In this document: positions 1-64,000 of the stretch, in pieces
Layout: each line of letters begins with the position of its first letter
Position numbering within the stretch: the first letter of the stretch is position 1
Origin: Rhizaria sp. SCN 62-66
Lineage: Eukaryota
NCBI GenBank assembly: GCA_001724265.1
Contig: MEDY01000078.1
Span: 1-64,000, forward strand
Length of the DNA: 64,000 bases
Reading direction: 5' to 3'
Translations under genes and position numbers: made by a program
The notes under the pieces: generated by a model
Told to the model about the DNA's origin: nothing
Database searches by the model: none
What the model saw: the letters and a program-made list of their open reading frames with translations, nothing else

Positions 1-3000
1 CGGCGGCCACGGCCACGGCGGTGGACACGCCGGCAGCCGCAGCCGCGGCCGCGGCGCGCGCGAACTGGCCCGCCGGGCCGCCGCCTGCAGCCGCGCCGGC
101 GGCCGCCGCTGCCGCCGCGTGCGAGGCCGCGGAGGTGGGCGCGGAGAAAGCCAGGAACGGCAGCGCCGCGGCGGGCGTCGAGAGCTCCGGCATGACGCAG
201 CACAGGCACGCGAAGAGCAGTTGCGCCGGGAGCGTCGCGACGGGGTCAGTGAGCAGAGTGATCGCAGGGGTCGTCAGCGTGAGCAGGTAGAACGGGGACA
301 GCGCGGAGGAGGGCAGGCCGCCGTAGTTGCTGTCGCTGCTGCCGCGGCCGCCACCGCCGCCAAGCGCGCCCGCGCCGTGGGTCCTGTCGATGGGGACGTA
401 CGCAAACGCCGACGAAGATCCGGGCAACGGCTTGTCGAGCCACGCCGCGCGCGCTGTGAGAGCCCATAACCGTGAGTTGCTCAGCGCCGTAACGCCCGGG
501 AACGGGCTGCGCATCAGGCCGCCGAGGCTGGCGTCGCTCGCCGCGTCGGCGTCAGCGTCGGCGTCGGCGTCGGCACTGTCATCAACGTCGTCATTGCCGT
601 CATCGTCATCGTCGTTGTCAACGTTGTTGTTGCTCATGACTTCATCGTGATCGTCGACGTTAACATTGAGAGCGTTGTCATCGTCGTCGTTGTCAGCGTC
701 GCTGTCTTGTTTGTCATCCTCGGTGCTGCGCTTCTCAGAAAGCGCAAAACCAATGCTGTTCAAGTACTCCTTGGAGAGCTCCTTTATCGCCTTGGAGCCC
801 ACCGCGACCGCGCTGTTGGAGAGCAGCGGTTGCTGCAGCGACGACACAAAGTAGCCGTCGCCGTCACAGGCAGCAAGCTCGCGCGCAGACACCGCCGCGA
901 CTGTCTCTGCCGCAGCGGCAGCCTCGGCCTCAGCCTCGAGCTCTGCCGCAGTCTTGGCAGCAGCAGCCTCAGAGTGGTCCTTAGTAGTCTTAGCAGTAGC
1001 AGCAGCGGCAGCCTTGGCCGCAGCGTCCGCCTGCGCAGCGGCCTCGACGCTTAAGACGCGCAGCAGCGGGGGCGTGATGCTCTCATCAGCCCACAGAAGC
1101 GCCTTCGACGGCACGAACGGGGTGACTTTGGGCACGAACTCCGTCACATGGCCACTCGCCTCAGCCACAGTGAGGGCCGTGCTTGCGCTGCTTGAACTGC
1201 TCTGTTGCTGCTGCTGAGACTCTAGCTGTTGCTGCGGCTGCTCCAGCTTCTGCTGTTGCTGCTGCTGCGTGAGCGCCAGCGCCTCGTCTTCGCGCCCCAG
1301 CCGCAGCGCCGTGGCCACGAACGCGCTCTCGCCCGTGAAGGCCTGCAGCGCCTGCCACGCACGCACATGCAAGAACACGCGTTGCAGCGGCGCGTCGAAC
1401 GCCGTCTCCAGCATCGCGCGCGCGCGCGAGAGCAGCGCTGAGTGCAGCGGAGTCAGCGCGGGCTTCCCGGCGTCACTACTGTCATTCATCGCGACACCCT
1501 TGCTCTTGCCGTCGCCGTCATCGTGGTTTGCAGCAGCGGCAGCGGCAAAGTAATCGCGTTCCCAGTGCCTGCGGTCCGCACGCGCGACCCGCGCCACGGC
1601 CCTGAGCGCGCCGCACAGCGCGATGACGCGGTCGAGCGCGAGCGTACGCAGGGCGCGCTTGTCGGCGGCGTTGGCGCGCCCCACAAGAAGCAGCGCGGCC
1701 GCGGTGTAAGCAACCACGGCGCGCGTGGCCGTCAACAGCAGCACGAACTGCAGCGCGACGGCGTGCACGAGCGGCTCGGGCAGCACGCCGGGGGCGCCGA
1801 TCAGGGCCGCCAGCGCCGCGGCGGTCGAAGCAGAGCTAGTGCCAATGGTATTGACATTAGCGGCGGTGTTGCTGGTTTCCGCCGACTTGGCGGCGGCGGG
1901 CAGTACGAGGCCCAGGTCGACGCCCCAGTCCCGCAGCATGCGGCTGCGCTGCTGGTCCGCAGCGCTCGAGCCAGGGCCACCGGCGGGCGCGGCCGCAAGC
2001 GTGTGGCACAACGCCGGGTGGGTAGCTGTGGCCGCGGCAACGAAGCCGTCCATGTCGCCCAGAGCGAGCGCGATCAGGCCAGTCTGCGCGGCCTGCGCCG
2101 TCGAGATGACGCCGATCGGGGCCGCGCCGCTGCTGCCGCCGCCGTCGCCGCCGCCGGCAGTGGCAGCAGCAGCGCCCGGGGCGGCGTCGCCGGCGGCGGT
2201 CAGCGTTAGCAAACGCACCGACGGGCGGCCGCGGCGCCGCGGCTGGGGGGTCAAGTCCACAGCAGGGACGGAGGCGTTTGCGCTTGAGGCTGCGGGGGAG
2301 GGGAGTTGCACCAAGGCAGCCTCCCCAGCAGCCTCCTCCTCAGCAGCAGCATCAGCGGCAGCTGCAGCGGCAGCGGCGGCGGCTGGAAGAGAGATGGTCA
2401 CAGTACGGCCATCCTTAAGCTTACCAGCCTTCGTCTTGACCACAGGCTCCTCTTCTTCCTCGTCGTCGTCATCATCATCGTCATCGTCATCGTCGTCGCT
2501 GTCACTAGCGACATCGCTGTCACTCTTCGCAGCCTTGTCCTTGCCAGCGTTCTTGCTCTTATTCTGCGTGGCAGCGCGGTCAATAGGGGGCTGTTCGTTG
2601 CTGGTCTTGGTCGCGGCGGCCGCAGCACTGCGCGAGCGCCGAGAGCCCGTCTCGGCAGCAGTATTATCAACGGCAGCAGAGCCAGCAGCAGTCTCAGCAG
2701 CAGCAGGCGTCGTCGTGCTCGGAGTAGAGTTGGCAAGACGGGCGCGCTTGACACCCTTAGACGGGGTGTCGAGGGCACTTACATCAACCTCAGCAGCTTC
2801 GCCATCGTCATCAGTAGCTACAGCATCAGCCGCAGAGGTTTGAACATCACCGAAAGCCGCGTTGCGCTTCTTGATCATGTCCAGAATGTTCTGAACGGTT
2901 GCCAGTGACGCCGCGTCGGTGGCCGCGACGAGGCCGGTGACGTCGCCGACAGCGTCGTCGCTGACGCCTGCCGCGCTCGTGTCGAGCTCCGCGACGTTGA

Positions 3001-3153
3001 CTGCGCGCAGCGGCACGAAGACGCTCCCGCGCCAGACGCCGCGGCGACCGCTGCCGGTGACGGCGGCGCGGCCGCGCGCGCTCTTGGGGCCAACAGTGTG
3101 CTTAGGTGCGACGGTCATCGCCGTGACGGAACCAGCGCCACCGTCGTTCGCGG

Positions 3154-3197
<44 letters not shown>

Positions 3198-6100
3198 TCG
3201 TTGCTCCCAGCGCTGGCGCCGGCGGCAGCGTTGTAGCGCGAGACGAGGTTATTGTAGCCACGGGTGACGGCCGTTTGCAGCACATCGTCGCCCAGGAACT
3301 CGATGAGAGTTGGCGGCAGCGTCGCGACAGAGGCCGCGAGGGACGCATTGACCTCGTCGCCCTCGACCGAGCGCAAACTCGCGAAGAGCGCCTCGAGCCC
3401 GAGCTCTGACTCAGCCGCGCTCTCGTCTATGCTGACGTCCTTGCCGTCGCCGCCAGTGCGTTTGCGCCAGTGCCGCTGGTGCTCTTGCACAAGCAGCCAC
3501 GCGAGCGACTTGACCTGTCCCGCCGGCGTCAGCTGCGCCATGTCAACCGCGCGAAGCAGCAGCTCGGCGCCGGGAACGCAGCGCGCGGCCGCGGCAACCG
3601 AGACCGGGGTCGCAGCGTCGGTGAGGTAGCGCTGCGAGTCAAACCGAGCCCTTAGAGCGGCTAAGGGGGCACTAACACTTCCATCCCCTTCCGTCTTGAG
3701 CGGGACCTGCGCTGCCAGCAGCGCCGCCTTGGTGAGAACGCGCGCCAGCGACCGCTTGAGACCCGTGGACGAGTTGAGGAAGCCGAGGGATGAGAAGGCG
3801 TAGGTAGCGCAGGCCGTGCCCTGCATGCAGGCAAAGTCGGCGCTGAGAAGGGTCTCGCCCGACACTGGCGAGGGGCTCGGGACGCCGGACAGCGTGTACA
3901 CAGTCACTGCCGGTGCAGCACAAACAGCGGCACCAGGGGTACTTACACCGCTCGGGGTACTTACATTGGCGCTACTGAGCAGCGGCCCGGCGCGGAGCAC
4001 GCCGTTGACGAGCGAGGCGCGCATCGCGCGCGGGGCGCGGAACACGACGAGGCTGAGCGCGTCGCGGATCGTCGTGCGCAGGCGGCCCGCGCGCACCGAC
4101 GAGAGGTGGAGGTTGGCGGCGACCACGCTGGCCGAGGCGGCCAGCGCGCTCGCGGAGGCGGCGGAGTCGGCGCTGGCAGCGGCGTCGGCAGCGGCGGCGG
4201 CAGCAGCGGAGTGGGAAGACAGGCCGCGGATGGAGGAAGCGGAGGCAGCGTGCGAGTACGATGCGAGGTGCGGAGGCATCGGGGGCACGCCTGCGGGCTC
4301 TGAGGAGAGCGCGGCGGCGGGGTCATAGACAACAACTGCACTGTTACTTGCCTTGGTGTCGCCAGTCTCCTCAGTCTTTGCCACCGCAGCTGCTGCCGCC
4401 GCTGTGGAGGGCGAGAGAGCCTTGCTGCCGCTCTGGTCCTCCGCCTTAACGCGAGCGGAGTCAGCTTTGGCGGCGGCCTTAGCGGCAACGGCACGGGCGC
4501 GAGCCTCGAGCCTACGGATCAAGACAAAACATGTGGAGAGATATATCATCAACATGTGAGGGTTGATTTATACAACTCAAATATAGTAAATAACACGTTA
4601 AAAAAAATATGAGGATCGAAAAATATTGTAATCTTGTGATATTTGTTAAAGTTTAATGTCGAGCGTACCTGGCGTTAATGCGCTTGTCAAGCGGACTGAG
4701 CGTGAGCGCGTGTCCGACCGCGGCCGTGGCGTCGACGACGACGCGAGTCCAGAAAAAAGACTGCGTGAGCGCCGCGTAGCACGCGTTGGCGGTCTGCACA
4801 GTCGCGATGACGACAACGGGCACTGCAGAGACACTTGGGACAGCGCTAGGAGAGCGGCTCATGTTGCCGCCGCTATTGCCGCTCGTGGTTGGGACGCTGG
4901 CGCCCGCTGCAAGTAGCGACAGCAACGCGGCCAAGTGCCGCCGCGTGTGCGCAGTGACGGCGGCCTGGCCCGCCGCAGTGGTCGCCGCCGTGTGCACGAA
5001 CAGGTCGATCGCGGGCAGCAGCAGTACGCCGCCCGCATTGACGCCGCCAGACCTGCTGTTGCGCGGGGCCAGGATCGCGGCGGCGTCAGCGCTCGCGCCG
5101 GAGCCCGCAGCGGCGACCGCGGCCGCCGCGCCGAGACTGGGCGCCAGCGCCCGCAGCAGCGCGGGCCACTCGGCCGCGGTCGCCGCAGAGTCCGAGATCA
5201 CGAGAATGGGCGCGATCGGCACTGTGACACGATCGCCGCCGGTGGTGTTTCCGGCGGTGATCGCGCTATCGGCGCTCTTGGTATTGGTCTGGGAGTGCAA
5301 GCGCTCATAGCAGTCGCACTCGACCATAAGCGCCGCAAGCGCGCGCCGCACCCGCGGCTCACAGTCGTTGAGCAGCGCGCCGGACAGTCCGGCGAGGCGC
5401 TCGCGGGACAGCGCCCAGCGCAGGTAGCCAGCGGCCGCGGAGGGCAGCGGGGCTGTGGCCAGGGCGGGGACAGGGCACTCGGTCAGAGCCAGAGGCGGAG
5501 ATTCAGAGTGTGGCTGAGAGCGAGACTGCGATTGGGAGACGGCATCGTTATTAGAGGGCAGTGCAGGGAGGGACAGACAATGAGCCCAGGGCTTCAGCTT
5601 CTCAGCTTCACCCTCCAGACTACCGTTACTGTCATTTTCGCTATTGTTCTTATTAGCGAGCAGGATAGTGCAATTGTTGAGCTCGCTGAAGTCCCGCGGC
5701 CAGGACATTGCCGGCGGCAACGGCAGCGCCCGCCGGCCGACCCAGCCCCAGTCGCCGACCCCGCTGCCCTGACCGTCGCCCGCGGCCGCCCTCGCGGCGC
5801 TCACAGCGGACGTGGCGTCCTCGTCGCCCAGCAGCCCGTTGACGAGCGCGTACTCGTGCGCCAGCGCAGAGCGCGCCGCCGTCAGCCGCGCGAAGGCCGC
5901 GGAGACGGCGCCCTCGAGCGGCGCGGGCCGGCTTCCGACCCGGCCAGCGGCGGCCCCACTGAAGGCGCCCGCGGCCGCGGCTGTCGCAGCGGCCGCCGAG
6001 GCCGCGGTCGCCGAGACGGTGGCGCTGCGAGAGCTTCCGGACGCGAACACGCCTCTGTTGCCGCTGCTGCCGCCGCTGCCGCTGCCGTTGCCGCCGCCGT

Positions 6101-7484
6101 GGCTGCTTGACGCGGCGGCCGCGGCGGTGGCGGCGGCGCCCGCCTGCGCAGTCGAGAGCGACAGGCGTGGGGAGGTGTCGACGGGGGCGCTGTAGTCGTA
6201 CGCGGTCGGCGAGTACACGATGTGGCTCACGGCGCGCGCTGCAACGCCCGCGTACGCCGCGACATCGGCGGCGCTCACGGTCACTTTCGGCTTCTGCTCG
6301 GCCGCGGCCGCAGTCGCTGGATCGGCGTCGCTCGCAGCATCAGCGTCAGCGTCATCGGCATAGTTGTCGCCATTTTCAGTGTCGTTGTCATTATCACTAC
6401 GATCAGCAGCAGCAGCAGCAACAGCTGACGCTGTGTTCACGGGCGATTTCACACCCTTTTTTCCGTTTTTGTCCGCAAACCATGCGTGCACGTCGGCCGC
6501 GCTCTTGAACGCCGCGTCCACCATCCCTGCAATGCGCGTCTGATGCTGGAACTGCCGCAGCCCCGAGAAGCGCGACTTGCCCTTGTTGCCGGCCTTGCGC
6601 GCCATGTTCCAGTTGGCGTACACCGCGGCGACGACTTCGTCGGGCCTGTTGTACTTGAGGGTGCCTGCGTCGGCGGCTTCGGCAGAGAAAGCCGCCGCCA
6701 GCGCCTTGTTGCCGCGCGCGCAGTGGAGCCACACGAGATGGTGGAACTGCCGGCCCGCGCCCGCACCCGCCGCCGCAGAAGCCGATCCGTCACTGGTAAG
6801 CGCCGTTGCTGCAGCGGAGGCGGGGTCACTGCCGAGAACGGTGCCATGGGTGCTGGGGTTGAGCAGACCGCGGGCGGTGGCCGCGGCGACGACGGCGGCG
6901 GCGGCGTTGGCCGCGGCGGTCTCAGCAGCAGCTGCAGTTTTGTCCGAGTCTGAACTTGCATCAGTGGCCTGAGCGGCGGCAGTGGCTGCGGCGGCGGCAG
7001 TGGCTGCGGCGGAGGCGGCGGCGGCGGCCACGGAGGCGGTCCGCTCGCGGGCCTGCGCCGCGCCCGCAGTGAGCAGCGGCAGCATCCGCACGGACTGCAG
7101 CGCAGCGCCCAGCGCGCCAGGCACAGCGAAGCCCGCGGGTGACTCGGCGTCCGTGCCAGAGTCAGCAGCGGCTGCGGTTGCTTGAGGGTGGGAGTCTGAT
7201 TCGGGGGTGACGCTGCAGTGGGCGAAGGTGGGCTTGCCAGTCGATACCAGCGCGGGGTTGACGTCCGAGGGGTTGAGCGGGACGACGACGTCGGCGGACT
7301 CGGGCGCCGCGGTCGCTCCGGGCTTCAGAGCATTGCCGAGGAAGGGCTTGAGCTCCGCGGCATGGGCGTGGTAGTAGCCTGCGCGGGAGAAGGATTTGGC
7401 GTCGATATCGGCAGCCACGACGCGGTTGTGCGCGGTAAGCAGAGCCAGCGACGCGGGTAACGCGATGGCCGGTTTGTGGGACAT
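1..7484 (-). CDS. Large (>2440 aa) low-complexity protein with degenerate SNF2/RAD5-like ATPase motifs and an AT-hook-like motif; 3' end runs off the window. Model: complement(join(<1..4511,4669..7484))
   Basis: ORF 4653..7553 has its first ATG at 7484 (MSHKPAIA). Intron 4668->4512 (GTACGC..TAG, AT-rich) joins DKRINA-R-LEARARA in frame. I translated the second exon by hand down to about position 120 without meeting a stop; the ORF track lists no terminated ORF in this frame, consistent with run-off. SNF2-like segments: YLRWALSRERLAGLSGALLND, PILVISDSAATAAEW, WTRVVVDA. PRRRGRP near 2222-2242. Confidence 0.75.
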
Positions 7485-8410
7485 GGGACCAAGGCGCGGG
7501 GCGCGGGATTGCGCGTAGAGTTGGAGAGAGCTTTCTGTTTTGTGGTAGTGCAACCTAAGACTGGTCTCTGGGGCGTGCAGAAAGAGCGGGGATAAGTCGC
7601 TTCAAGTGGGAAACAAAGCGACCAAGTGACATTAGCAGGTGAGCACGGTTTTGGAGGGTATAGAGTCGGGAAATACGCGGGTTTAAGTTGCGACATGGAT
7701 ATTTGCAGGGCATTCTGCGTTTCGGCGGGCACCAGAGCAGATTGTGTGATGTGGCCTCTGACAACATGATTAATCTCGACAATGGCTCATGCAAACACAA
7801 CAATACATTATCTCTTAGATGTGAAAGTACAAAATCTAACTTATGGCTAAATTACATTCTCAAAGCTGTTTGATTGCCGCCGCTGCACCGCGAGATGTGC
7901 TTTCGCAGAGCGGGGCGCGAAGGACCGCCACACTGCTGCTGCCAGCATTTTTGCGAACCGGTCAGTCCGACCGCCGCAACGGCTGGCAAATCACGTTCGC
8001 TCGCATAGCTCGTCACAGACAGATACAGAAAATGCATTATGTAATGAGATGGTTTAGGTTATTATTTCAATATTGGCCCTTGTTTCATTTTTGTATTGAC
8101 GGACGTTTGGCAGCGATGCATCCTGTGAAAGCCTTCGGCCCGAGTCGTTTCTCTGACACTGCTGCCTTTCACCTCTCACATCGCCCCTCACCCCTGAACC
8201 CTTCTTTTTTCTTAATGTACTCCGCCAACTCCTATGACGCCTTGCCTTTTTACTTGTTTACAGTGGCGGCACGCCTTATACCTTTTGGGCTGATCCACAT
8301 AGTCCATCTCTAGTAGGAGCCCTGATTCGACCTGTCACACATCACACAGCACACAGACAACAGCACACAGACACTACCAGCAGCCCTTAACTCTCCCCAG
8401 CGCCACCGCG
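7485..8410. promoter_or_regulatory. Divergent (head-to-head) promoter interval
   Basis: Lies between the starts of two oppositely oriented genes; AT-richer than the exons; contains TTTTTGCGAACCG at 7948-7960. Confidence 0.55.
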
Positions 8411-9447
8411 ATGCACGCCCACGCCGGGCCGCCCCCGCCCGCGGGTTTCACTGGTCCCCCAGTGCCAGGAGCAAGGCCCATAGCGCACCAAAGGCCGTCG
8501 ACCGCCCACCACAGCAGCCGCTTTCGGGTTAACGTACGTTTCCCTCGTTTTCACAATGAAAGAGGAGGCAAAATAACACAAATCTTCACCCCCATTTGTA
8601 ATAGCTCAATTTATTAAACATGTCGCATGATTTCTTTTGTTGGCTTTTATTTGCGTGATATATCGCAGGTTACCTCCTTCTCCGCTGCCCCACCACGGCC
8701 AACAACTGCAACAAGCTCAGCCTCTAGCTCGAGCTCTAGCGCTGCCGCTGGCACTGGTGTAGCAACTGGCACTGGCAACGGCCCTATGTACGCAGCACCG
8801 GCGGGCCCGCCGCCCGCCGCGGCGATGCGCATGTTGCTGCATAGCATCAACTCGTCAAGTGCCAGTGGTGGTAACAGTACTATTAATAATACTGTGGATG
8901 CAAGCAATAGTCACGTGAGCAGCATCGGCGGCGGCGGCGTGAGGCTGACGAAGGCAGAGGAACTCGCCTTTGCAGCAACGCTGCCGTCAGTCGCCGCCGC
9001 CGTTGCCGCCGCGACGACTGCCGACGCTTTGGCTTCGACTGCTGGTGGCAGCAACAGCAGTCAGTCTACTCAGCGGCAGGTGATTGTTCTTGGCCCTGCT
9101 CTGAGCAAACAACAGCCTGTGAACACGAGCAGCGCGGTTACAGACTCTAGCTTTAGCTCTAGCTCTAGCTCTAGCAATGTTACTGCTGGTGCGAACGAAG
9201 CCTTTGATAGCAACGCAAATATTGATGATGATGACGTGTTTTCTCACACCGATGCCGCGTACCTACTGCGACAGGCGAGGTACAAACAACAACAGCAGCA
9301 ACAAAGCAGGCAAAATCAGCAGCCGAATGTGCAACAGCAACAGCATCGTCACCAGCAGCAGTCGCAGGTGAGTCACGATCACGGTCACGCCATTGCTACT
9401 GCTGCTGCTGTTGCTGCTGCTGCTGACGTTGACAAGAGCGGCCCTCC

Positions 9448-9478
<31 letters not shown>

Positions 9479-9670
9479 AGCGATATTTCGGCCGAGGCGC
9501 TCGCGATCGCGGCCGAGCACACAGCTAGCATCAACGCCAGCAACAAAATCAACAGTAGCTACACGTATGGCGACATTGCGCACATCTTTCACACTCTAAA
9601 GCAGCAGTCCATCATCAACAGCAGCGACAGCGGCAGTATCAGCGCTAACGGGACCGCAAGCGTGGCTCCC

Positions 9671-9701
<31 letters not shown>

Positions 9702-12295
9702 CCACGGTGACCGATGCTGGCCTGGGCTTGAATGGCTCATACTGCGACTTCGACGAATCCTCCACAGCACCAGCTGCGCCAGCTGCCTACAGTCACCGGG
9801 CCACCGTGCCTTCTTCGCACAACAACCAGAGCCAGAGCCAGAGCCAGAGTCACGGTAACGGTCCCAGCCACAGTCGCCACAGTCGCAACCGGCAACAGCA
9901 GCGGCCGCGGCCCGCAACGGCCAGGCCGCCTCCCTCCACGGTGACCGCGGCCACGGTGGCTCGTTTGACCGAGAGCGGCAAGTACGGGCACTTGAACTAC
10001 AACAGCTACATCAACGCGCAGCAGCAGCAGCAGCAGCGGCAGCAGCAACAACAGCAACAGCAACAGCAATCTGGTGCTGCTCACGGTCACTCCGTACACG
10101 ACACCCTTGGCGCGACGGACTCTATCATCAAGAGCGCAACTGCATCCGGCGCGGATCACAGTAATAATGACTTCAATATGAGCTACACTCGCCAACGCCG
10201 CCCCGCCACTGCGGTTGTCCGGCCCTCAACCACCAACGCATATATCCTTAACACGACTACAAACCCTCAAACCAACGCCACTACCCAGCTGAATGAGTCT
10301 TTGACGCCCGCGCCTCTAATGACGGCCGCCGGCGCCGAGGCCTCGGCACTGGCCGCGGCCGCCACCGCTGCCAGCGATGCCGTCAGCTCAGAGCGTTCCC
10401 GGCTGCGTTTATGGTGGTTGGAGACGGCGAACTCCGCCCTGACCCAGAAACTGGCCGAGGCCGAGGCGCGCGCCGCGGCGGCGATTGCGGCCGGCAAGGC
10501 GGGCGCGGCGGCGGCGGCCAAGGCAGGGGCGCTGGAAGAGGAAAACACGGTGCTGCGCGCTGCTGTTGCCGAGCTCTATGCCACGAGGTACGACGTGATT
10601 TCGCTAAAGCGCATATTTCTCCTTCACACTGGAATTATTTGAAAAGAAACACAAGTTTAACACAGCAAACTTAAATATTTACTCCTAAGCTCCACTTGTA
10701 TCCAATTTAGCTAACATATAACAACTTAAACACTGGAATTTGCTTAATCCCCGCACCACAGGGACTCAGCGATCGAGCAGGTGCGGAACGACTTAAAGGC
10801 CGAATACTTCCGTCAGCGCGCACTCGTTTTTGACCGCAACGAGGCACTTACACAGGAACATCGCGCTTTGCGCGCCGAGATATCCTCCCTGCAGACGTTG
10901 CTCGCCGAGCGCGAGGCCGGCGGGGCGACGCTGGCGGCCGACGTTGCTGCGGCCCGAACCGACGCCGCCGCCGCCCGCGCCGAGGTCGCCAAGGCCCAAG
11001 AGCAGGCCCGCGAGTGGGAGGCGGCGCAACGCCGGTGTGCCGAGGCCCTCGAGCGCGAGCAGGCCACGTGTACCACTCTGCGCGCGACCGCCGCCGCCCT
11101 GACAGACGAGGCTAAGGCCGCGGCGACCGGGGAGGCGGCGGCCCGCGCCGAGGCCGCCATGGCCGCCGCGGAGGCCGCGACCGCGCGTGCGCGGCTTGAG
11201 GGCGCGGAGCGCGCGCTGGCGGACGTCCGGGCCTAGGTAGCGCGGGCGCACGCGCGCGCGGCGGCGGCGGACTCGGTGCGCGAGGAGCGAGAGCGGGAGG
11301 CCGCTGTGGCCCGCAGAGAGGCAGCGTACGTCACCTCGGAGCAGCAGCGCAAGGACGCCGCCGCCGCCGCCGTGGCCAAGGAGCTTGAGGCGGTCAAGCG
11401 CGGCGCGAGCGAGCGGATCACCGAGATCGAGCGGGCACGCAAACGCGTGGAGGAGCTCGAGGGCGAGGTCACGGCCCTTACCCGGTCTAAGGGGGAGCTG
11501 CTGATGAAACACGACGCGATGGTGGTGGAGCTCAACCGTGCCGTCGAGGCGCGCGCCTTGGCGCTCGGCGAAGCCACCACGCTGACGCGGTCGCTGGGCG
11601 ACGCCAACGCCGAGCGCGGGCAACTGCGCCAGGAGTTAGGCCGCGCCGAGGCTGGCCTAGCTTCCCTGCGGGCGAAGCTGGCTGCCAGCGAGGATGAGGT
11701 GACACGCGCGAGTCACCGCGCCGACGCTGCGCTGGCGCGCGCGCAGGTGGCCGAGGCGCAGACGCGCGGCGCTGAGAGCCGCCGCGGCGAGGCCGAGGGC
11801 AAGGAACGCGATCTGGAGACGCGCATCCGAGAGCTGTCCTCGGCCAAGGCGCTGCTCGAGGGCAACATGCAGTCGCAGGGGACCGAGCTGCGCGGCATGA
11901 CCAAGCAGTGCCTGGCGATGCAGAGCGAGGTCGCGACGCTGCGCGCAGCGCTGGCCGCCAAAACGGAGCTGGTGGCGGCGCTGCGCGGCGAGCGCGACCG
12001 CGCCGAGGCGACGGCCGCGGCGGCAGGACGGAGGGCCGAGACCGGCGCCGGGCGGGCGGGTGCGCTGCAGAGCGAGGTCGTGCGGCTGCACAGGGCGCTG
12101 GCAGCGCTCAAGGACGTCGCGGTGCGGCTGGGGAGCGACAAAGACGGCGGCTTCACGGCTGAGGGCGACGGCGGCTCTTCTGATGAGGCTTCAAGCGCGA
12201 GGGCTAGTTTACTCAACAGTATTGGCTCTGCTGCGTTTGAAGGGTCTGGGTTTGTCGACGAGCAAGGAAGCTTCCGCTGGCCTGGACAGTTTTAA
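8411..12295 (+). CDS. Protein with a low-complexity N-terminus and a long coiled-coil C-terminus (~1191 aa if the internal TAG at 11234-11236 is decoded). Model: join(8411..8533,8669..10587,10762..12295)
   Basis: Introns 8534..8668 (GTACGT..CAG) and 10588..10761 (GTACGA..CAG) join the ORFs in frame. ORFs 10781..11236 and 11276..12295 share a frame, are both Ala/Glu/Arg coiled-coil-like, and are separated only by one TAG. Ends in TAA. Confidence 0.75.
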
Positions 12296-12790
12296 AACAA
12301 CTTCTGGGCACGTCTCGTGACTTAAAGATACCAGTACGACGTTGTTTTTCGTCTTTAAAACATATTTGATTGAATTACGTGATTATTTGATTCATTGATA
12401 CTTAGTTTCTCTATGCACTATCATAAACAACTTGAACTCTTTTTGGTACTACGGACATAATTGTATTTGTGCTACTTTAACACAACAAAAGGAGATAAAT
12501 GCCCGCAACAAAAGACTTGCTCAGGAAAAAAAGGATCATCTTATGAATGAATTGAGAGTATTACACACTATTCCGACTTGGAATCAGGCACTATGAGTTC
12601 ACATCAACAACACACTCTGCACTTTTATGTTGTACAGTTCTAAAAGCGCTGCAAGTTGTCCAACAAATAGTCCCATCAGAATGAAAATCAGAATGGAAAC
12701 AACAAACAAAAAGTATAAACAAAGCAAAAGCAAAACTAATTAGAAATGCACTATTCTCGGTGCCAACAAATGAAGATACAACGCGCACAG

Positions 12791-12809
12791 CAACAACAAC
12801 AACAACAAC
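12791..12809. repeat. (CAA)6 microsatellite between convergent genes
   Basis: caacaacaacaacaacaac read directly. Confidence 0.8.
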
Positions 12810-12883
12810 TCCTTTAGATTAAGTCTAAGCGATGATGTCATGTCCATGTCAAAGCGTCCACGTAGCTACTTAGACCCTGACAC

Positions 12884-14279
12884 TTAGATGCGCAGCGTAG
12901 AGTCGCCGCCGGCGTCGCCGGCCTCCATGCTCCACAGGTCAGTCGTGGCGGTGTCGCCGCTGGCCATGCGCGCGTCGACGCGGTCGCCGGAGGAGAAGAC
13001 GGCCAACACATCGGTCAGAGAGGCCAGGTGCGTGGGCTTGCCGTCGTCGTCGATGACCCAGAGGCGGTGCAGACGCTTGCCGGCCAGCGCCATGACGAGC
13101 TGGCGCAGCGTCGACGTCGCCGTGGTGCACACAGGCGAGAGCTGGTTGCTAGAGTACGTTTTGAGCCACTCCAGAACGGGCAGGTCCAGCGACGCAAACA
13201 GCGCAGGGAAGCCGTCCTTGGCCGTGAGGTCGTGCAGGTCGCTCGTGGCCACGTCGCACACAAGGCGGCCGGCCTCGTCCACCACGGCAAAGGCCGAGCG
13301 GCGCTGCGAGGCGAAGCGCTGCAGCACATCGATGAGGGGCGCCGTGTGTGCGACCGTCTCCACGGGCTTGAACACGCCCAGGGTGGAGGCCAGCGTCTCG
13401 CCCGCGGCGGCGATCTGGGGCGCGGTGGCGGCCAAGGCGGCGGCGCTGACGCCGGCCAGTCCGCCCTCGGAGGCCGCGAGCTTGGGGGAGCCGCCGCCCT
13501 CGTGAGCAGCGGCAGCGGCGGCGGCGGCGGCGTTGAAAATGGTGTTGATGTGAGCAATGAGGTCGGACTGCGAGCAGATGGACGACAGGCAGCGGTCGCG
13601 GCCGAAGAGCGCGACGCGATGGATGCCCGTGGACATGAAGTCCACCATCATGCTCACGGGGTTCTCACTGAACACAGGTACTAGGCGGTCCGTGGAGGCC
13701 GCCTTGACAACCTCGGCGGCGGTGATGCGCGCCAGAAAGGCCGCTGCGTTGTGCGCGTGCGTGCTGGAGCGCGATACGAGCACGGTTGCGTGGGAGGAGG
13801 CGCCGCCGCCACCGCCGTTGTTGATGGCGTGAGTCAGGATCGACAACACGTCGATGAAGCCGAGGCACTTGTTGGCGCCGCCCGCGGTGCGGATAACCGG
13901 CACGGAAAGGATCTTATGCTTGTGTAGCAGCGCGAGCACGTCCGTGACGGGCAGTGTGTCGGGCACGGTGACGGTGTGGCGGTTGGCGGGGATAATGCTG
14001 CGCAGGGGCGTGTTGTACATGAGCTTGTAGAACGGGTTGGGAGACAAGATCGTCACCTCGTTCTCAGTCATCTCCTGTAGTAGATTTGCGATGGCATGCC
14101 AGATGTGTACATTTTGTTGGCAGAGAGGCACAGTGAGGTTTAGGTGAGCGTATTGCACGAAAGAGCGAAACAAGATACGAGGCGAAGAATTAGGGCGTGG
14201 AGTCCAAATGCAGGGAGAAACGTACACCGGCGCGACTGGAGCGGCGCGTGGTAGTCGTGGCAGTGCCAGAAACCGACAT
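12884..14279 (-). CDS. CBS-domain protein with four CBS repeats (AMPK-gamma/SDS23-like), 414 aa. Model: complement(join(12884..14074,14226..14279))
   Basis: CBS motifs LLHKHKILSVPV...GFIDVLSIL, GIHRVALF...SICSQSDLI, SAFAVVDEAGRLV...TSDL and RLHRLWVIDDDGKP...SLTDVL. Intron 14225->14075 (GTACGT..CAG), phase 0. Confidence 0.85.
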
Positions 14280-14765
14280 TGCTTCCTGTGATGAAGTAAA
14301 CATGCGGTATACAGTGTACATGGACGAGTTTCGGGTGTGAGAAGCAATGGAAACATGGAGGGGAAGGTCGGAGATTCTTGCCCTCTCGCCTAGCCAGATC
14401 GCCACACTCTTCGAGTGCAATAAAATAAGAATCAACGCATTTATCAACAGAAAATACCGACATGCAAAAAGCCAGTCACGTTCTGCGGCAAATTGCACCG
14501 CAAAATGACGGATTTGAGAGGACCAAAGATTGCTTCTGTCGTCAGCGTCTCGAAGACGAAAGCAGCTGCTCGCTCGATTGCTCGCCGGAAGTTTTTGCGA
14601 ACCGAGTCGATTCTCTGTTTGTTTCTCGATGTCGGGAGGGCCGAAGCAGCGGGGCGGCAAACGTGAATAGCACAACCACATCTTCGTGAGTGTGATAGTA
14701 AACTTAACCAACAAGTCTTCCGACAGTATATTTATTCTGGGTGATATATTATCCCTCTCCACACA
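14280..14765. promoter_or_regulatory. Compact divergent promoter between the CBS gene and RRP1
   Basis: 486 nt between the two ATGs; contains TTTTTGCGAACCG at 14592-14604. Confidence 0.6.
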
Positions 14766-17700
14766 ATGAGCTCCGAGGCCGGTACGTCTTTTCCCACACC
14801 CACTTTTCCCCTACCTTCATTGCTCGAGCTACACCTACCTTCTACGAACTCTGTCTCCATCAAGACTTCATCTGAAGAAATGTTACTTGGTGACCGCATT
14901 TTATACACACGAATATATCTAAATCCACGCGTTGATCTTCACTGACTACTTCTTCTGTGTTGTATCCCTTGCTTCCCGCATGACTCTTGCTGATCGTTCC
15001 TCTTCACAGGTAATTTCAACCTGTTCCAGCGTCTGTCTCACAACGAGCAGAAGGTGCGGACCAAGACGCTCCACACGGTGCGCAACTACCTGCGCACGCG
15101 CCACGAGATGTCCGAGCTGGACATGCTCAAGGTTGCCAAGGGCCTCTTCTACTGCTTCTGGATGTCCGACAAGCCGGCGATCCAGCAGGAGCTTGCGTGG
15201 ACCATGGCGCGCACGCTGCACGTCATCCCGCCAAAGTTCGCGCCGCTCTTCATCCGCTGCTTCTTCCGCACGATGGTGCGCGAGTGGGGCGGGCTCGACC
15301 GCTTCCGCATGGACAAGTTCTTCAGCCTCGTGCGGCGCACCACGGGCGAGATGTTCGCCTACCTGCGCAACAACAACTGGGACTACGCGCTCACGCGCGA
15401 GATGATGGCCGCTGTCAGCGACGAGGTCTCGGCGCGCGCCACTGACTCCGGCCGCGGCGTTGCGCTGCACGTGGCCTCGCTGTGGATCAGTGCACTGCGC
15501 CACGGCATCGCCTCGCGCCGGTCAACCTACGCGCTGCCGCCGCGCACCTTCCCGACGCAGAACGCCGACGGGTCCGAGGGTGCGGCGGCGGCCGCGGCGG
15601 TTGAGGTGATCCCGCCGCCCGTGATGGTGCTGCTGCTGAAGCCGATGATCGAGCTGGGCACGGTCACCACGGACCCGGCGCTCGCGCGCGCGCTGCAAGA
15701 GGGCACCTGGGGCCACGTGCGCGGGCTCGCCGGCCGCACGATTCGCACCATGGCGCGCTTGGCGGGCATGGACCTAGCTGAGGAGGAGGAGGAGGAGCTG
15801 AGCGCCGAGGCGGCCAAGATGGTCGGCGCGATCCCGAACAAGTCCGAGACGGCTGCGGAAGAGGACCAGGTCGACGACGGCGTGGTCGAGGAGGCCGAGG
15901 AGGAGGAGGACGAGGAGATCGACTATGGCAACGACAACATGTTCGCCAATGACGACGATGAGGACACCAAGAAAGCCTCCAAGAGCAAGGCCGCCCCTGC
16001 TGCTAAGAAGGTCGCCAAGAAGGCCAAGAAGGGCAAGCGCGGCTCCAAGGACGACGACGACGATGACGATGAGAACGAGTTCGACGACGACGACGGCGAC
16101 GCCTCTGCACACGGCGCCGGCGGCGCCAATGCCATCAACCAGGGTTCCCTGATGCTCGGCCCTTCGATGGTCGAGGCGCTGTCTTCGCTCACCACAGTCA
16201 TGTTCGACATCGCATCCCGCGGCACGCTGCCCAACAACGCCACGCGCGGCCGCTTCTACCGCATCCACGCCGCGCTCGCGCCTCTGCTGCGCCAGGTATG
16301 TAGACTTGAACAGGATATGTCTCATGCATATGATAGTATTTCAAAATGAATTTTCATATCCAAACTTGAATTGCTTTTTCTTTTTTTAGTTCACTGACTT
16401 TTCTTTGTAATTTTATCTTGTACTTCTATTTGCGATATGATAACACAGGCGATCAAGACGAAGTTGGTGGACCTGAAGCAGTCAGCGCACATCGCGCAGG
16501 CGACCAAGGCCGTGCTGGGCCGCGACTACCCGCTGCTGGAGCAGTCGATCGCGACTGCGCTGCGCAAGGCGCGCGTGGCGGACCGCGGCAGCCTCGACGG
16601 GCGCGCCGTTGAGCTCATCGTGTTGCAGCAATTCGGGCTGGACAAGGCGTGCGGCACTGACGCCGCGGCCGCCGCCAAGGCCGTCAAGGAGGCCGAGGCC
16701 GCGCTCCGGGCCGGCCCGCAGACCGTGGCTGAGGGCACCAAGGCCTACAGCGCCCAGCTCACCGGCGAGGCAGCCGCCCCCGCTCCCGTTAAGGCTAGTA
16801 CTGCTAAGGACTCCGCCAAGAAGACTGCTGCCGCTGCCCCCGCTGCTAAGGCTGCTGCTGCTAAGGGCGGTGAGACCAAGCTCCAGAAGGCCATCGCCAC
16901 CGCGGGCGCCGCCGCGGCCGCCGCCAAGCCCGCGCGCGAGACCGAGGCGACGGCCAAGGTCTCCGAGCGCAGCGGCAAGGTGGGTTCCCGGACCGTGGTG
17001 ATGGAGACTGACGCCAAGGGGAAGCTGCGCACCGTCCAGACCACCGAGTCCGGCTCCGAGTCCGACGAGGACGAGGACGAGGAGGACCTCGAGATGGACG
17101 AGGATGAGGACGAGGACATGATGGACTTTGAGGGCGACGAGGGCGACTTCGAGGGCGACTTTGAGGGCGATTTCGAGGGCGATGAGGATGACATGATGCG
17201 CGCTATGATGATGGGCGACGAGGGCGACTTTGAGGGTGACTTTGAGGGTGACTTTGACGGTCTTGAGGGCGATCTCGAGGGCGACGAGTCGGTGTTCTTC
17301 GATGAGGCCGACGAGGAGGACGCCGACATCGACGAGGGCGACGAGGAGGAGGGTACGTCAACACTTCCGGCACTCTGCGCAAAACAGAAGTTAAAATGCA
17401 CATTCCTGTGGTTTCTCACAGAGATTATATCGAGCTTAAGATCTAGTTTACAATACGATTTTAAATGTGGCGCACTCTCTCTTGTAATTTTATTACATAT
17501 TCCTCATATGTCTCTCTACCTATCCCATTTGTGTTCCCTATTCTTTGTTTAGACATCGAGTTCGACGAGGACGACCTCTACGCATCGGACTCCGAGTCCG
17601 AGCCCGAGCCCGCCGCCGCACCCGCCAAAAAGGGCTCTGCCGCCACCGCCAAGGCCCCCGCTGGCAAGACCGCGCCCGCGCCCATGGGTTCCGGCGCACG

Positions 17701-18034
17701 CGTGACCGGCAAGACCACGCTGCCCGCGCCCGCGCCGGTGCCCATGAGCAAGAAGGAGACCAAGGCTGCCGCCGCCGCCGCTCAGGCCAAGGCCGAGGCG
17801 GAGGCCGCCGCTGCCGCCGCCGCCGCTGCTGCCAAGGCCGCCGCTGCCGCCAAGGCCGGCAAGGCTGGCAAGGGCCTCAAGCGCGCTGCCGAGGATGAGG
17901 TGAAGCCTGCCACCAGCAAGAAGGCGGCTCCCGCTCCCGCCGCCGCCCCTGTCGCCGCGAGTAAGAGCGGCAAGAAGGAGAAGGTGGTCGAGCTCGCCAA
18001 GCCGGCTCCTGTCGCCGACAAGAAGCGCAAGTAA
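14766..18034 (+). CDS. RRP1: Ribosomal RNA processing protein 1 (Nop52/NNP-1 family) with long acidic and Lys/Ala-rich extensions, 895 aa. Model: join(14766..14781,15010..16295,16449..17352,17553..18034)
   Basis: Nop52 signature KGLFYCFWMSDKPAIQQELA...FFRTMVREWGGLDRFRMDKF. Three GT-AG introns keep the frame. C-terminal KKRK then TAA. Confidence 0.92.
17124..17288 (+). repeat. Imperfect 12-nt tandem repeat (GAGGGCGACTTY) encoding (EGDF)n inside RRP1
   Basis: Translation DFEGDEGDFEGDFEGDFEGDE...GDEGDFEGDFEGDFDGLEGDLEGDE. Confidence 0.9.
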
Positions 18035-18462
18035 GCAAGTGGCTGAGTGCACTGACAATATGCGAAGTCTTGAGTAGTCTAGTTTTATAATCAATTGTTT
18101 TTCAACTGTATAGTGTCTTCATTTTCTTTCACTAACAGTATCATTAAGGATAATCAAAAAAGTATGCTCCTATAAGCGCTATTGCTTTACAAATACACAT
18201 ATATCAACTAACATCAATCACATCGTTTAGTATATCTTGTTTGTGTATTGTTGCCCCTCATGACAAACTATTCCAGCAAAGCAATAACACATAACATCTT
18301 AACCACGCTCTTAAATCTTAAATTTTAATCAACATTTTGGCTATGTTACGTTCAACCTCCAAACTCGCCCCCCCCCCCCCCAGCACTCGTTATGACCATC
18401 AACACATAAACTGTGCCTTGTTTAACTTCTCTTCGCTCTGCGCTTGCCTTGTCCCGTTTTGC

Positions 18463-20073
18463 TTAGAACACGAACGGCATGATGACGGGCGTCTTCTTCT
18501 TGTAAGCCTGGTACATGGCGTTGCTGCCGTATCGGCGCTCCTTGGCGTCCTCGCTCATGGGCACCCCGGACACAGCGACGACACCGAAGATGACCAGCAG
18601 CGGCGACAGGATCGCCGCGATGCTCTGCTTGAGCCCGGTAAGGCCAGCCCAGCAGGTCATCGCGAGCCCGATAGCGCAGAGGCACTGGCCTAGCAGGTTG
18701 GGGTTGCGCGTGTACTTCCACAGGCCAGTGTTGAGGAACTTGCTGTGCAGAGCCGAGTCGGCCGACAGCCCCTCCATCGAGCCGTCGGGGCGCACTGAGC
18801 CCGCTGCGGCGGGGGCGGGGGCCGCGGCGGCGGCAGCGTAGCTCGCAGGCGCAGAGCCAGAAGAGGCGGCGCCAGCGCTGGCCTGGCTGGGGGCGGCGCT
18901 GCTGACGCTGATGTTGCCGCTGCTCTTGTGCAGGCTCTGCTCAAAGCTGTTGCGCTGGAAGTCGGACACGCACTCGAGCGCGAAGCCAGCGAGCCAGATG
19001 GCGATGCCCAAGTAGTCGCTACGGCAGAGGTTGTGCCAGCTCCAGTCGCCCCACTGGCCGTGGCGCGCGAAACCGCGGATGTTGCGGAGGAATTCAGGCA
19101 GCTGCACGGTGCCGAGCGGCGTGTGGAGCTCGCGGGGCAGCGCGGGCTTGCCGGGCAGCGTGTAGCTCGTCACAGGGGTGTCGTTCGAGTTAAGCAGGAT
19201 CACGGGGAGCATCGACACCATCACCCACGTGACCTGGGAGAGCCAGTACACGAGCTTCGACACGGGCTTGGAGCGGATCGCGGCGAAACGCTTGTCGAGG
19301 GAGGCCGCGTCCGAGGGCGCGAACAGCGGCAGCAGCGCCGAGGACATGCCGCGGATGGCCGTGGCGGCGACCATGGCAAAGACGAAGAGTTTGCGCAGGC
19401 CCCAGTCAGGCTGGGTGAAGAGAGTGAAGGTTGCGATCAGGAGGAAGTTCAGGCCGTCTATAAAAGAGAATAAAACGGGTATATACACGCGTAGTGAGAT
19501 ATAGACAACGTTTTAAGATAGAGATGATTTGATAAACTGTTGTCATTAAAAATAATTCGCGTTAAACTCGGTATTGTGATATATAAATGCGGTTTGGTGT
19601 GAACTGACAAGCGACTTGTCAGTTCCATTGAAAGCATCCTTGCTGCTCTCGCTTGTGTAACGTACTGAGGAAGCGGTACTGCCCCTCCTTGCCCATAACG
19701 GCGTGGGGCAGAAACCCGGCAAGCATTTGGAGTCCCAGCGTGAGGTAAAAGCAGCGCGCGAGCTGGGTCAGCGGCGTCTGGTCAAAGACGTGCTCGTAAT
19801 ACCACCGTGCCAAGGGCCCCAGCTTGTCCCACGCTGCGGCCAGCGCGGCCGCGGACTTGTCGAGCCCGCGGGAGATGAGCTCGGAGCCCTTATCCAGCGC
19901 AGCGGGGATCGGCGGGAGGTCAGCCTGGGTAAAGAATAACGCAAAGCGAGAGAAGAGAGTTTGGCTAGAATGAGAGAGACGGAAGCAGCGAGCGGAGCTA
20001 GAGGAGTTGGTTTGCTTTGTTGAGGCGCGAAGATTACCTTGGAGATGCGCCAGCTTGGATTCCACTTGTTCAT
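18463..20073 (-). CDS. DUF1295 / steroid 5-alpha-reductase-like integral membrane protein, 429 aa. Model: complement(join(18463..19457,19666..19924,20038..20073))
   Basis: Motifs DKRFAAIR, GFALECVSDFQR, GLWKYTRNPNLLG and SGVPMSE...YQAYKKKTPVIMP, plus several hydrophobic helices. Two introns keep the frame. Confidence 0.8.
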
Positions 20074-20607
20074 GGTGTCAAAAACGGCACGCTTAGCAGT
20101 TTCAGTAGCCTAGATGCAATGTAGTATGCGTAATAATGTACGTGAGACAGGAGGGAGAGACGGAATGAAGAGGTGGGATGAGACTCTGAAGACATGACTT
20201 AAAGATGCACACGACTGAGTCATCTGAGGGTATCGTTGAAAGACGTGAAAATTCAGAGAGTGATAAAGCAAATATGTATGCGTACCATGTTAAAGACTAG
20301 TTGTTCACTGTTTAGTCGCTGGTTTAAAACCACGACCTGGTCGAGACTGCGCGCGCCAAAGCCGCAATTTGTTTTCAAGTTGCGCACGTCGTGTCACTTG
20401 AAGAAAGACGAGGTCGCAAGATCTGCGAGATAACACACAGACGTCGCCAAAGTACGCTTAAATATGTAAAAACGGAACAGGAATAACAATATAAGTCATG
20501 AGAGTCACTGAAACCAAGCCAGATAAAGTCTCGCACAGCACAGTTCCACAGGCACAAGTTGACGGCTACAAACCCAGTCGCTTTTGTTTCAGTAAGCCCC
20601 GGCCCGC

Positions 20608-23600
20608 TCACTTGGGGTAGCGGTCGTTGTCCCACGCGCTCTTCAACGCCTCAGTCTTGACCAGGCGGTGCGCCTCGACGATGGCCTGTGTGCGCAGCTG
20701 CGTGTACGCCACCGAGTACGGCGCGGCTGCGAAGGCGCGAACAAAAGACAAAAACACAACAGTTTAAGGCTTAGATAAGTATCATATCAAGCGAAACTCG
20801 GATATAACGCAATGCAATGCAAATCAAAAGATATAAACTGGGTACACAGGGATGTGTAAACGTTAATCATCATAGAGTAGTCTTCATCTGTTTTAGTGAC
20901 GTACTGTCCTCGCGGTAGAAGTCGGGGTGATACTTCATGAGCTGCGTGCGGTAGCCGTTACGAATCTCAGCCATAGTGATGCGCCGGGCCTCATTGTACG
21001 TGCGGGGACGCGGCAGACCTAGCACCTCGTACACATCTGCATCGACACAGCAAAAGAGAGAAACGACAACAACACAGTTAGTGTGAGCGAAAGGAAAAGT
21101 GTTAAGATGCACATGTCACTTGAAACAGACATAGACAGAATTAAATTGATAGAGAACCTAGATGTAGCAACCAAATAATGTAGGGTTGAATGTTCAAAAT
21201 CAGCCAACAAAAGTATATCAGACATAACGAAGATTGCGACGTACCGTTGGGGATCTCCGGCGGCGGCTTGTTGCGGTGGCGCGCCTCCTGCTCCTTCTTC
21301 TTCCTCGCCTTCTCGGCCTCCTCCTGGGCACGGCGCGCCGCGCGCTCCTGCTCCCGGCGCCGGCTCGCGGCCGCGGCCGCGGCCTCCTCCTCAGCTTTAC
21401 GCTGCTGCTCTTGCTGCTGCCTATACGTATACTGCTGTTGCTGCTGCTGCTGTGCGTACTGCTGCTGCTGCTGCGCGCTACGGCGCTGCTCCTCCGCCGC
21501 CTCGGCCGCCGCCGCGGCCGCCGCAGCCTCAGCCTCGGCCTCTGCGCGGGCCCGGCTGTGACGTAGCCCCTCTTGCACGGTGGCCTGGCGCTGGCGCGCC
21601 TTGGCGTCCCGCTTGAACAGCTCCTCCCAGCGCTGCTGGCCCTGCGTGCCTAGCCGCGCCGCCATGGTCTGGCCCGGCCGGTGCAGCCACTCGGCGGCGC
21701 TGTTGAGCCGCTCTTCGCTGTGCGATAGCAACAGCTCGCGGACCTTGATCTCCTCGGAGCGCGTCTGCGCCCACTCGCTTTGCAGCGACTTGCGGAGACG
21801 GAACACGTCGAGCTTCGCCTTGAGCCCGTAGACACCGGCGAACAGCGCGGAGATCTTGGAGAGGATGGGGATGAAGCGGAAAAGCACCGCGGACTGGCCG
21901 AGGAAGCCCGCGCCGGTCATCCACGCTGTCGCCATAGTGGCGCCGCGGGTGAGGCTCTCGAGCATGCCGGTCTGCTGCAGCCCGAACGACCGGCCGGTGA
22001 CGGCCGAAGTGTAAACTTCCCAGTCCGAGAACATGTGGCTGTACACGGACTTGTAGCCCGGCAGGAACAGCCGGCGCGAGAGCGGGGACTCGACCGTGAT
22101 TTCGTAGTCGTCCGGCTTAAAGTCGTTGGGCGCCAGCGACTGGCCGAGCTTCGCGGCCTCGGTGATGGCCGCCTTTGTCAGCGGTGGGAACTTAAGCAGC
22201 GAACCGTCGCTGGCGAGTTGGCCGCCGAACTGCAGGATCGTCAGCTCGGTCCGCGCCACGGCCGCCTGGGCCTGCAGCAGCGCCGTCTTCTCGAGCATCG
22301 TGAACTCGTCTGTCTGCACGTCGCCCAGCGGCAGCGGGGTAGCGGGGACCAGGCGCACCTTGTCCGTGGACATCGGCAGCACGCGCGACAGGACGCCCAC
22401 GGCCCCCAGCGCGCCGCGCTCAATCCAGGACCGCGACGCGCGCACGTCAGAGTCGGTGTTGGAGTCGGGCTTGACGACGAGGCGGCGGCCGCGCCAGAAC
22501 AGGCCTGCGTGAGATAGAAACAAAAACGAACGAATTGAAAGGGATATAAGATATTAGAGAGAAATAGCATCAAATATAGGTCAGTTTTGTTTAAGGTACT
22601 CAAAATAATCCCTAATTTACTTGAACACTCGAAAGACGTTAAGATATACAGCTTCAGAAATAGTGACTCATTGCTGCTGCGAATAAACATCTCAAGTCTT
22701 AGCGGCGTTGTAAGTCGGAAAAAGAGCAATATGCACACGTACCTGGCTTGGAGTCCTCCTGGTAAGCGAGCCCCATGCCCTCATCGGTGCGCTTGCTGCC
22801 CTTGAAGAGCTCGCCGGGCGCGGCGGCGGCGGCGGCCTTGTCGCTCTCCTCGTCGAGGAAGCTCGTGGCGGCGTCGTTGGCGTACCTATTCACGCGGTAA
22901 TTGACGCTAAACCCGTTGGACGAGTGCGAGGAGCGGACGTTGCTGCCGCCGAAAACGGTCCCAATCACCTTGCGCGCACGCTTCCAGTTGTCCTATGAAT
23001 AGCAAGCGAAGATTAAAAATCAAAACATAAAGTGGGTTAGATACTAGCATATTCAGCTGAAACAACATCACATAGAGTACATCAAGGAAATTAAAAATAG
23101 TCACAGAAATGTGACATCTCGAGATACAAATGATATCGTTGTTTTCTGCATGCGTGCGCTCATTCGCAAGACGGACCTGGCTCATGTGCGCTGACGCAAA
23201 AGCCGCCGCGCGCCGCGGGTCGAACCGGCTGGTGTAGTCTGGCGGGCGGAAGGCGAAGATGCCGAGTGAGTTGTGCTCCGGCGGCGTCAGAAACGCGGGC
23301 GACCAAGGATGCGCCAGGTTCGCGGGCGCCTTGAGAATATCGACCATTTCGCGGGTGAACTCGTAGCCGGCGTATACCTGCGAGGCGCGCATGCGCGCGT
23401 CCGCGAAGATGCCGTGTGTGGCGCCCATGTCCCCGTCGAACATATTGTAGTCGATGACGCGGATTGTGTTGCTACGCTTGTGCCGGATCGTCACAGTGAA
23501 CGTGAAGGCCCAGAACGGCAGCACAACGGGCGTCAACGACTTGGGCGGGATCGGGCGAAAAAATGGCGTTTTCCGCCAAAACCACTTGGAGTAGGCCTCC

Positions 23601-24079
23601 ATGCAGTCGTCGGGGGACAGGCGGAAGGGAATGCCCTCTGAGTTGGCCGGGATGTTGAGTCCGGTATCGCTGCGCGTAGTGCCCGACGGGGGCGGCTCGC
23701 GGCGCCAAAAGCGGGTCTTGGGGGCCGCTCCGGCGGCGCTGGAGGAGTTGGAGCCGAATGACGCGAAGTGACGCGCCTGGCTCGTCGCAACAGGGGTCTT
23801 CGTAGCTGCGGTGGCAGAGGCAGGGGTAACGTAGGAACTCGCAGTTGTCGAGACGAGAGTGTTGGCGCTTGACGTGAAACTGACGCTGGAAGCTGTAATA
23901 GGGCGGGATAAAACGGCCGCACGGGGCTTAGAGGCGGTGTACGTCACAAAGGAGGCCATAGAAGCGCTCACAGGAGCCGCAGTCGCAGTTTGGGCAGGTC
24001 GCAGAGCCTGAGTGGCGCTGCTGCTGCGCGAGCCGATGTGCCCGGCGCGGACGAGGGCAGCGCGGGAGCGGAGAAGCAT
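20608..24079 (-). CDS. DnaJ-domain protein with a C-terminal J domain, predicted mitochondrial presequence, membrane segment and coiled coil, 887 aa. Model: complement(join(20608..20726,20905..21036,21245..22504,22743..22992,23177..24079))
   Basis: J domain DVYEVLGL...EIRNGYRTQLMKYHPD...TQAIVEAHRLV. N-terminus MLLRSRAALVRAG is Arg/Ser/Ala-rich and acid-free. Four introns have consistent phases. Stop TGA. Confidence 0.8.
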
Positions 24080-24785
24080 CGTGATAGAAAAGACGCCAAA
24101 ATGGCGTGGCGTGGTCTTCGCGGCGAGAAAGGGGAAAGGCCTGGGTCTGCACCTGGGACGAAGCACGATCACAGAAGATTCGTTAGCATAGTGAGTTAAG
24201 GAAGTGTGAGTCAGGGGTACAAGAGAAGCGTGCGAAGTAGTTAGCAAAATATAATAGACGGCTCAAAAGTGAAAATGCATTTGATTGCTATTCATCTCTC
24301 TTTCGTTCTAGAACAACGAGTGTATCATGCAGGCAAGCATTGATCGAAGTTACCCTTGCCGAGTCCTTGTGGTCCAAATCGAGGTGGTTGGCGACGAAAT
24401 TCGAAATGGAGCCGACCTGTTTCGACTGCAACTCGATAAATCGAGCGTCAGTGAGCCTGTGACTCGTTTTATACTGTGATTATAGGCGGGTGTTTACTAT
24501 TTTCTAATTATATATTCTCATGTTTAGTATATTCTATCGAACCAATCCCTGTCAACCCTCGCCCCCACTCACTGTCTCATCCTACTTGCCCGCCTTCCCT
24601 ACCCCACCGCACCTCACCTTGAATCCACCTTCAATCAGAACAAACCCCAAACCCCAGTTTTCAAAAACGCTACTCTGTCTCTACATTGAGCTGAAGCGCA
24701 TCACACAAAACTCTCACCCCTCAACCCGCTACTAACACTCAACCCACTCCAGCCTGTTTCAACAGCGCCAGCGCCCACAGCTCCG
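24080..24785. promoter_or_regulatory. Divergent promoter between the J-domain gene and TMEM216
   Basis: Head-to-head arrangement with C/T-rich leader-like stretches flanking a central core. Confidence 0.55.
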
Positions 24786-25517
24786 ATGTCTTCGGCCTCC
24801 GTCAAGCGCAGCAGCCCGATCACGTCGTCGCTGCCGCTGCAGATCTTTCTCTACTACAACGGCTGGATGATCTTCGCCTACGTGTGCTGCACGATCGCCA
24901 CGTTTGTGTGGAAGAGCGAGCGCATGCCCTACCCCGGCTTCCTGCTGGGCTGGGAGTCCGCTGCGTTTGCGCTGCTGGCCCTGATCGACATCTGCCGTGT
25001 TGCGCTTGGGTCAAAGGGCAACAGGACGCGCTCCGTTGGCGCATTGGTACGCCGCTTTGTTGAACACCAACGACACTTGCACGCTTCACTGGGGGAAGAC
25101 TTGCCTTGACTGTTTGTCACCTTGAACACTTGGACTCGCGGCTGCTGGTCACGCCACAACTCACTCGTTGCTCTTGATTTGTCTTGTTTTTGATGTTGTC
25201 CTGTAGATTATGTTTTTGCTTCTCTGCATTCCTGTCATCATGGGCTGCGTGTATTTCATTCGCTGGCAGGTACGTCGCGGCCTAATTTTATCTTTTAACG
25301 TGATCTTGTGAGATACATTCAGCGTAGAAACAACATCGCAATAACATCGCTCATTCCCTTTGTAATGTTGACCTGTGTGTTTTTGTGCAAAATATGTCAT
25401 TATATGCAGACGTACATCGTGCGGCTCGACCTGATCATCTTCAGCGCCGCGATTGGCTTCACCAGCATAGAGTTCCTCTTGGGCATCATCACAGTCATCT
25501 CTTTCGCCACAGCATGA
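24786..25517 (+). CDS. TMEM216: Ciliary transition-zone membrane protein of the TMEM216/TMEM17/TMEM80 family, 143 aa. Model: join(24786..25046,25207..25269,25410..25517)
   Basis: Motifs SSLPLQIFLYYN, LGSKGNRT and YFIRWQTYIVRLD; four hydrophobic helices; two phase-0 introns. Confidence 0.85.
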
Positions 25518-26476
25518 GAACTTCGGGTACTGTGCGCAGAGATGCGTTGTGCTGCGGTGTGCGGACTCCAAACGGCATGAGTCCGTTTGTCTGGCGAGTT
25601 TGAGTCTGGACGAGTGATAGAGTACCACCTCAGGGCTAACGCGCAGCGCAGTGGTAGGCTTATCATGAACTATAGGAGGGCTGTCGGTGGCCAGGTTCAT
25701 TAAGATGGCCAACGAAAGAGATACGAGACATTGATTTGTGTCAAATACACAGTTGTGCTCACGAGAAACGCGCCCTTTTTTCCGCAACGTGATATCAAGT
25801 TCGACTTGAAAACTCCAGGACAAGCACCTTATGCGCTCGTTTTGTTATAACTCAACGTCTCACGAGATTAAAATAAGCTTGCTTGATTTCACTGCGATAC
25901 ACAAAACACTTTTTTCTTACCCGGGTGATTTCACTAAGTTATGATTGTTGGACGTCTAAACTTCCCAGCCAGCCCGTGCTGGTTCGCAGAAATTTGAAAC
26001 TGGTGGTTGCTCACGGTCAGTGAGGGCCAGCCAACCACAAACAAAAACGAGTGCCTCGTATCAACCTTGCCTTTTTCAAAAAAGGGCCATATAAATCGGT
26101 ACTACTGTGGAAACTGCAGAAGGTGCAACGCTAATGAAAGTGTTGTTAATGTTGTAGTTCTAATCCCATGTCATGTTTCGCTGTTTGTCGTGCATATAGA
26201 AGCTGGAACTGTTTCGCTCTCAAAACTCACCACGAACTCGCTTTTGTGCTTCCCCGATCTTTGCCTGCAGCACCCGCGTCTTCAAGCGAGCTCTCCGTCG
26301 TTTGATTTCCTTTCCCACGCCCTTGTCTCCTACTAGGCGCGTGTCCGGGCTTTCTTTTTCTCCTTTTTGCATCGCGTTTCCTCCCTCCCGAGTCGCGACC
26401 CCCGTTCCCGCCCTCTCTCCACCACACACGCCTTTTCGCGCCTAACCCGCCCGTTACCGACGTGCACGTTTGTCTC

Positions 26477-28189
26477 ATGAGCAATCCCGTGCCTCGCCCC
26501 GCCGCCGCCGCCCCCGGCGCGGCCTCTGCGCTGCCCGCCGCGTCCATCGCCGCTCTTCGTGTGCAGGAGTCTGACCGCCACGCCTCATACTCGGACATCA
26601 CTGGCGCCTTGGCCAACGAGCTCAACTCACCGACTGAGACTTACTACGCCCCGCTCGCGCTCGCGACCACGGCCTCGATGCACGTCAACCCCGGCGCCGT
26701 CGCCAGCGCCGCGGGCGCCCCCGTGCGCGTGGCTGCCGCGCCCTCCGCCGGCTCGGCTGCCGTGACCCCCGCCGCCTCTGCCACCACGCCTGCTCCTGCT
26801 CCCGCCGCTGCCGCTGCTGCCGGCGCCGCACCGCTGCTGGCGCAAACGCAGATGCTGCGCCAGTCCTCCGGCAACGCCAGCTCCAGCACCGCAATCGCCA
26901 CGAACGCGACCGCCAACCAGGGCGTCGGCGCTGGCGCTGGTTCGATCAGCCTGATGCCCCGCATTCCCGCCTCGGCCTCCTCGTCGTCGTCCAGCACGAG
27001 TCTCTCGAAGCGCTCGCTCTCGGGTGCGCCGGGCGCTCTCCCCGGCGTCGCAAGTGGGCTTATTGGCGGCCCCGGCAGCGGCCCCCACAGCAGCAACCCC
27101 GCCGCCGCCGCCGCCGCCGCCGCTGGCGGACTTGCGCTGCCTTCGCCGATCCCCATGTCCAACGCCATCGCGAGGGCCCCCGCGGCCGTGATGGGCAGCG
27201 CCGGCGCCGCCGCCCCTGCGGCCGCGGGCGCGGCTCTGTTTGCGCACGGCATGTCGCGCACTTCGTCCAACACCACAAACAACAACAACGCCGCCGCTAC
27301 CGCCGGCGGCGCTCTTCCAGGCGTCGGCGTCAGCGGCGGTGTGTCGGCCGGCGTCGGCGCGACCCCGGCCGGCAGCGTCACCGCGTCGCTGGGCGCTGCG
27401 CGGCCGTCGTCGTCGCCCAACAGCAGCGCTCAGTCGCTGAGCAGCGCACAGTCGCTCGGCACCGCGCCGGCGCTGGGCAGCGTCCAGTCCATGGGCGGAC
27501 CCGGCCCCCAGTCGCTGGGCGGGGCGCTGTTGCCCAACAGCCTCTCGTCGACGTTCTCCAGCAACCTGCAAGCCTTCACTGGCGGCCTCCACAACGCCAG
27601 CGCCGCCGCCAACGCCGCCAACGCCGGCCTCATCGGGAGCATCACCGGCATCGGCTCGGGTCATGCAAGCTCCAACAGTAGCATGTCGGCGGCGGACGGC
27701 GGGCTGGCCTCTCCCGCTGCCAGCCTCGCGATCCCCGGGCTGCAGGCCATGAGCACTGCCATCACGACGCAGGGCGGCATCGTCTCGCGCATCTCCGACG
27801 CCGCCGCCGCCGCGGTCAAGACCGCCGTGGGCACGCAAGCCGGTTCCGCCGCGCGCTCGGCGCTGGCGTCGCCTCCGGGCGGCTACTCGGCTCTGCGCGC
27901 CCCTGGCGCCGCCAACGGATACGGCACTCAGCAGCAGCAGCAGCAGCAGCAGCAAGCTCAGCAGCAGCAGCAGCAGGGCCAGCTGGCTGCGCCTTACGCC
28001 GCGGGTTCCCGCCGCCCGACCGCCGCCCTCGCCGCGGGCGCGGGCAGCGTCGGCAGCGCGGGCAGCTTGCACCAGCAGCAGCAGCAGCTGCAGCAGACGC
28101 GCAAGACGGCCGCCTACGCTGCCGCCGCCGCCAACTCGGCCGCCGGCGCCGCGGCATCCTCGCCCGCTGCGGTGGGCTCGGCCATTGCG

Positions 28190-28220
<31 letters not shown>

Positions 28221-30202
28221 CTGGTGGCAACGCCGGCCCTGGCCGCCGCAACAGCCGCGTCTCGGCCGCCCAACAGCAGCAACAGCAGCGGCAGCAGCAG
28301 CTGCTGGTGGACGCTAGCGGCTCGCGCGGCCGCAGTGGCGCTACCAGCGGCAGCGGCAGCGGCGGCAGCGGCGCCGCGACTGGCCACGGCCACGGGCACG
28401 GGAGCAAGGGCATGCTGTACAGCGACATCAACAGCGACGTGTCGCAGAACGCGCGCCGCGCGCTCGTGCACAGCATGCAGAGCGCGCGCGTCATGGCGCT
28501 CGACGCCGCTGCGGATCCCAGTGCGGCGGCGGTGCTGGCTGCAACGACTGCTGCGTCCAGCTCGGCTGCGGCCGCAGCGACCGCCGCTGCTGCCGCCGCC
28601 GCCAACGGCCGCAAGCGCCGCGCCGGTGCCGTCACTGCCGCGGGCGGCGCTGGCAGCACGGCGGCGGGCCGCAAGCGCGCGCGCAACGCCGACGGCAGCA
28701 GCAGCGGCAGTGGCAGCGGCGCCGGAAACAACGCGGACGAGGACGACGACGACAACGACGACGACGACGACGACGGCGCCGGTGAGGGCGACTTGCACAG
28801 CGAAGTGATCCGGCTGCCCGCGAAGCCCTACGACGCCGTGTCGCGGCTCGCGCGGCTGCAGCGGTGGCTCGAGAAGCGTGCGCGCATTCTCCACGCGACA
28901 GAGCGCCGCGTCATCTACCAGTGCCGCAAGGAGTTCGCAGACGAGCGGCCCCGCATTGGCGGCCGCTTCATCAGGAAGGTACGGACATGACACGGCATGA
29001 CACTGAAACAAAACAAAAACCGATTAAATAGTTTAAACAACCTTGAAGCGTTGGAATATTTCAATTTCTATCTCTCACAATTCGTCACTTTGATTCCCTG
29101 TTGTGCTCCTCCTCCCCCTTTGCAGACCGACGAGCAGAAGCGCGAGGCCGAGGCGGCCAAGGCGGCTGAGAAACAGCGCAAGAAGCTCGAGAAGGAGGCC
29201 GAGAAGCAGAACAAGAAGCTGGCCAAGGGCGGCGCCAAGGGCCGCAACGGGCGCGCCATCGTCAACGCCGCCGCGGCTGCCAACGCCGCGGTCGCCAATG
29301 CCGCGCTCGCAGTCGCCGCGCGCTCTGCCGCCGCCGCCAACGCCGCCACCCATCCCAGCGGCGCTGGCGGCCGCGGCTACGGCGTTGGCAACAGTAGCTC
29401 GCTTTCAGCTCTGTCGCTGCCTCAGCAGGTTAACAACAGCGGCAGCGCCGCTGCCGGCGGAATGCCCGCCCCCGGCGCTGCCGGCCGCGGCGGCCGCGGT
29501 GGCAGCTCCGCCGCGCTCGTTGCCGCCGCCGCCGCTGCTGCCGCCGCCGGTGCAGACTCTGGCGCGCTGGCCCAGGCCCAGGACGCCGCCGCCACCGCCG
29601 CGCCGATGCTGGGCGCGGTGCTCGCTCCGCCGGTGCCCGGCCGCCGGCCCAGCGCGGCGCGCCACCAGATGCAGCAGCAGATGCTGCTCAACAGCGGCGC
29701 CGCTGCGACCGCGGGCGGCATTCTCCCCGGCCCTGGCAGCGCCAGCGGCATGCCGCCGCCCCAGCAGCGCATCGCGGCCGCGGTCACCGGCGGCCGCGGC
29801 GGCGGCGCAGTGATGCCCCCGCCCTCCGTGCCCGCCCCCGCTGCGCCGGCGCCGGCACCGCTGCCGGCGCTGACCGCGCGCGCGGCGACTCGCCAGTCGT
29901 CCCGCCACGCCGCCCCCGCCGCCGGCCACCACGACTGGGCCGCCCCGGCGTCTGACTCGGCCGCTGCGGCCGGGCTGGGCGGCCTCGGCGGCCTGGGTCT
30001 GTCAACCTCTGCGGGCGCAGGCGGCCGCGGCGGCAGGCTCGTCCCGGGCGCGCTCGCGTCGCCCAGCGCCAGCGACAACGGCGGGCTCATGTTGAGCACC
30101 GGCATGGGCATCGGCGCTGGCGTTGGGGACGGCGGCGTTGGCGTGGGTGCGCTGGCGCCCGGCGTGCTGGGCACCACGCGCTCGGGCCGCAAGATGCGGT
30201 GA
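26477..30202 (+). CDS. CCT-motif (CONSTANS/CO-like/TOC1) protein, otherwise Ala/Gly/Ser/Gln low complexity, ~1192 aa. Model: join(26477..28978,29126..30202)
   Basis: RLARLQRWLEKRARILHATERRVIYQCRKEFADERPRIGGRFIRK matches the CCT motif (~28843-28978). Intron 28979..29125 (GTACGG..CAG), phase 0. Basic NLS-like segments RKRR and RKRAR. Confidence 0.85.
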
Positions 30203-31865
30203 GTGTACGCGGTGAATACCGGACAAGTAGACCTCAGATCGGGCAAATATATTATCACGGATCTCGTCTATAATAAGAACCGGTTAACGTAAGTCTATCA
30301 CAAGGCACCAGTTTGTAACGGTGAGCAGAAACGTCAGCATGTTCAAAGTCCACGATATTTGTGTTGTTGCTTTACCACCACAAGTAATTTTCGTAATAGC
30401 TTTGATGTTATAGTTTTTATGTTATTAGTTTTGATGTTTAAATTGTTGGCCTTGTGGTTTGTAATGACTTGATGGACCCCTTGGTTGATATTCGCGAGCA
30501 GCAGAGACAACATGCAGTCGCCTCGTCATGTGGCCTCTCAGCTCGTTATGTTTGTTTTGTTTTGATTTGGTTTGATGGTGTAGTATTGATGGTGCTGTGT
30601 TTTGCCCAGAATCAAGGCCTTCTAAGGAGAAGGACCTGTGTGTGCTAAGTTCAAACGATAATAACAAAAAACAGTTTCCTTTGAAAGAAAACAATTTTAA
30701 GATAATCAGAATACAAAAATAATGAGAATACAAAAAGAATTCCAAGCGAGATTATATTGCAAACAGAAATCACTCCTTCAATAATTTGCCAGATTTGGAG
30801 ATCGGGTTCTGACGTTCGCTGATACTATTATGTAATACTACTTGTACGTCATGGTCGTTGTCATCGATAGTGTATCATGCAGCGCTACTCGTAAGCGAGA
30901 CAGGGGATATTGGTTCTGACCCAGCCGTACTGGGAAAAGGTGTTGAACCGCGTAACGTGTTCATGGCAGCCTTCTTTGCTGCGGGCGGTAAAAACATACA
31001 GTGTGCAGTACTTACTAGTAAACTTAACGTAACATGGCGTCCAACGATGTGATGATGCTTCTCACAAGCTAGTGGTATCCATTGTGGGCGACATCATAAA
31101 AGAATGAAAGCCGTTAAATCATCATGTTACGTATATGTTGCGTGCACCTCACTCGTAATGTCAAGATACGTAATACGAGTATTTAGGTGCACCTTTCTTA
31201 AGTTGCTGCGACACGTGTTTCATGAAGGGCTACGCTAGAAAACGTTTGGTAACCGAAAAGGAAGATTTTCCGCGCGTAAGGAAGACTAATCATATGTATT
31301 GTTGTTGTTGGGAGTGAGTAATGATCACTCATAAACTAATGAACTGAGCGAAACAATATGACGAAGTGCTAAGTAACGCTTGATCGCTCGGTGGTAAAAG
31401 GTGAAAGTAGATAACATGTTGAAAAGTAAACAACGAGAGGACGCAATACACACATACTAGTGTGGTAACTGTACATGCAAGCACATATATAGGTTGTTGC
31501 CAAGAGTGCGGCAATTGTCTGGTGCAACAAACAACGGCTGTGCAACTAAGCAATTAGTATTTAGCAGGAGCGTCTCAACCGAGACACACGGATTAAACAG
31601 TGTGAAAGTCTGCTGATGTTTAAACAGAAGAAATAACAAACGAAATACAAAAAGACGCGATAAATGTAAATGAATCAAACGATACTCAGAATTCGATGTC
31701 GCAGTTGCTAAAGAACAGCCAGACACATTATCTCGAACTGAGTCAAGTGTAAATGTGTCGGAAATGAAGATATCACCGCAGAAATAAAAGAAAACACAAT
31801 AACTAACAGGTCACTAATGTGCAAGTAACCCGTGAAACCGTTGAGATACTTGGATGTCGGTGGGC

Positions 31866-34800
31866 TTAGTCCCGCAGCGCCCCGCACTTACGGAGCGCGT
31901 CGACGAGCTCAGTGGGTGGCTGCGCATCCGGCGCCTGCTCCAGCACAGCGGCCGCGAGTTCCATCTGTAGACGCAGCTGCTGCAGCAGGCGGGCCTCGAC
32001 TTGGGCGCGTGCGGCGGCGATGTCGTCACTGCAGTCCAACACAACACCATCATCAGGGTCATCAGAGTTTGCTGCATCCGTGTGCTGCTCCTGGTCTTGC
32101 TGCTGTTGCGTGAGCACAGAACCAACAGTGGTGGCAGTCGCGGCGGTGGCCTGCGTGTGTGCCGCAAGCAGGTGCGCGCGCAATGCTGCCAACTGCGCAA
32201 CAGCAACCGCAGACTCATCCCCGCCGCACACTACGTTCCCATGAGCGCGGCTATTGTGAGGATCAACAAAGCGAATGCCGGAGCCAGCACAAAGCAACGC
32301 GCTGTTGTCGTCGACAGGAGACTGTGCCAGTGACTGCGTGCGCGGGCCGTCATCAGTCTCGTCCCAGACAGCCGGCGCCAAGAAGTCAGGTCGCGTCTCA
32401 TGCAACAGGCTGTTCGTGGCAAAGCTGTTGTCGCGGGGCATAGTCGCGCCCTTGCGTTGAGCGCCCTCGTGGCGCACGAGACTCGACGACTGAGCCAGGA
32501 GAGCTGTCAACGCCGCGACTGCGCCGGCCTCTGTTCTAACAGCCCCGGTCGACACAGCGCTACCAACGTCATCGTCATCAGCGTTGTTCGCAGTCTGATA
32601 GCTGGGGACATCGCTGGTCTTGCTCTGTGCAGTGATACCGAGCACGCGGGGGCCGAGCTTGCCCTTGTTCCGGCCGTGAACAGGTGCGGACTTGAGCGCC
32701 GCCACCGCCGCAGCCGCCAGCGCGTCGTCGACGTGGACATGGGCGGCGAAGCCACCGGCAACAGTCGCGGACACAGCGTGTGCGTGGACAGCTGCAGCAG
32801 CGGCGGCGGCGTCGGCGGCGGCAGACTTGTGCTTGGCGTCGAGCGGGGTCAGCACGAAAGACTGCAGCGCGCTAGTAGCCGCTGCACACTCAGCAGCCGT
32901 CGCTTCAGGCCTCTTGGCGGTGGCGACGGCGCTGCCTGTCGTGGCTGCGGAGGCGGCTGAGTCAGCAATGGTCGACGCAACTCGGCTGTGCTCGGCCTCG
33001 CTAGACGCCTCACTCTGTTTGTCCGCGTCGGCGTCAGCGTCGCTGGTGCTGCCGTCGTCGCTGCGGCTGTCGCTGTCGGTGCGCGCGCGCGAGTGGCTGC
33101 GGCTGTCGGTGGTGTCGGCCTGGTCGTGGCCGGTGACACCGTGGCGCAACAGCACGGCGGCAAGCTCGTCGTCGTAGCCAGTGTCGACACTGTCACCGAC
33201 GGTGACGCCAGGGCTAGCACCCATGTCCTCGCCGTAGTCGACGCCGTCGCCGATGGCACCGCCACCGTCAGCATTGTCCTCAGGGACGGCAATGTCCCTG
33301 TTCTGGGTGCTGATGGGGTTGTTACCGGCGCCGCGCATGACAACGGGAACGCCTTCGGGGGGACTGTTGCTCGCCTCCAGAGCAGCGACAAGCGCCTCGA
33401 GCAAGAGGCCCTCAGTCTCCGCACTGCTACCGAGAGGCGCAGAGCCATCATCCGCGGCAGCAGCAGCGGAGGCCGCAGCAGCAGCGGCGATGACTGCAGC
33501 CGTAGCAGAGTCTCTCGTGCGGGAGCCGGCGAAAAAGTGGGCCGACCGCACGAGCGTCGCCAGCAAGCTTGGAGCCGCGGACTGCTCGTTGACCTTGTTC
33601 GTCAGCAGCGACAGAGCGCCGGACTCCTCCTCTTCCTCGTCCTCGTTGTCGCTGTCGCTGTGAGCCTTCTTATCGCCGGGATGCACGACCACAGCGTTCG
33701 CGCTGACAGCAGCCGCGGCCGCGGCGGTCGCGGCGGCAGCAGCAGCAGCAGCAGCACTCGTGGCGTTACGACTGGTGATCGCAACGGGCTGCGGCACCGG
33801 AGGTGCTTGCGCGGCAAAGAAGGCGCGCAGATATGCCGAGTACGCGTCCTTGGCCCTCTCCGTAGCCGCGTCCGCCTTGGCGTAAAGCGCGGCCGCGCGC
33901 GCCGTGGCCGCCGTCAACGCCGCCGTGGCGGTGGCAAGGCGGCGCTGGTGCAGCGCCCGCGCCGCGGGGGCCGCGAGCGCAAAGCGGAGGTAGAGCGGGG
34001 CGACGACGGCGTTAGTGAGCAGGATGACGATGACGGAGCCGACGAGCCACTGGGGCATCGCGAGGGGCAGCCAGCTGGACAGGTTCACCGCGAATGTGAC
34101 GATGATGAGCGCGACCGCAATGCCCCACAGCAGCAGCAGAGCAACTGCGACGGGGAAACCACTGGTGGAGGCAGCGTTGTTATTGCGCATCCGCGGATTC
34201 GGGATGATTGCGAGGCCGCCGGCGCGAGGACGGAGGGCAGCGTCCAAGTCAACGTCGGCGGGAGCGACGACGGCGGGACCGTAGAACTCTGCCTGCTCGC
34301 TGCTGTTCGCCCTCGCGTTACGCTCGGTCTGGGCATTGGCAACGGCGCTGCTCACGCCCGCGTTGTGGATGGTGACAATCGTAGTGACTCCAGCGGGATC
34401 AACCTCCGCATCGTCCGTCGCAGACTTCTTCTTGGCGCTCCTGATGTCACGCTCGCGCTCGCGGTCGCAGGCGCGGCGGTGGCGGCGGGCGGCGCGCGCG
34501 CGGCGCACTGTGGCGGCGACAAGGGCGGCGTCGTCGAGCTCGTATCCAGTCGGGATGGTCACCTCTGCGTCAGCACGGGCGGTGTGCGCGTGCGAGTGGA
34601 CGACAGCGTAGTTATTGCTGCTGTTGACATCAACGGAGTTGGAGTGCGAGATCGAGTCACGCTGCGAATGCGACGATGGGACCTCGGACCGCAACGGCTG
34701 GGAGCCGGACGTTGAGCGCGAGTGCGAGTACGAGTGTGAGTGCATGTGGCTACTGTCCGCTCCTGTGGGGGGCGGCTTGGCGGTGTCTTTGTCCGCGCTG

Positions 34801-37800
34801 CTGCGACGACGGCTGTGGCGGCCATTGCCGCGGCGGCTGCTGCTTCGCTGACTGTGAACACGAGGCGGGCTGCTCGCATCCACGAGAGCGCGACTCAAGC
34901 TAATGTTGGCCTGCGCGTTGTTGCCGTTGAAGGAGTTACGAGCGCCAAGCATCACCATATCATCATCATCATCGTCGTCAATAAAGTTGTTGTTCCTCTT
35001 GCCACGGCGCTCAACATCGGTCTCAGACTCCGATTCAGACCCAGAGTCCGAGTTCGACTCGGAACCAGAGCCAGAGTCTGACTTGGTGTCGGACTCAGGC
35101 TCAGAGCTTGAGCTGTGGTCCTGAGGCTTCTTCGCGTCGTCATCGTCGCTGCCGCTGCTGCTGCTGTCGCTGCTGCTGCTGTCGTGGTCAGAAGGCCAAC
35201 TGACACCGGCCCACGCAGTCGCGTTGCGGGGGACGGCACGGGCGGCGTGCAGGCGGAGGCGGAGGCTACTGCGACTATGACTGACACTTTGACTCTGTGT
35301 GCTGGCAACAACAAGAGCGCCAGCGTCTACGTGCCGATCGTCACCCTGGCTGTTATAGCTAACATCGCTAACGTCGTTGCCGATGGTGTTAGCGGGGTCA
35401 ATGACAGTGTTGCAGTCGTCGTCGACATAGTCGCTGATGTCAATCGGCGCACGCCAGGGCATCCCGCCGCCGCCAACGCCGGCACAGTGGCCGTAGCCGC
35501 TGCCAAAGCGGCCGTGGGCAGTCGCACTGTGCGCGGCGTCCGCGGCGTCGCCGAAGTGGCCGTGCGCGGCCGTGCCGGGGCTGCGCGCGTCGACGCAGCC
35601 CCAGGCGCGCCACAGGCCGGAGCGCCGCAGCGCCAGCATGGGCACCGCCGCGGCGACGGAGTCGACGTCGGTCGAGTCGGGCTCCGTGTCGGCGGCGGAA
35701 GCCGACTTGGTGGTGCCGCCCGCCTTGGGCTTCGCGCTCTTGGACTTGCCCGCCGCGCCGCCGCGAGGGCTGTTGTCGCCGACGTACGGCAGCGTGAGCG
35801 TGAGAGAGCGTTCGAACCGTGAGTCGGCCTCGGGATCGAGATCGAATTGACCGTCGCCGTTGGCGTTCTCTGCTTCCACTTCCTCCTCCTCCTCTTCGTT
35901 ATTCGCGCCGTTGGCACTAATAGCCGAACGAACGTTTGCGGCCGCGTTCGCGTGAATGTCAGCATTATTCTGAGGGACGAAGGGACTATTCGAGTACGGC
36001 GCGGGTAACAACGATAGCAGCGAGACATCACTCAGGCCGAACCCCATCGCGGCACGCCGCAAAAGCGCGGACGTGTCGTTCAGGTCAACGCGGCGACTGT
36101 TGGCAGCGGCCGCCTTGCTCTTCTTCGAGTTGCTTCGCTTAGCGGTCGCCTTACCGGCGCTTTTGCTCTGCAGCCTTGCCTCGGTCGCAGCGGCGGCGCG
36201 CAGGCGGGCCCAGAGCCCGCCCGCGGTGGCCTCATACTGCTCCTGCGCGGCGGCGGCCGCCGCGGCGGCCTCGGCCTCGGCGTCGCTGTCGTACGACGAG
36301 TACGAGTCCGCTAAGTGGCCTTCCTCGCCCAGATCGCTCTTGTAGTCAAAGTACGGGTCGTCCTCGTCCTCCTCGTCCTCGTCCGGCTGCTCGGGATCGT
36401 TGCCGCCGTCGCCGCCGTCATCAGGGTCAGGGTCGCCGCCCGGGGCGTTGCCTGCAGCAGCGGCAGCAGCGGCAGCGGCAGAAGCAGCAGCGGCAGAAGC
36501 AGCAGCGGCAGTGGCAGCGGCGGCGGCGCGGGCGGAAGCGCGTGCGGCGGCGGCGGTGCGCTCAGCGACGCTCAGTTCACGCGCGGCTATGGCGGCGGCA
36601 GAGACAAGCTCGGGCGTCGCAACGAGACTGAGGCGCGGGGGCGTAACGGCGCGCACTGTGACACTATCATCCTGCAAAGCGGCGTGGACCTGAGTACTCG
36701 GGCTGGTCGCCGTGGGCGTAGAGTTGTTAGGCTTCTTGTTATCACTCTTGCCCAGAGTCTGCTTCTGCTTCTTCTGCTTTTGCGTGCCTTGCTTCTGTGG
36801 AGGCAGAGAGAGATTATCAAAGCCAGCGCCAGCGCCAGAGCAGCGTCGCAGCGCGAGCGCGAGCGCTGGGGCAGGGATGGGCACGTGTAGGCGCAGCAAC
36901 ACGCGCAGGAGCACTTCGTCGCGGCCGGTGTTCTCGCCGCGAGAGCCGTAGCTGTCGCTGGAGCCCTCGGCACCGGTGTCAGTGCCGCTCACCACGCTCC
37001 TGCCAGCGGCCGTGCTGCTGCGTAGAGGCGCCCGGGCACCGCGACGACTCTGGTCACGCTTGCTCTTGCTGCTCACAGCGTGCACGCTGGTCGTGTTGCT
37101 GTAGTAGTTGGTGTCGTTGTTGCTGTGTGTTGGATCGTAGCCGTAGTAGTAGTCGACGCCGTACGTCAGCTTGGACAGGTCGAACTGGCTGGCAGTGACG
37201 ATAGACCAATCCCACCCTGACTCAAAGTCACCTTCGCCCTCGCCATCGTTCTGTTCAGCGTCGATGTCCGTCGCACCCACAGCGTCAGCCGCGGGAGACG
37301 TGTTGTTCGTGTTCACCTGAGCGTTATTAGTATTGGTGTTGTTGTTGTTGCTACGGAGACCAGTCTCTTCGTCGTGCATTGGCACAGTGAAGGGCAACGG
37401 CGCGGACATCGGCACCGGCACGGCCACAGGGGCGTACCGCTTGTTGTCGCCGCGGCCACCCGACAACACCGCCAGCTCGACGACCCCAGCAGTGGCAGCG
37501 GCACCGGCCCTGTGAGCACTCGCGCTTGCGCTCGCATCGACGCTATTGCCGCCGCGGCCGGTTCGCTCCTGCCGTTGCCGCAGCTGCTCCGCCCGCAGCG
37601 CCAGCGCCAGCGCCCGCATCCGGCTCTCGTCGGCGCGCCGCCTGCGGCTGGCCTCGGCCGCCTGCAGCCGCACCGCGGCGCGGCGCGCGCGCTCGGCGGC
37701 GATGAAGCGGGGCGCCAGATGCACGCGCCAGCCCGCCGCGGCGGCGACGCGCGCGGCGAGCACCTTGTCGGTGCACAGGCGCGGGAGCGTCGCAGCGGCG

Positions 37801-40800
37801 GCGGAGGCGTCGGGACCGAAAAAGTCCGGCGCGGTGGGCACGTTGAGCGACTTGAGCGCGACTGCGGCCTCAAGCGGGGTGAGCATAGGCGCGGTGTGCG
37901 TGGTCAGCAAGAGGGCGATTTGCTCAGCAAAGCCCCAGATGAAGGAATGCATGGAGTGAGCGTCGCTGGGGAGCGCCAAGAGAGGCGGCTGGAGAGACAA
38001 CGCGGACGGAGTCACATTGCCACTCACGACGTTGACGTAAACGCTCTTGCTGCTGTTGCTGCAGACTGAAAATGGGGACGGCAGCGCAAGGACGTCGCTG
38101 TCGCCGAGCCAGCCGGGGGGCAGCGGGGCGGCAAGCGCCGCCAGCTGCAGCGGCGTCGGTGTCAACAGCGCAGCGAGAGCGACGTCGCGCGCGAAAAGCT
38201 CGGTCTGAGACGCCTTCAGCACCATGTCTGACTGCAGCTGCTGCTGCTGCTGCAGTAGCTGCGCCAGAGACAGGTGGGAGTTTGTGTGCCTGGCGCTGTC
38301 ACTGGCACTGGCGGCAGAGCTGACCTTGCTCTCGGTGCGCGCGGTGTTGTCGACGGTTGCGGGGCCGGAGAGAGAGGCCGGCATGGACGTCACCGTGACG
38401 GCCGCGGGGGCGGTTGCGACCGACCACTGCTTGCTTGTCGTGCTAGAGACCTTGCTGACGTCGCTGATCTCCGCATCGAAGCTAGAGCCGGAGCCAGAGC
38501 CAGAGCCAGAGCCGGAACCAGAGGCTGTGCCGACAGGAGCGGAGGCGGAGATCGGCAGCGCAAAGCCGATGACGGCAGGAGCGGCGGCGGAGCCGACGAT
38601 CACGTCGTTGCTTTTGCTCGCGCTCGCTGCCAGCGACGACTCTGAAGAGTGCTTGAACCCGCTGATGCTGCCCTTGCTGCCGGAGCGAGAGCTCTGGGCG
38701 GCAGCAGCGGCAGCAACAGTAGTCGTCACAGCGGCCGTGGCGTCAGCAACAAACGCCGCGTAGTCGTACGGGGCCACGGCGTTCACAGCGCCCACTGTCG
38801 CGAGCCGCTGCCGGCGCAACTGTCGTCGCTCGGCCGCAGTCAGGAGCGGCATCAGCGCCGCCGCCCGCGCGTGCGTCAACGCGACGCCGCTGCCGGAGCG
38901 GGCGAGCGCCAGGGCAGTCACCGCGTCGCTGTCAGAGCGCGTAAAGGCGCCCTTGCTGGACGTAGAGCTGCCCTTAGACTTGAACAAGCCGTCATACGTG
39001 ATGCTCAAAACCTTGCTCGAAGAAACAGCGTTGGCCTTCTCAGACTGAACTTCTGCAACATTGGCGCTCTGTTTGTTGTCCCGAGATGTCGACGCAGTTG
39101 CCGCGGTGGCGGCGCTTGCGGCGGCACTAGCGACCACCAGGTCGTCGAGCCGCCGCGCGTCGCCGGCCAGGAGCCGCGTGAGCGCCACGGAGAGCGCCGA
39201 CATGAGCACGAGGACCACTGCGAAGATGCCCAGCAGGATGCCGACTTCGGCCCCGTGCCAGCCCAGGCCGCCGCGCACGCCGCCCACGGCCGTCACCAGC
39301 GGCCGCGCCGCCGCCGCGATCAGCAGCACGGCCGCGAAGCTCGTGCCGGCGAGGAGCAGCGCCACCGCGGCCCGCAGCCCGCGCTGGGCGCCGGCGCCGG
39401 CGGAGGCGGCCTGCGCGGCGGCCGAGAGCCACAGCCACGGGTGGCGGCGCATCGCCAGAGAGCGGAACATCAAGGCCGTGAGGGTAGACGGCGGGCGGGC
39501 GCTGAGGCGGCGCTCGGAGGCGGCGGCGCGGCGGGAAAGGACCGTGAGCAGGCGCGGGCCGACCGAGAGCAAGAGGCGGTCGGCGGAGCTGCAGCGGTAC
39601 TGGGGCAGAAGTGGGCGCTTTGATGAAGATGGGGACTGCTTCTTTTGAGGAGTCGAGTCAGGACTGTGAACGGCAATGACAACGACGTCGGTGTCATTAT
39701 GAATTCCATCAGTACCATGACCACTGAGGTGGCGAGTGCTGCAACTCTCCCCCGCAAGACCGATGCTGTCGACAGCGCGCCCGTCAGCGACATTGGCAGC
39801 GGCGAGAGCCTGCAGCCAGGCGAGCCGTTGCGCCAACACGGCCAGCAGCATGCGCTGCCGCGCCGCGCGCGCCGCGGCCACGGCCAGCGACCGGCCGGCC
39901 GCCGCCGTGACCGCGGCGGACACAGCCTCGGTTGTAGCCTCCGGGGCGCCGTTCGCGTCGCCAGTCTCAGCCGGCGTCGGCGCAGCGTCCACGTCCACAC
40001 TGGCATCGTCGCCGTCGTCGTCGTCATCATCATCGTCGTCGTCATCGTCCCCATCGTGGCCGCCGTTAGCCGTAGCGCTCGCCTTGGTCCTGTTCTTGGC
40101 GCTGATCTTGGCGTGCGCGGCAGCAGCGGCGGCGAGAACGTCAGTGTTGTCGGTCGGGTACGCGTGGCCCAGGGCGCGGGCCAGCATCGCCAGACGGCGC
40201 AACGACGGCAAAGGGGGAATCGGGGGCGGCCTCAACGCGGCGGCGGCGTCGGCAGCGGTGCGCGCCGTCATACTAGCGGGCGTCGTGAGCGCTGGAGCGG
40301 CCAGAGCGGCCTCTTGGTGCGCCCGGAGACGGTAATAGAGCGCAACAGCGAGACGCCACGTGAGAGGCCGCTTTGCAAAGCGGGCGGTGGTCTTGCCGTC
40401 ATTGTCGACATCGCGCTCGTCGGTACCGTCGCGGCTGCTGATAGTCTCGTCCGCGTCATCGTCAGAGTGGTACTCGCGGTAGTCGGCCGGAGAGCGCAAG
40501 TAGACGCTGCCGATGTCGCCGCCGCAGTCGTCGCCGTCGCTGTCGAGGTCGTAGTCGTAGCCGTCGCAGGTGCACTCGCTCTCGCACGTGTACGCGCAGC
40601 CAGCTTGTTCGCCCTCCGCTCCGGCGGCACCAGCAGCAGGAGCAGCGGCATTAGCAACGGTCTTAACCGCGGCCTTCTTGTGCGCGTTCACGCGGGAGCG
40701 CGCGCTAGTCCTGTTGAGATACGAGTAGAAGCACGGATCTTCGTCCCGCAGCGCCCGGTCGACGCGCGCAGTGATGTCGAACGCCGTAGCCAGCGTCGCC

Positions 40801-43800
40801 GCGTCGCCGCCGGGACCCAGAGGCTGCAGCAAACCGCGCAGCAAGTCGGTTTCCCCGGCAAGCTTCGTAGATTTCTTGCGCTTGTCGGCGTCGGCAGCAG
40901 AGAGAGAAGAATTGGATTTGGCCAAGGCAGCCTCGTCTCCGTTCGCAGTCTTGGTCTTGCTCCCGCTCGCGTTCCGCGGCATCGCTGAGCTCGTGTATCG
41001 GTGCTGGTAGTGTTGTTGTTGCTGTTGCACGTGCAGACGCTGTTGCTGCTGCAAATGCTGCAAATACGTCAACGGCGGTGATTGCGTCTGCGAATGCAGC
41101 GGCAGGGGTGGCGCTGCAGGCGGGGGCAGAGGACCTCCAAACCCGCCTCTAGCAGCGGCAACAGGGTTCCCATGAGCGCTCGCACCGATGTGCGCAATCT
41201 GACGGTGAGGAGGCACATACCCGGATGACGATGACGGGTTCAGCGCAGCCAAGTCACTGCCGTCTACAGCATCTGCGTCACCAGCGCCCGCGTTCGTAGT
41301 ACCAAAGCGGCACGAGTCGGACCCGATGGCAGTGGAGTTGAGCAAGCCCGTCTCTAGCAACGCCCCGTCAACGCCACCGCCAACCACCGCAGGGCTGCCG
41401 CCAACGCCGCCGGCGCTCGCTGCGCCGGTGGCGATGAACTGCTCAGACAGCGCGGACGCGACGCTCGCCTCTACCGCAGCGGCGGTGCTAAACACCAGCA
41501 GCAGCGCCGCCACCAGCGCCACGGCGGCGACGATCACCAGAGCGATGCCGGCCGGGTGCTCGATCAGCAGCGTCGGGTTCGTGAAAATGGACCGCAGCGA
41601 CTGCGCGCGCCACCACGCGCTGGTGTCCTGGCTGTCGTCGACGGTGTCGGTGATGCCCTCGTCAGTGGGGATCAGAGGCAGCACGCCGTAGCGCAGCCGC
41701 ATCGGGCCCAGGTGGTGCGAGCAGCGGCACACAGCGCTATCCAAGTCGAGGAACGCGAGCTTGCAGCCAGAGGTGGACCAATAGTCGACCTCCGAAACGT
41801 ACTCGACGGCCTCGGCCTCCTGGACGTAGTTCTCGCTGGCCTGTTCGACCGACTCGAGGAAGTCGGTCGACACGTCGGTGCCCAAGAATACCTCGGCGGC
41901 GCGGCGGGTGACAGCCTGGTCCGTGCCGGTGTAGTGATTCAGGATCGTGTGCAGACTCGCGTCCTTGGACAGCGGCGTCACCGTCTCGACGGCGCGCATC
42001 GCCTTCTTGTACCGCGACAGCGTTCCCGCGTAGATGGCCTTCTCGGCCGCAGTGGTCTCAGCCTCGGGCCCCGGCGGCATGGGCCCGTTGGCCGACGTGC
42101 GTGGGCTCGCTGACGGCGACGCGAAGCGGATCGCGCTCTGCCCGGAGTAGGCCAGCGGCGGCCGGTACCACTGGCAGTGGATGCGCGACGTCACGGCCGC
42201 AACCAACCCCGCGGGCAGCGCGGGGATCGACGACAGCGGCACGATCGCGGGGCTAGACTTGGTGCCACTAGTAGTGCGGGGAGCAGCGGACTGGGGCGCC
42301 TTGCCGCGCCCGCGACTATTGCTGAGAGAAGAGAGAACAGACGCGGCCTCGGCGTCACTGGCGGCAAGGGCAGCACGCAGCGCGGCAATGTCTTCGCTCT
42401 CGCTCACACGTGCACTGCTATAGAGCTCGGGCTGGTCTTGCCGGGCGCTCGCTGTCGTGTTGCCCGTGGTGTTTGACGTGGAATTTGTCGCGTCGCCGCT
42501 GGGCTGGGCGAGGAACGACGCCGTGTACTCCATGTTGGCCTTGATCTTGAACGACAGCTCGCGCTGCATCGCCAGGCTCTGCTCAAAGTAGTACTTGCGC
42601 ACGAGCTTGACGATGGGAAACTTGTGCGGAATGCGGACGAGAATGGCCGTGTTGACGCCCTCGATGCCTGCAATGGTGCTCTGGAGCGGCACGCCGCGCA
42701 GGGGCAGCGCGCGCGGCACGGGTGGCCATGAGAGCATCGGGAGAGAGACGTTCAGCTGGTCGCGCATGCTGAATGTGCACGCGGAAACGATCGCTGCAGG
42801 CGTCGTCGTCGTCGTCGTTGCGCTTGCACTGGGGCTGAACACGAAATCGGAATCGTAGCGATCCGCAGCAAGAGTCACGTCGGAAGCCAGTGAGCGCAAA
42901 CCCGCAGTCGTGGTCGCGCTACCGCTACTGCTACTGCTAGAACTAGAGCTAGAGCTGCTGGTGGCGTTCTTGGTCGTCACCTGCGCGCCGGTGCCGCTAG
43001 CGCCGTCAGCAGCCACCTCTGGCTCGATCAGCGAGCAGTCGTCCATGAAAGTGTACCGGGCGGGCGCGTTGGGGTGCTTCGGCGCGTACCCGCGGGTGAA
43101 GTAGCGGCCCCAGGACAGGAGCGTCGTCACGTCGCGCGCGAGAGCGGAGTCGTCGCTCCACAGGTCAGACGTGGTCGCCGTCGCAGTATCAGTCGCCGTG
43201 GTCGAGAAGCGGGAGCGAGAGCGCTTGCCACTGCTGCTCTTCCTCTGGCCATGGCTCTGAGAGACTGAGTCGGCGCTGTTGACCGCAGACGCCGCAATGA
43301 GGCGCGCCGTGTGGCGCAGCGCCTGCAACCGCTCCGCGCTGCGCAGCGCACGGGCACTGGGAACGCTGTGGCCCTGCTGCTGCGCGGCTGCAGTCGCCGC
43401 AACGAGCTTGTGTGCAATAGTCGCCGTCGCGGCCAGCGCAACACGCACCTGCTCAGGTGTCATCGTGTCCGCTGTGTCGCTCTCAGAGAGTGACTGCGTC
43501 GAAGAGCGCTTACCCCCGCTCTGGCTGCGTGTCCGTGAGCTGTAGTAAGCCGGGTCCGAGTCGAGATTGGCCAGCGTGGTGACGGCGGCCGTCTTGCTCG
43601 AGGAACTGGACTTCGTTACCGCCTCAACGATGCGCCGCGCCAGAGTCACACCGAGGTTGCGGAACGTCGCGTGCACCCAGCTCGACGCGTGCTCAAGGGG
43701 CGCACCGAGCCGCAGCTTCTCCCATATCACAGTGTGGAGGTCAAAGTCCGCGCCGCCACGGCCGGTCCATTCGTACACGTTCGCGCTGGAGTTGGTTGTA

Positions 43801-46800
43801 GAGCTGCTGTTGACGAGCGTGCGCTCGGGCTGCTTCGGCGCGCTGACAAACGCCTCGGTCAGTTCGCGGTACTTATCGCTCAAGTAGGCGTGGAAGTAGT
43901 CCAGCTCGTCGGCGGCGCGGCGCGAGTCGTCCGGGTCCGACATGTTGCGCGCCAGAACCGAGTTGAGGTTCGCGGGACTGCGCAGGCGCGGGTTGAGCCC
44001 CTGCGCGAACGTGTAGTGCACGATGTCCGACACGTTCAGCGCCAGGTTGTCGTGCGTGCAGCGCGAGAGGGCAATCGACGAGCGGGCCGTCTTGACGAGC
44101 GTGTCGTCGACTGTTGTCGTCGAGCTGTTGGAGTACGTCGCGATAGCGTCGGCGCGGACCTCGTGCGTATACGTCGTGCGCTTGAGGCAGGCGGCAATGT
44201 AGCCGATGGCGGCCGCGCCCTTCATCGTGGTGCGGACCGTGTCGAGGTGGCCGAGCGCGGTGGGCACGAGCAGACTCTGGCGCAGACTGCTGACGTTGAT
44301 GTCCGTCTCGCTGCTGTCGTCGCTGCCGTCGGCGCTGTCCGAGAGCACGATCGTGCTGCCGCTGTCGCTGTCTTTGTCCGTCTTGGACCAAGTGTAGTCG
44401 ACGACGCGGCGGTTCAGCTGCGAAAGCACCACGCGCGGCAGCCACATCGCGTGCAGCCGGTCGCCGCCCGGGTCACTATTGCGGTCCACATCCGCGCTGT
44501 GCGCCAGAGACAGGATGGTGGCGCCACCGGCCAGCGCGGCGGCGTCGCCCCGGAAGGAGAAGCGGCGCATGGCCTGGCGCACGCTGACGCGGTCGGCGAC
44601 GACCGTGGCTTCGCTGTAGCCGATCGGCAGGCCCGTGCTGGAGCCGGTCGCGGCCCACTCGTCCAGAGACGTGTCGACCAGCAGTGAGTTGATGTCCGGA
44701 TGGGGCGCCGAGCCGGGGTCAGTGTCGGCGCCGTCACCAGTGCCGTCGCCGCCGTCGCTGATGAGGATGGGAGTGACTGCGACGTCGCCGTCGCCGCCGC
44801 CCGCGGCCGCAAAGCTCGCGTAGATATCACGGCGAGGGCTAGTGTCGGTGCTTTGCGACCAGAAGTCGGCTGTCGCGGCGTAGTCGGCACTGACCTCAGC
44901 ATCGCCCGTGCTGCTTGTGCTCTGTGCAGTCGGATACGCGTTCAATGCGTGCGTGTTCTCGCTCGTAAACAGGTCGCGCGACGACAGCACCACGCGGCCC
45001 TCGCCCACGGCGTGGCCCGCGATAGCGCTGAGGCCGAGCAGGGGGCCTGAGCGCACGAAGGACTCGAACACAGAGGTCGCAATCAGCGAACGCGTGCTCA
45101 TAAGCTCCGCAGTCACGTAGCGGGAAGCAATCAGCATGCGCAAAAGGTTGGCCTTGTCCTGCTCTTCCTGGGAAACTGTGTCCGCCAGCACCCTCATGTG
45201 GGCACCTGCAGTCGATGGAGCGCTGACAGAAGTGCGCGCGCGCATGGAGAGCTGCTGCTTGCGGCTCTGCTTCGCAACAGTGAGCATGTCCGTGCCCGTC
45301 GTCAGCAAACTGTCGAGGTCGAGCTTGTTCAACCGCGCACGCGTACTCGGACTTGCAGCCGCGAATGGCCTCTGCATCATCGCGTTGATCGCACCCACAT
45401 CGCTGCTGATCATCTTCGGATTCTTGCCAGTGCCCGCGCTCTTCGCACTAAAACTACTGCTCATGCTGCTGCTGCTGCTGCTGTTGCTGCCGTTGGTGCT
45501 GTTGGTGGTGTTTTGACCAGGCGAGTCGGGCATGATGCACCGCCCTGTCTGGCACGACTGCACCCACTGCTTGAGCACGTACTCGCTGTGCGTCAGAATC
45601 ATCGACGTGGCGTTGCTGACCAGGTGCCACGCTAGCGACGCGTCGCGGATCAGCCCGCGCCGCGTCAGCGAGCCCACCGACAGCGGCGGCGGCGACGTCA
45701 TCAGCCGCGTAAAGAAGCTGTGGTGAGCTGTGGCGATTGCGTCGCCGAACTGGGCCGCGCGCTCGAAGGCCTTGGCCAGCTGGACGGGGTCCGCCGTTGC
45801 AGAAGTCGTGGTGCTGGAGCCGGAGTCGGTGGCCGTGGGCGCAAGGCCGTGGGTGTTGCCGGCGAAAAGGCTCTGGAGAGCGTAGTCCTTGAAATCGCCC
45901 TCATTCGCGCTAAGAGTGCTAAAAGCCTCGTATTCGGTGTCTGCCATCGATGAAGACGCAGACTCAGTGGTTGCATTCATCATGACAACGTCATTGGGCA
46001 CGTAGACAGTGCTTGACAGCGGATTCCCAGGCAAGAACAGCCTCGTCACAGTCTCGATCTGGAATTTAAACAGCTCACGCAGAGCCGCCGAGCAGAGCCA
46101 CGCTGCGTCGAGTGAAATAGCGCGCGCGCCGGCCTGTGCAGACGTGGCGACGACGCCGATGTTGTCAGACGTCTGCAAAATCGTCGCGATATTGATGAAC
46201 GCGGCGAGACCGAACGAAATGGGCATCTTTGACCGCAAATCTACGGCGGCCGAGAGCATCGACATGAGCCGATTCACGATGGCATCAGGCGCGCCGATCG
46301 CGGACACGTAGCCCGCGCGCTGCAGAGAGGTGAAACCGAGCAGGTACTGCTGTCCGTCAATAGCGCGATCGCCGAGCCCGTCGCCGACGACCGTGGGCGG
46401 GGCGGGAAACGCGGGCGCGGTCGTGTCCGGGATCGTCGTCGCGAGCGTGGACCAGGAGTGATCGCTGCTGTCGGAGCCCGCGGCGTGAGCGGCGGACGCG
46501 CTCGTCGAGGTGTCGTCGCTAGCGTCAGGGACCAGCGTGTTGGCGGTCGACGTCGTCGTAGTCGTCTTCGTCGTCGAGTTCACGACCATGCGCGGCGCCG
46601 TCAGCCCGTAGAGCGTGGGGTCGATGCGCGGCGACATGGTGAACACGGCGCCCCACATGTTCGCGCCGCCGCCGTACAGCGCCGCCGCGGCCGCGTTGGC
46701 GGCGGGGTCGGTGAAGCTCGTCACCATGGGCAGCAGCCGCGTCTGCGGCGCGACCGAGGGGTGGGAGCTGCGCCACAGATTCGCGACGGTGCCGGTGGAC

Positions 46801-49800
46801 ATGATCGAGTACACCATGAAGTCGGTGATGTGCAGCGGGTAGTCGAAGATGCCCAGGAACGTCGCCGTGTCGCCCGTCACGGTCACCGTCACGGGGGCCT
46901 CACCAGTGGTGTCGGCGAGGGCCGGGTCGGACGCATTCGGGACGCGGCCGCGACGGATGCGGTCCTTGATGTACACGATCACGGGCGAGTCCTCGTCCGT
47001 CACCGTCGTCGTCGCCGCCGTCGATGCAGTGTTCACGTCGCCGCTATCGCTCGAAGCGTCAGCAAACACAGTCCCGTCAGCGTCGTTGTCTTGGGTAATG
47101 TTGTCAGCGTTAGCGTCACTTGTTGCAGCGGTCGCAAAGCGCCGTGTGTTGCTGCCGTTCGCGCGTTGCGTACCAATATGCTTGCTAAACGCGGCCGCAC
47201 TCGTGTTTTCTGTTGTCGCGGTTGTCGTGTTGGTGGCGTTGCTCGAGCTGCTCGTCGTGACACGGTCCTTGTACATGATGTCGTACACATATCGCGCGAT
47301 GCCAAACGTGTCCGAGTGCACGTCGACGCCCTGGTACAGCGTCGTCGCGATCAACGCCAGCTGCGTCAGGCCGGACCCGTCGCAAAGCAGCCGCGTCTGC
47401 GCGTTGGCGGCGGCCTCTGCGAGCACCTGCGCCGGAAACAGCACCACCGGGTCCAGCGCAGCCACCGCGGCGGCAGACAGACAGGTAGGACAAGCCGTCG
47501 CCGTCGCGCGGGCGGCCTGGAACACGCGGTGCGCGGCGCGCACGGCGACGGCGCGCACGTTGGCCTCCCAGAGCAGGAAGATGTCGCGCGCCGAGTAGGA
47601 GCTGAAGAGCAGCCGCAGCGGGTCGAAGAAGCCGTTCGCCAGGAACGTGGCCGCCTCGTCCGACTCGGGCTTGTGCGAGAACGCGGGCAGCACATGCTCG
47701 GTGGCCGTCAGCATGCGGTCGTACACCGTCACCGTGAACACCGTCACGCCGGGCGCAACAACGAGGTCCGCGACCAGGTTTCCGCCGTTGGGTGCCACGA
47801 AGATGTCCGACACGCGCACGGACTCGCGCGCCTGCGCGGCCGCCAGAGTGGGCCCGCGCTGCGCGTGGACGACGTAGCGGTTGGGGGCCAGGACGCGCGC
47901 GCTATCGTCGTCGTCGCGGTTCGACCAATGCGCGCACTGCAGCCGCACGCGCTCGAGCAGCGACGTCTTGACGGACTCGAACACTGTCCCGCTGCCGCTC
48001 GCGGTCGACGCCCGGGGCATACCGGAGGCAGAGCCGGCATTTTTGTTGTTGTTATTGTTGTTGAAACGATGTTTGTTGAGCTTTGATTTGATACTGGCAA
48101 GCTTGGCCGCAATCGCAGGGTTGAGCTTCATTTCTTGCTCAAACTCTGCAGCTTCAATATCATTCAAGTAGCTATACGCAGCGGCAGTCTCTCCGTCCAC
48201 GCCGTCCGTCTTGCTCGACGTGATGCCGCCGCCGTCGTCAGTCGCGGCCCCGTCGACGGTCGCGTTGAGCGGCACGACAAGCACCGAGATAGGCCCCATC
48301 GCCGTCAGCGTGCACGCGGCGCCCGTGGTGGCCGACACGGGCGGCGTCCGCGTTCGGATCGCCACCGTGGAGGAGCTAAGCTCGCCGGGCAGAGGGCCGG
48401 GGGGCAGCGAGGCGACGTAGCTCGCGTTGAGGTACTCAGAGGGGATGCGCTCTGAGCCGAAGATGTGGGCGCGGAAGACGTAGTCGCGGCCGGAGACGAG
48501 AGCGTTGCGCTCCAGCACGAGAAGCTGCGAGTGCGGGCCCAGGGCGGGCGAGCGCGTGACCGAGAGACGCGCGGAAAACGTCAAGCCGTCGTCCTCGTAG
48601 CCGCTGATCTCGTCGCTCTCAGAGTGATCGTCGCCGTCATCCTCGGCTGAGTCGTAGAGGTTGTCGTAGGGGATCTCTTGGTGGGTGTCGTCCGCGCCTG
48701 CGAGCGGGTTTACGGTCACCAACCCGCTCGCCAGCGACAGACACGGCCCCCCGCCGGCCTCGTCTGTGGCGTTGGCGATGGCCCACGCGATGGGCGGCTG
48801 CACGGGTTTGGTGCCCGCGGACGACTGATCGGGGTTGCGGCCCACGAGCGTCTGCACACCCGTGCCCGTCACCACCACCACGGCCGGGTCCGCCAGGTCC
48901 ACGTTGCGGGTCTCGCAAGACCACAGCACGGAGTATCGCCACCGGCTGTCCGCGGTCACCGTCGCGTTCGCGGTGCCAGAGCTCGAGTTCGTGCCCGCGC
49001 CGGCGGAGTCCGTCGACAGGATGGAGTTGGCGTAGGCCGGCATCACGAAGGGGCGCGCGGTCAAATGCGTCCGCTCTGCGCTCGAATAGGAGCCGGGCAC
49101 TTGATACGGCAGCGAGCGCGGGTAGCCGAGCACTGAGCTTGCCGTGATCGCGGGCGCCACCGCGAACACGGACGCGAAGCGCATGGGATACACGAGCTGC
49201 AGTGTGGTGGCGCGCACACCGACGCTCACGGTCACCTCGAGCAGCAGCGCGGGCGGCGACGCGTCGGTGAGTACGCTCGTCTCGTTGATCGCGGCCGCGA
49301 TGGCGGCATTGGTGACGTTAGCGACGCTGCCGGTGAACTGAGCCGCGAGCGCCGCGGGGCAGGCGCGGAGGATGTACACGGTGGTCGGCGTGGAGGCGAG
49401 CGTGGAGGCGGCACTGAGCTCCGCAGCAGCAGCGTCAACATCAACATCAGCATCAGCAGGAGGGTCCGGAGGATATGGGATATCACCATACACGTCGAAA
49501 GCGATGTTGTCGCTCGAAGTATCCGCATCACTAGTGTTCCAGCTACCAATACTGATGAAGGACGCATCGTCAAGAGTGGAACTGCTCCGTGTCGCGAAAC
49601 CGCGGTTTGTCTTGACGGTAATACCACGTTGACGCTGACTGCCACGATCGCTCGCACTCGCGCCCAAGTCGGCGGGAGGCAGCAGCGCGCTGCCGGCACT
49701 CTGCTGCGCGCTGGACTCTTCGTTATCGCCCGCAGCGCGCGTCATCGTGGGCAGCGCACCCTGCTCCTGCCGCGTGCTGACCTGCGGAAACCGCAGCAGA

Positions 49801-51854
49801 CACGTCCAGGCGACCGCGATGCCCTCGCGCGGGTCCTGGTAGCTGGGGTCCTTGTCGGGGTCGAGGCTTTCGCTCACGTCGACCTGCACCGTGCCCCAGG
49901 CCGGGAACAGTGGGTACGGCGCCTGCGTCGTCGTCGACGAAGACGTGAAAAGGAAGTTCTCAAAGTGCGTCGCCGTCGTCCGCGTGACCGCCGTGATCGA
50001 ACTGGCGCGCAGGTTGATGGTGAGCGTGAAGTACGCCTTAACGGGCGTCGTGGTCGTCGTCACCGGCGTCAGCGTGATTAGCACGACGTAGACCGTCGCG
50101 TCGGTGGCGGTGGTCAGGTTCTCGGGTGGGCGCATCGAGTACGCCGGGATAGAGAGTTTGTCGACGCCGTTGCTTGTGTACAGCATCGCGGCGGCCGTGG
50201 CGTTGGACGGAGACGAGATGGCGAGTTGGTGCTGCGTGTAGCAAGACGTCAGCTCGGGGTAGATCGACAGCGTCACTGCGTCTGACGACCGCAGACTGAC
50301 TTCGGCGCTCGTGGTGAGATTGCCCGCGCTCACCAGCGACGCGGGCGTGGCGAAGGCTACTCGCACGCGTGACACGCGCCGTGACGGCACCGAGTAAACG
50401 GCCGACGCCGTAGCGTTGAGCCAGGAGCGCACGGTGACGCGGATCGCGTGCGTGAACTGTGACGTCTGAGGGAACAGCGTCGCCGCGAGCTCCTCGTTGA
50501 ACAGCAGCTTGTCGACGTTGTTGGTCGACGTGAAGGTCGCGAACGTGTTGTTGGGCAGGTAGGGCGCGCGGAACGTAGCCGCAAACGCTTCGACCAGGTC
50601 GTTGTTATCGCGGATCGTGCCGTTGGACAGCACAACGCGCGAGGCGACCAGCTCCCACTCGTAATCGACCTGCATGCCCGCGCGGCCCGAGGTCACCTCG
50701 GCCGTGAGCACGAAGTCGCCGCACCCTCGCGAGTTGCCGCCGTCGCTGGCCGCGTCTGACAGCGCCACGACCAGCGGCTCCAGCGCGTCGACGGGTGTGG
50801 GGAACACGAACACGGCGTCAGCCGTCTGCAGCTGCGCGTAGCGGGCGTGCGCGAGCAGTGAGACCGCGGCGTCGTCGCTCGAGAGCTCGCTCTTGGCGGC
50901 GGCGATGAGCGCCGTCTTGGTCGCGGCGGGCAGGTAGGGAAAGTTGGCCGCGTCCACGCGGTGCGGGGGCGTGTACGTGGCGAACGCGGTGGGGTTGAGG
51001 GAGAGTGAGTCGCCGGGTCGGGCGCTGAAGTTACCCAGGATGGTGTAGCGGAACACGTTGGGCGCGGTGAAGTGGCAGAAGTTGACCGTGTGGCCACTGG
51101 CGTGGACGGTGTCCGAGGTGGCGCGATAGGTAGCCGAGGAGACGTAGACAGAGCAGTCGACGTTGGTCGCGTTCTTGGTCGGGTACAGAGAGGTGATGTC
51201 GGGGATCGTCACGTTGCTAGGGCTGGCGCCGCTATCTGTGCTATTGTTGCTGTAGGTGTAGTTGTTGTTGTTGCTGAAGGGATCACTGCTGTTCGCGGTG
51301 GTGGTGACGTTGATATAGCTGGCAATCGTGGCGTTGAGGGCCTTGATGGACGCGTCAGACAGCGCGAGTAGCGCGGCAGTGATGTTGTGCGAGAACGTGA
51401 AGTAAAACGACACGCCCGAGAGCTCTGTGTTGGACGCCGATGACGACGTGACGACTGTGAGCTCGATCGGGACAGGCTCAGGCTCGGGCTCCGGCTCGGG
51501 CTGCGGCTCCCCGCCAGGTTCAGGCTCAGCCTCGTACACGAACAACAGCTCAGGGGCAGCGGCCGCCTGTGATGCTGTGTTGGGGGCTGAGTTGAAGTCG
51601 GCGTCTGTAGGGAGAGCGGGAGTCGCCGCGTTCGCTGATGTCGTTGATGACGTCACTGTCGTCATCGTCGCTGCTGCAGCTGTGTCGAAACCCAACGGCA
51701 CCGCATGCGTGTCTGCGAGTGCTGTGAGCGAGAGACAGGTACAGCAGAGCGCAAGCAGTACGAGAGCACGCTTGAGCGTTCGAGCTAGGACTCGCAAGGA
51801 GACGGCAGTTCTGCGGTCCGCTGCGGCGGGAGCCGCAGGGTGGTGGGGCCCCAT
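31866..51854 (-). CDS. Giant (~6660 aa) apparently intronless polycystin-1-like membrane protein: signal-like segment, REJ-like ectodomain, GAIN/GPS motif, about five TM helices
   Basis: Single 20-kb ORF; first ATG at 51854, followed by hydrophobic ALVLLALCCTCLSLTALA. REJ-like VDVSESLDPD...VAWTC. GPS-like CQWY...WSTSGC...CRCSHHL, then TM AGIALVIVAAVALVAALLLVF. PKD1-like RHPWLWLS...QR helix pair and a distal helix pair FPVAVALLLLWG...WLVGSVIVILL...PL. Confidence 0.8.
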   Translation of the reverse strand: MGPHHPAAPAAADRRTAVSLRVLARTLKRALVLLALCCTCLSLTALADTHAVPLGFDTAAAATMTTVTSSTTSANAATPALPTDADFNSAPNTASQAAAAPELLFVYEAEPEPGGEPQPEPEPEPEPVPIELTVVTSSSASNTELSGVSFYFTFSHNITAALLALSDASIKALNATIASYINVTTTANSSDPFSNNNNYTYSNNSTDSGASPSNVTIPDITSLYPTKNATNVDCSVYVSSATYRATSDTVHASGHTVNFCHFTAPNVFRYTILGNFSARPGDSLSLNPTAFATYTPPHRVDAANFPYLPAATKTALIAAAKSELSSDDAAVSLLAHARYAQLQTADAVFVFPTPVDALEPLVVALSDAASDGGNSRGCGDFVLTAEVTSGRAGMQVDYEWELVASRVVLSNGTIRDNNDLVEAFAATFRAPYLPNNTFATFTSTNNVDKLLFNEELAATLFPQTSQFTHAIRVTVRSWLNATASAVYSVPSRRVSRVRVAFATPASLVSAGNLTTSAEVSLRSSDAVTLSIYPELTSCYTQHQLAISSPSNATAAAMLYTSNGVDKLSIPAYSMRPPENLTTATDATVYVVLITLTPVTTTTTPVKAYFTLTINLRASSITAVTRTTATHFENFLFTSSSTTTQAPYPLFPAWGTVQVDVSESLDPDKDPSYQDPREGIAVAWTCLLRFPQVSTRQEQGALPTMTRAAGDNEESSAQQSAGSALLPPADLGASASDRGSQRQRGITVKTNRGFATRSSSTLDDASFISIGSWNTSDADTSSDNIAFDVYGDIPYPPDPPADADVDVDAAAAELSAASTLASTPTTVYILRACPAALAAQFTGSVANVTNAAIAAAINETSVLTDASPPALLLEVTVSVGVRATTLQLVYPMRFASVFAVAPAITASSVLGYPRSLPYQVPGSYSSAERTHLTARPFVMPAYANSILSTDSAGAGTNSSSGTANATVTADSRWRYSVLWSCETRNVDLADPAVVVVTGTGVQTLVGRNPDQSSAGTKPVQPPIAWAIANATDEAGGGPCLSLASGLVTVNPLAGADDTHQEIPYDNLYDSAEDDGDDHSESDEISGYEDDGLTFSARLSVTRSPALGPHSQLLVLERNALVSGRDYVFRAHIFGSERIPSEYLNASYVASLPPGPLPGELSSSTVAIRTRTPPVSATTGAACTLTAMGPISVLVVPLNATVDGAATDDGGGITSSKTDGVDGETAAAYSYLNDIEAAEFEQEMKLNPAIAAKLASIKSKLNKHRFNNNNNNKNAGSASGMPRASTASGSGTVFESVKTSLLERVRLQCAHWSNRDDDDSARVLAPNRYVVHAQRGPTLAAAQARESVRVSDIFVAPNGGNLVADLVVAPGVTVFTVTVYDRMLTATEHVLPAFSHKPESDEAATFLANGFFDPLRLLFSSYSARDIFLLWEANVRAVAVRAAHRVFQAARATATACPTCLSAAAVAALDPVVLFPAQVLAEAAANAQTRLLCDGSGLTQLALIATTLYQGVDVHSDTFGIARYVYDIMYKDRVTTSSSSNATNTTTATTENTSAAAFSKHIGTQRANGSNTRRFATAATSDANADNITQDNDADGTVFADASSDSGDVNTASTAATTTVTDEDSPVIVYIKDRIRRGRVPNASDPALADTTGEAPVTVTVTGDTATFLGIFDYPLHITDFMVYSIMSTGTVANLWRSSHPSVAPQTRLLPMVTSFTDPAANAAAAALYGGGANMWGAVFTMSPRIDPTLYGLTAPRMVVNSTTKTTTTTSTANTLVPDASDDTSTSASAAHAAGSDSSDHSWSTLATTIPDTTAPAFPAPPTVVGDGLGDRAIDGQQYLLGFTSLQRAGYVSAIGAPDAIVNRLMSMLSAAVDLRSKMPISFGLAAFINIATILQTSDNIGVVATSAQAGARAISLDAAWLCSAALRELFKFQIETVTRLFLPGNPLSSTVYVPNDVVMMNATTESASSSMADTEYEAFSTLSANEGDFKDYALQSLFAGNTHGLAPTATDSGSSTTTSATADPVQLAKAFERAAQFGDAIATAHHSFFTRLMTSPPPLSVGSLTRRGLIRDASLAWHLVSNATSMILTHSEYVLKQWVQSCQTGRCIMPDSPGQNTTNSTNGSNSSSSSSMSSSFSAKSAGTGKNPKMISSDVGAINAMMQRPFAAASPSTRARLNKLDLDSLLTTGTDMLTVAKQSRKQQLSMRARTSVSAPSTAGAHMRVLADTVSQEEQDKANLLRMLIASRYVTAELMSTRSLIATSVFESFVRSGPLLGLSAIAGHAVGEGRVVLSSRDLFTSENTHALNAYPTAQSTSSTGDAEVSADYAATADFWSQSTDTSPRRDIYASFAAAGGGDGDVAVTPILISDGGDGTGDGADTDPGSAPHPDINSLLVDTSLDEWAATGSSTGLPIGYSEATVVADRVSVRQAMRRFSFRGDAAALAGGATILSLAHSADVDRNSDPGGDRLHAMWLPRVVLSQLNRRVVDYTWSKTDKDSDSGSTIVLSDSADGSDDSSETDINVSSLRQSLLVPTALGHLDTVRTTMKGAAAIGYIAACLKRTTYTHEVRADAIATYSNSSTTTVDDTLVKTARSSIALSRCTHDNLALNVSDIVHYTFAQGLNPRLRSPANLNSVLARNMSDPDDSRRAADELDYFHAYLSDKYRELTEAFVSAPKQPERTLVNSSSTTNSSANVYEWTGRGGADFDLHTVIWEKLRLGAPLEHASSWVHATFRNLGVTLARRIVEAVTKSSSSSKTAAVTTLANLDSDPAYYSSRTRSQSGGKRSSTQSLSESDTADTMTPEQVRVALAATATIAHKLVAATAAAQQQGHSVPSARALRSAERLQALRHTARLIAASAVNSADSVSQSHGQRKSSSGKRSRSRFSTTATDTATATTSDLWSDDSALARDVTTLLSWGRYFTRGYAPKHPNAPARYTFMDDCSLIEPEVAADGASGTGAQVTTKNATSSSSSSSSSSSSGSATTTAGLRSLASDVTLAADRYDSDFVFSPSASATTTTTTPAAIVSACTFSMRDQLNVSLPMLSWPPVPRALPLRGVPLQSTIAGIEGVNTAILVRIPHKFPIVKLVRKYYFEQSLAMQRELSFKIKANMEYTASFLAQPSGDATNSTSNTTGNTTASARQDQPELYSSARVSESEDIAALRAALAASDAEAASVLSSLSNSRGRGKAPQSAAPRTTSGTKSSPAIVPLSSIPALPAGLVAAVTSRIHCQWYRPPLAYSGQSAIRFASPSASPRTSANGPMPPGPEAETTAAEKAIYAGTLSRYKKAMRAVETVTPLSKDASLHTILNHYTGTDQAVTRRAAEVFLGTDVSTDFLESVEQASENYVQEAEAVEYVSEVDYWSTSGCKLAFLDLDSAVCRCSHHLGPMRLRYGVLPLIPTDEGITDTVDDSQDTSAWWRAQSLRSIFTNPTLLIEHPAGIALVIVAAVALVAALLLVFSTAAAVEASVASALSEQFIATGAASAGGVGGSPAVVGGGVDGALLETGLLNSTAIGSDSCRFGTTNAGAGDADAVDGSDLAALNPSSSSGYVPPHRQIAHIGASAHGNPVAAARGGFGGPLPPPAAPPLPLHSQTQSPPLTYLQHLQQQQRLHVQQQQQHYQHRYTSSAMPRNASGSKTKTANGDEAALAKSNSSLSAADADKRKKSTKLAGETDLLRGLLQPLGPGGDAATLATAFDITARVDRALRDEDPCFYSYLNRTSARSRVNAHKKAAVKTVANAAAPAAGAAGAEGEQAGCAYTCESECTCDGYDYDLDSDGDDCGGDIGSVYLRSPADYREYHSDDDADETISSRDGTDERDVDNDGKTTARFAKRPLTWRLAVALYYRLRAHQEAALAAPALTTPASMTARTAADAAAALRPPPIPPLPSLRRLAMLARALGHAYPTDNTDVLAAAAAAHAKISAKNRTKASATANGGHDGDDDDDDDDDDDDGDDASVDVDAAPTPAETGDANGAPEATTEAVSAAVTAAAGRSLAVAAARAARQRMLLAVLAQRLAWLQALAAANVADGRAVDSIGLAGESCSTRHLSGHGTDGIHNDTDVVVIAVHSPDSTPQKKQSPSSSKRPLLPQYRCSSADRLLLSVGPRLLTVLSRRAAASERRLSARPPSTLTALMFRSLAMRRHPWLWLSAAAQAASAGAGAQRGLRAAVALLLAGTSFAAVLLIAAAARPLVTAVGGVRGGLGWHGAEVGILLGIFAVVLVLMSALSVALTRLLAGDARRLDDLVVASAAASAATAATASTSRDNKQSANVAEVQSEKANAVSSSKVLSITYDGLFKSKGSSTSSKGAFTRSDSDAVTALALARSGSGVALTHARAAALMPLLTAAERRQLRRQRLATVGAVNAVAPYDYAAFVADATAAVTTTVAAAAAAQSSRSGSKGSISGFKHSSESSLAASASKSNDVIVGSAAAPAVIGFALPISASAPVGTASGSGSGSGSGSGSSFDAEISDVSKVSSTTSKQWSVATAPAAVTVTSMPASLSGPATVDNTARTESKVSSAASASDSARHTNSHLSLAQLLQQQQQLQSDMVLKASQTELFARDVALAALLTPTPLQLAALAAPLPPGWLGDSDVLALPSPFSVCSNSSKSVYVNVVSGNVTPSALSLQPPLLALPSDAHSMHSFIWGFAEQIALLLTTHTAPMLTPLEAAVALKSLNVPTAPDFFGPDASAAAATLPRLCTDKVLAARVAAAAGWRVHLAPRFIAAERARRAAVRLQAAEASRRRRADESRMRALALALRAEQLRQRQERTGRGGNSVDASASASAHRAGAAATAGVVELAVLSGGRGDNKRYAPVAVPVPMSAPLPFTVPMHDEETGLRSNNNNTNTNNAQVNTNNTSPAADAVGATDIDAEQNDGEGEGDFESGWDWSIVTASQFDLSKLTYGVDYYYGYDPTHSNNDTNYYSNTTSVHAVSSKSKRDQSRRGARAPLRSSTAAGRSVVSGTDTGAEGSSDSYGSRGENTGRDEVLLRVLLRLHVPIPAPALALALRRCSGAGAGFDNLSLPPQKQGTQKQKKQKQTLGKSDNKKPNNSTPTATSPSTQVHAALQDDSVTVRAVTPPRLSLVATPELVSAAAIAARELSVAERTAAAARASARAAAAATAAAASAAAASAAAAAAAAAGNAPGGDPDPDDGGDGGNDPEQPDEDEEDEDDPYFDYKSDLGEEGHLADSYSSYDSDAEAEAAAAAAAAQEQYEATAGGLWARLRAAAATEARLQSKSAGKATAKRSNSKKSKAAAANSRRVDLNDTSALLRRAAMGFGLSDVSLLSLLPAPYSNSPFVPQNNADIHANAAANVRSAISANGANNEEEEEEVEAENANGDGQFDLDPEADSRFERSLTLTLPYVGDNSPRGGAAGKSKSAKPKAGGTTKSASAADTEPDSTDVDSVAAAVPMLALRRSGLWRAWGCVDARSPGTAAHGHFGDAADAAHSATAHGRFGSGYGHCAGVGGGGMPWRAPIDISDYVDDDCNTVIDPANTIGNDVSDVSYNSQGDDRHVDAGALVVASTQSQSVSHSRSSLRLRLHAARAVPRNATAWAGVSWPSDHDSSSSDSSSSGSDDDDAKKPQDHSSSSEPESDTKSDSGSGSESNSDSGSESESETDVERRGKRNNNFIDDDDDDDMVMLGARNSFNGNNAQANISLSRALVDASSPPRVHSQRSSSRRGNGRHSRRRSSADKDTAKPPPTGADSSHMHSHSYSHSRSTSGSQPLRSEVPSSHSQRDSISHSNSVDVNSSNNYAVVHSHAHTARADAEVTIPTGYELDDAALVAATVRRARAARRHRRACDRERERDIRSAKKKSATDDAEVDPAGVTTIVTIHNAGVSSAVANAQTERNARANSSEQAEFYGPAVVAPADVDLDAALRPRAGGLAIIPNPRMRNNNAASTSGFPVAVALLLLWGIAVALIIVTFAVNLSSWLPLAMPQWLVGSVIVILLTNAVVAPLYLRFALAAPAARALHQRRLATATAALTAATARAAALYAKADAATERAKDAYSAYLRAFFAAQAPPVPQPVAITSRNATSAAAAAAAAATAAAAAAVSANAVVVHPGDKKAHSDSDNEDEEEEESGALSLLTNKVNEQSAAPSLLATLVRSAHFFAGSRTRDSATAAVIAAAAAASAAAAADDGSAPLGSSAETEGLLLEALVAALEASNSPPEGVPVVMRGAGNNPISTQNRDIAVPEDNADGGGAIGDGVDYGEDMGASPGVTVGDSVDTGYDDELAAVLLRHGVTGHDQADTTDSRSHSRARTDSDSRSDDGSTSDADADADKQSEASSEAEHSRVASTIADSAASAATTGSAVATAKRPEATAAECAAATSALQSFVLTPLDAKHKSAAADAAAAAAAVHAHAVSATVAGGFAAHVHVDDALAAAAVAALKSAPVHGRNKGKLGPRVLGITAQSKTSDVPSYQTANNADDDDVGSAVSTGAVRTEAGAVAALTALLAQSSSLVRHEGAQRKGATMPRDNSFATNSLLHETRPDFLAPAVWDETDDGPRTQSLAQSPVDDNSALLCAGSGIRFVDPHNSRAHGNVVCGGDESAVAVAQLAALRAHLLAAHTQATAATATTVGSVLTQQQQDQEQHTDAANSDDPDDGVVLDCSDDIAAARAQVEARLLQQLRLQMELAAAVLEQAPDAQPPTELVDALRKCGALRD

Positions 51855-53046
51855 CCAGGTGCGAGGGGGTGTGCGAGGCGGGGAGCCAGCCAGTCGCAGC
51901 AGCGGTGGAGACCGAGACCGAGACTGTGAAGGACGGCCAGGGGCAAAAATCTTGCGTGGGGGACGCAAATTCAAGCCTCGGTGGGAGGGAGGTTGGTCAA
52001 GGGGCGCTAGGGCCGCTGAAGCAGAAGTTGTCGAGCCAAGGGTGCGTTTGATGTGTGTAATGTGTGCGCAAATCGACTCTGGTCAAATGACAAAGCTGTG
52101 CGCTTTGACTGGGCGGCAGGAGAGAGCGCGAGCGTGAGGAACGTGAGAAGGAGGCACATGTGGAGGAAAGGGTAAAGTTAAAGAGAGAATTTAGCGACCA
52201 GGAAGAACGCATCCCAAAATGTTATTTTGTGATTGCAGGCTAAAGCTAAATTAAAACTTAGAAAATGTCAAGTTAGGTCGTTCTTCGGACAATGTGGTGT
52301 TGAACTTGCACTTTTCGAGAAACCGAGAAGACCATCGGGCCGACCACGACCAACCACCTTTCGCCCCAGTCGCCGTCTCCCAGTGCGTTCCTGTCACACG
52401 TGAGTCAAGTCAAAATTTGTATTTTGTATCAAATGCATGCAATTTTGCTTAGAAAACAGCACCATTATATTTATGGGAGAAATGTGTGTGTAATTTTTTT
52501 CGTTGGTAGTATAATATAAAAGCTACGTATTAAGTATCCACCTCTCTCTTGCTTCACAAAGACAACACAACACACTAAAAACTAGAGAGCGAAGACGAGA
52601 TACATCACAGTTGCAGCGTTTAGCTTGCGTTTAGCTTTTGGAGTTGAGAAGCATACAAAGAAAGAAAAAGAAGCGTGACAATAAAAAAAAGAAATAGTCT
52701 GAAGAAAGAAAGCAAAAAAAAGTTAGACAGAGAAAGAAAGAGATCACGACTGACGCAAACGCGTCACAGTTGCAAGCGCAAAGTGAGTGCAAATGCGAGC
52801 GTGTGTGCGACCGCAAGCAAAAGAAGGAGAAAAAAATTCACAAGACAAGCAATATCACCCCCCTTGCTTTTGCTCTGACGGTTGCAGAGCCGGTCGTAGT
52901 ACGTTGCGTTCCGGCGCTCGCAGGCTGGCTGTGAAGGAGTGAAATGATATCAAATGAACTGAAACTGACAACAGAAATGTACACGGTAAGAATTGCCAGT
53001 ATAATATACATCACGTCATCGTGTCATCGCGCCAATTGCTGTGCAT

Positions 53047-54153
53047 TTACTCGTCCTGGTCGTCGTGGACGTCGTTCTCGGGCGAGGTCCAGAGGGTCAG
53101 GTTGTCGCGAAGCAGCTGGAGGATCAGGGTGCCGTCCTTGTACTGCTGCTCATCGAGCTTGTCGAGCTGCAGGATGGCCGCGTCGAAGGCCTCGGACGCG
53201 AGCTTGCACGCGGCGTCGCGGTCCTTGATGATCTCGTAGAGGCAGACGGAGTAGTTGAGCGCGAGGCCGAGGCGGACGGGGTCGGTGGGGTCCATGATCG
53301 CGGTGGCGGTGTCCATGGCGCCCTTGTAGTACTCACCGGAGCGCTTCTGGAGCGTGGGGAGCTCGTCGGTGACGATGAACTCGGCCAGGTAGCGGTAGTA
53401 GTCGCCGGCCATCTTCTGGTAGAAGACGCGCGCCTCGTCGTTGGCCTGGAGAGAAATAGTGCAGCAAAAAAATACGAAATGGCGATTGGTGTGAGAAGTG
53501 GGGTAAAATATACAAAGACATCGAGCTATAGATACAAAATGGCACTATTATGCACGCCGCCTAGAGCGGATTAAGGAAATATCATTGTGGAAGCTATATA
53601 AAGCGAGATATGCGCGCTCGCGTACCTGGGGGTGGGGGATGAGGTACTGCTCGAGGAGCTCGAGGACGTCCTTGCAGAGGGCCTCAAGCTCAGACTCGAC
53701 GTGAGCGCGGAAGCGAGCAGACGCGGGGGTCTGGTTCTCGTCCATGTTAAGAACGCGCCAGGCGGCACGGCGGCCACCGACGGCGTTCTTGTACGCGACG
53801 GAGAGCAGGTTGCGCTCGTCGAAAGAGAGATCCTTGCCGTCCTGCTCGTAGAAAAGAATGAAATTTAGATTAGAATGAAGGGTTATGTGAGTGAGAAGAA
53901 TGGATTTGGGTAGCATAGTTCGTGTAGTATGTTATATCAATAGGGTGCTTGTTACCGTCGCGATCTTTGTGTGTAACGGCGCGTGTGAAGAAGGTCGTAC
54001 CTGGACAGCCTTGACGACCTCGCGCATGAAGGCGCACATGTCGTCGTGGCGCTCGGCCAGCTCGGCGATATGGGCCAGACCCTGGAACGAGTTGCGGGCC
54101 TCGGCCTTGGAAGCGACGGTGAACTTGGAAATGTCGAGCTTGAAGTCAGACAT
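53047..54153 (-). CDS. 14-3-3 family protein, 255 aa. Model: complement(join(53047..53445,53626..53841,54001..54153))
   Basis: Signatures AELAERHDDM, ERNLLSVAYKNAVGGRRAAWR, KMAGDYYRYLAE, PVRLGLALNYSV and YKDGTLILQLLRDNLTLWTS. Two phase-0 GTACG introns. Confidence 0.95.
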
Positions 54154-55369
54154 GGGTTCCTGCTGCACGGGAAGGGCGCGCAAGGGAGGCGGGAGGCGGA
54201 GAGCGGGTGGAAGGCCGGCACGAGGCGAAGAGGCAAGGGACACGAGCATAAAACGAAGCATTTCGTGAGAGGTGCGCATTGGTAGCAAGTGATGCAAGAA
54301 GGAATAACAACAAAAAGAAGCGGGAAATACGGATCTCGGCAAGACAGTTCTGAACAAGAGCACGGAAAGGCATGCAAGAGGGCAAGGAAATGCTGGTTGG
54401 GCTGCCAAGGTTGCAACGGCAGACCCACGTCTTTGAGGCAGGGATACGCGTCAACCGCGGCGTCGGGAGCAATAGAAACGCCATAGTACGTCATAAGCGC
54501 CCCGTGGCAACGCGGTGGTGCAATTCACGGCGCGAATTGTCGCAGGGCCACGTCGGAAGCAGCTCCTGGGGGTTTAAATCTCCCACCCCCACCACATCAC
54601 CAGTCGACCGAGCGACATCTACAGGTCTCTCTGGACGCCCCGCCCCGGCCGCTGTGCGCACCAGGCGGGCATAGAAATAGCATATGCGTGCGTAAACAAT
54701 GACAGACAGCTTTAATATCCGTCTTAAATCGCGTCCAGAGACGCCTCCGTGGTGCATGTCAGGGATTTTCGGATTCCTCTAGAAGTCGGTCTAAGGGCTG
54801 ACCGCCCCCTTACACCCCGACTGTGAGCCAGTTCAAGGTCAGCGAGCCGTTGGTCGTGCGACCGACCAAAAGAGAGAGGAGCGAAATGTATAGAGAGACC
54901 AAAATTGTTGAAGGAACCGAGAAAGGTGTATGTGTGGAAAGAGGGAATACACGTCGAATGTGACCGTCAGTGTCTTTCTAGTAAATGAATCAGGATTTTC
55001 TGCGCACGGATATAAATGTTATTCAAATACTACATTTTCAAGCAACGTTTGTCTCCCGCATTGTCTGCTAAACTGCACGCTGTGCCGATCCCAATTTCTC
55101 GCCTCACTTCGTCCCTTGCCCGCTCTCTCGCTCCCAACCTCTTCTATCACGCCCATCTCCCCTTCAACCACTGCCTCAACCTAGCCTGCGCATCATTGTC
55201 GTTTTACACCGCCGTCACTGCAGCGCCCGAGGTCTTATCGGCCTCCCTGCACCCGCTCGCCCTCCCCTCGTCCCTCGCGCCAGCGCCGCTGCCGGTCGCC
55301 GCTGTCGCCGCCGCTGCTGCTGCCGCTGCTGACGCTGACGCCGGCACGTCACCAGCTGCTAGTGCCGCG
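54154..55369. promoter_or_regulatory. Divergent promoter and leader interval between the 14-3-3 and HMG-box genes
   Basis: Head-to-head arrangement of the two reconstructed genes. Confidence 0.5.
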
Positions 55370-58300
55370 ATGGACGCTCACGGCGACGCAAGTACAGCGT
55401 CTCTCGGCGTCGTGGTGAGCGACACAGCCACATCGATGTCGTCATCAAGCCCAGATACAACTTCACAGTCGCAGTCGCCGCAGAGGCCGCCGGCCGCCGA
55501 CGTGCCGCTGCGCCCCTTCGTGGCCTCCAACGCGTCCTCTGTCCCGGACTCCGGCGCAGCAGACGCCGGCAGCAACGACTTTGGCAACAACAACAACAGC
55601 GGCGGCGGCAGCTATAGCACGAGCAACACGTTCAGTATGGCCTCCAGTGGTCCCATCGGGAACGATGCTGCTGCCGTCGCCGCTGCCGCCGCTGCTGCTT
55701 CGACTGTTGCTGATGCCGCCGCTGCGATACGCGAAATCGACGTGGACCCGGGCGGCTCTCTCAACCACGGTCACGGCCACGGCCACGGCACTATTCACCC
55801 TGTTGTAATGTCGGACGACGACAACGCACACGCGCACGCGCACACGGCGAACGCCGCCGTGGGCAGCAGCAGCGCCAGCAGCAGCAGCAGCGGCTTCGGC
55901 GTTGGCGGCGGCGGCGGCGGTGGCGTTGATGACGGACTAGAGCTGCCCCTGCTGCTCGAGTCGCCCCCTCTGGTAGCGGCGCAGCCCCCGGCGTCGGGCG
56001 CCTCGGCCCCGCTTCCGCCTCTCGGCTCAGCTGCAGCCTCAGCTGCAACCACACGCGCAGGTGCAGGAGCAGGAGCGGGGTCAGGGACGGGGGCGGGGGC
56101 TGGTGCGGGTGGCGGGGGGATCATGGGGTCGGTGATTGGTGCAGCGATGCTCCCAAGCACGGGCATTAGTTCTCATCCGCACTCGCATACTCACTCGCTT
56201 CCTCACTCTGGCTCTGGCTCTGCCGCTAGCGCTGGCGCTGGCGCCGGCCCGATGAATGACAGTGACCATCAGCAACAACAGCAGCAGCAACAGCAACAGC
56301 TACAGCAGCATCAACTTCAGCAGCAAGGTCACTTCGATGCTGCGGTTGCCGCCGCGGCTGCGGCGGCTGCGGCTTCTTACAGCGCCGGTGGTAGCAACAA
56401 CAACAACAACAACAACAATATTAACAACAGTGGCAATAACTACACAGGCACGTCTGCCCACGGGCACGCTCATGGGCACGCTCATGGTCACTCTGCTCTT
56501 CCAACGAGTCACGGCGGACACAGACACGACCTTGCCCACAGGCTCGGCCACACTCAGAGTCAGAATCTCGACCACAGCCAGAGCCATAGCCACGGCCACG
56601 GCCACACGGGCGACTACGGTCACGGCCCCGGCCAGCCCAACCACGCGCATCCCCCAGTGACGGTGAGCAGCGTGGAGAGTGAGAGGATGGCGAATCACAT
56701 CCTCGCAGCGGCCCTGGCTGCCAGCAACAACAGCAACAGCAACAACAACATCAACGGCAATGGTCCGTCTGCTCTTCCAGTCGCAGGTGCAGTCTCCGGT
56801 CACACTCACCACAACCGCGCTCAGGGCCACGGCCACGGTCCCAGCCCCGGCCCCGTCGGCGTCAACGCTCTCGTCCCAGTCGCCTCCTCTGCCGCCGCCG
56901 CCGCCGCCGCCGCTGCCGCCGCCGTCGCCGCTGCCGCTGCCTCTGTGATGACCGTGACCCCCGCGCCGCCCGCGGCCCTGACAAGTCCCGCAGGCCCCGC
57001 GGCCGCGGGAGGCGGCGCGAATCAGTCTGTGGCGGTAGCGGTGCGCATGTCCGAGGCCGAGCTGGCGGCGGCGCGCGCGCGGCTGCCAGCCTCGGTCGCG
57101 GGGCGCAGCGACGAGTTCGTGACGGTGTACGTGCAGCTCGCCAACCGGCAGCGGCACAAGAAGAAGCCCGTGGTCGAGTCGACGCGCCCGCAGCCGCCGC
57201 ACTCGGTCTACACCTACTACACGCACGCCAATCGCGCGCGCGTGGCGGCCACGATGCCGCCCGATACGGGCTTCATCGAGGTGTCCCGCGCGCTGGCGGT
57301 CGAGTGGGGGCGGCTTACTGAGGCGGACCGCGCGCCATACCAGGTACGAGCAAATAGAACGACTTATATCACATCAAATATTTTCATTGTATTTCGACTT
57401 AATTAATTCGTTTAAACTAAATCAAATAAGTTGGTATTCTCATGCAACCGTTTTATATCGTCTTGAAATCTATCTCACTTTATACTCTTCTCAACTCTTG
57501 TGTGGTATCCGTGGTCTTCTAGGCCCTGGTGGACGAAGACCGGCTGCGGTACGAGGAAGAGCTCCAGATGCTCTCCGAGGCCGACCTCCAGCGCGAGGAA
57601 ATCAAGCCGTTCCCGAAGCGGCCCCGTGCGAGCGGCCCCAAGCGCGCGGTGTCTGCGTTCCTGTACTTCGCGCAGCAGAACCGCGGCAAGATCAGGGACG
57701 ACCATCCGGGGCTGTCATTCTCGGACGTATCGCACCGGCTGGGCGAGGCCTGGGCGCAGTTGCCCGCGGAGCAGCGCGCACACTTCGAGGAGAAAGCCAA
57801 GGACGACAAGAACCGGTTCTTCGACGAGAAGAAGACGATGAAGGCCAAGGAGGCGGCTGAAGCGGCCGCGGCGGCCGCGGCGGCGGCGGACGCCGAGGCG
57901 GCCGAGGCCGAGGCGGCGGCGGTGGCGGAGTCGCGGAACTCTGTCGCCGCGGCCATTCTCGCGGCGTCGGTGGGGCAGCAGCAACACGTGCAGCAGTTTC
58001 AGCAGCAGCAACAGTTCCAGCAACAGTTTCAGCAGCAGTTTCAGCAGCAGCAGCAGCAGTACCAGCAGCAGCAGCAGATTCAGCACGCGCAGCAATCCTC
58101 CCAGCAGCAACAGCAGCAGCTCCAGCAGCAGCAGCAGCAGCCGCCGCAGCAGCAGGCGGCACTGGTCAGTTCGCACGCTCACGGTCTCTCAGTGCCCGTG
58201 CCCGTACCCGTGTCGGTCGTCCCTGTGGGAGTTCCCGTCCCAGTCCCGGTCGGCGTCTCGGCCCAACTGCCGGGAGTACCCGTGGGTCCCGGCGGGGTAC

Positions 58301-58508
58301 CCGTGGGGGTCGGCATCGGCGGGTACCACCTCCCGTCGCCGTTTCACCCGCACCCTCACGCGCACGCGGCCGCGCCCCCGGCCCACGGTCACTCGGTCAA
58401 CGTCGGCGTCGGAGCTCACGGGCACGGGCACGCGCACAGTCACTTTTCGCAGATGTTACCGCCGCCGCTGATGCCGATTCCGCACCACATGCATCATCTC
58501 GCTTCGCA

Positions 58509-58565
<57 letters not shown>

Positions 58566-60199
58566 AACAGCGGCGGCGGCGGCCGCTGCAGCTGCGGCGG
58601 CGGCGGCCGCTGCAGCGGCAGCTGTTCCTGTGTCCGGCTCTGTGGCTGGGGCCATGACTGGAGTCCCGGGCGCGGGCGCGGGGTCTGTCGCTCCGCCGCC
58701 GCCGCCGCCCAACCTCGGCGCCTTCCACCCGCACCCACAGCTCCACAGCCACGCGATGGGGGCCCACAGTCACCTGGGCGCCCACGGTCACTCCGTCCCG
58801 GTCCCGGTGTCGGTTCCGGTGGCAGTGTCAGTGCAGGGCCAGCCCTCGCTCCAGGGCCCGCCCTACCCCATGCAGATGCCGCCGCACATGGCCGGTACGT
58901 TGAAGCACAAAACGGGGGATATAGCGGCAATATTACAATGTATTTTGAATATAATACTATAATATGTTAAACTATTATATTCGATGATATCATGTTTTAC
59001 AAATTATCACTCATATCTTGAATCTATGCAATGTTTTGTTCGCTTTCCTTTGCTTCAGGTATGCCGATGCACACCTCTCAAGCAACCGCCGCCGCCGCAG
59101 CCGCCGCAGCCGCTGCCGCCGCCGCAGCCGCGCACCAGCATCAGCACCACTTGCAATATCAGCACCAGCTGCCGCTGCCGCCGCCGCCGCCGCCCGCCGT
59201 GGCCGCGGGCTTGCCCCCGCTGCCGCACCTACCACCGCACCTGGCCGCCGCACACGGCCACGTCGCCGCCCACGGCCACGGCCACGGGCTGCTGCCTCCC
59301 AGCATGATGCACCTGCCGCCGCCGCACGCGATGGCGCTGGGACTCGGGCTGGGGGCGGCGCCGCCGGCCGTTGCCCCCCCGGCCCCGACTGCGGCCGCTG
59401 CACCTGCAGCTATGACCACAGCGACGACAAAGAGTGACGCTGTGACTGGCAATGCGAGCGCTGGTGACACTGCGACAGCGACGACGGCGGTCGATACGCC
59501 GATGTTTAGGTCGCGTGCTGCCACGGCGGTGGCCAACGCTGGCGCCGGCGCTGCAACTGGGGCCGCCGACGCAAGCGGCCCTGACATCGGCAAGACTAAC
59601 AGTGTTGCGGCCGCCGGCTCTGGCGCTGGCTCTGGCGTTGGCGCTGCGGGGGCCGGGGTGAAGCGGAGGTCGCCGGACTCCGACTCTGGCTCCGGCTCCG
59701 GCTCTGTCGAGATTGCTCATGCCGCCAGTGCCGTCGCACCGGCAGCCCCGGTCTCGACCCCGGTCTCGACAGCGACAGCGACAGCGGTCAACGCGGGCGC
59801 TGGCAATGGCAATGGCGCGGCAACGGCACCGTCAGCACACAGCCACGGCGCCCCTGCTCAAGCCGTCTCTGGCGGCGGCGCTGCGTTGAGCCTCGGCGTC
59901 AATGCCAACGTCGTTGCTGCCGGCCACACGAGCCTCAACGTCAATGTTGGTGTCGATGCCGGTGTCGGTGTCGGGGCGGGTGCGATGCCTCTGGGGTCGT
60001 TTAGCCCGTACCTCTCAGCACACCCACATCCTCACCACGGAGCTCACGGTCACTCGGCTCACGGTCACTCGGCTCACGGTCACTTCGGACTGGGTGAGCT
60101 GGCCGGCCCGCCTCCGATGGCGGCTACTGGGGCCAGCGAGACGATCGGCCAACAGCAGCAGACGCAGCAAGCTCAACAGCAGCAGCAACAGCAGCAGAC

Positions 60200-60236
<37 letters not shown>

Positions 60237-60275
60237 CAACAACAAGCTGAGCAAGGGCAACAGCAGCAGCAGTAA
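55370..60275 (+). CDS. Double HMG-box protein embedded in polyQ/polyA/His-Gly low-complexity sequence, ~1520 aa. Model: join(55370..57343,57523..58894,59059..60275). Start uncertain: another in-frame ATG at 55016
   Basis: HMG box 1: PQPPHSVYTYY...FIEVSRALAVEWGRLTEADRAPYQ|ALVDEDRLRYEEE. HMG box 2: PKRAVSAFLYFAQQNR...FSDVSHRLGEAWAQLPAEQRAHFEEKAKDDKNRF. Two introns keep the frame. Confidence 0.88.
58507..58563 (+). repeat. CAG/CAA repeat encoding Q19 in the HMG-box gene, followed by poly-Ala
   Basis: Read directly. Similar polyQ tracts occur at ~9448-9477, ~10019-10069, ~27929-27975 and ~60150-60272. Confidence 0.9.
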
Positions 60276-60945
60276 AGAACTGGCTGATGTTGCTCTATGC
60301 AGAAACTATGCAATACTTTCTCATTTGACTCGGTATATGAAACGCAAACGTAACTAATTAACTCTAACGATAATACATAGATCTTATTTCTCGACCTCTG
60401 AAAGCGAACCAATGCGCACGTAACTGTATTTCTTCATTTGATTATGATTATCACTCACTCTTGTTTCGTTATCTGTGGGTCGAAATTTGTTTATTTAACT
60501 TTTTGTATAATTGGTGATAACTGCACTGTGATACGTTTTGTAAATCCTAATAAACGTACAAACTATGAGTGAGAAACAGTAACGACTCGAAATCATACAC
60601 ATTGAACTTATGGCCTGAACATGGCCAAGATTAGCAGAGATTAGTGAAGCTTAAATGAAGTGAAAACTGAGAGAACGAGAGAGAAAGTGACTGTAGCAAT
60701 AGCTGCGGAAGCAATAATGAAAGAGACAGCATGACAGCCAAAGAAAAAATGCACTTTGAAACTAGAGTCACATGTCACAATCCAATATTCTTGACAAGTT
60801 CTCAGCTCGTCACAAAACACTTCATAAAAGCAGAAAGAAAAAAAAACAATAATCTGTGGCTATGATCACTCTGTCACGCTGTGATGCCGTTACACTGCTC
60901 CAATGAGACACGCTCGCAAAATCGCACTGCAGCGTCTTCCTCCCC

Positions 60946-63766
60946 TCACTCGACGGACATCTTGCACGTCGGACAAAGCCGGTTCCCCTTGAGCCAGCGG
61001 TCGATGCAGTCGCCGTGGTACACGTGGAAGCAGGGCAGCGTCTTGACCTCGTCGCCCTCCTCGTACTCGCACAGGCAAATACCGCACATGTCCTCCTCCT
61101 CGGCCTCCGCGGCGGCCGCGGCGGCGGCGGGTGACAACGGGGCCGCGGCCGCCGCCGTCGCTGGCGCTGTGCCGTCAGCGGCAGTCGCGGCGGCAGCAGC
61201 AGCAGCCGTGTCGCCAGTCGCGGCCGCAGCAGCAGTGGGGCTGGCGGAGGCGGCGGCGGCGGCGGCGGTGGGAGGAGTCTTGTGCTTCTTCTTGTAGGCA
61301 CGCACAGGCAGTGCGCGCATCGTCTGCGCGTTCGCACTGTGCAGTTGATGGCAGGTAACAAAGCAAATAGAAATAAAATAATATCACAAGGGTGAGTAGA
61401 GTATGACGAGTAAAGCAAAACACATCACAAATGACCATTAATATCGTCCCAATGCATGAAATAGACGTGAAACCACAACAATTCAATAGCGTCATATGCC
61501 GATGGAGACACTGCGCATGTGTGGACACGTACCCGACGGGCGCGCCTGGCCTAGCCGCGCCGCCGCCGCCGGCCGCCGCGGCGCGGTGCGCTGCGACCAT
61601 GGCCGACAGCAGGTCGTGCATCGACATGCCGAGCTCGCCGTTGCGGCCGTTGGCGCTGCCGCTGTTGCCTGCCTGTGCCACGGCGTTGTAATGCCGCCGC
61701 ACCAGGTGGTACGTCGGGTCGTCGCGTGGCAGGCGCTGTTGGCGATCGACCGAGAGAAAAACAACAAAAAGAGAGAATAAAACAACAAAGATAAGGGAGT
61801 CCCAAAGTAAAAGTGTGCAAATAAATCGATCTTAATATTTTGTTCCTAGATATCCAACAACTAATTGAACAATGAAACATATCCGCGATATATATCGTGT
61901 TTTAAATGTAATCTTACCTCAAGCACGATGCGCAGGCGCTCCTGATAGTCTTCGCGAGTCATCTCGCCGCTGGACCGGAAGCGGAGCCCACCAGGGGCGC
62001 CCGCGCCGCGCGGCTGCCACGCGCTGCTGCGCAAGGCGGCGCGGCTCTGCGCGTCTTCTTCCTCCTGCAGCTGGCGCGCCAGGCGCTCGTCCTCGTCCAT
62101 CTGCGCTCGGCGGATCGCCTCCCAGCGCAGGGGCTCGCCCTGCAATAGTACAAAACAGACATATGGAACACGAAATAAGATGATATATCGTAGAAACGAA
62201 ATAAAAGTATAATTAAAAGAAAAAGCACATGACTCTATAAATGTCAGTTCTTGAAACTGTGATACATGTCCCCAAATGTCCCTAAACGTTAGTATAACGT
62301 AACGTACCTGCGCGAACATGGTTGTGCGCAGCGTGACGAGTCCGCTCCGGGGCTCGGCCGCGACCACCTTGAACGTGACGCCGTCAATGGGCACCTCGTC
62401 GCCCACGGTCACCAGCGCCATGCGGCCCACGAAATACGGCTCCAGGTACCGAAAAAAGACCTGGTCCGGTGTGATCTGTTTCTCGCTGTTGGGCAGTGTC
62501 TCGTAGACGGGCAGCAGGTGGATCTTGGTGATGTCCTCCAGCGGCGCGCCGTCGGTGAAGATCTCGGTGTCGGCGTCGACGTACCCGTTCGCCGGCTGGC
62601 ACGCCACGGCCTTGAACTGCACCCCGCGGCTCACCAGCACGTCGCCCTGGGAGATGTGTGGCGCGCCCCCACTGCCGGCGCCGGTAAGCAACGGCCGAAC
62701 ATAGTCGCGGAACAGGACGTCGGCCGCAGGCGGCGAGTTGGGGTTCGGCAGCGTCGCGCGCACGGGCAGCAAGTGGAGCTTGCGGATGGTCTCGAGCGAG
62801 GACACGGGGGCGCCGAGGGAGAACACCGTCGTGTCGGTCGTGACGCCGTAGAACGGGTGGCACGACCCGACCTTGAAGTCGATCTGGACCCAGACCAAAA
62901 CACAAAAAGCATACACATAACATGAGATGTCACTGAATTAAAATTATCATGGACATAAATACGTCTAGATTAACTAGCATCCGCGGTTTTTAATTAAAAT
63001 CCCTTGTTTAAACTTAGGTTTAGTTGTTTTCGCCCAACGTACGTGGCCAATCTGGAAACGTTCGTCGCGCGCGATGGGCACCCGCCTGCCCCGAAAGTAC
63101 GGCGCCAAGACCTGGGTCGCCACATCTTGCGGAGACATGCGGGAGAACTCGTCCGTGACGGACTCAACGAAAGGGTGCAGTGTGACGCGCAGCACCGCCT
63201 GCTGCTGAGGCACGATCTGCTGCTGCTGCTGCTGCTGCTGCTGTCCCTGCTGTTGTTGCGGTTGTTGTGATTGCGATGCGGGGGCGCCAGTGTTGTCGTT
63301 AGCGGCAAGGCGGGCGTAGCCGTTGGCGCCGGAGCCAGCGCCACCGGCGGCGTCGGCGTCGGCATCGGCGTCGCCGAGCAGCGACGGCGATGCTAGCGAC
63401 GAGCTTGCGCCGCTGTTGTTGTTGTTGTTGGGAACGTTAGCTGCAACGGGAGCGGCGACAGGGGGCAGAGGGTCGGCGAGTGAGCCGCAGCGGACGCAGA
63501 CGGAGGCGGCGCCGTTCAAGGCCTTTTCCTGTGCGGGGTGTTACGAGTGAGATGAGGTTGTTGGAAATTGATGAGAAGTGAATAAGTTTGCATAATATGT
63601 TTGATTCAATCTAAATATTAGCTGCATCATTGAAAACATAGTCATTCGCAGTATGATAAGTTATTTATCATAGACTGTGCGATATATGGATATATAAAGC
63701 GAAGCGTACCCTGCCTCCGCAGTAGGAGCATGAAAAGGGGGCCGGCTTGGTGGATTTGTTGCCCAT
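60946..63766 (-). CDS. RING-H2 E3 ubiquitin ligase with N-terminal MG and zinc ribbon, three CDC48 domain-2-like repeats and an MIU/UIM-like helix, 644 aa. Model: complement(join(60946..61336,61533..61735,61918..62139,62308..62883,63043..63528,63710..63766))
   Basis: C-terminal CGICLCEYEEGDEVKTLPCFHVYHGDCIDRWLKGNRLCPTC. N-terminal MGNKSTK..CSYC..CVRC. DEDERLARQLQEEE helix. Five GT-AG introns have consistent phases. Confidence 0.88.
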
Positions 63767-64000
63767 TTTAGCGCTGAGAGTGGTGGCAAACCAGCGGGTT
63801 GCGTGCGCTTCAAGTAGGATAGAGAGCTGAAGCACGCTGCTGTGTCAGCGTCGGGAGGGTCAGAGTGAGAGCGTGTCGCAAACAGACGGCAGCCGACCGA
63901 GCAAGCAGCAGGGGGGAAGCGTCGCTGTTGCTGGTGCGTCTGCGGACTAGGATGACAGATTTGCGCACAAAATGCTGCGGATTGCGATGTCTTTAGTGAT

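What the first reader, a model, noticed from the sequence alone, without database searches (positions are those of the whole stretch)
11234..11236. In-frame UAG inside an otherwise intact coiled-coil exon, while no gene in the window ends with UAG
Seen: ...ERALADVRA*VARAHARAAAADSVREERERE... The frame stays open and coiled-coil-like, with GC-rich codon usage, for ~350 more codons to TAA 12295. The site is GC-rich and unlike the AT-rich introns. The 11 reconstructed terminators are 7 TAA, 4 TGA and 0 TAG. Established: UAG-only reassignment is known in protists (UAG=Leu in rhizarian exLh, UAG=Gln in Iotanema spirale), and programmed readthrough can yield long and short isoforms. Inference: candidate rare-codon UAG reassignment, or programmed readthrough giving ~838-aa and ~1191-aa forms. 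Caveat: this is the only TAG in roughly 16,700 reconstructed codons, so a nonsense allele or base-call error (CAG/GAG to TAG) is at least as likely.
Basis: partly seen in the sequence, partly recalled or inferred. Interest (0 to 1): 0.72.

Follow-up and report, generated by a model that had tools for sequence, protein, structure and literature searches.

The report
Premature TAG stop in coiled-coil gene
A real TAG stop codon interrupts a long coiled-coil gene of an uncultured wastewater eukaryote; it is most likely an ordinary nonsense mutation (CAG to TAG), not a sign of a changed genetic code.

Summary
TAG at 11234-11236 lies in frame inside exon 3 of a three-exon gene (ATG 8411, TAA 12295). 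There are 838 codons before it and 352 after it. The downstream part is true coding sequence: same GC-by-codon-position pattern, same codon bias, and homology to the only relative found. That relative, P0005, is one uninterrupted 907-aa ORF. It is collinear with both sides of the TAG, and its best-conserved block lies downstream of it. A second run's independently built contig repeats the TAG with no difference, so a base-call error is unlikely.

Nothing positive supports recoding:
- P0005 has CAG (Gln) at the aligned position, one C-to-T step from TAG.
- 99 of 136 one-step paths to a stop in this exon lead to TAG.
- No other in-frame TAG occurs in 14,165 confident codons.
- The RNA after the stop is no more structured than the rest of the exon.
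- "0 TAG terminators" rests on 9 genes.
- The relative's locus ends ORFs with TAG.

Best reading: a recent nonsense allele (0.55). Readthrough or UAG=Gln cannot be excluded, because no whole genome, tRNA set, eRF1 or raw reads from a second strain were available.

The parts
8411..8533 (+). Exon 1 (inferred): ATG plus 41 codons, ending before a GTACGT donor.
   Evidence: Read from the sequence. It is in frame with ORF 8303..8617. No RNA joint confirms the splice.
8534..8668 (+). Intron 1 (inferred): 135 nt, AT-rich, GTACGT...AG.
   Evidence: A contig of run X4 covers 8393-8687 unspliced; that run's kind (DNA or RNA) is not on record.
8669..10587 (+). Exon 2: low-complexity N-terminal part (poly-Q, poly-A, S-rich) and the start of the coiled coil, with a WWLE motif.
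   Evidence: ORF 8618..10642. Its last 60 residues match P0005 323-382 (35% identity, E 1e-5).
10588..10761 (+). Intron 2 (inferred): 174 nt, AT-rich, GTACGA...AG, phase 2.
   Evidence: The P0005 alignment runs on across the junction, from residue 382 to 389.
10762..11233 (+). Exon 3 upstream of the stop: 157 coiled-coil codons.
   Evidence: Codon log-odds +0.32 bits/codon. It matches P0005 389-540, E 6e-6.
11234..11236 (+). In-frame TAG, in the context GCC TAG GTA GCG and inside the palindrome CCTAGG. It aligns to CAG (Gln 542) of P0005.
   Evidence: A 1503-base contig of run X2 (the same in X3) covers 10076-11520 with 0 differences. Alignments are; the relative's codon is.
11237..12292 (+). 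352 further codons with an intact coding signature: the C-terminal coiled coil and tail.
   Evidence: PolyA-RNA library contigs lie on 11282-11475 and 11958-12170.
11765..11944 (+). The best-conserved block of the family (LE..QSQG.ELRG.TKQ...LR..L.AKT), downstream of the TAG.
   Evidence: It is the only tblastx match between the window and L001: 43% identity over 60 aa, E 1.8e-10. BLASTP gives 38% over 128 aa without gaps.
12293..12295 (+). TAA, the end of the ancestral reading frame, followed by a 33% GC non-coding stretch.
   Evidence: All six frames score negative after it.

Best explanation
The TAG is a real premature termination codon. It is a recent nonsense mutation, most simply CAG (Gln) to TAG by one C-to-T change. 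It is carried by the strain or population of an uncultured eukaryote that dominated the bioreactor samples. Under the standard code, translation stops after residue 838. The product then lacks the C-terminal 353 residues, including the family's best-conserved block, so this allele is truncated or dead. The stop lies in the last exon, so exon-junction-dependent mRNA decay would not be expected (inference), and the mRNA may persist. The downstream frame still looks coding because too little time has passed for decay. Shown: the TAG is in the DNA of two runs, the downstream part is homologous coding sequence, and the relative has CAG. Inferred: the direction and recency of the mutation and its effect on the protein.
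For: 1. The TAG is reproduced with 0 differences in a 1503-base contig at depth 5.46 from run X2. That depth matches the neighbouring contigs (6.98 and 5.26), so nothing suggests a minor variant there.
2. P0005 is the only relative among 1,835,955,588 representatives besides the organism's own fragment (3 hits in all, one of them a spurious repeat protein). It is one 907-aa ORF collinear with exon 2's end, exon 3 upstream and exon 3 downstream. The TAG therefore interrupts an ancestral ORF.
3. BLASTP and MAFFT both place the TAG opposite Gln in the block AERA....R. That codon is CAG in L001.
4. In exon 3, 99 of 136 single-base paths to a stop give TAG, from 58 GAG, 17 CAG and 12 AAG among others. 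The stop being TAG needs no special explanation.
5. No other in-frame TAG occurs in 14,165 confident codons, which hold 426 CAG and 101 CAA. Every other in-frame stop flagged by the scan and examined sits in an AT-rich GTACG/GTAAG intron.
6. Only 92 of 3168 possible substitutions in the downstream 352 codons create a stop. An intact frame is expected until roughly 3% neutral divergence.
Against: - The most conserved part of the protein lies downstream of the stop. Losing it should be costly unless the gene is dispensable or a second intact allele exists.
- Downstream codon bias (+0.28 bits/codon) and GC3 (0.84) are undiminished, and there is no second lesion.
- None of the 9 confirmed terminators is TAG.
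- The aligned residue is Gln, which is what UAG encodes in Iotanema spirale and, by recall, the commonest meaning of reassigned UAG.
- The +4 base is G and the next codon is GUA, as in the luteovirus 'type III' readthrough site AAA-UAG-GUA (table in PMC3542737).
- No intact (CAG) allele was seen in any run. The contigs of the second study (X4, X6) have no long piece over 11234, so the polymorphism itself is not shown.
Confidence: 0.55

Rival explanations
1. Programmed or leaky stop-codon readthrough. UAG is a stop in this organism, but at this site a near-cognate tRNA inserts an amino acid in a fraction of ribosomes. The gene would then give an 838-aa form and a full 1191-aa form.
For: - The coding signature runs on in frame for 352 codons.
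- The conserved block lies downstream.
- The context is UAG-G and UAG-GUA, the 3' context listed for type III sites and luteovirus coat-protein extension (PMC3542737 passages).
- PolyA-library contigs cover 11282-11475 and 11958-12170.
Against: - Type III sites need a 3' RNA structure. The 120 nt from the stop fold no better than shuffles: z +0.87, with 166 of 200 shuffles at least as stable.
- 60 of 95 windows of the same exon fold at least as well, and so do 38 of 42 windows of similar GC.
- There is no CARYYA and no UGA-CGG/CUA motif.
- The only relative has a sense codon there, not a conserved stop.
- RNA cover downstream is equally expected for a 3' UTR, and one contig of that run also holds intron sequence at 10728-10761, so DNA or unspliced RNA is present.
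Confidence: 0.15
2. UAG is (or is becoming) a sense codon, probably Gln, in this lineage. UAG has been purged from terminators and has begun to reappear inside genes, which would be an early codon-capture stage.
For: - 0 of 9 confirmed terminators are TAG; they are 7 TAA and 2 TGA. This TAA/UGA-only pattern is like that reported for Iotanema (104 UAA, 15 UGA) and exLh (56 UAA, 15 UGA).
- The TAG aligns to Gln/CAG in the one homologue.
Against: - There is one TAG against 527 CAG+CAA in 14,165 codons. Known UAG-only codes show 1.6-5.4 in-frame UAG per gene. TAG ends in G, so the strong GC3 preference would not suppress it.
- With p(TAG) of 0.1-0.2, 0 of 9 occurs by chance in about 13-39% of samples (my arithmetic).
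- The relative's locus uses TAG to end 2 of 5 complete ORFs, including the homologue itself, which ends TAG TAG.
- No tRNA at all lies in the window, so nothing positive on the decoding side.
Confidence: 0.05
3. Artefact: a consensus or assembly error, or a minor or heterozygous variant fixed by the assembler, while most cells or the other allele carry a sense codon.
For: - Depth is low, about 5-7x in run X2.
- The contig comes from a metagenome.
- Logan contigs drop rare variants, as the tool text says.
- X2 is from the same study as the probable source run X1.
Against: An independently built contig of another run and sample gives the same base, with 0 differences over 1445 bases and the same depth as its neighbours. 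Random base-call errors do not reach a consensus twice.
Confidence: 0.1
4. An unrecognised small intron or RNA editing removes or changes the TAG in the mRNA.
For: GT follows the TAG directly (TAG|GTAGCG). P0005 lacks about 15 residues just after the site in the BLASTP alignment.
Against: - A donor at 11237 leaves the TAG in the exon.
- The only GT shortly upstream (11224) gives intervals of 61-76 nt to the next AGs, none a multiple of 3 (my reading).
- The introns I mapped in the window are AT-rich, 135-182 nt, with GTACG or GTAAG donors. This stretch is 77-85% GC.
- Homology to P0005 runs to within two residues of the TAG.
- No joint over the site appears among the 15 joints shown for the four runs; 10 more were not shown.
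Confidence: 0.03

Closest known systems
Premature termination codon (nonsense) alleles segregating in natural populations
   Same: A single base step from the sense codon of a homologue (CAG in P0005). The reading frame is otherwise intact, there is one site only, and it lies in a low-complexity coiled-coil gene in the last exon.
   Different: The intact allele has not been seen, and the stop removes the most conserved block of the family.
UAG-only reassignments: UAG=Gln in Iotanema spirale and UAG=Leu in rhizarian exLh (Panek et al. 2017, PMC5304391; passages read)
   Same: An in-frame UAG in a coding sequence. The terminators seen are only UAA and UGA. The aligned residue is Gln.
   Different: Those organisms carry 204 UAG in 126 genes and 384 in 71 genes, at conserved positions. 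Here there is one UAG in about 13-15 genes and 14,165 or more codons. No tRNA-CUA or eRF1 data exist for this organism.
Type III programmed readthrough (UAG-G plus a 3' structure; luteovirus AAA-UAG-GUA, gammaretrovirus UAG-G plus pseudoknot; Firth and Brierley 2012, PMC3542737; passages read)
   Same: UAG followed by G, here UAG-GUA, and a long in-frame coding extension.
   Different: No 3' structure stands out from the rest of the exon or from shuffles. This is a cellular gene, and the stop is not conserved in the one relative.
P0005, an unnamed 907-aa coiled-coil protein on a 411-kb JGI metagenome contig (locus L001)
   Same: Collinear homologue: a WWLE motif, a VLR.A.AEL block and a QSQG.ELRG.TKQ block, with 24-27% identity overall and 38% in the best block.
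   Different: It is intronless, at 52% GC, and uninterrupted. It ends with TAG TAG and has no gene-order similarity to the window.

Membership tests
UAG stop-to-sense reassignment (exLh / Iotanema type) | Many in-frame UAGs spread over many genes | tested here: not met
   1 TAG in 14,165 or more confident codons, against 1.6-5.4 per gene in the known cases. Only one 64-kb window could be tested.
UAG stop-to-sense reassignment (exLh / Iotanema type) | UAG absent from bona fide terminators | tested here: inconclusive
   0 of 9 confirmed terminators are TAG; they are 7 TAA and 2 TGA. The sample is too small to be significant.
UAG stop-to-sense reassignment (exLh / Iotanema type) | In-frame UAGs align to one amino acid at conserved positions of homologues | tested here: inconclusive
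   One site and one homologue: Gln/CAG. A CAG-to-TAG mutation predicts the same.
UAG stop-to-sense reassignment (exLh / Iotanema type) | A tRNA with anticodon CUA and an altered eRF1 | not testable with these tools
   There are 0 tRNA genes in the window and no whole genome is held.
Programmed stop-codon readthrough | A known stimulatory sequence context (type I CARYYA; type II UGA-CGG/CUA; type III UAG-G) | tested here: inconclusive
   The context is GCC-UAG-GUA-GCG. Types I and II are not met. The +4 G and GUA of type III are met, but a +4 G alone is common.
Programmed stop-codon readthrough | A 3' RNA structure starting about 8 nt after the stop (needed for type III) | tested here: not met
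   z +0.87 against 200 shuffles. 60 of 95 exon windows fold at least as stably.
Programmed stop-codon readthrough | Protein-coding signature continuing in frame past the stop | tested here: met
Programmed stop-codon readthrough | The stop codon itself conserved in relatives | tested here: not met
   The only relative has CAG in a continuous ORF. That relative is distant, at 24-27% identity.
Nonsense (premature stop) allele | One base step from the sense codon found in homologues, with the frame otherwise intact | tested here: met
   CAG in P0005. 352 open codons follow with unchanged codon bias.
Nonsense (premature stop) allele | An intact allele present in other individuals or strains | tested here: inconclusive
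   The contigs of the second-study runs X4 and X6 have no long piece over 11234. X2 and X3 carry TAG.

The most novel reading that the evidence does not exclude
The UAG is decoded, probably as Gln, to make the full 1191-aa protein whose best-conserved block lies after it. This could be the first reappearance of UAG as a sense codon in a lineage that has purged it from terminators. It could instead be a cellular type-III-like (UAG-GUA) readthrough in an uncultured GC-rich wastewater protist.
Probability: 0.18. Interest if true: 0.65.

Novelty: already known. Interest (0 to 1): 0.2.

Why it matters
If this is a nonsense allele, it matters only as a caution. In GC-rich, GAG/CAG-rich genes almost every random nonsense hit is TAG, and small terminator samples easily lack TAG. 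A lone in-frame TAG is therefore poor evidence for a variant code.

If the TAG were decoded, it would be a very early stage of UAG capture, or a cellular long-extension readthrough, in an uncultured protist lineage. That would be worth a whole-genome look. The genome-wide test is cheap once the organism's bin is recovered.

Tried and rejected
- Whole genome of the window: none is held, so no genome-wide TAG census, tRNA-CUA search or eRF1 check was possible.
- tRNA scan of the window: 0 genes.
- Rfam at gathering thresholds: 0 matches.
- Word-based protein searches with the downstream ORF ('longer') and with the read-through exon 3 ('near') found nothing among 8000 scored candidates each. A search with P0005 residues 300-907 found only P0005 itself.
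- JGI metagenome scan with the exon-3 protein: 598 pattern matches, none confirmed.
- Laying contigs of X4 and X6 (second study, a slightly different strain with 6 listed differences elsewhere in the gene): no long piece covers 11234, so no second-strain base call. No splice joint was seen for either intron. One X6 contig starts inside intron 2 (10728), so that library holds unspliced RNA or DNA.
- ESM Atlas with P0005 300-907: only generic long coiled-coil clusters, scores 0.92-0.93 and structure TM 0.25 or less, so no family.
- Other in-frame stops as a second case: TGA 28988 lies in a 147-nt in-frame AT-rich intron of a CCT-motif gene. TAA/TAG at 53545-53550 lie in the 14-3-3 intron. TAG 61861 lies in a 182-nt intron. 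TAG 22907 is out of frame in a normal exon.
- A tiny GC-rich intron over the TAG: rejected, see the rivals.
- Taxon of the organism: not resolved. The 14-3-3 exon hits plant and animal PDB chains about equally, E 2e-39 to 6e-37.
- Earlier notes of this scan: none for this genome, its look-alikes or the search words.

Full report
**What is there**

The window is a eukaryotic contig. Its best DNA holders are bioreactor and wastewater metagenome runs. No whole genome is held for it.

Exons are 60-75% GC, while introns and spacers are about 30-45% GC. The sequence reads GTC CGG GCC TAG GTA GCG, with TAG at 11234-11236.

The TAG separates two ORFs of the same frame: 10748..11236, and 11237..12295 (352 codons, ending TAA). 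Reading together gives this gene model:
- exon 1 at 8411-8533, starting with ATG;
- a 135-nt AT-rich intron with a GTACGT donor;
- exon 2 at 8669-10587;
- a 174-nt AT-rich intron with a GTACGA donor, phase 2;
- exon 3 at 10762-12295.

**Is the downstream part really coding?**

Yes, on several counts.
- GC by codon position is 0.77/0.55/0.84 downstream. It is 0.80/0.59/0.83 upstream and 0.63/0.56/0.80 in the window's 6738-codon ORF.
- I trained a codon log-odds model on three other genes of the window. It gives +0.28 bits/codon downstream in frame and +0.32 upstream. The other five frames score +0.02 or less over the whole stretch.
- All seven 150-nt sub-windows are positive in frame. In two of them (11237-11386 and 11987-12136) one antisense frame scores a little higher, so the model is not sharp at that scale.
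- After TAA 12295 all six frames are negative.
- From position-specific base composition, the chance of 352 stop-free codons is 0.02.
- Among all 164 stops of the window with 60 open codons on each side, this TAG ranks first for coding signal on both flanks.

**Homology**

Word-based searches found nothing. An exhaustive phmmer search of 1.84 billion representatives found three proteins:
- P0004, 210 aa, is the same organism's C-terminus from another assembly. It is identical except for its first five residues.
- P0006 is a repeat protein matched over about 50 residues, which I treat as spurious.
- P0005 is 907 aa, E 7e-8.

P0005 is collinear with the gene in three pieces:
- exon 2's end, with the WWLE motif: 35% over 60 aa, E 1e-5;
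- exon 3 before the TAG: E 6e-6;
- the part after the TAG: 38% over 128 aa without gaps, E 9e-18.

These E-values are pairwise. The alignment also bridges intron 2, which supports the splice model.

The P0005 gene lies on a 411-kb JGI contig (L001) as one uninterrupted ORF. The only tblastx match between the window and L001 is the block at 11765-11944, downstream of the TAG.

So the TAG interrupts an ancestral reading frame, and the best-conserved part of the family lies beyond it.

**Is the TAG real?**

A 1503-base Logan contig of run X2 covers 10076-11520 with no difference. Its depth of 5.46 is like that of its neighbours.

X2 belongs to the study of the probable source run. This therefore counts as one semi-independent confirmation.

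A random base-call error is unlikely. A minor or heterozygous second allele cannot be excluded, because contigs drop rare variants.

Runs X4 and X6, from another study, carry a slightly different strain with six listed differences elsewhere in the gene. They have no long piece over 11234.

PolyA-library contigs of X6 lie on 11282-11475 and 11958-12170. One X6 contig also begins inside intron 2, and no splice joints were seen. RNA cover downstream therefore says little.

**Why TAG, and why only here?**

- Exon 3 is rich in GAG (58), CAG (17) and AAG (12). As a result, 99 of the 136 single-base paths to a stop end in TAG. A random nonsense hit here is expected to be TAG.
- BLASTP and MAFFT both put the TAG opposite Gln in an ungapped block (AERA....R). 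The codon in L001 is CAG, one C-to-T step away. This rests on one homologue at 24-27% identity, and BLASTP opens a gap two residues further on.
- In 14,165 confident codons there are 426 CAG and 101 CAA and no other TAG, TAA or TGA.
- The other same-frame stops flagged by my scan and examined sit in AT-rich introns with GTACG or GTAAG donors, or are out of frame.

For comparison, the known UAG-only codes carry 384 UAG in 71 genes (exLh) and 204 in 126 genes (Iotanema) (passages of PMC5304391).

**Terminators**

I could confirm nine: TAA at 12295, 12884, 18034, 18463, 31866, 53047 and 60275, and TGA at 30202 and 60946. None is TAG.

With a TAG share of 10-20%, zero of nine happens by chance in roughly 13-39% of samples (my arithmetic). 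In the relative's locus, 2 of 5 complete ORFs end in TAG, including the homologue itself, which ends TAG TAG. That organism is distant, however.

**Readthrough signals**

The context GCC-UAG-GUA-GCG has neither CARYYA nor UGA-CGG/CUA. It does share UAG-G and UAG-GUA with 'type III' sites. According to Firth and Brierley (passages of PMC3542737), those sites depend on a 3' RNA structure.

- The 120 nt from the stop fold at -53.7 kcal/mol, no better than dinucleotide shuffles: z +0.87, with 166 of 200 shuffles at least as stable.
- 60 of 95 windows of the same exon fold at least as well, and so do 38 of 42 windows of similar GC.

**Verdict**

The most economical reading is a recent CAG-to-TAG nonsense allele in the sampled population (0.55).

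The intact downstream frame does not argue strongly against this. Only 92 of 3168 possible substitutions there make a stop, so decay would not show until about 3% neutral divergence.

Against this reading stand the loss of the most conserved block, the absence of any second lesion, the lack of TAG terminators, and the Gln alignment. These are exactly what a decoded UAG would also give.

I therefore keep readthrough at 0.15 and reassignment at 0.05. An artefact or hidden second allele gets 0.10, and an unseen intron or editing 0.03.

None of the decisive genome-wide tests could be run with what is held. These are a TAG census in conserved genes, tRNA-CUA, eRF1, and raw reads of other strains.

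Noticed in passing
window 31866-52082 (-): A single 6738-codon ORF without stops or visible introns and with a strong coding signal (+0.45 bits/codon). Neither half matches any Pfam family at E 0.001.
   Followed up: partly
window 8534-8668, 10588-10761, 28979-29125, 53446-53625, 61736-61917: Uniform intron style: 135-182 nt, AT-rich, inside 60-80% GC exons. Donors are GTACGT, GTACGA, GTACGG, GTACGC and GTAAGA. The 147-nt intron of a CCT-motif gene is in frame and holds a single TGA, so it mimics an in-frame stop.
   Followed up: partly
window terminators at 12295, 12884, 18034, 18463, 31866, 53047, 60275 (TAA) and 30202, 60946 (TGA): TAA ends 7 of the 9 genes whose end I could confirm, although GC3 is about 0.8. 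This is an unusually AT-rich stop preference for so GC-rich a coding genome.
   Followed up: partly
P0004 against window 11663-12292: A 210-aa protein from a 6.7-kb ENA contig is identical to the gene's C-terminus except for its first five residues. The first four of them (the fifth was not searched) are encoded nowhere on the + strand of the window (the only strand scanned). That assembly therefore differs upstream of about 11675 by a variant, a chimera or a different gene model. Logan contigs of X2 also break between 11520 and 11625.
   Followed up: partly
runs X2 and X3: The two runs carry different sample, study and year labels but give contigs of identical lengths and depths. They are probably one data set filed twice and should not be counted as two confirmations.
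   Followed up: no
window 11231-11236: The TAG sits in the palindrome CCTAGG, so the minus strand also reads TAG at 11233-11235 and bounds two antisense ORFs there. In the one antisense ORF that spans the site, TAG, CAG, GAG and AAG would all read as Leu.
   Followed up: yes
window 8669-12295 and L001 10001-12724: The gene belongs to an orphan coiled-coil family with only one detectable relative among 1.84 billion representatives. The shared motifs are WWLE, VLR.A.AEL and QSQG.ELRG.TKQ. There is no Pfam family above threshold.
   Followed up: partly
window 53047-53931 (-), 26306-30202 (+), 14994-16349 (+), 12884-14389 (-), 57523-58962 (+), 60946-61383 (-): Recognisable neighbours are a 14-3-3 protein, a CCT-motif protein, Nop52, a CBS-domain protein, an HMG-box protein and a RING-finger protein. 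Many products are rich in poly-A, poly-Q and poly-S runs. The taxon was not identified.
   Followed up: partly
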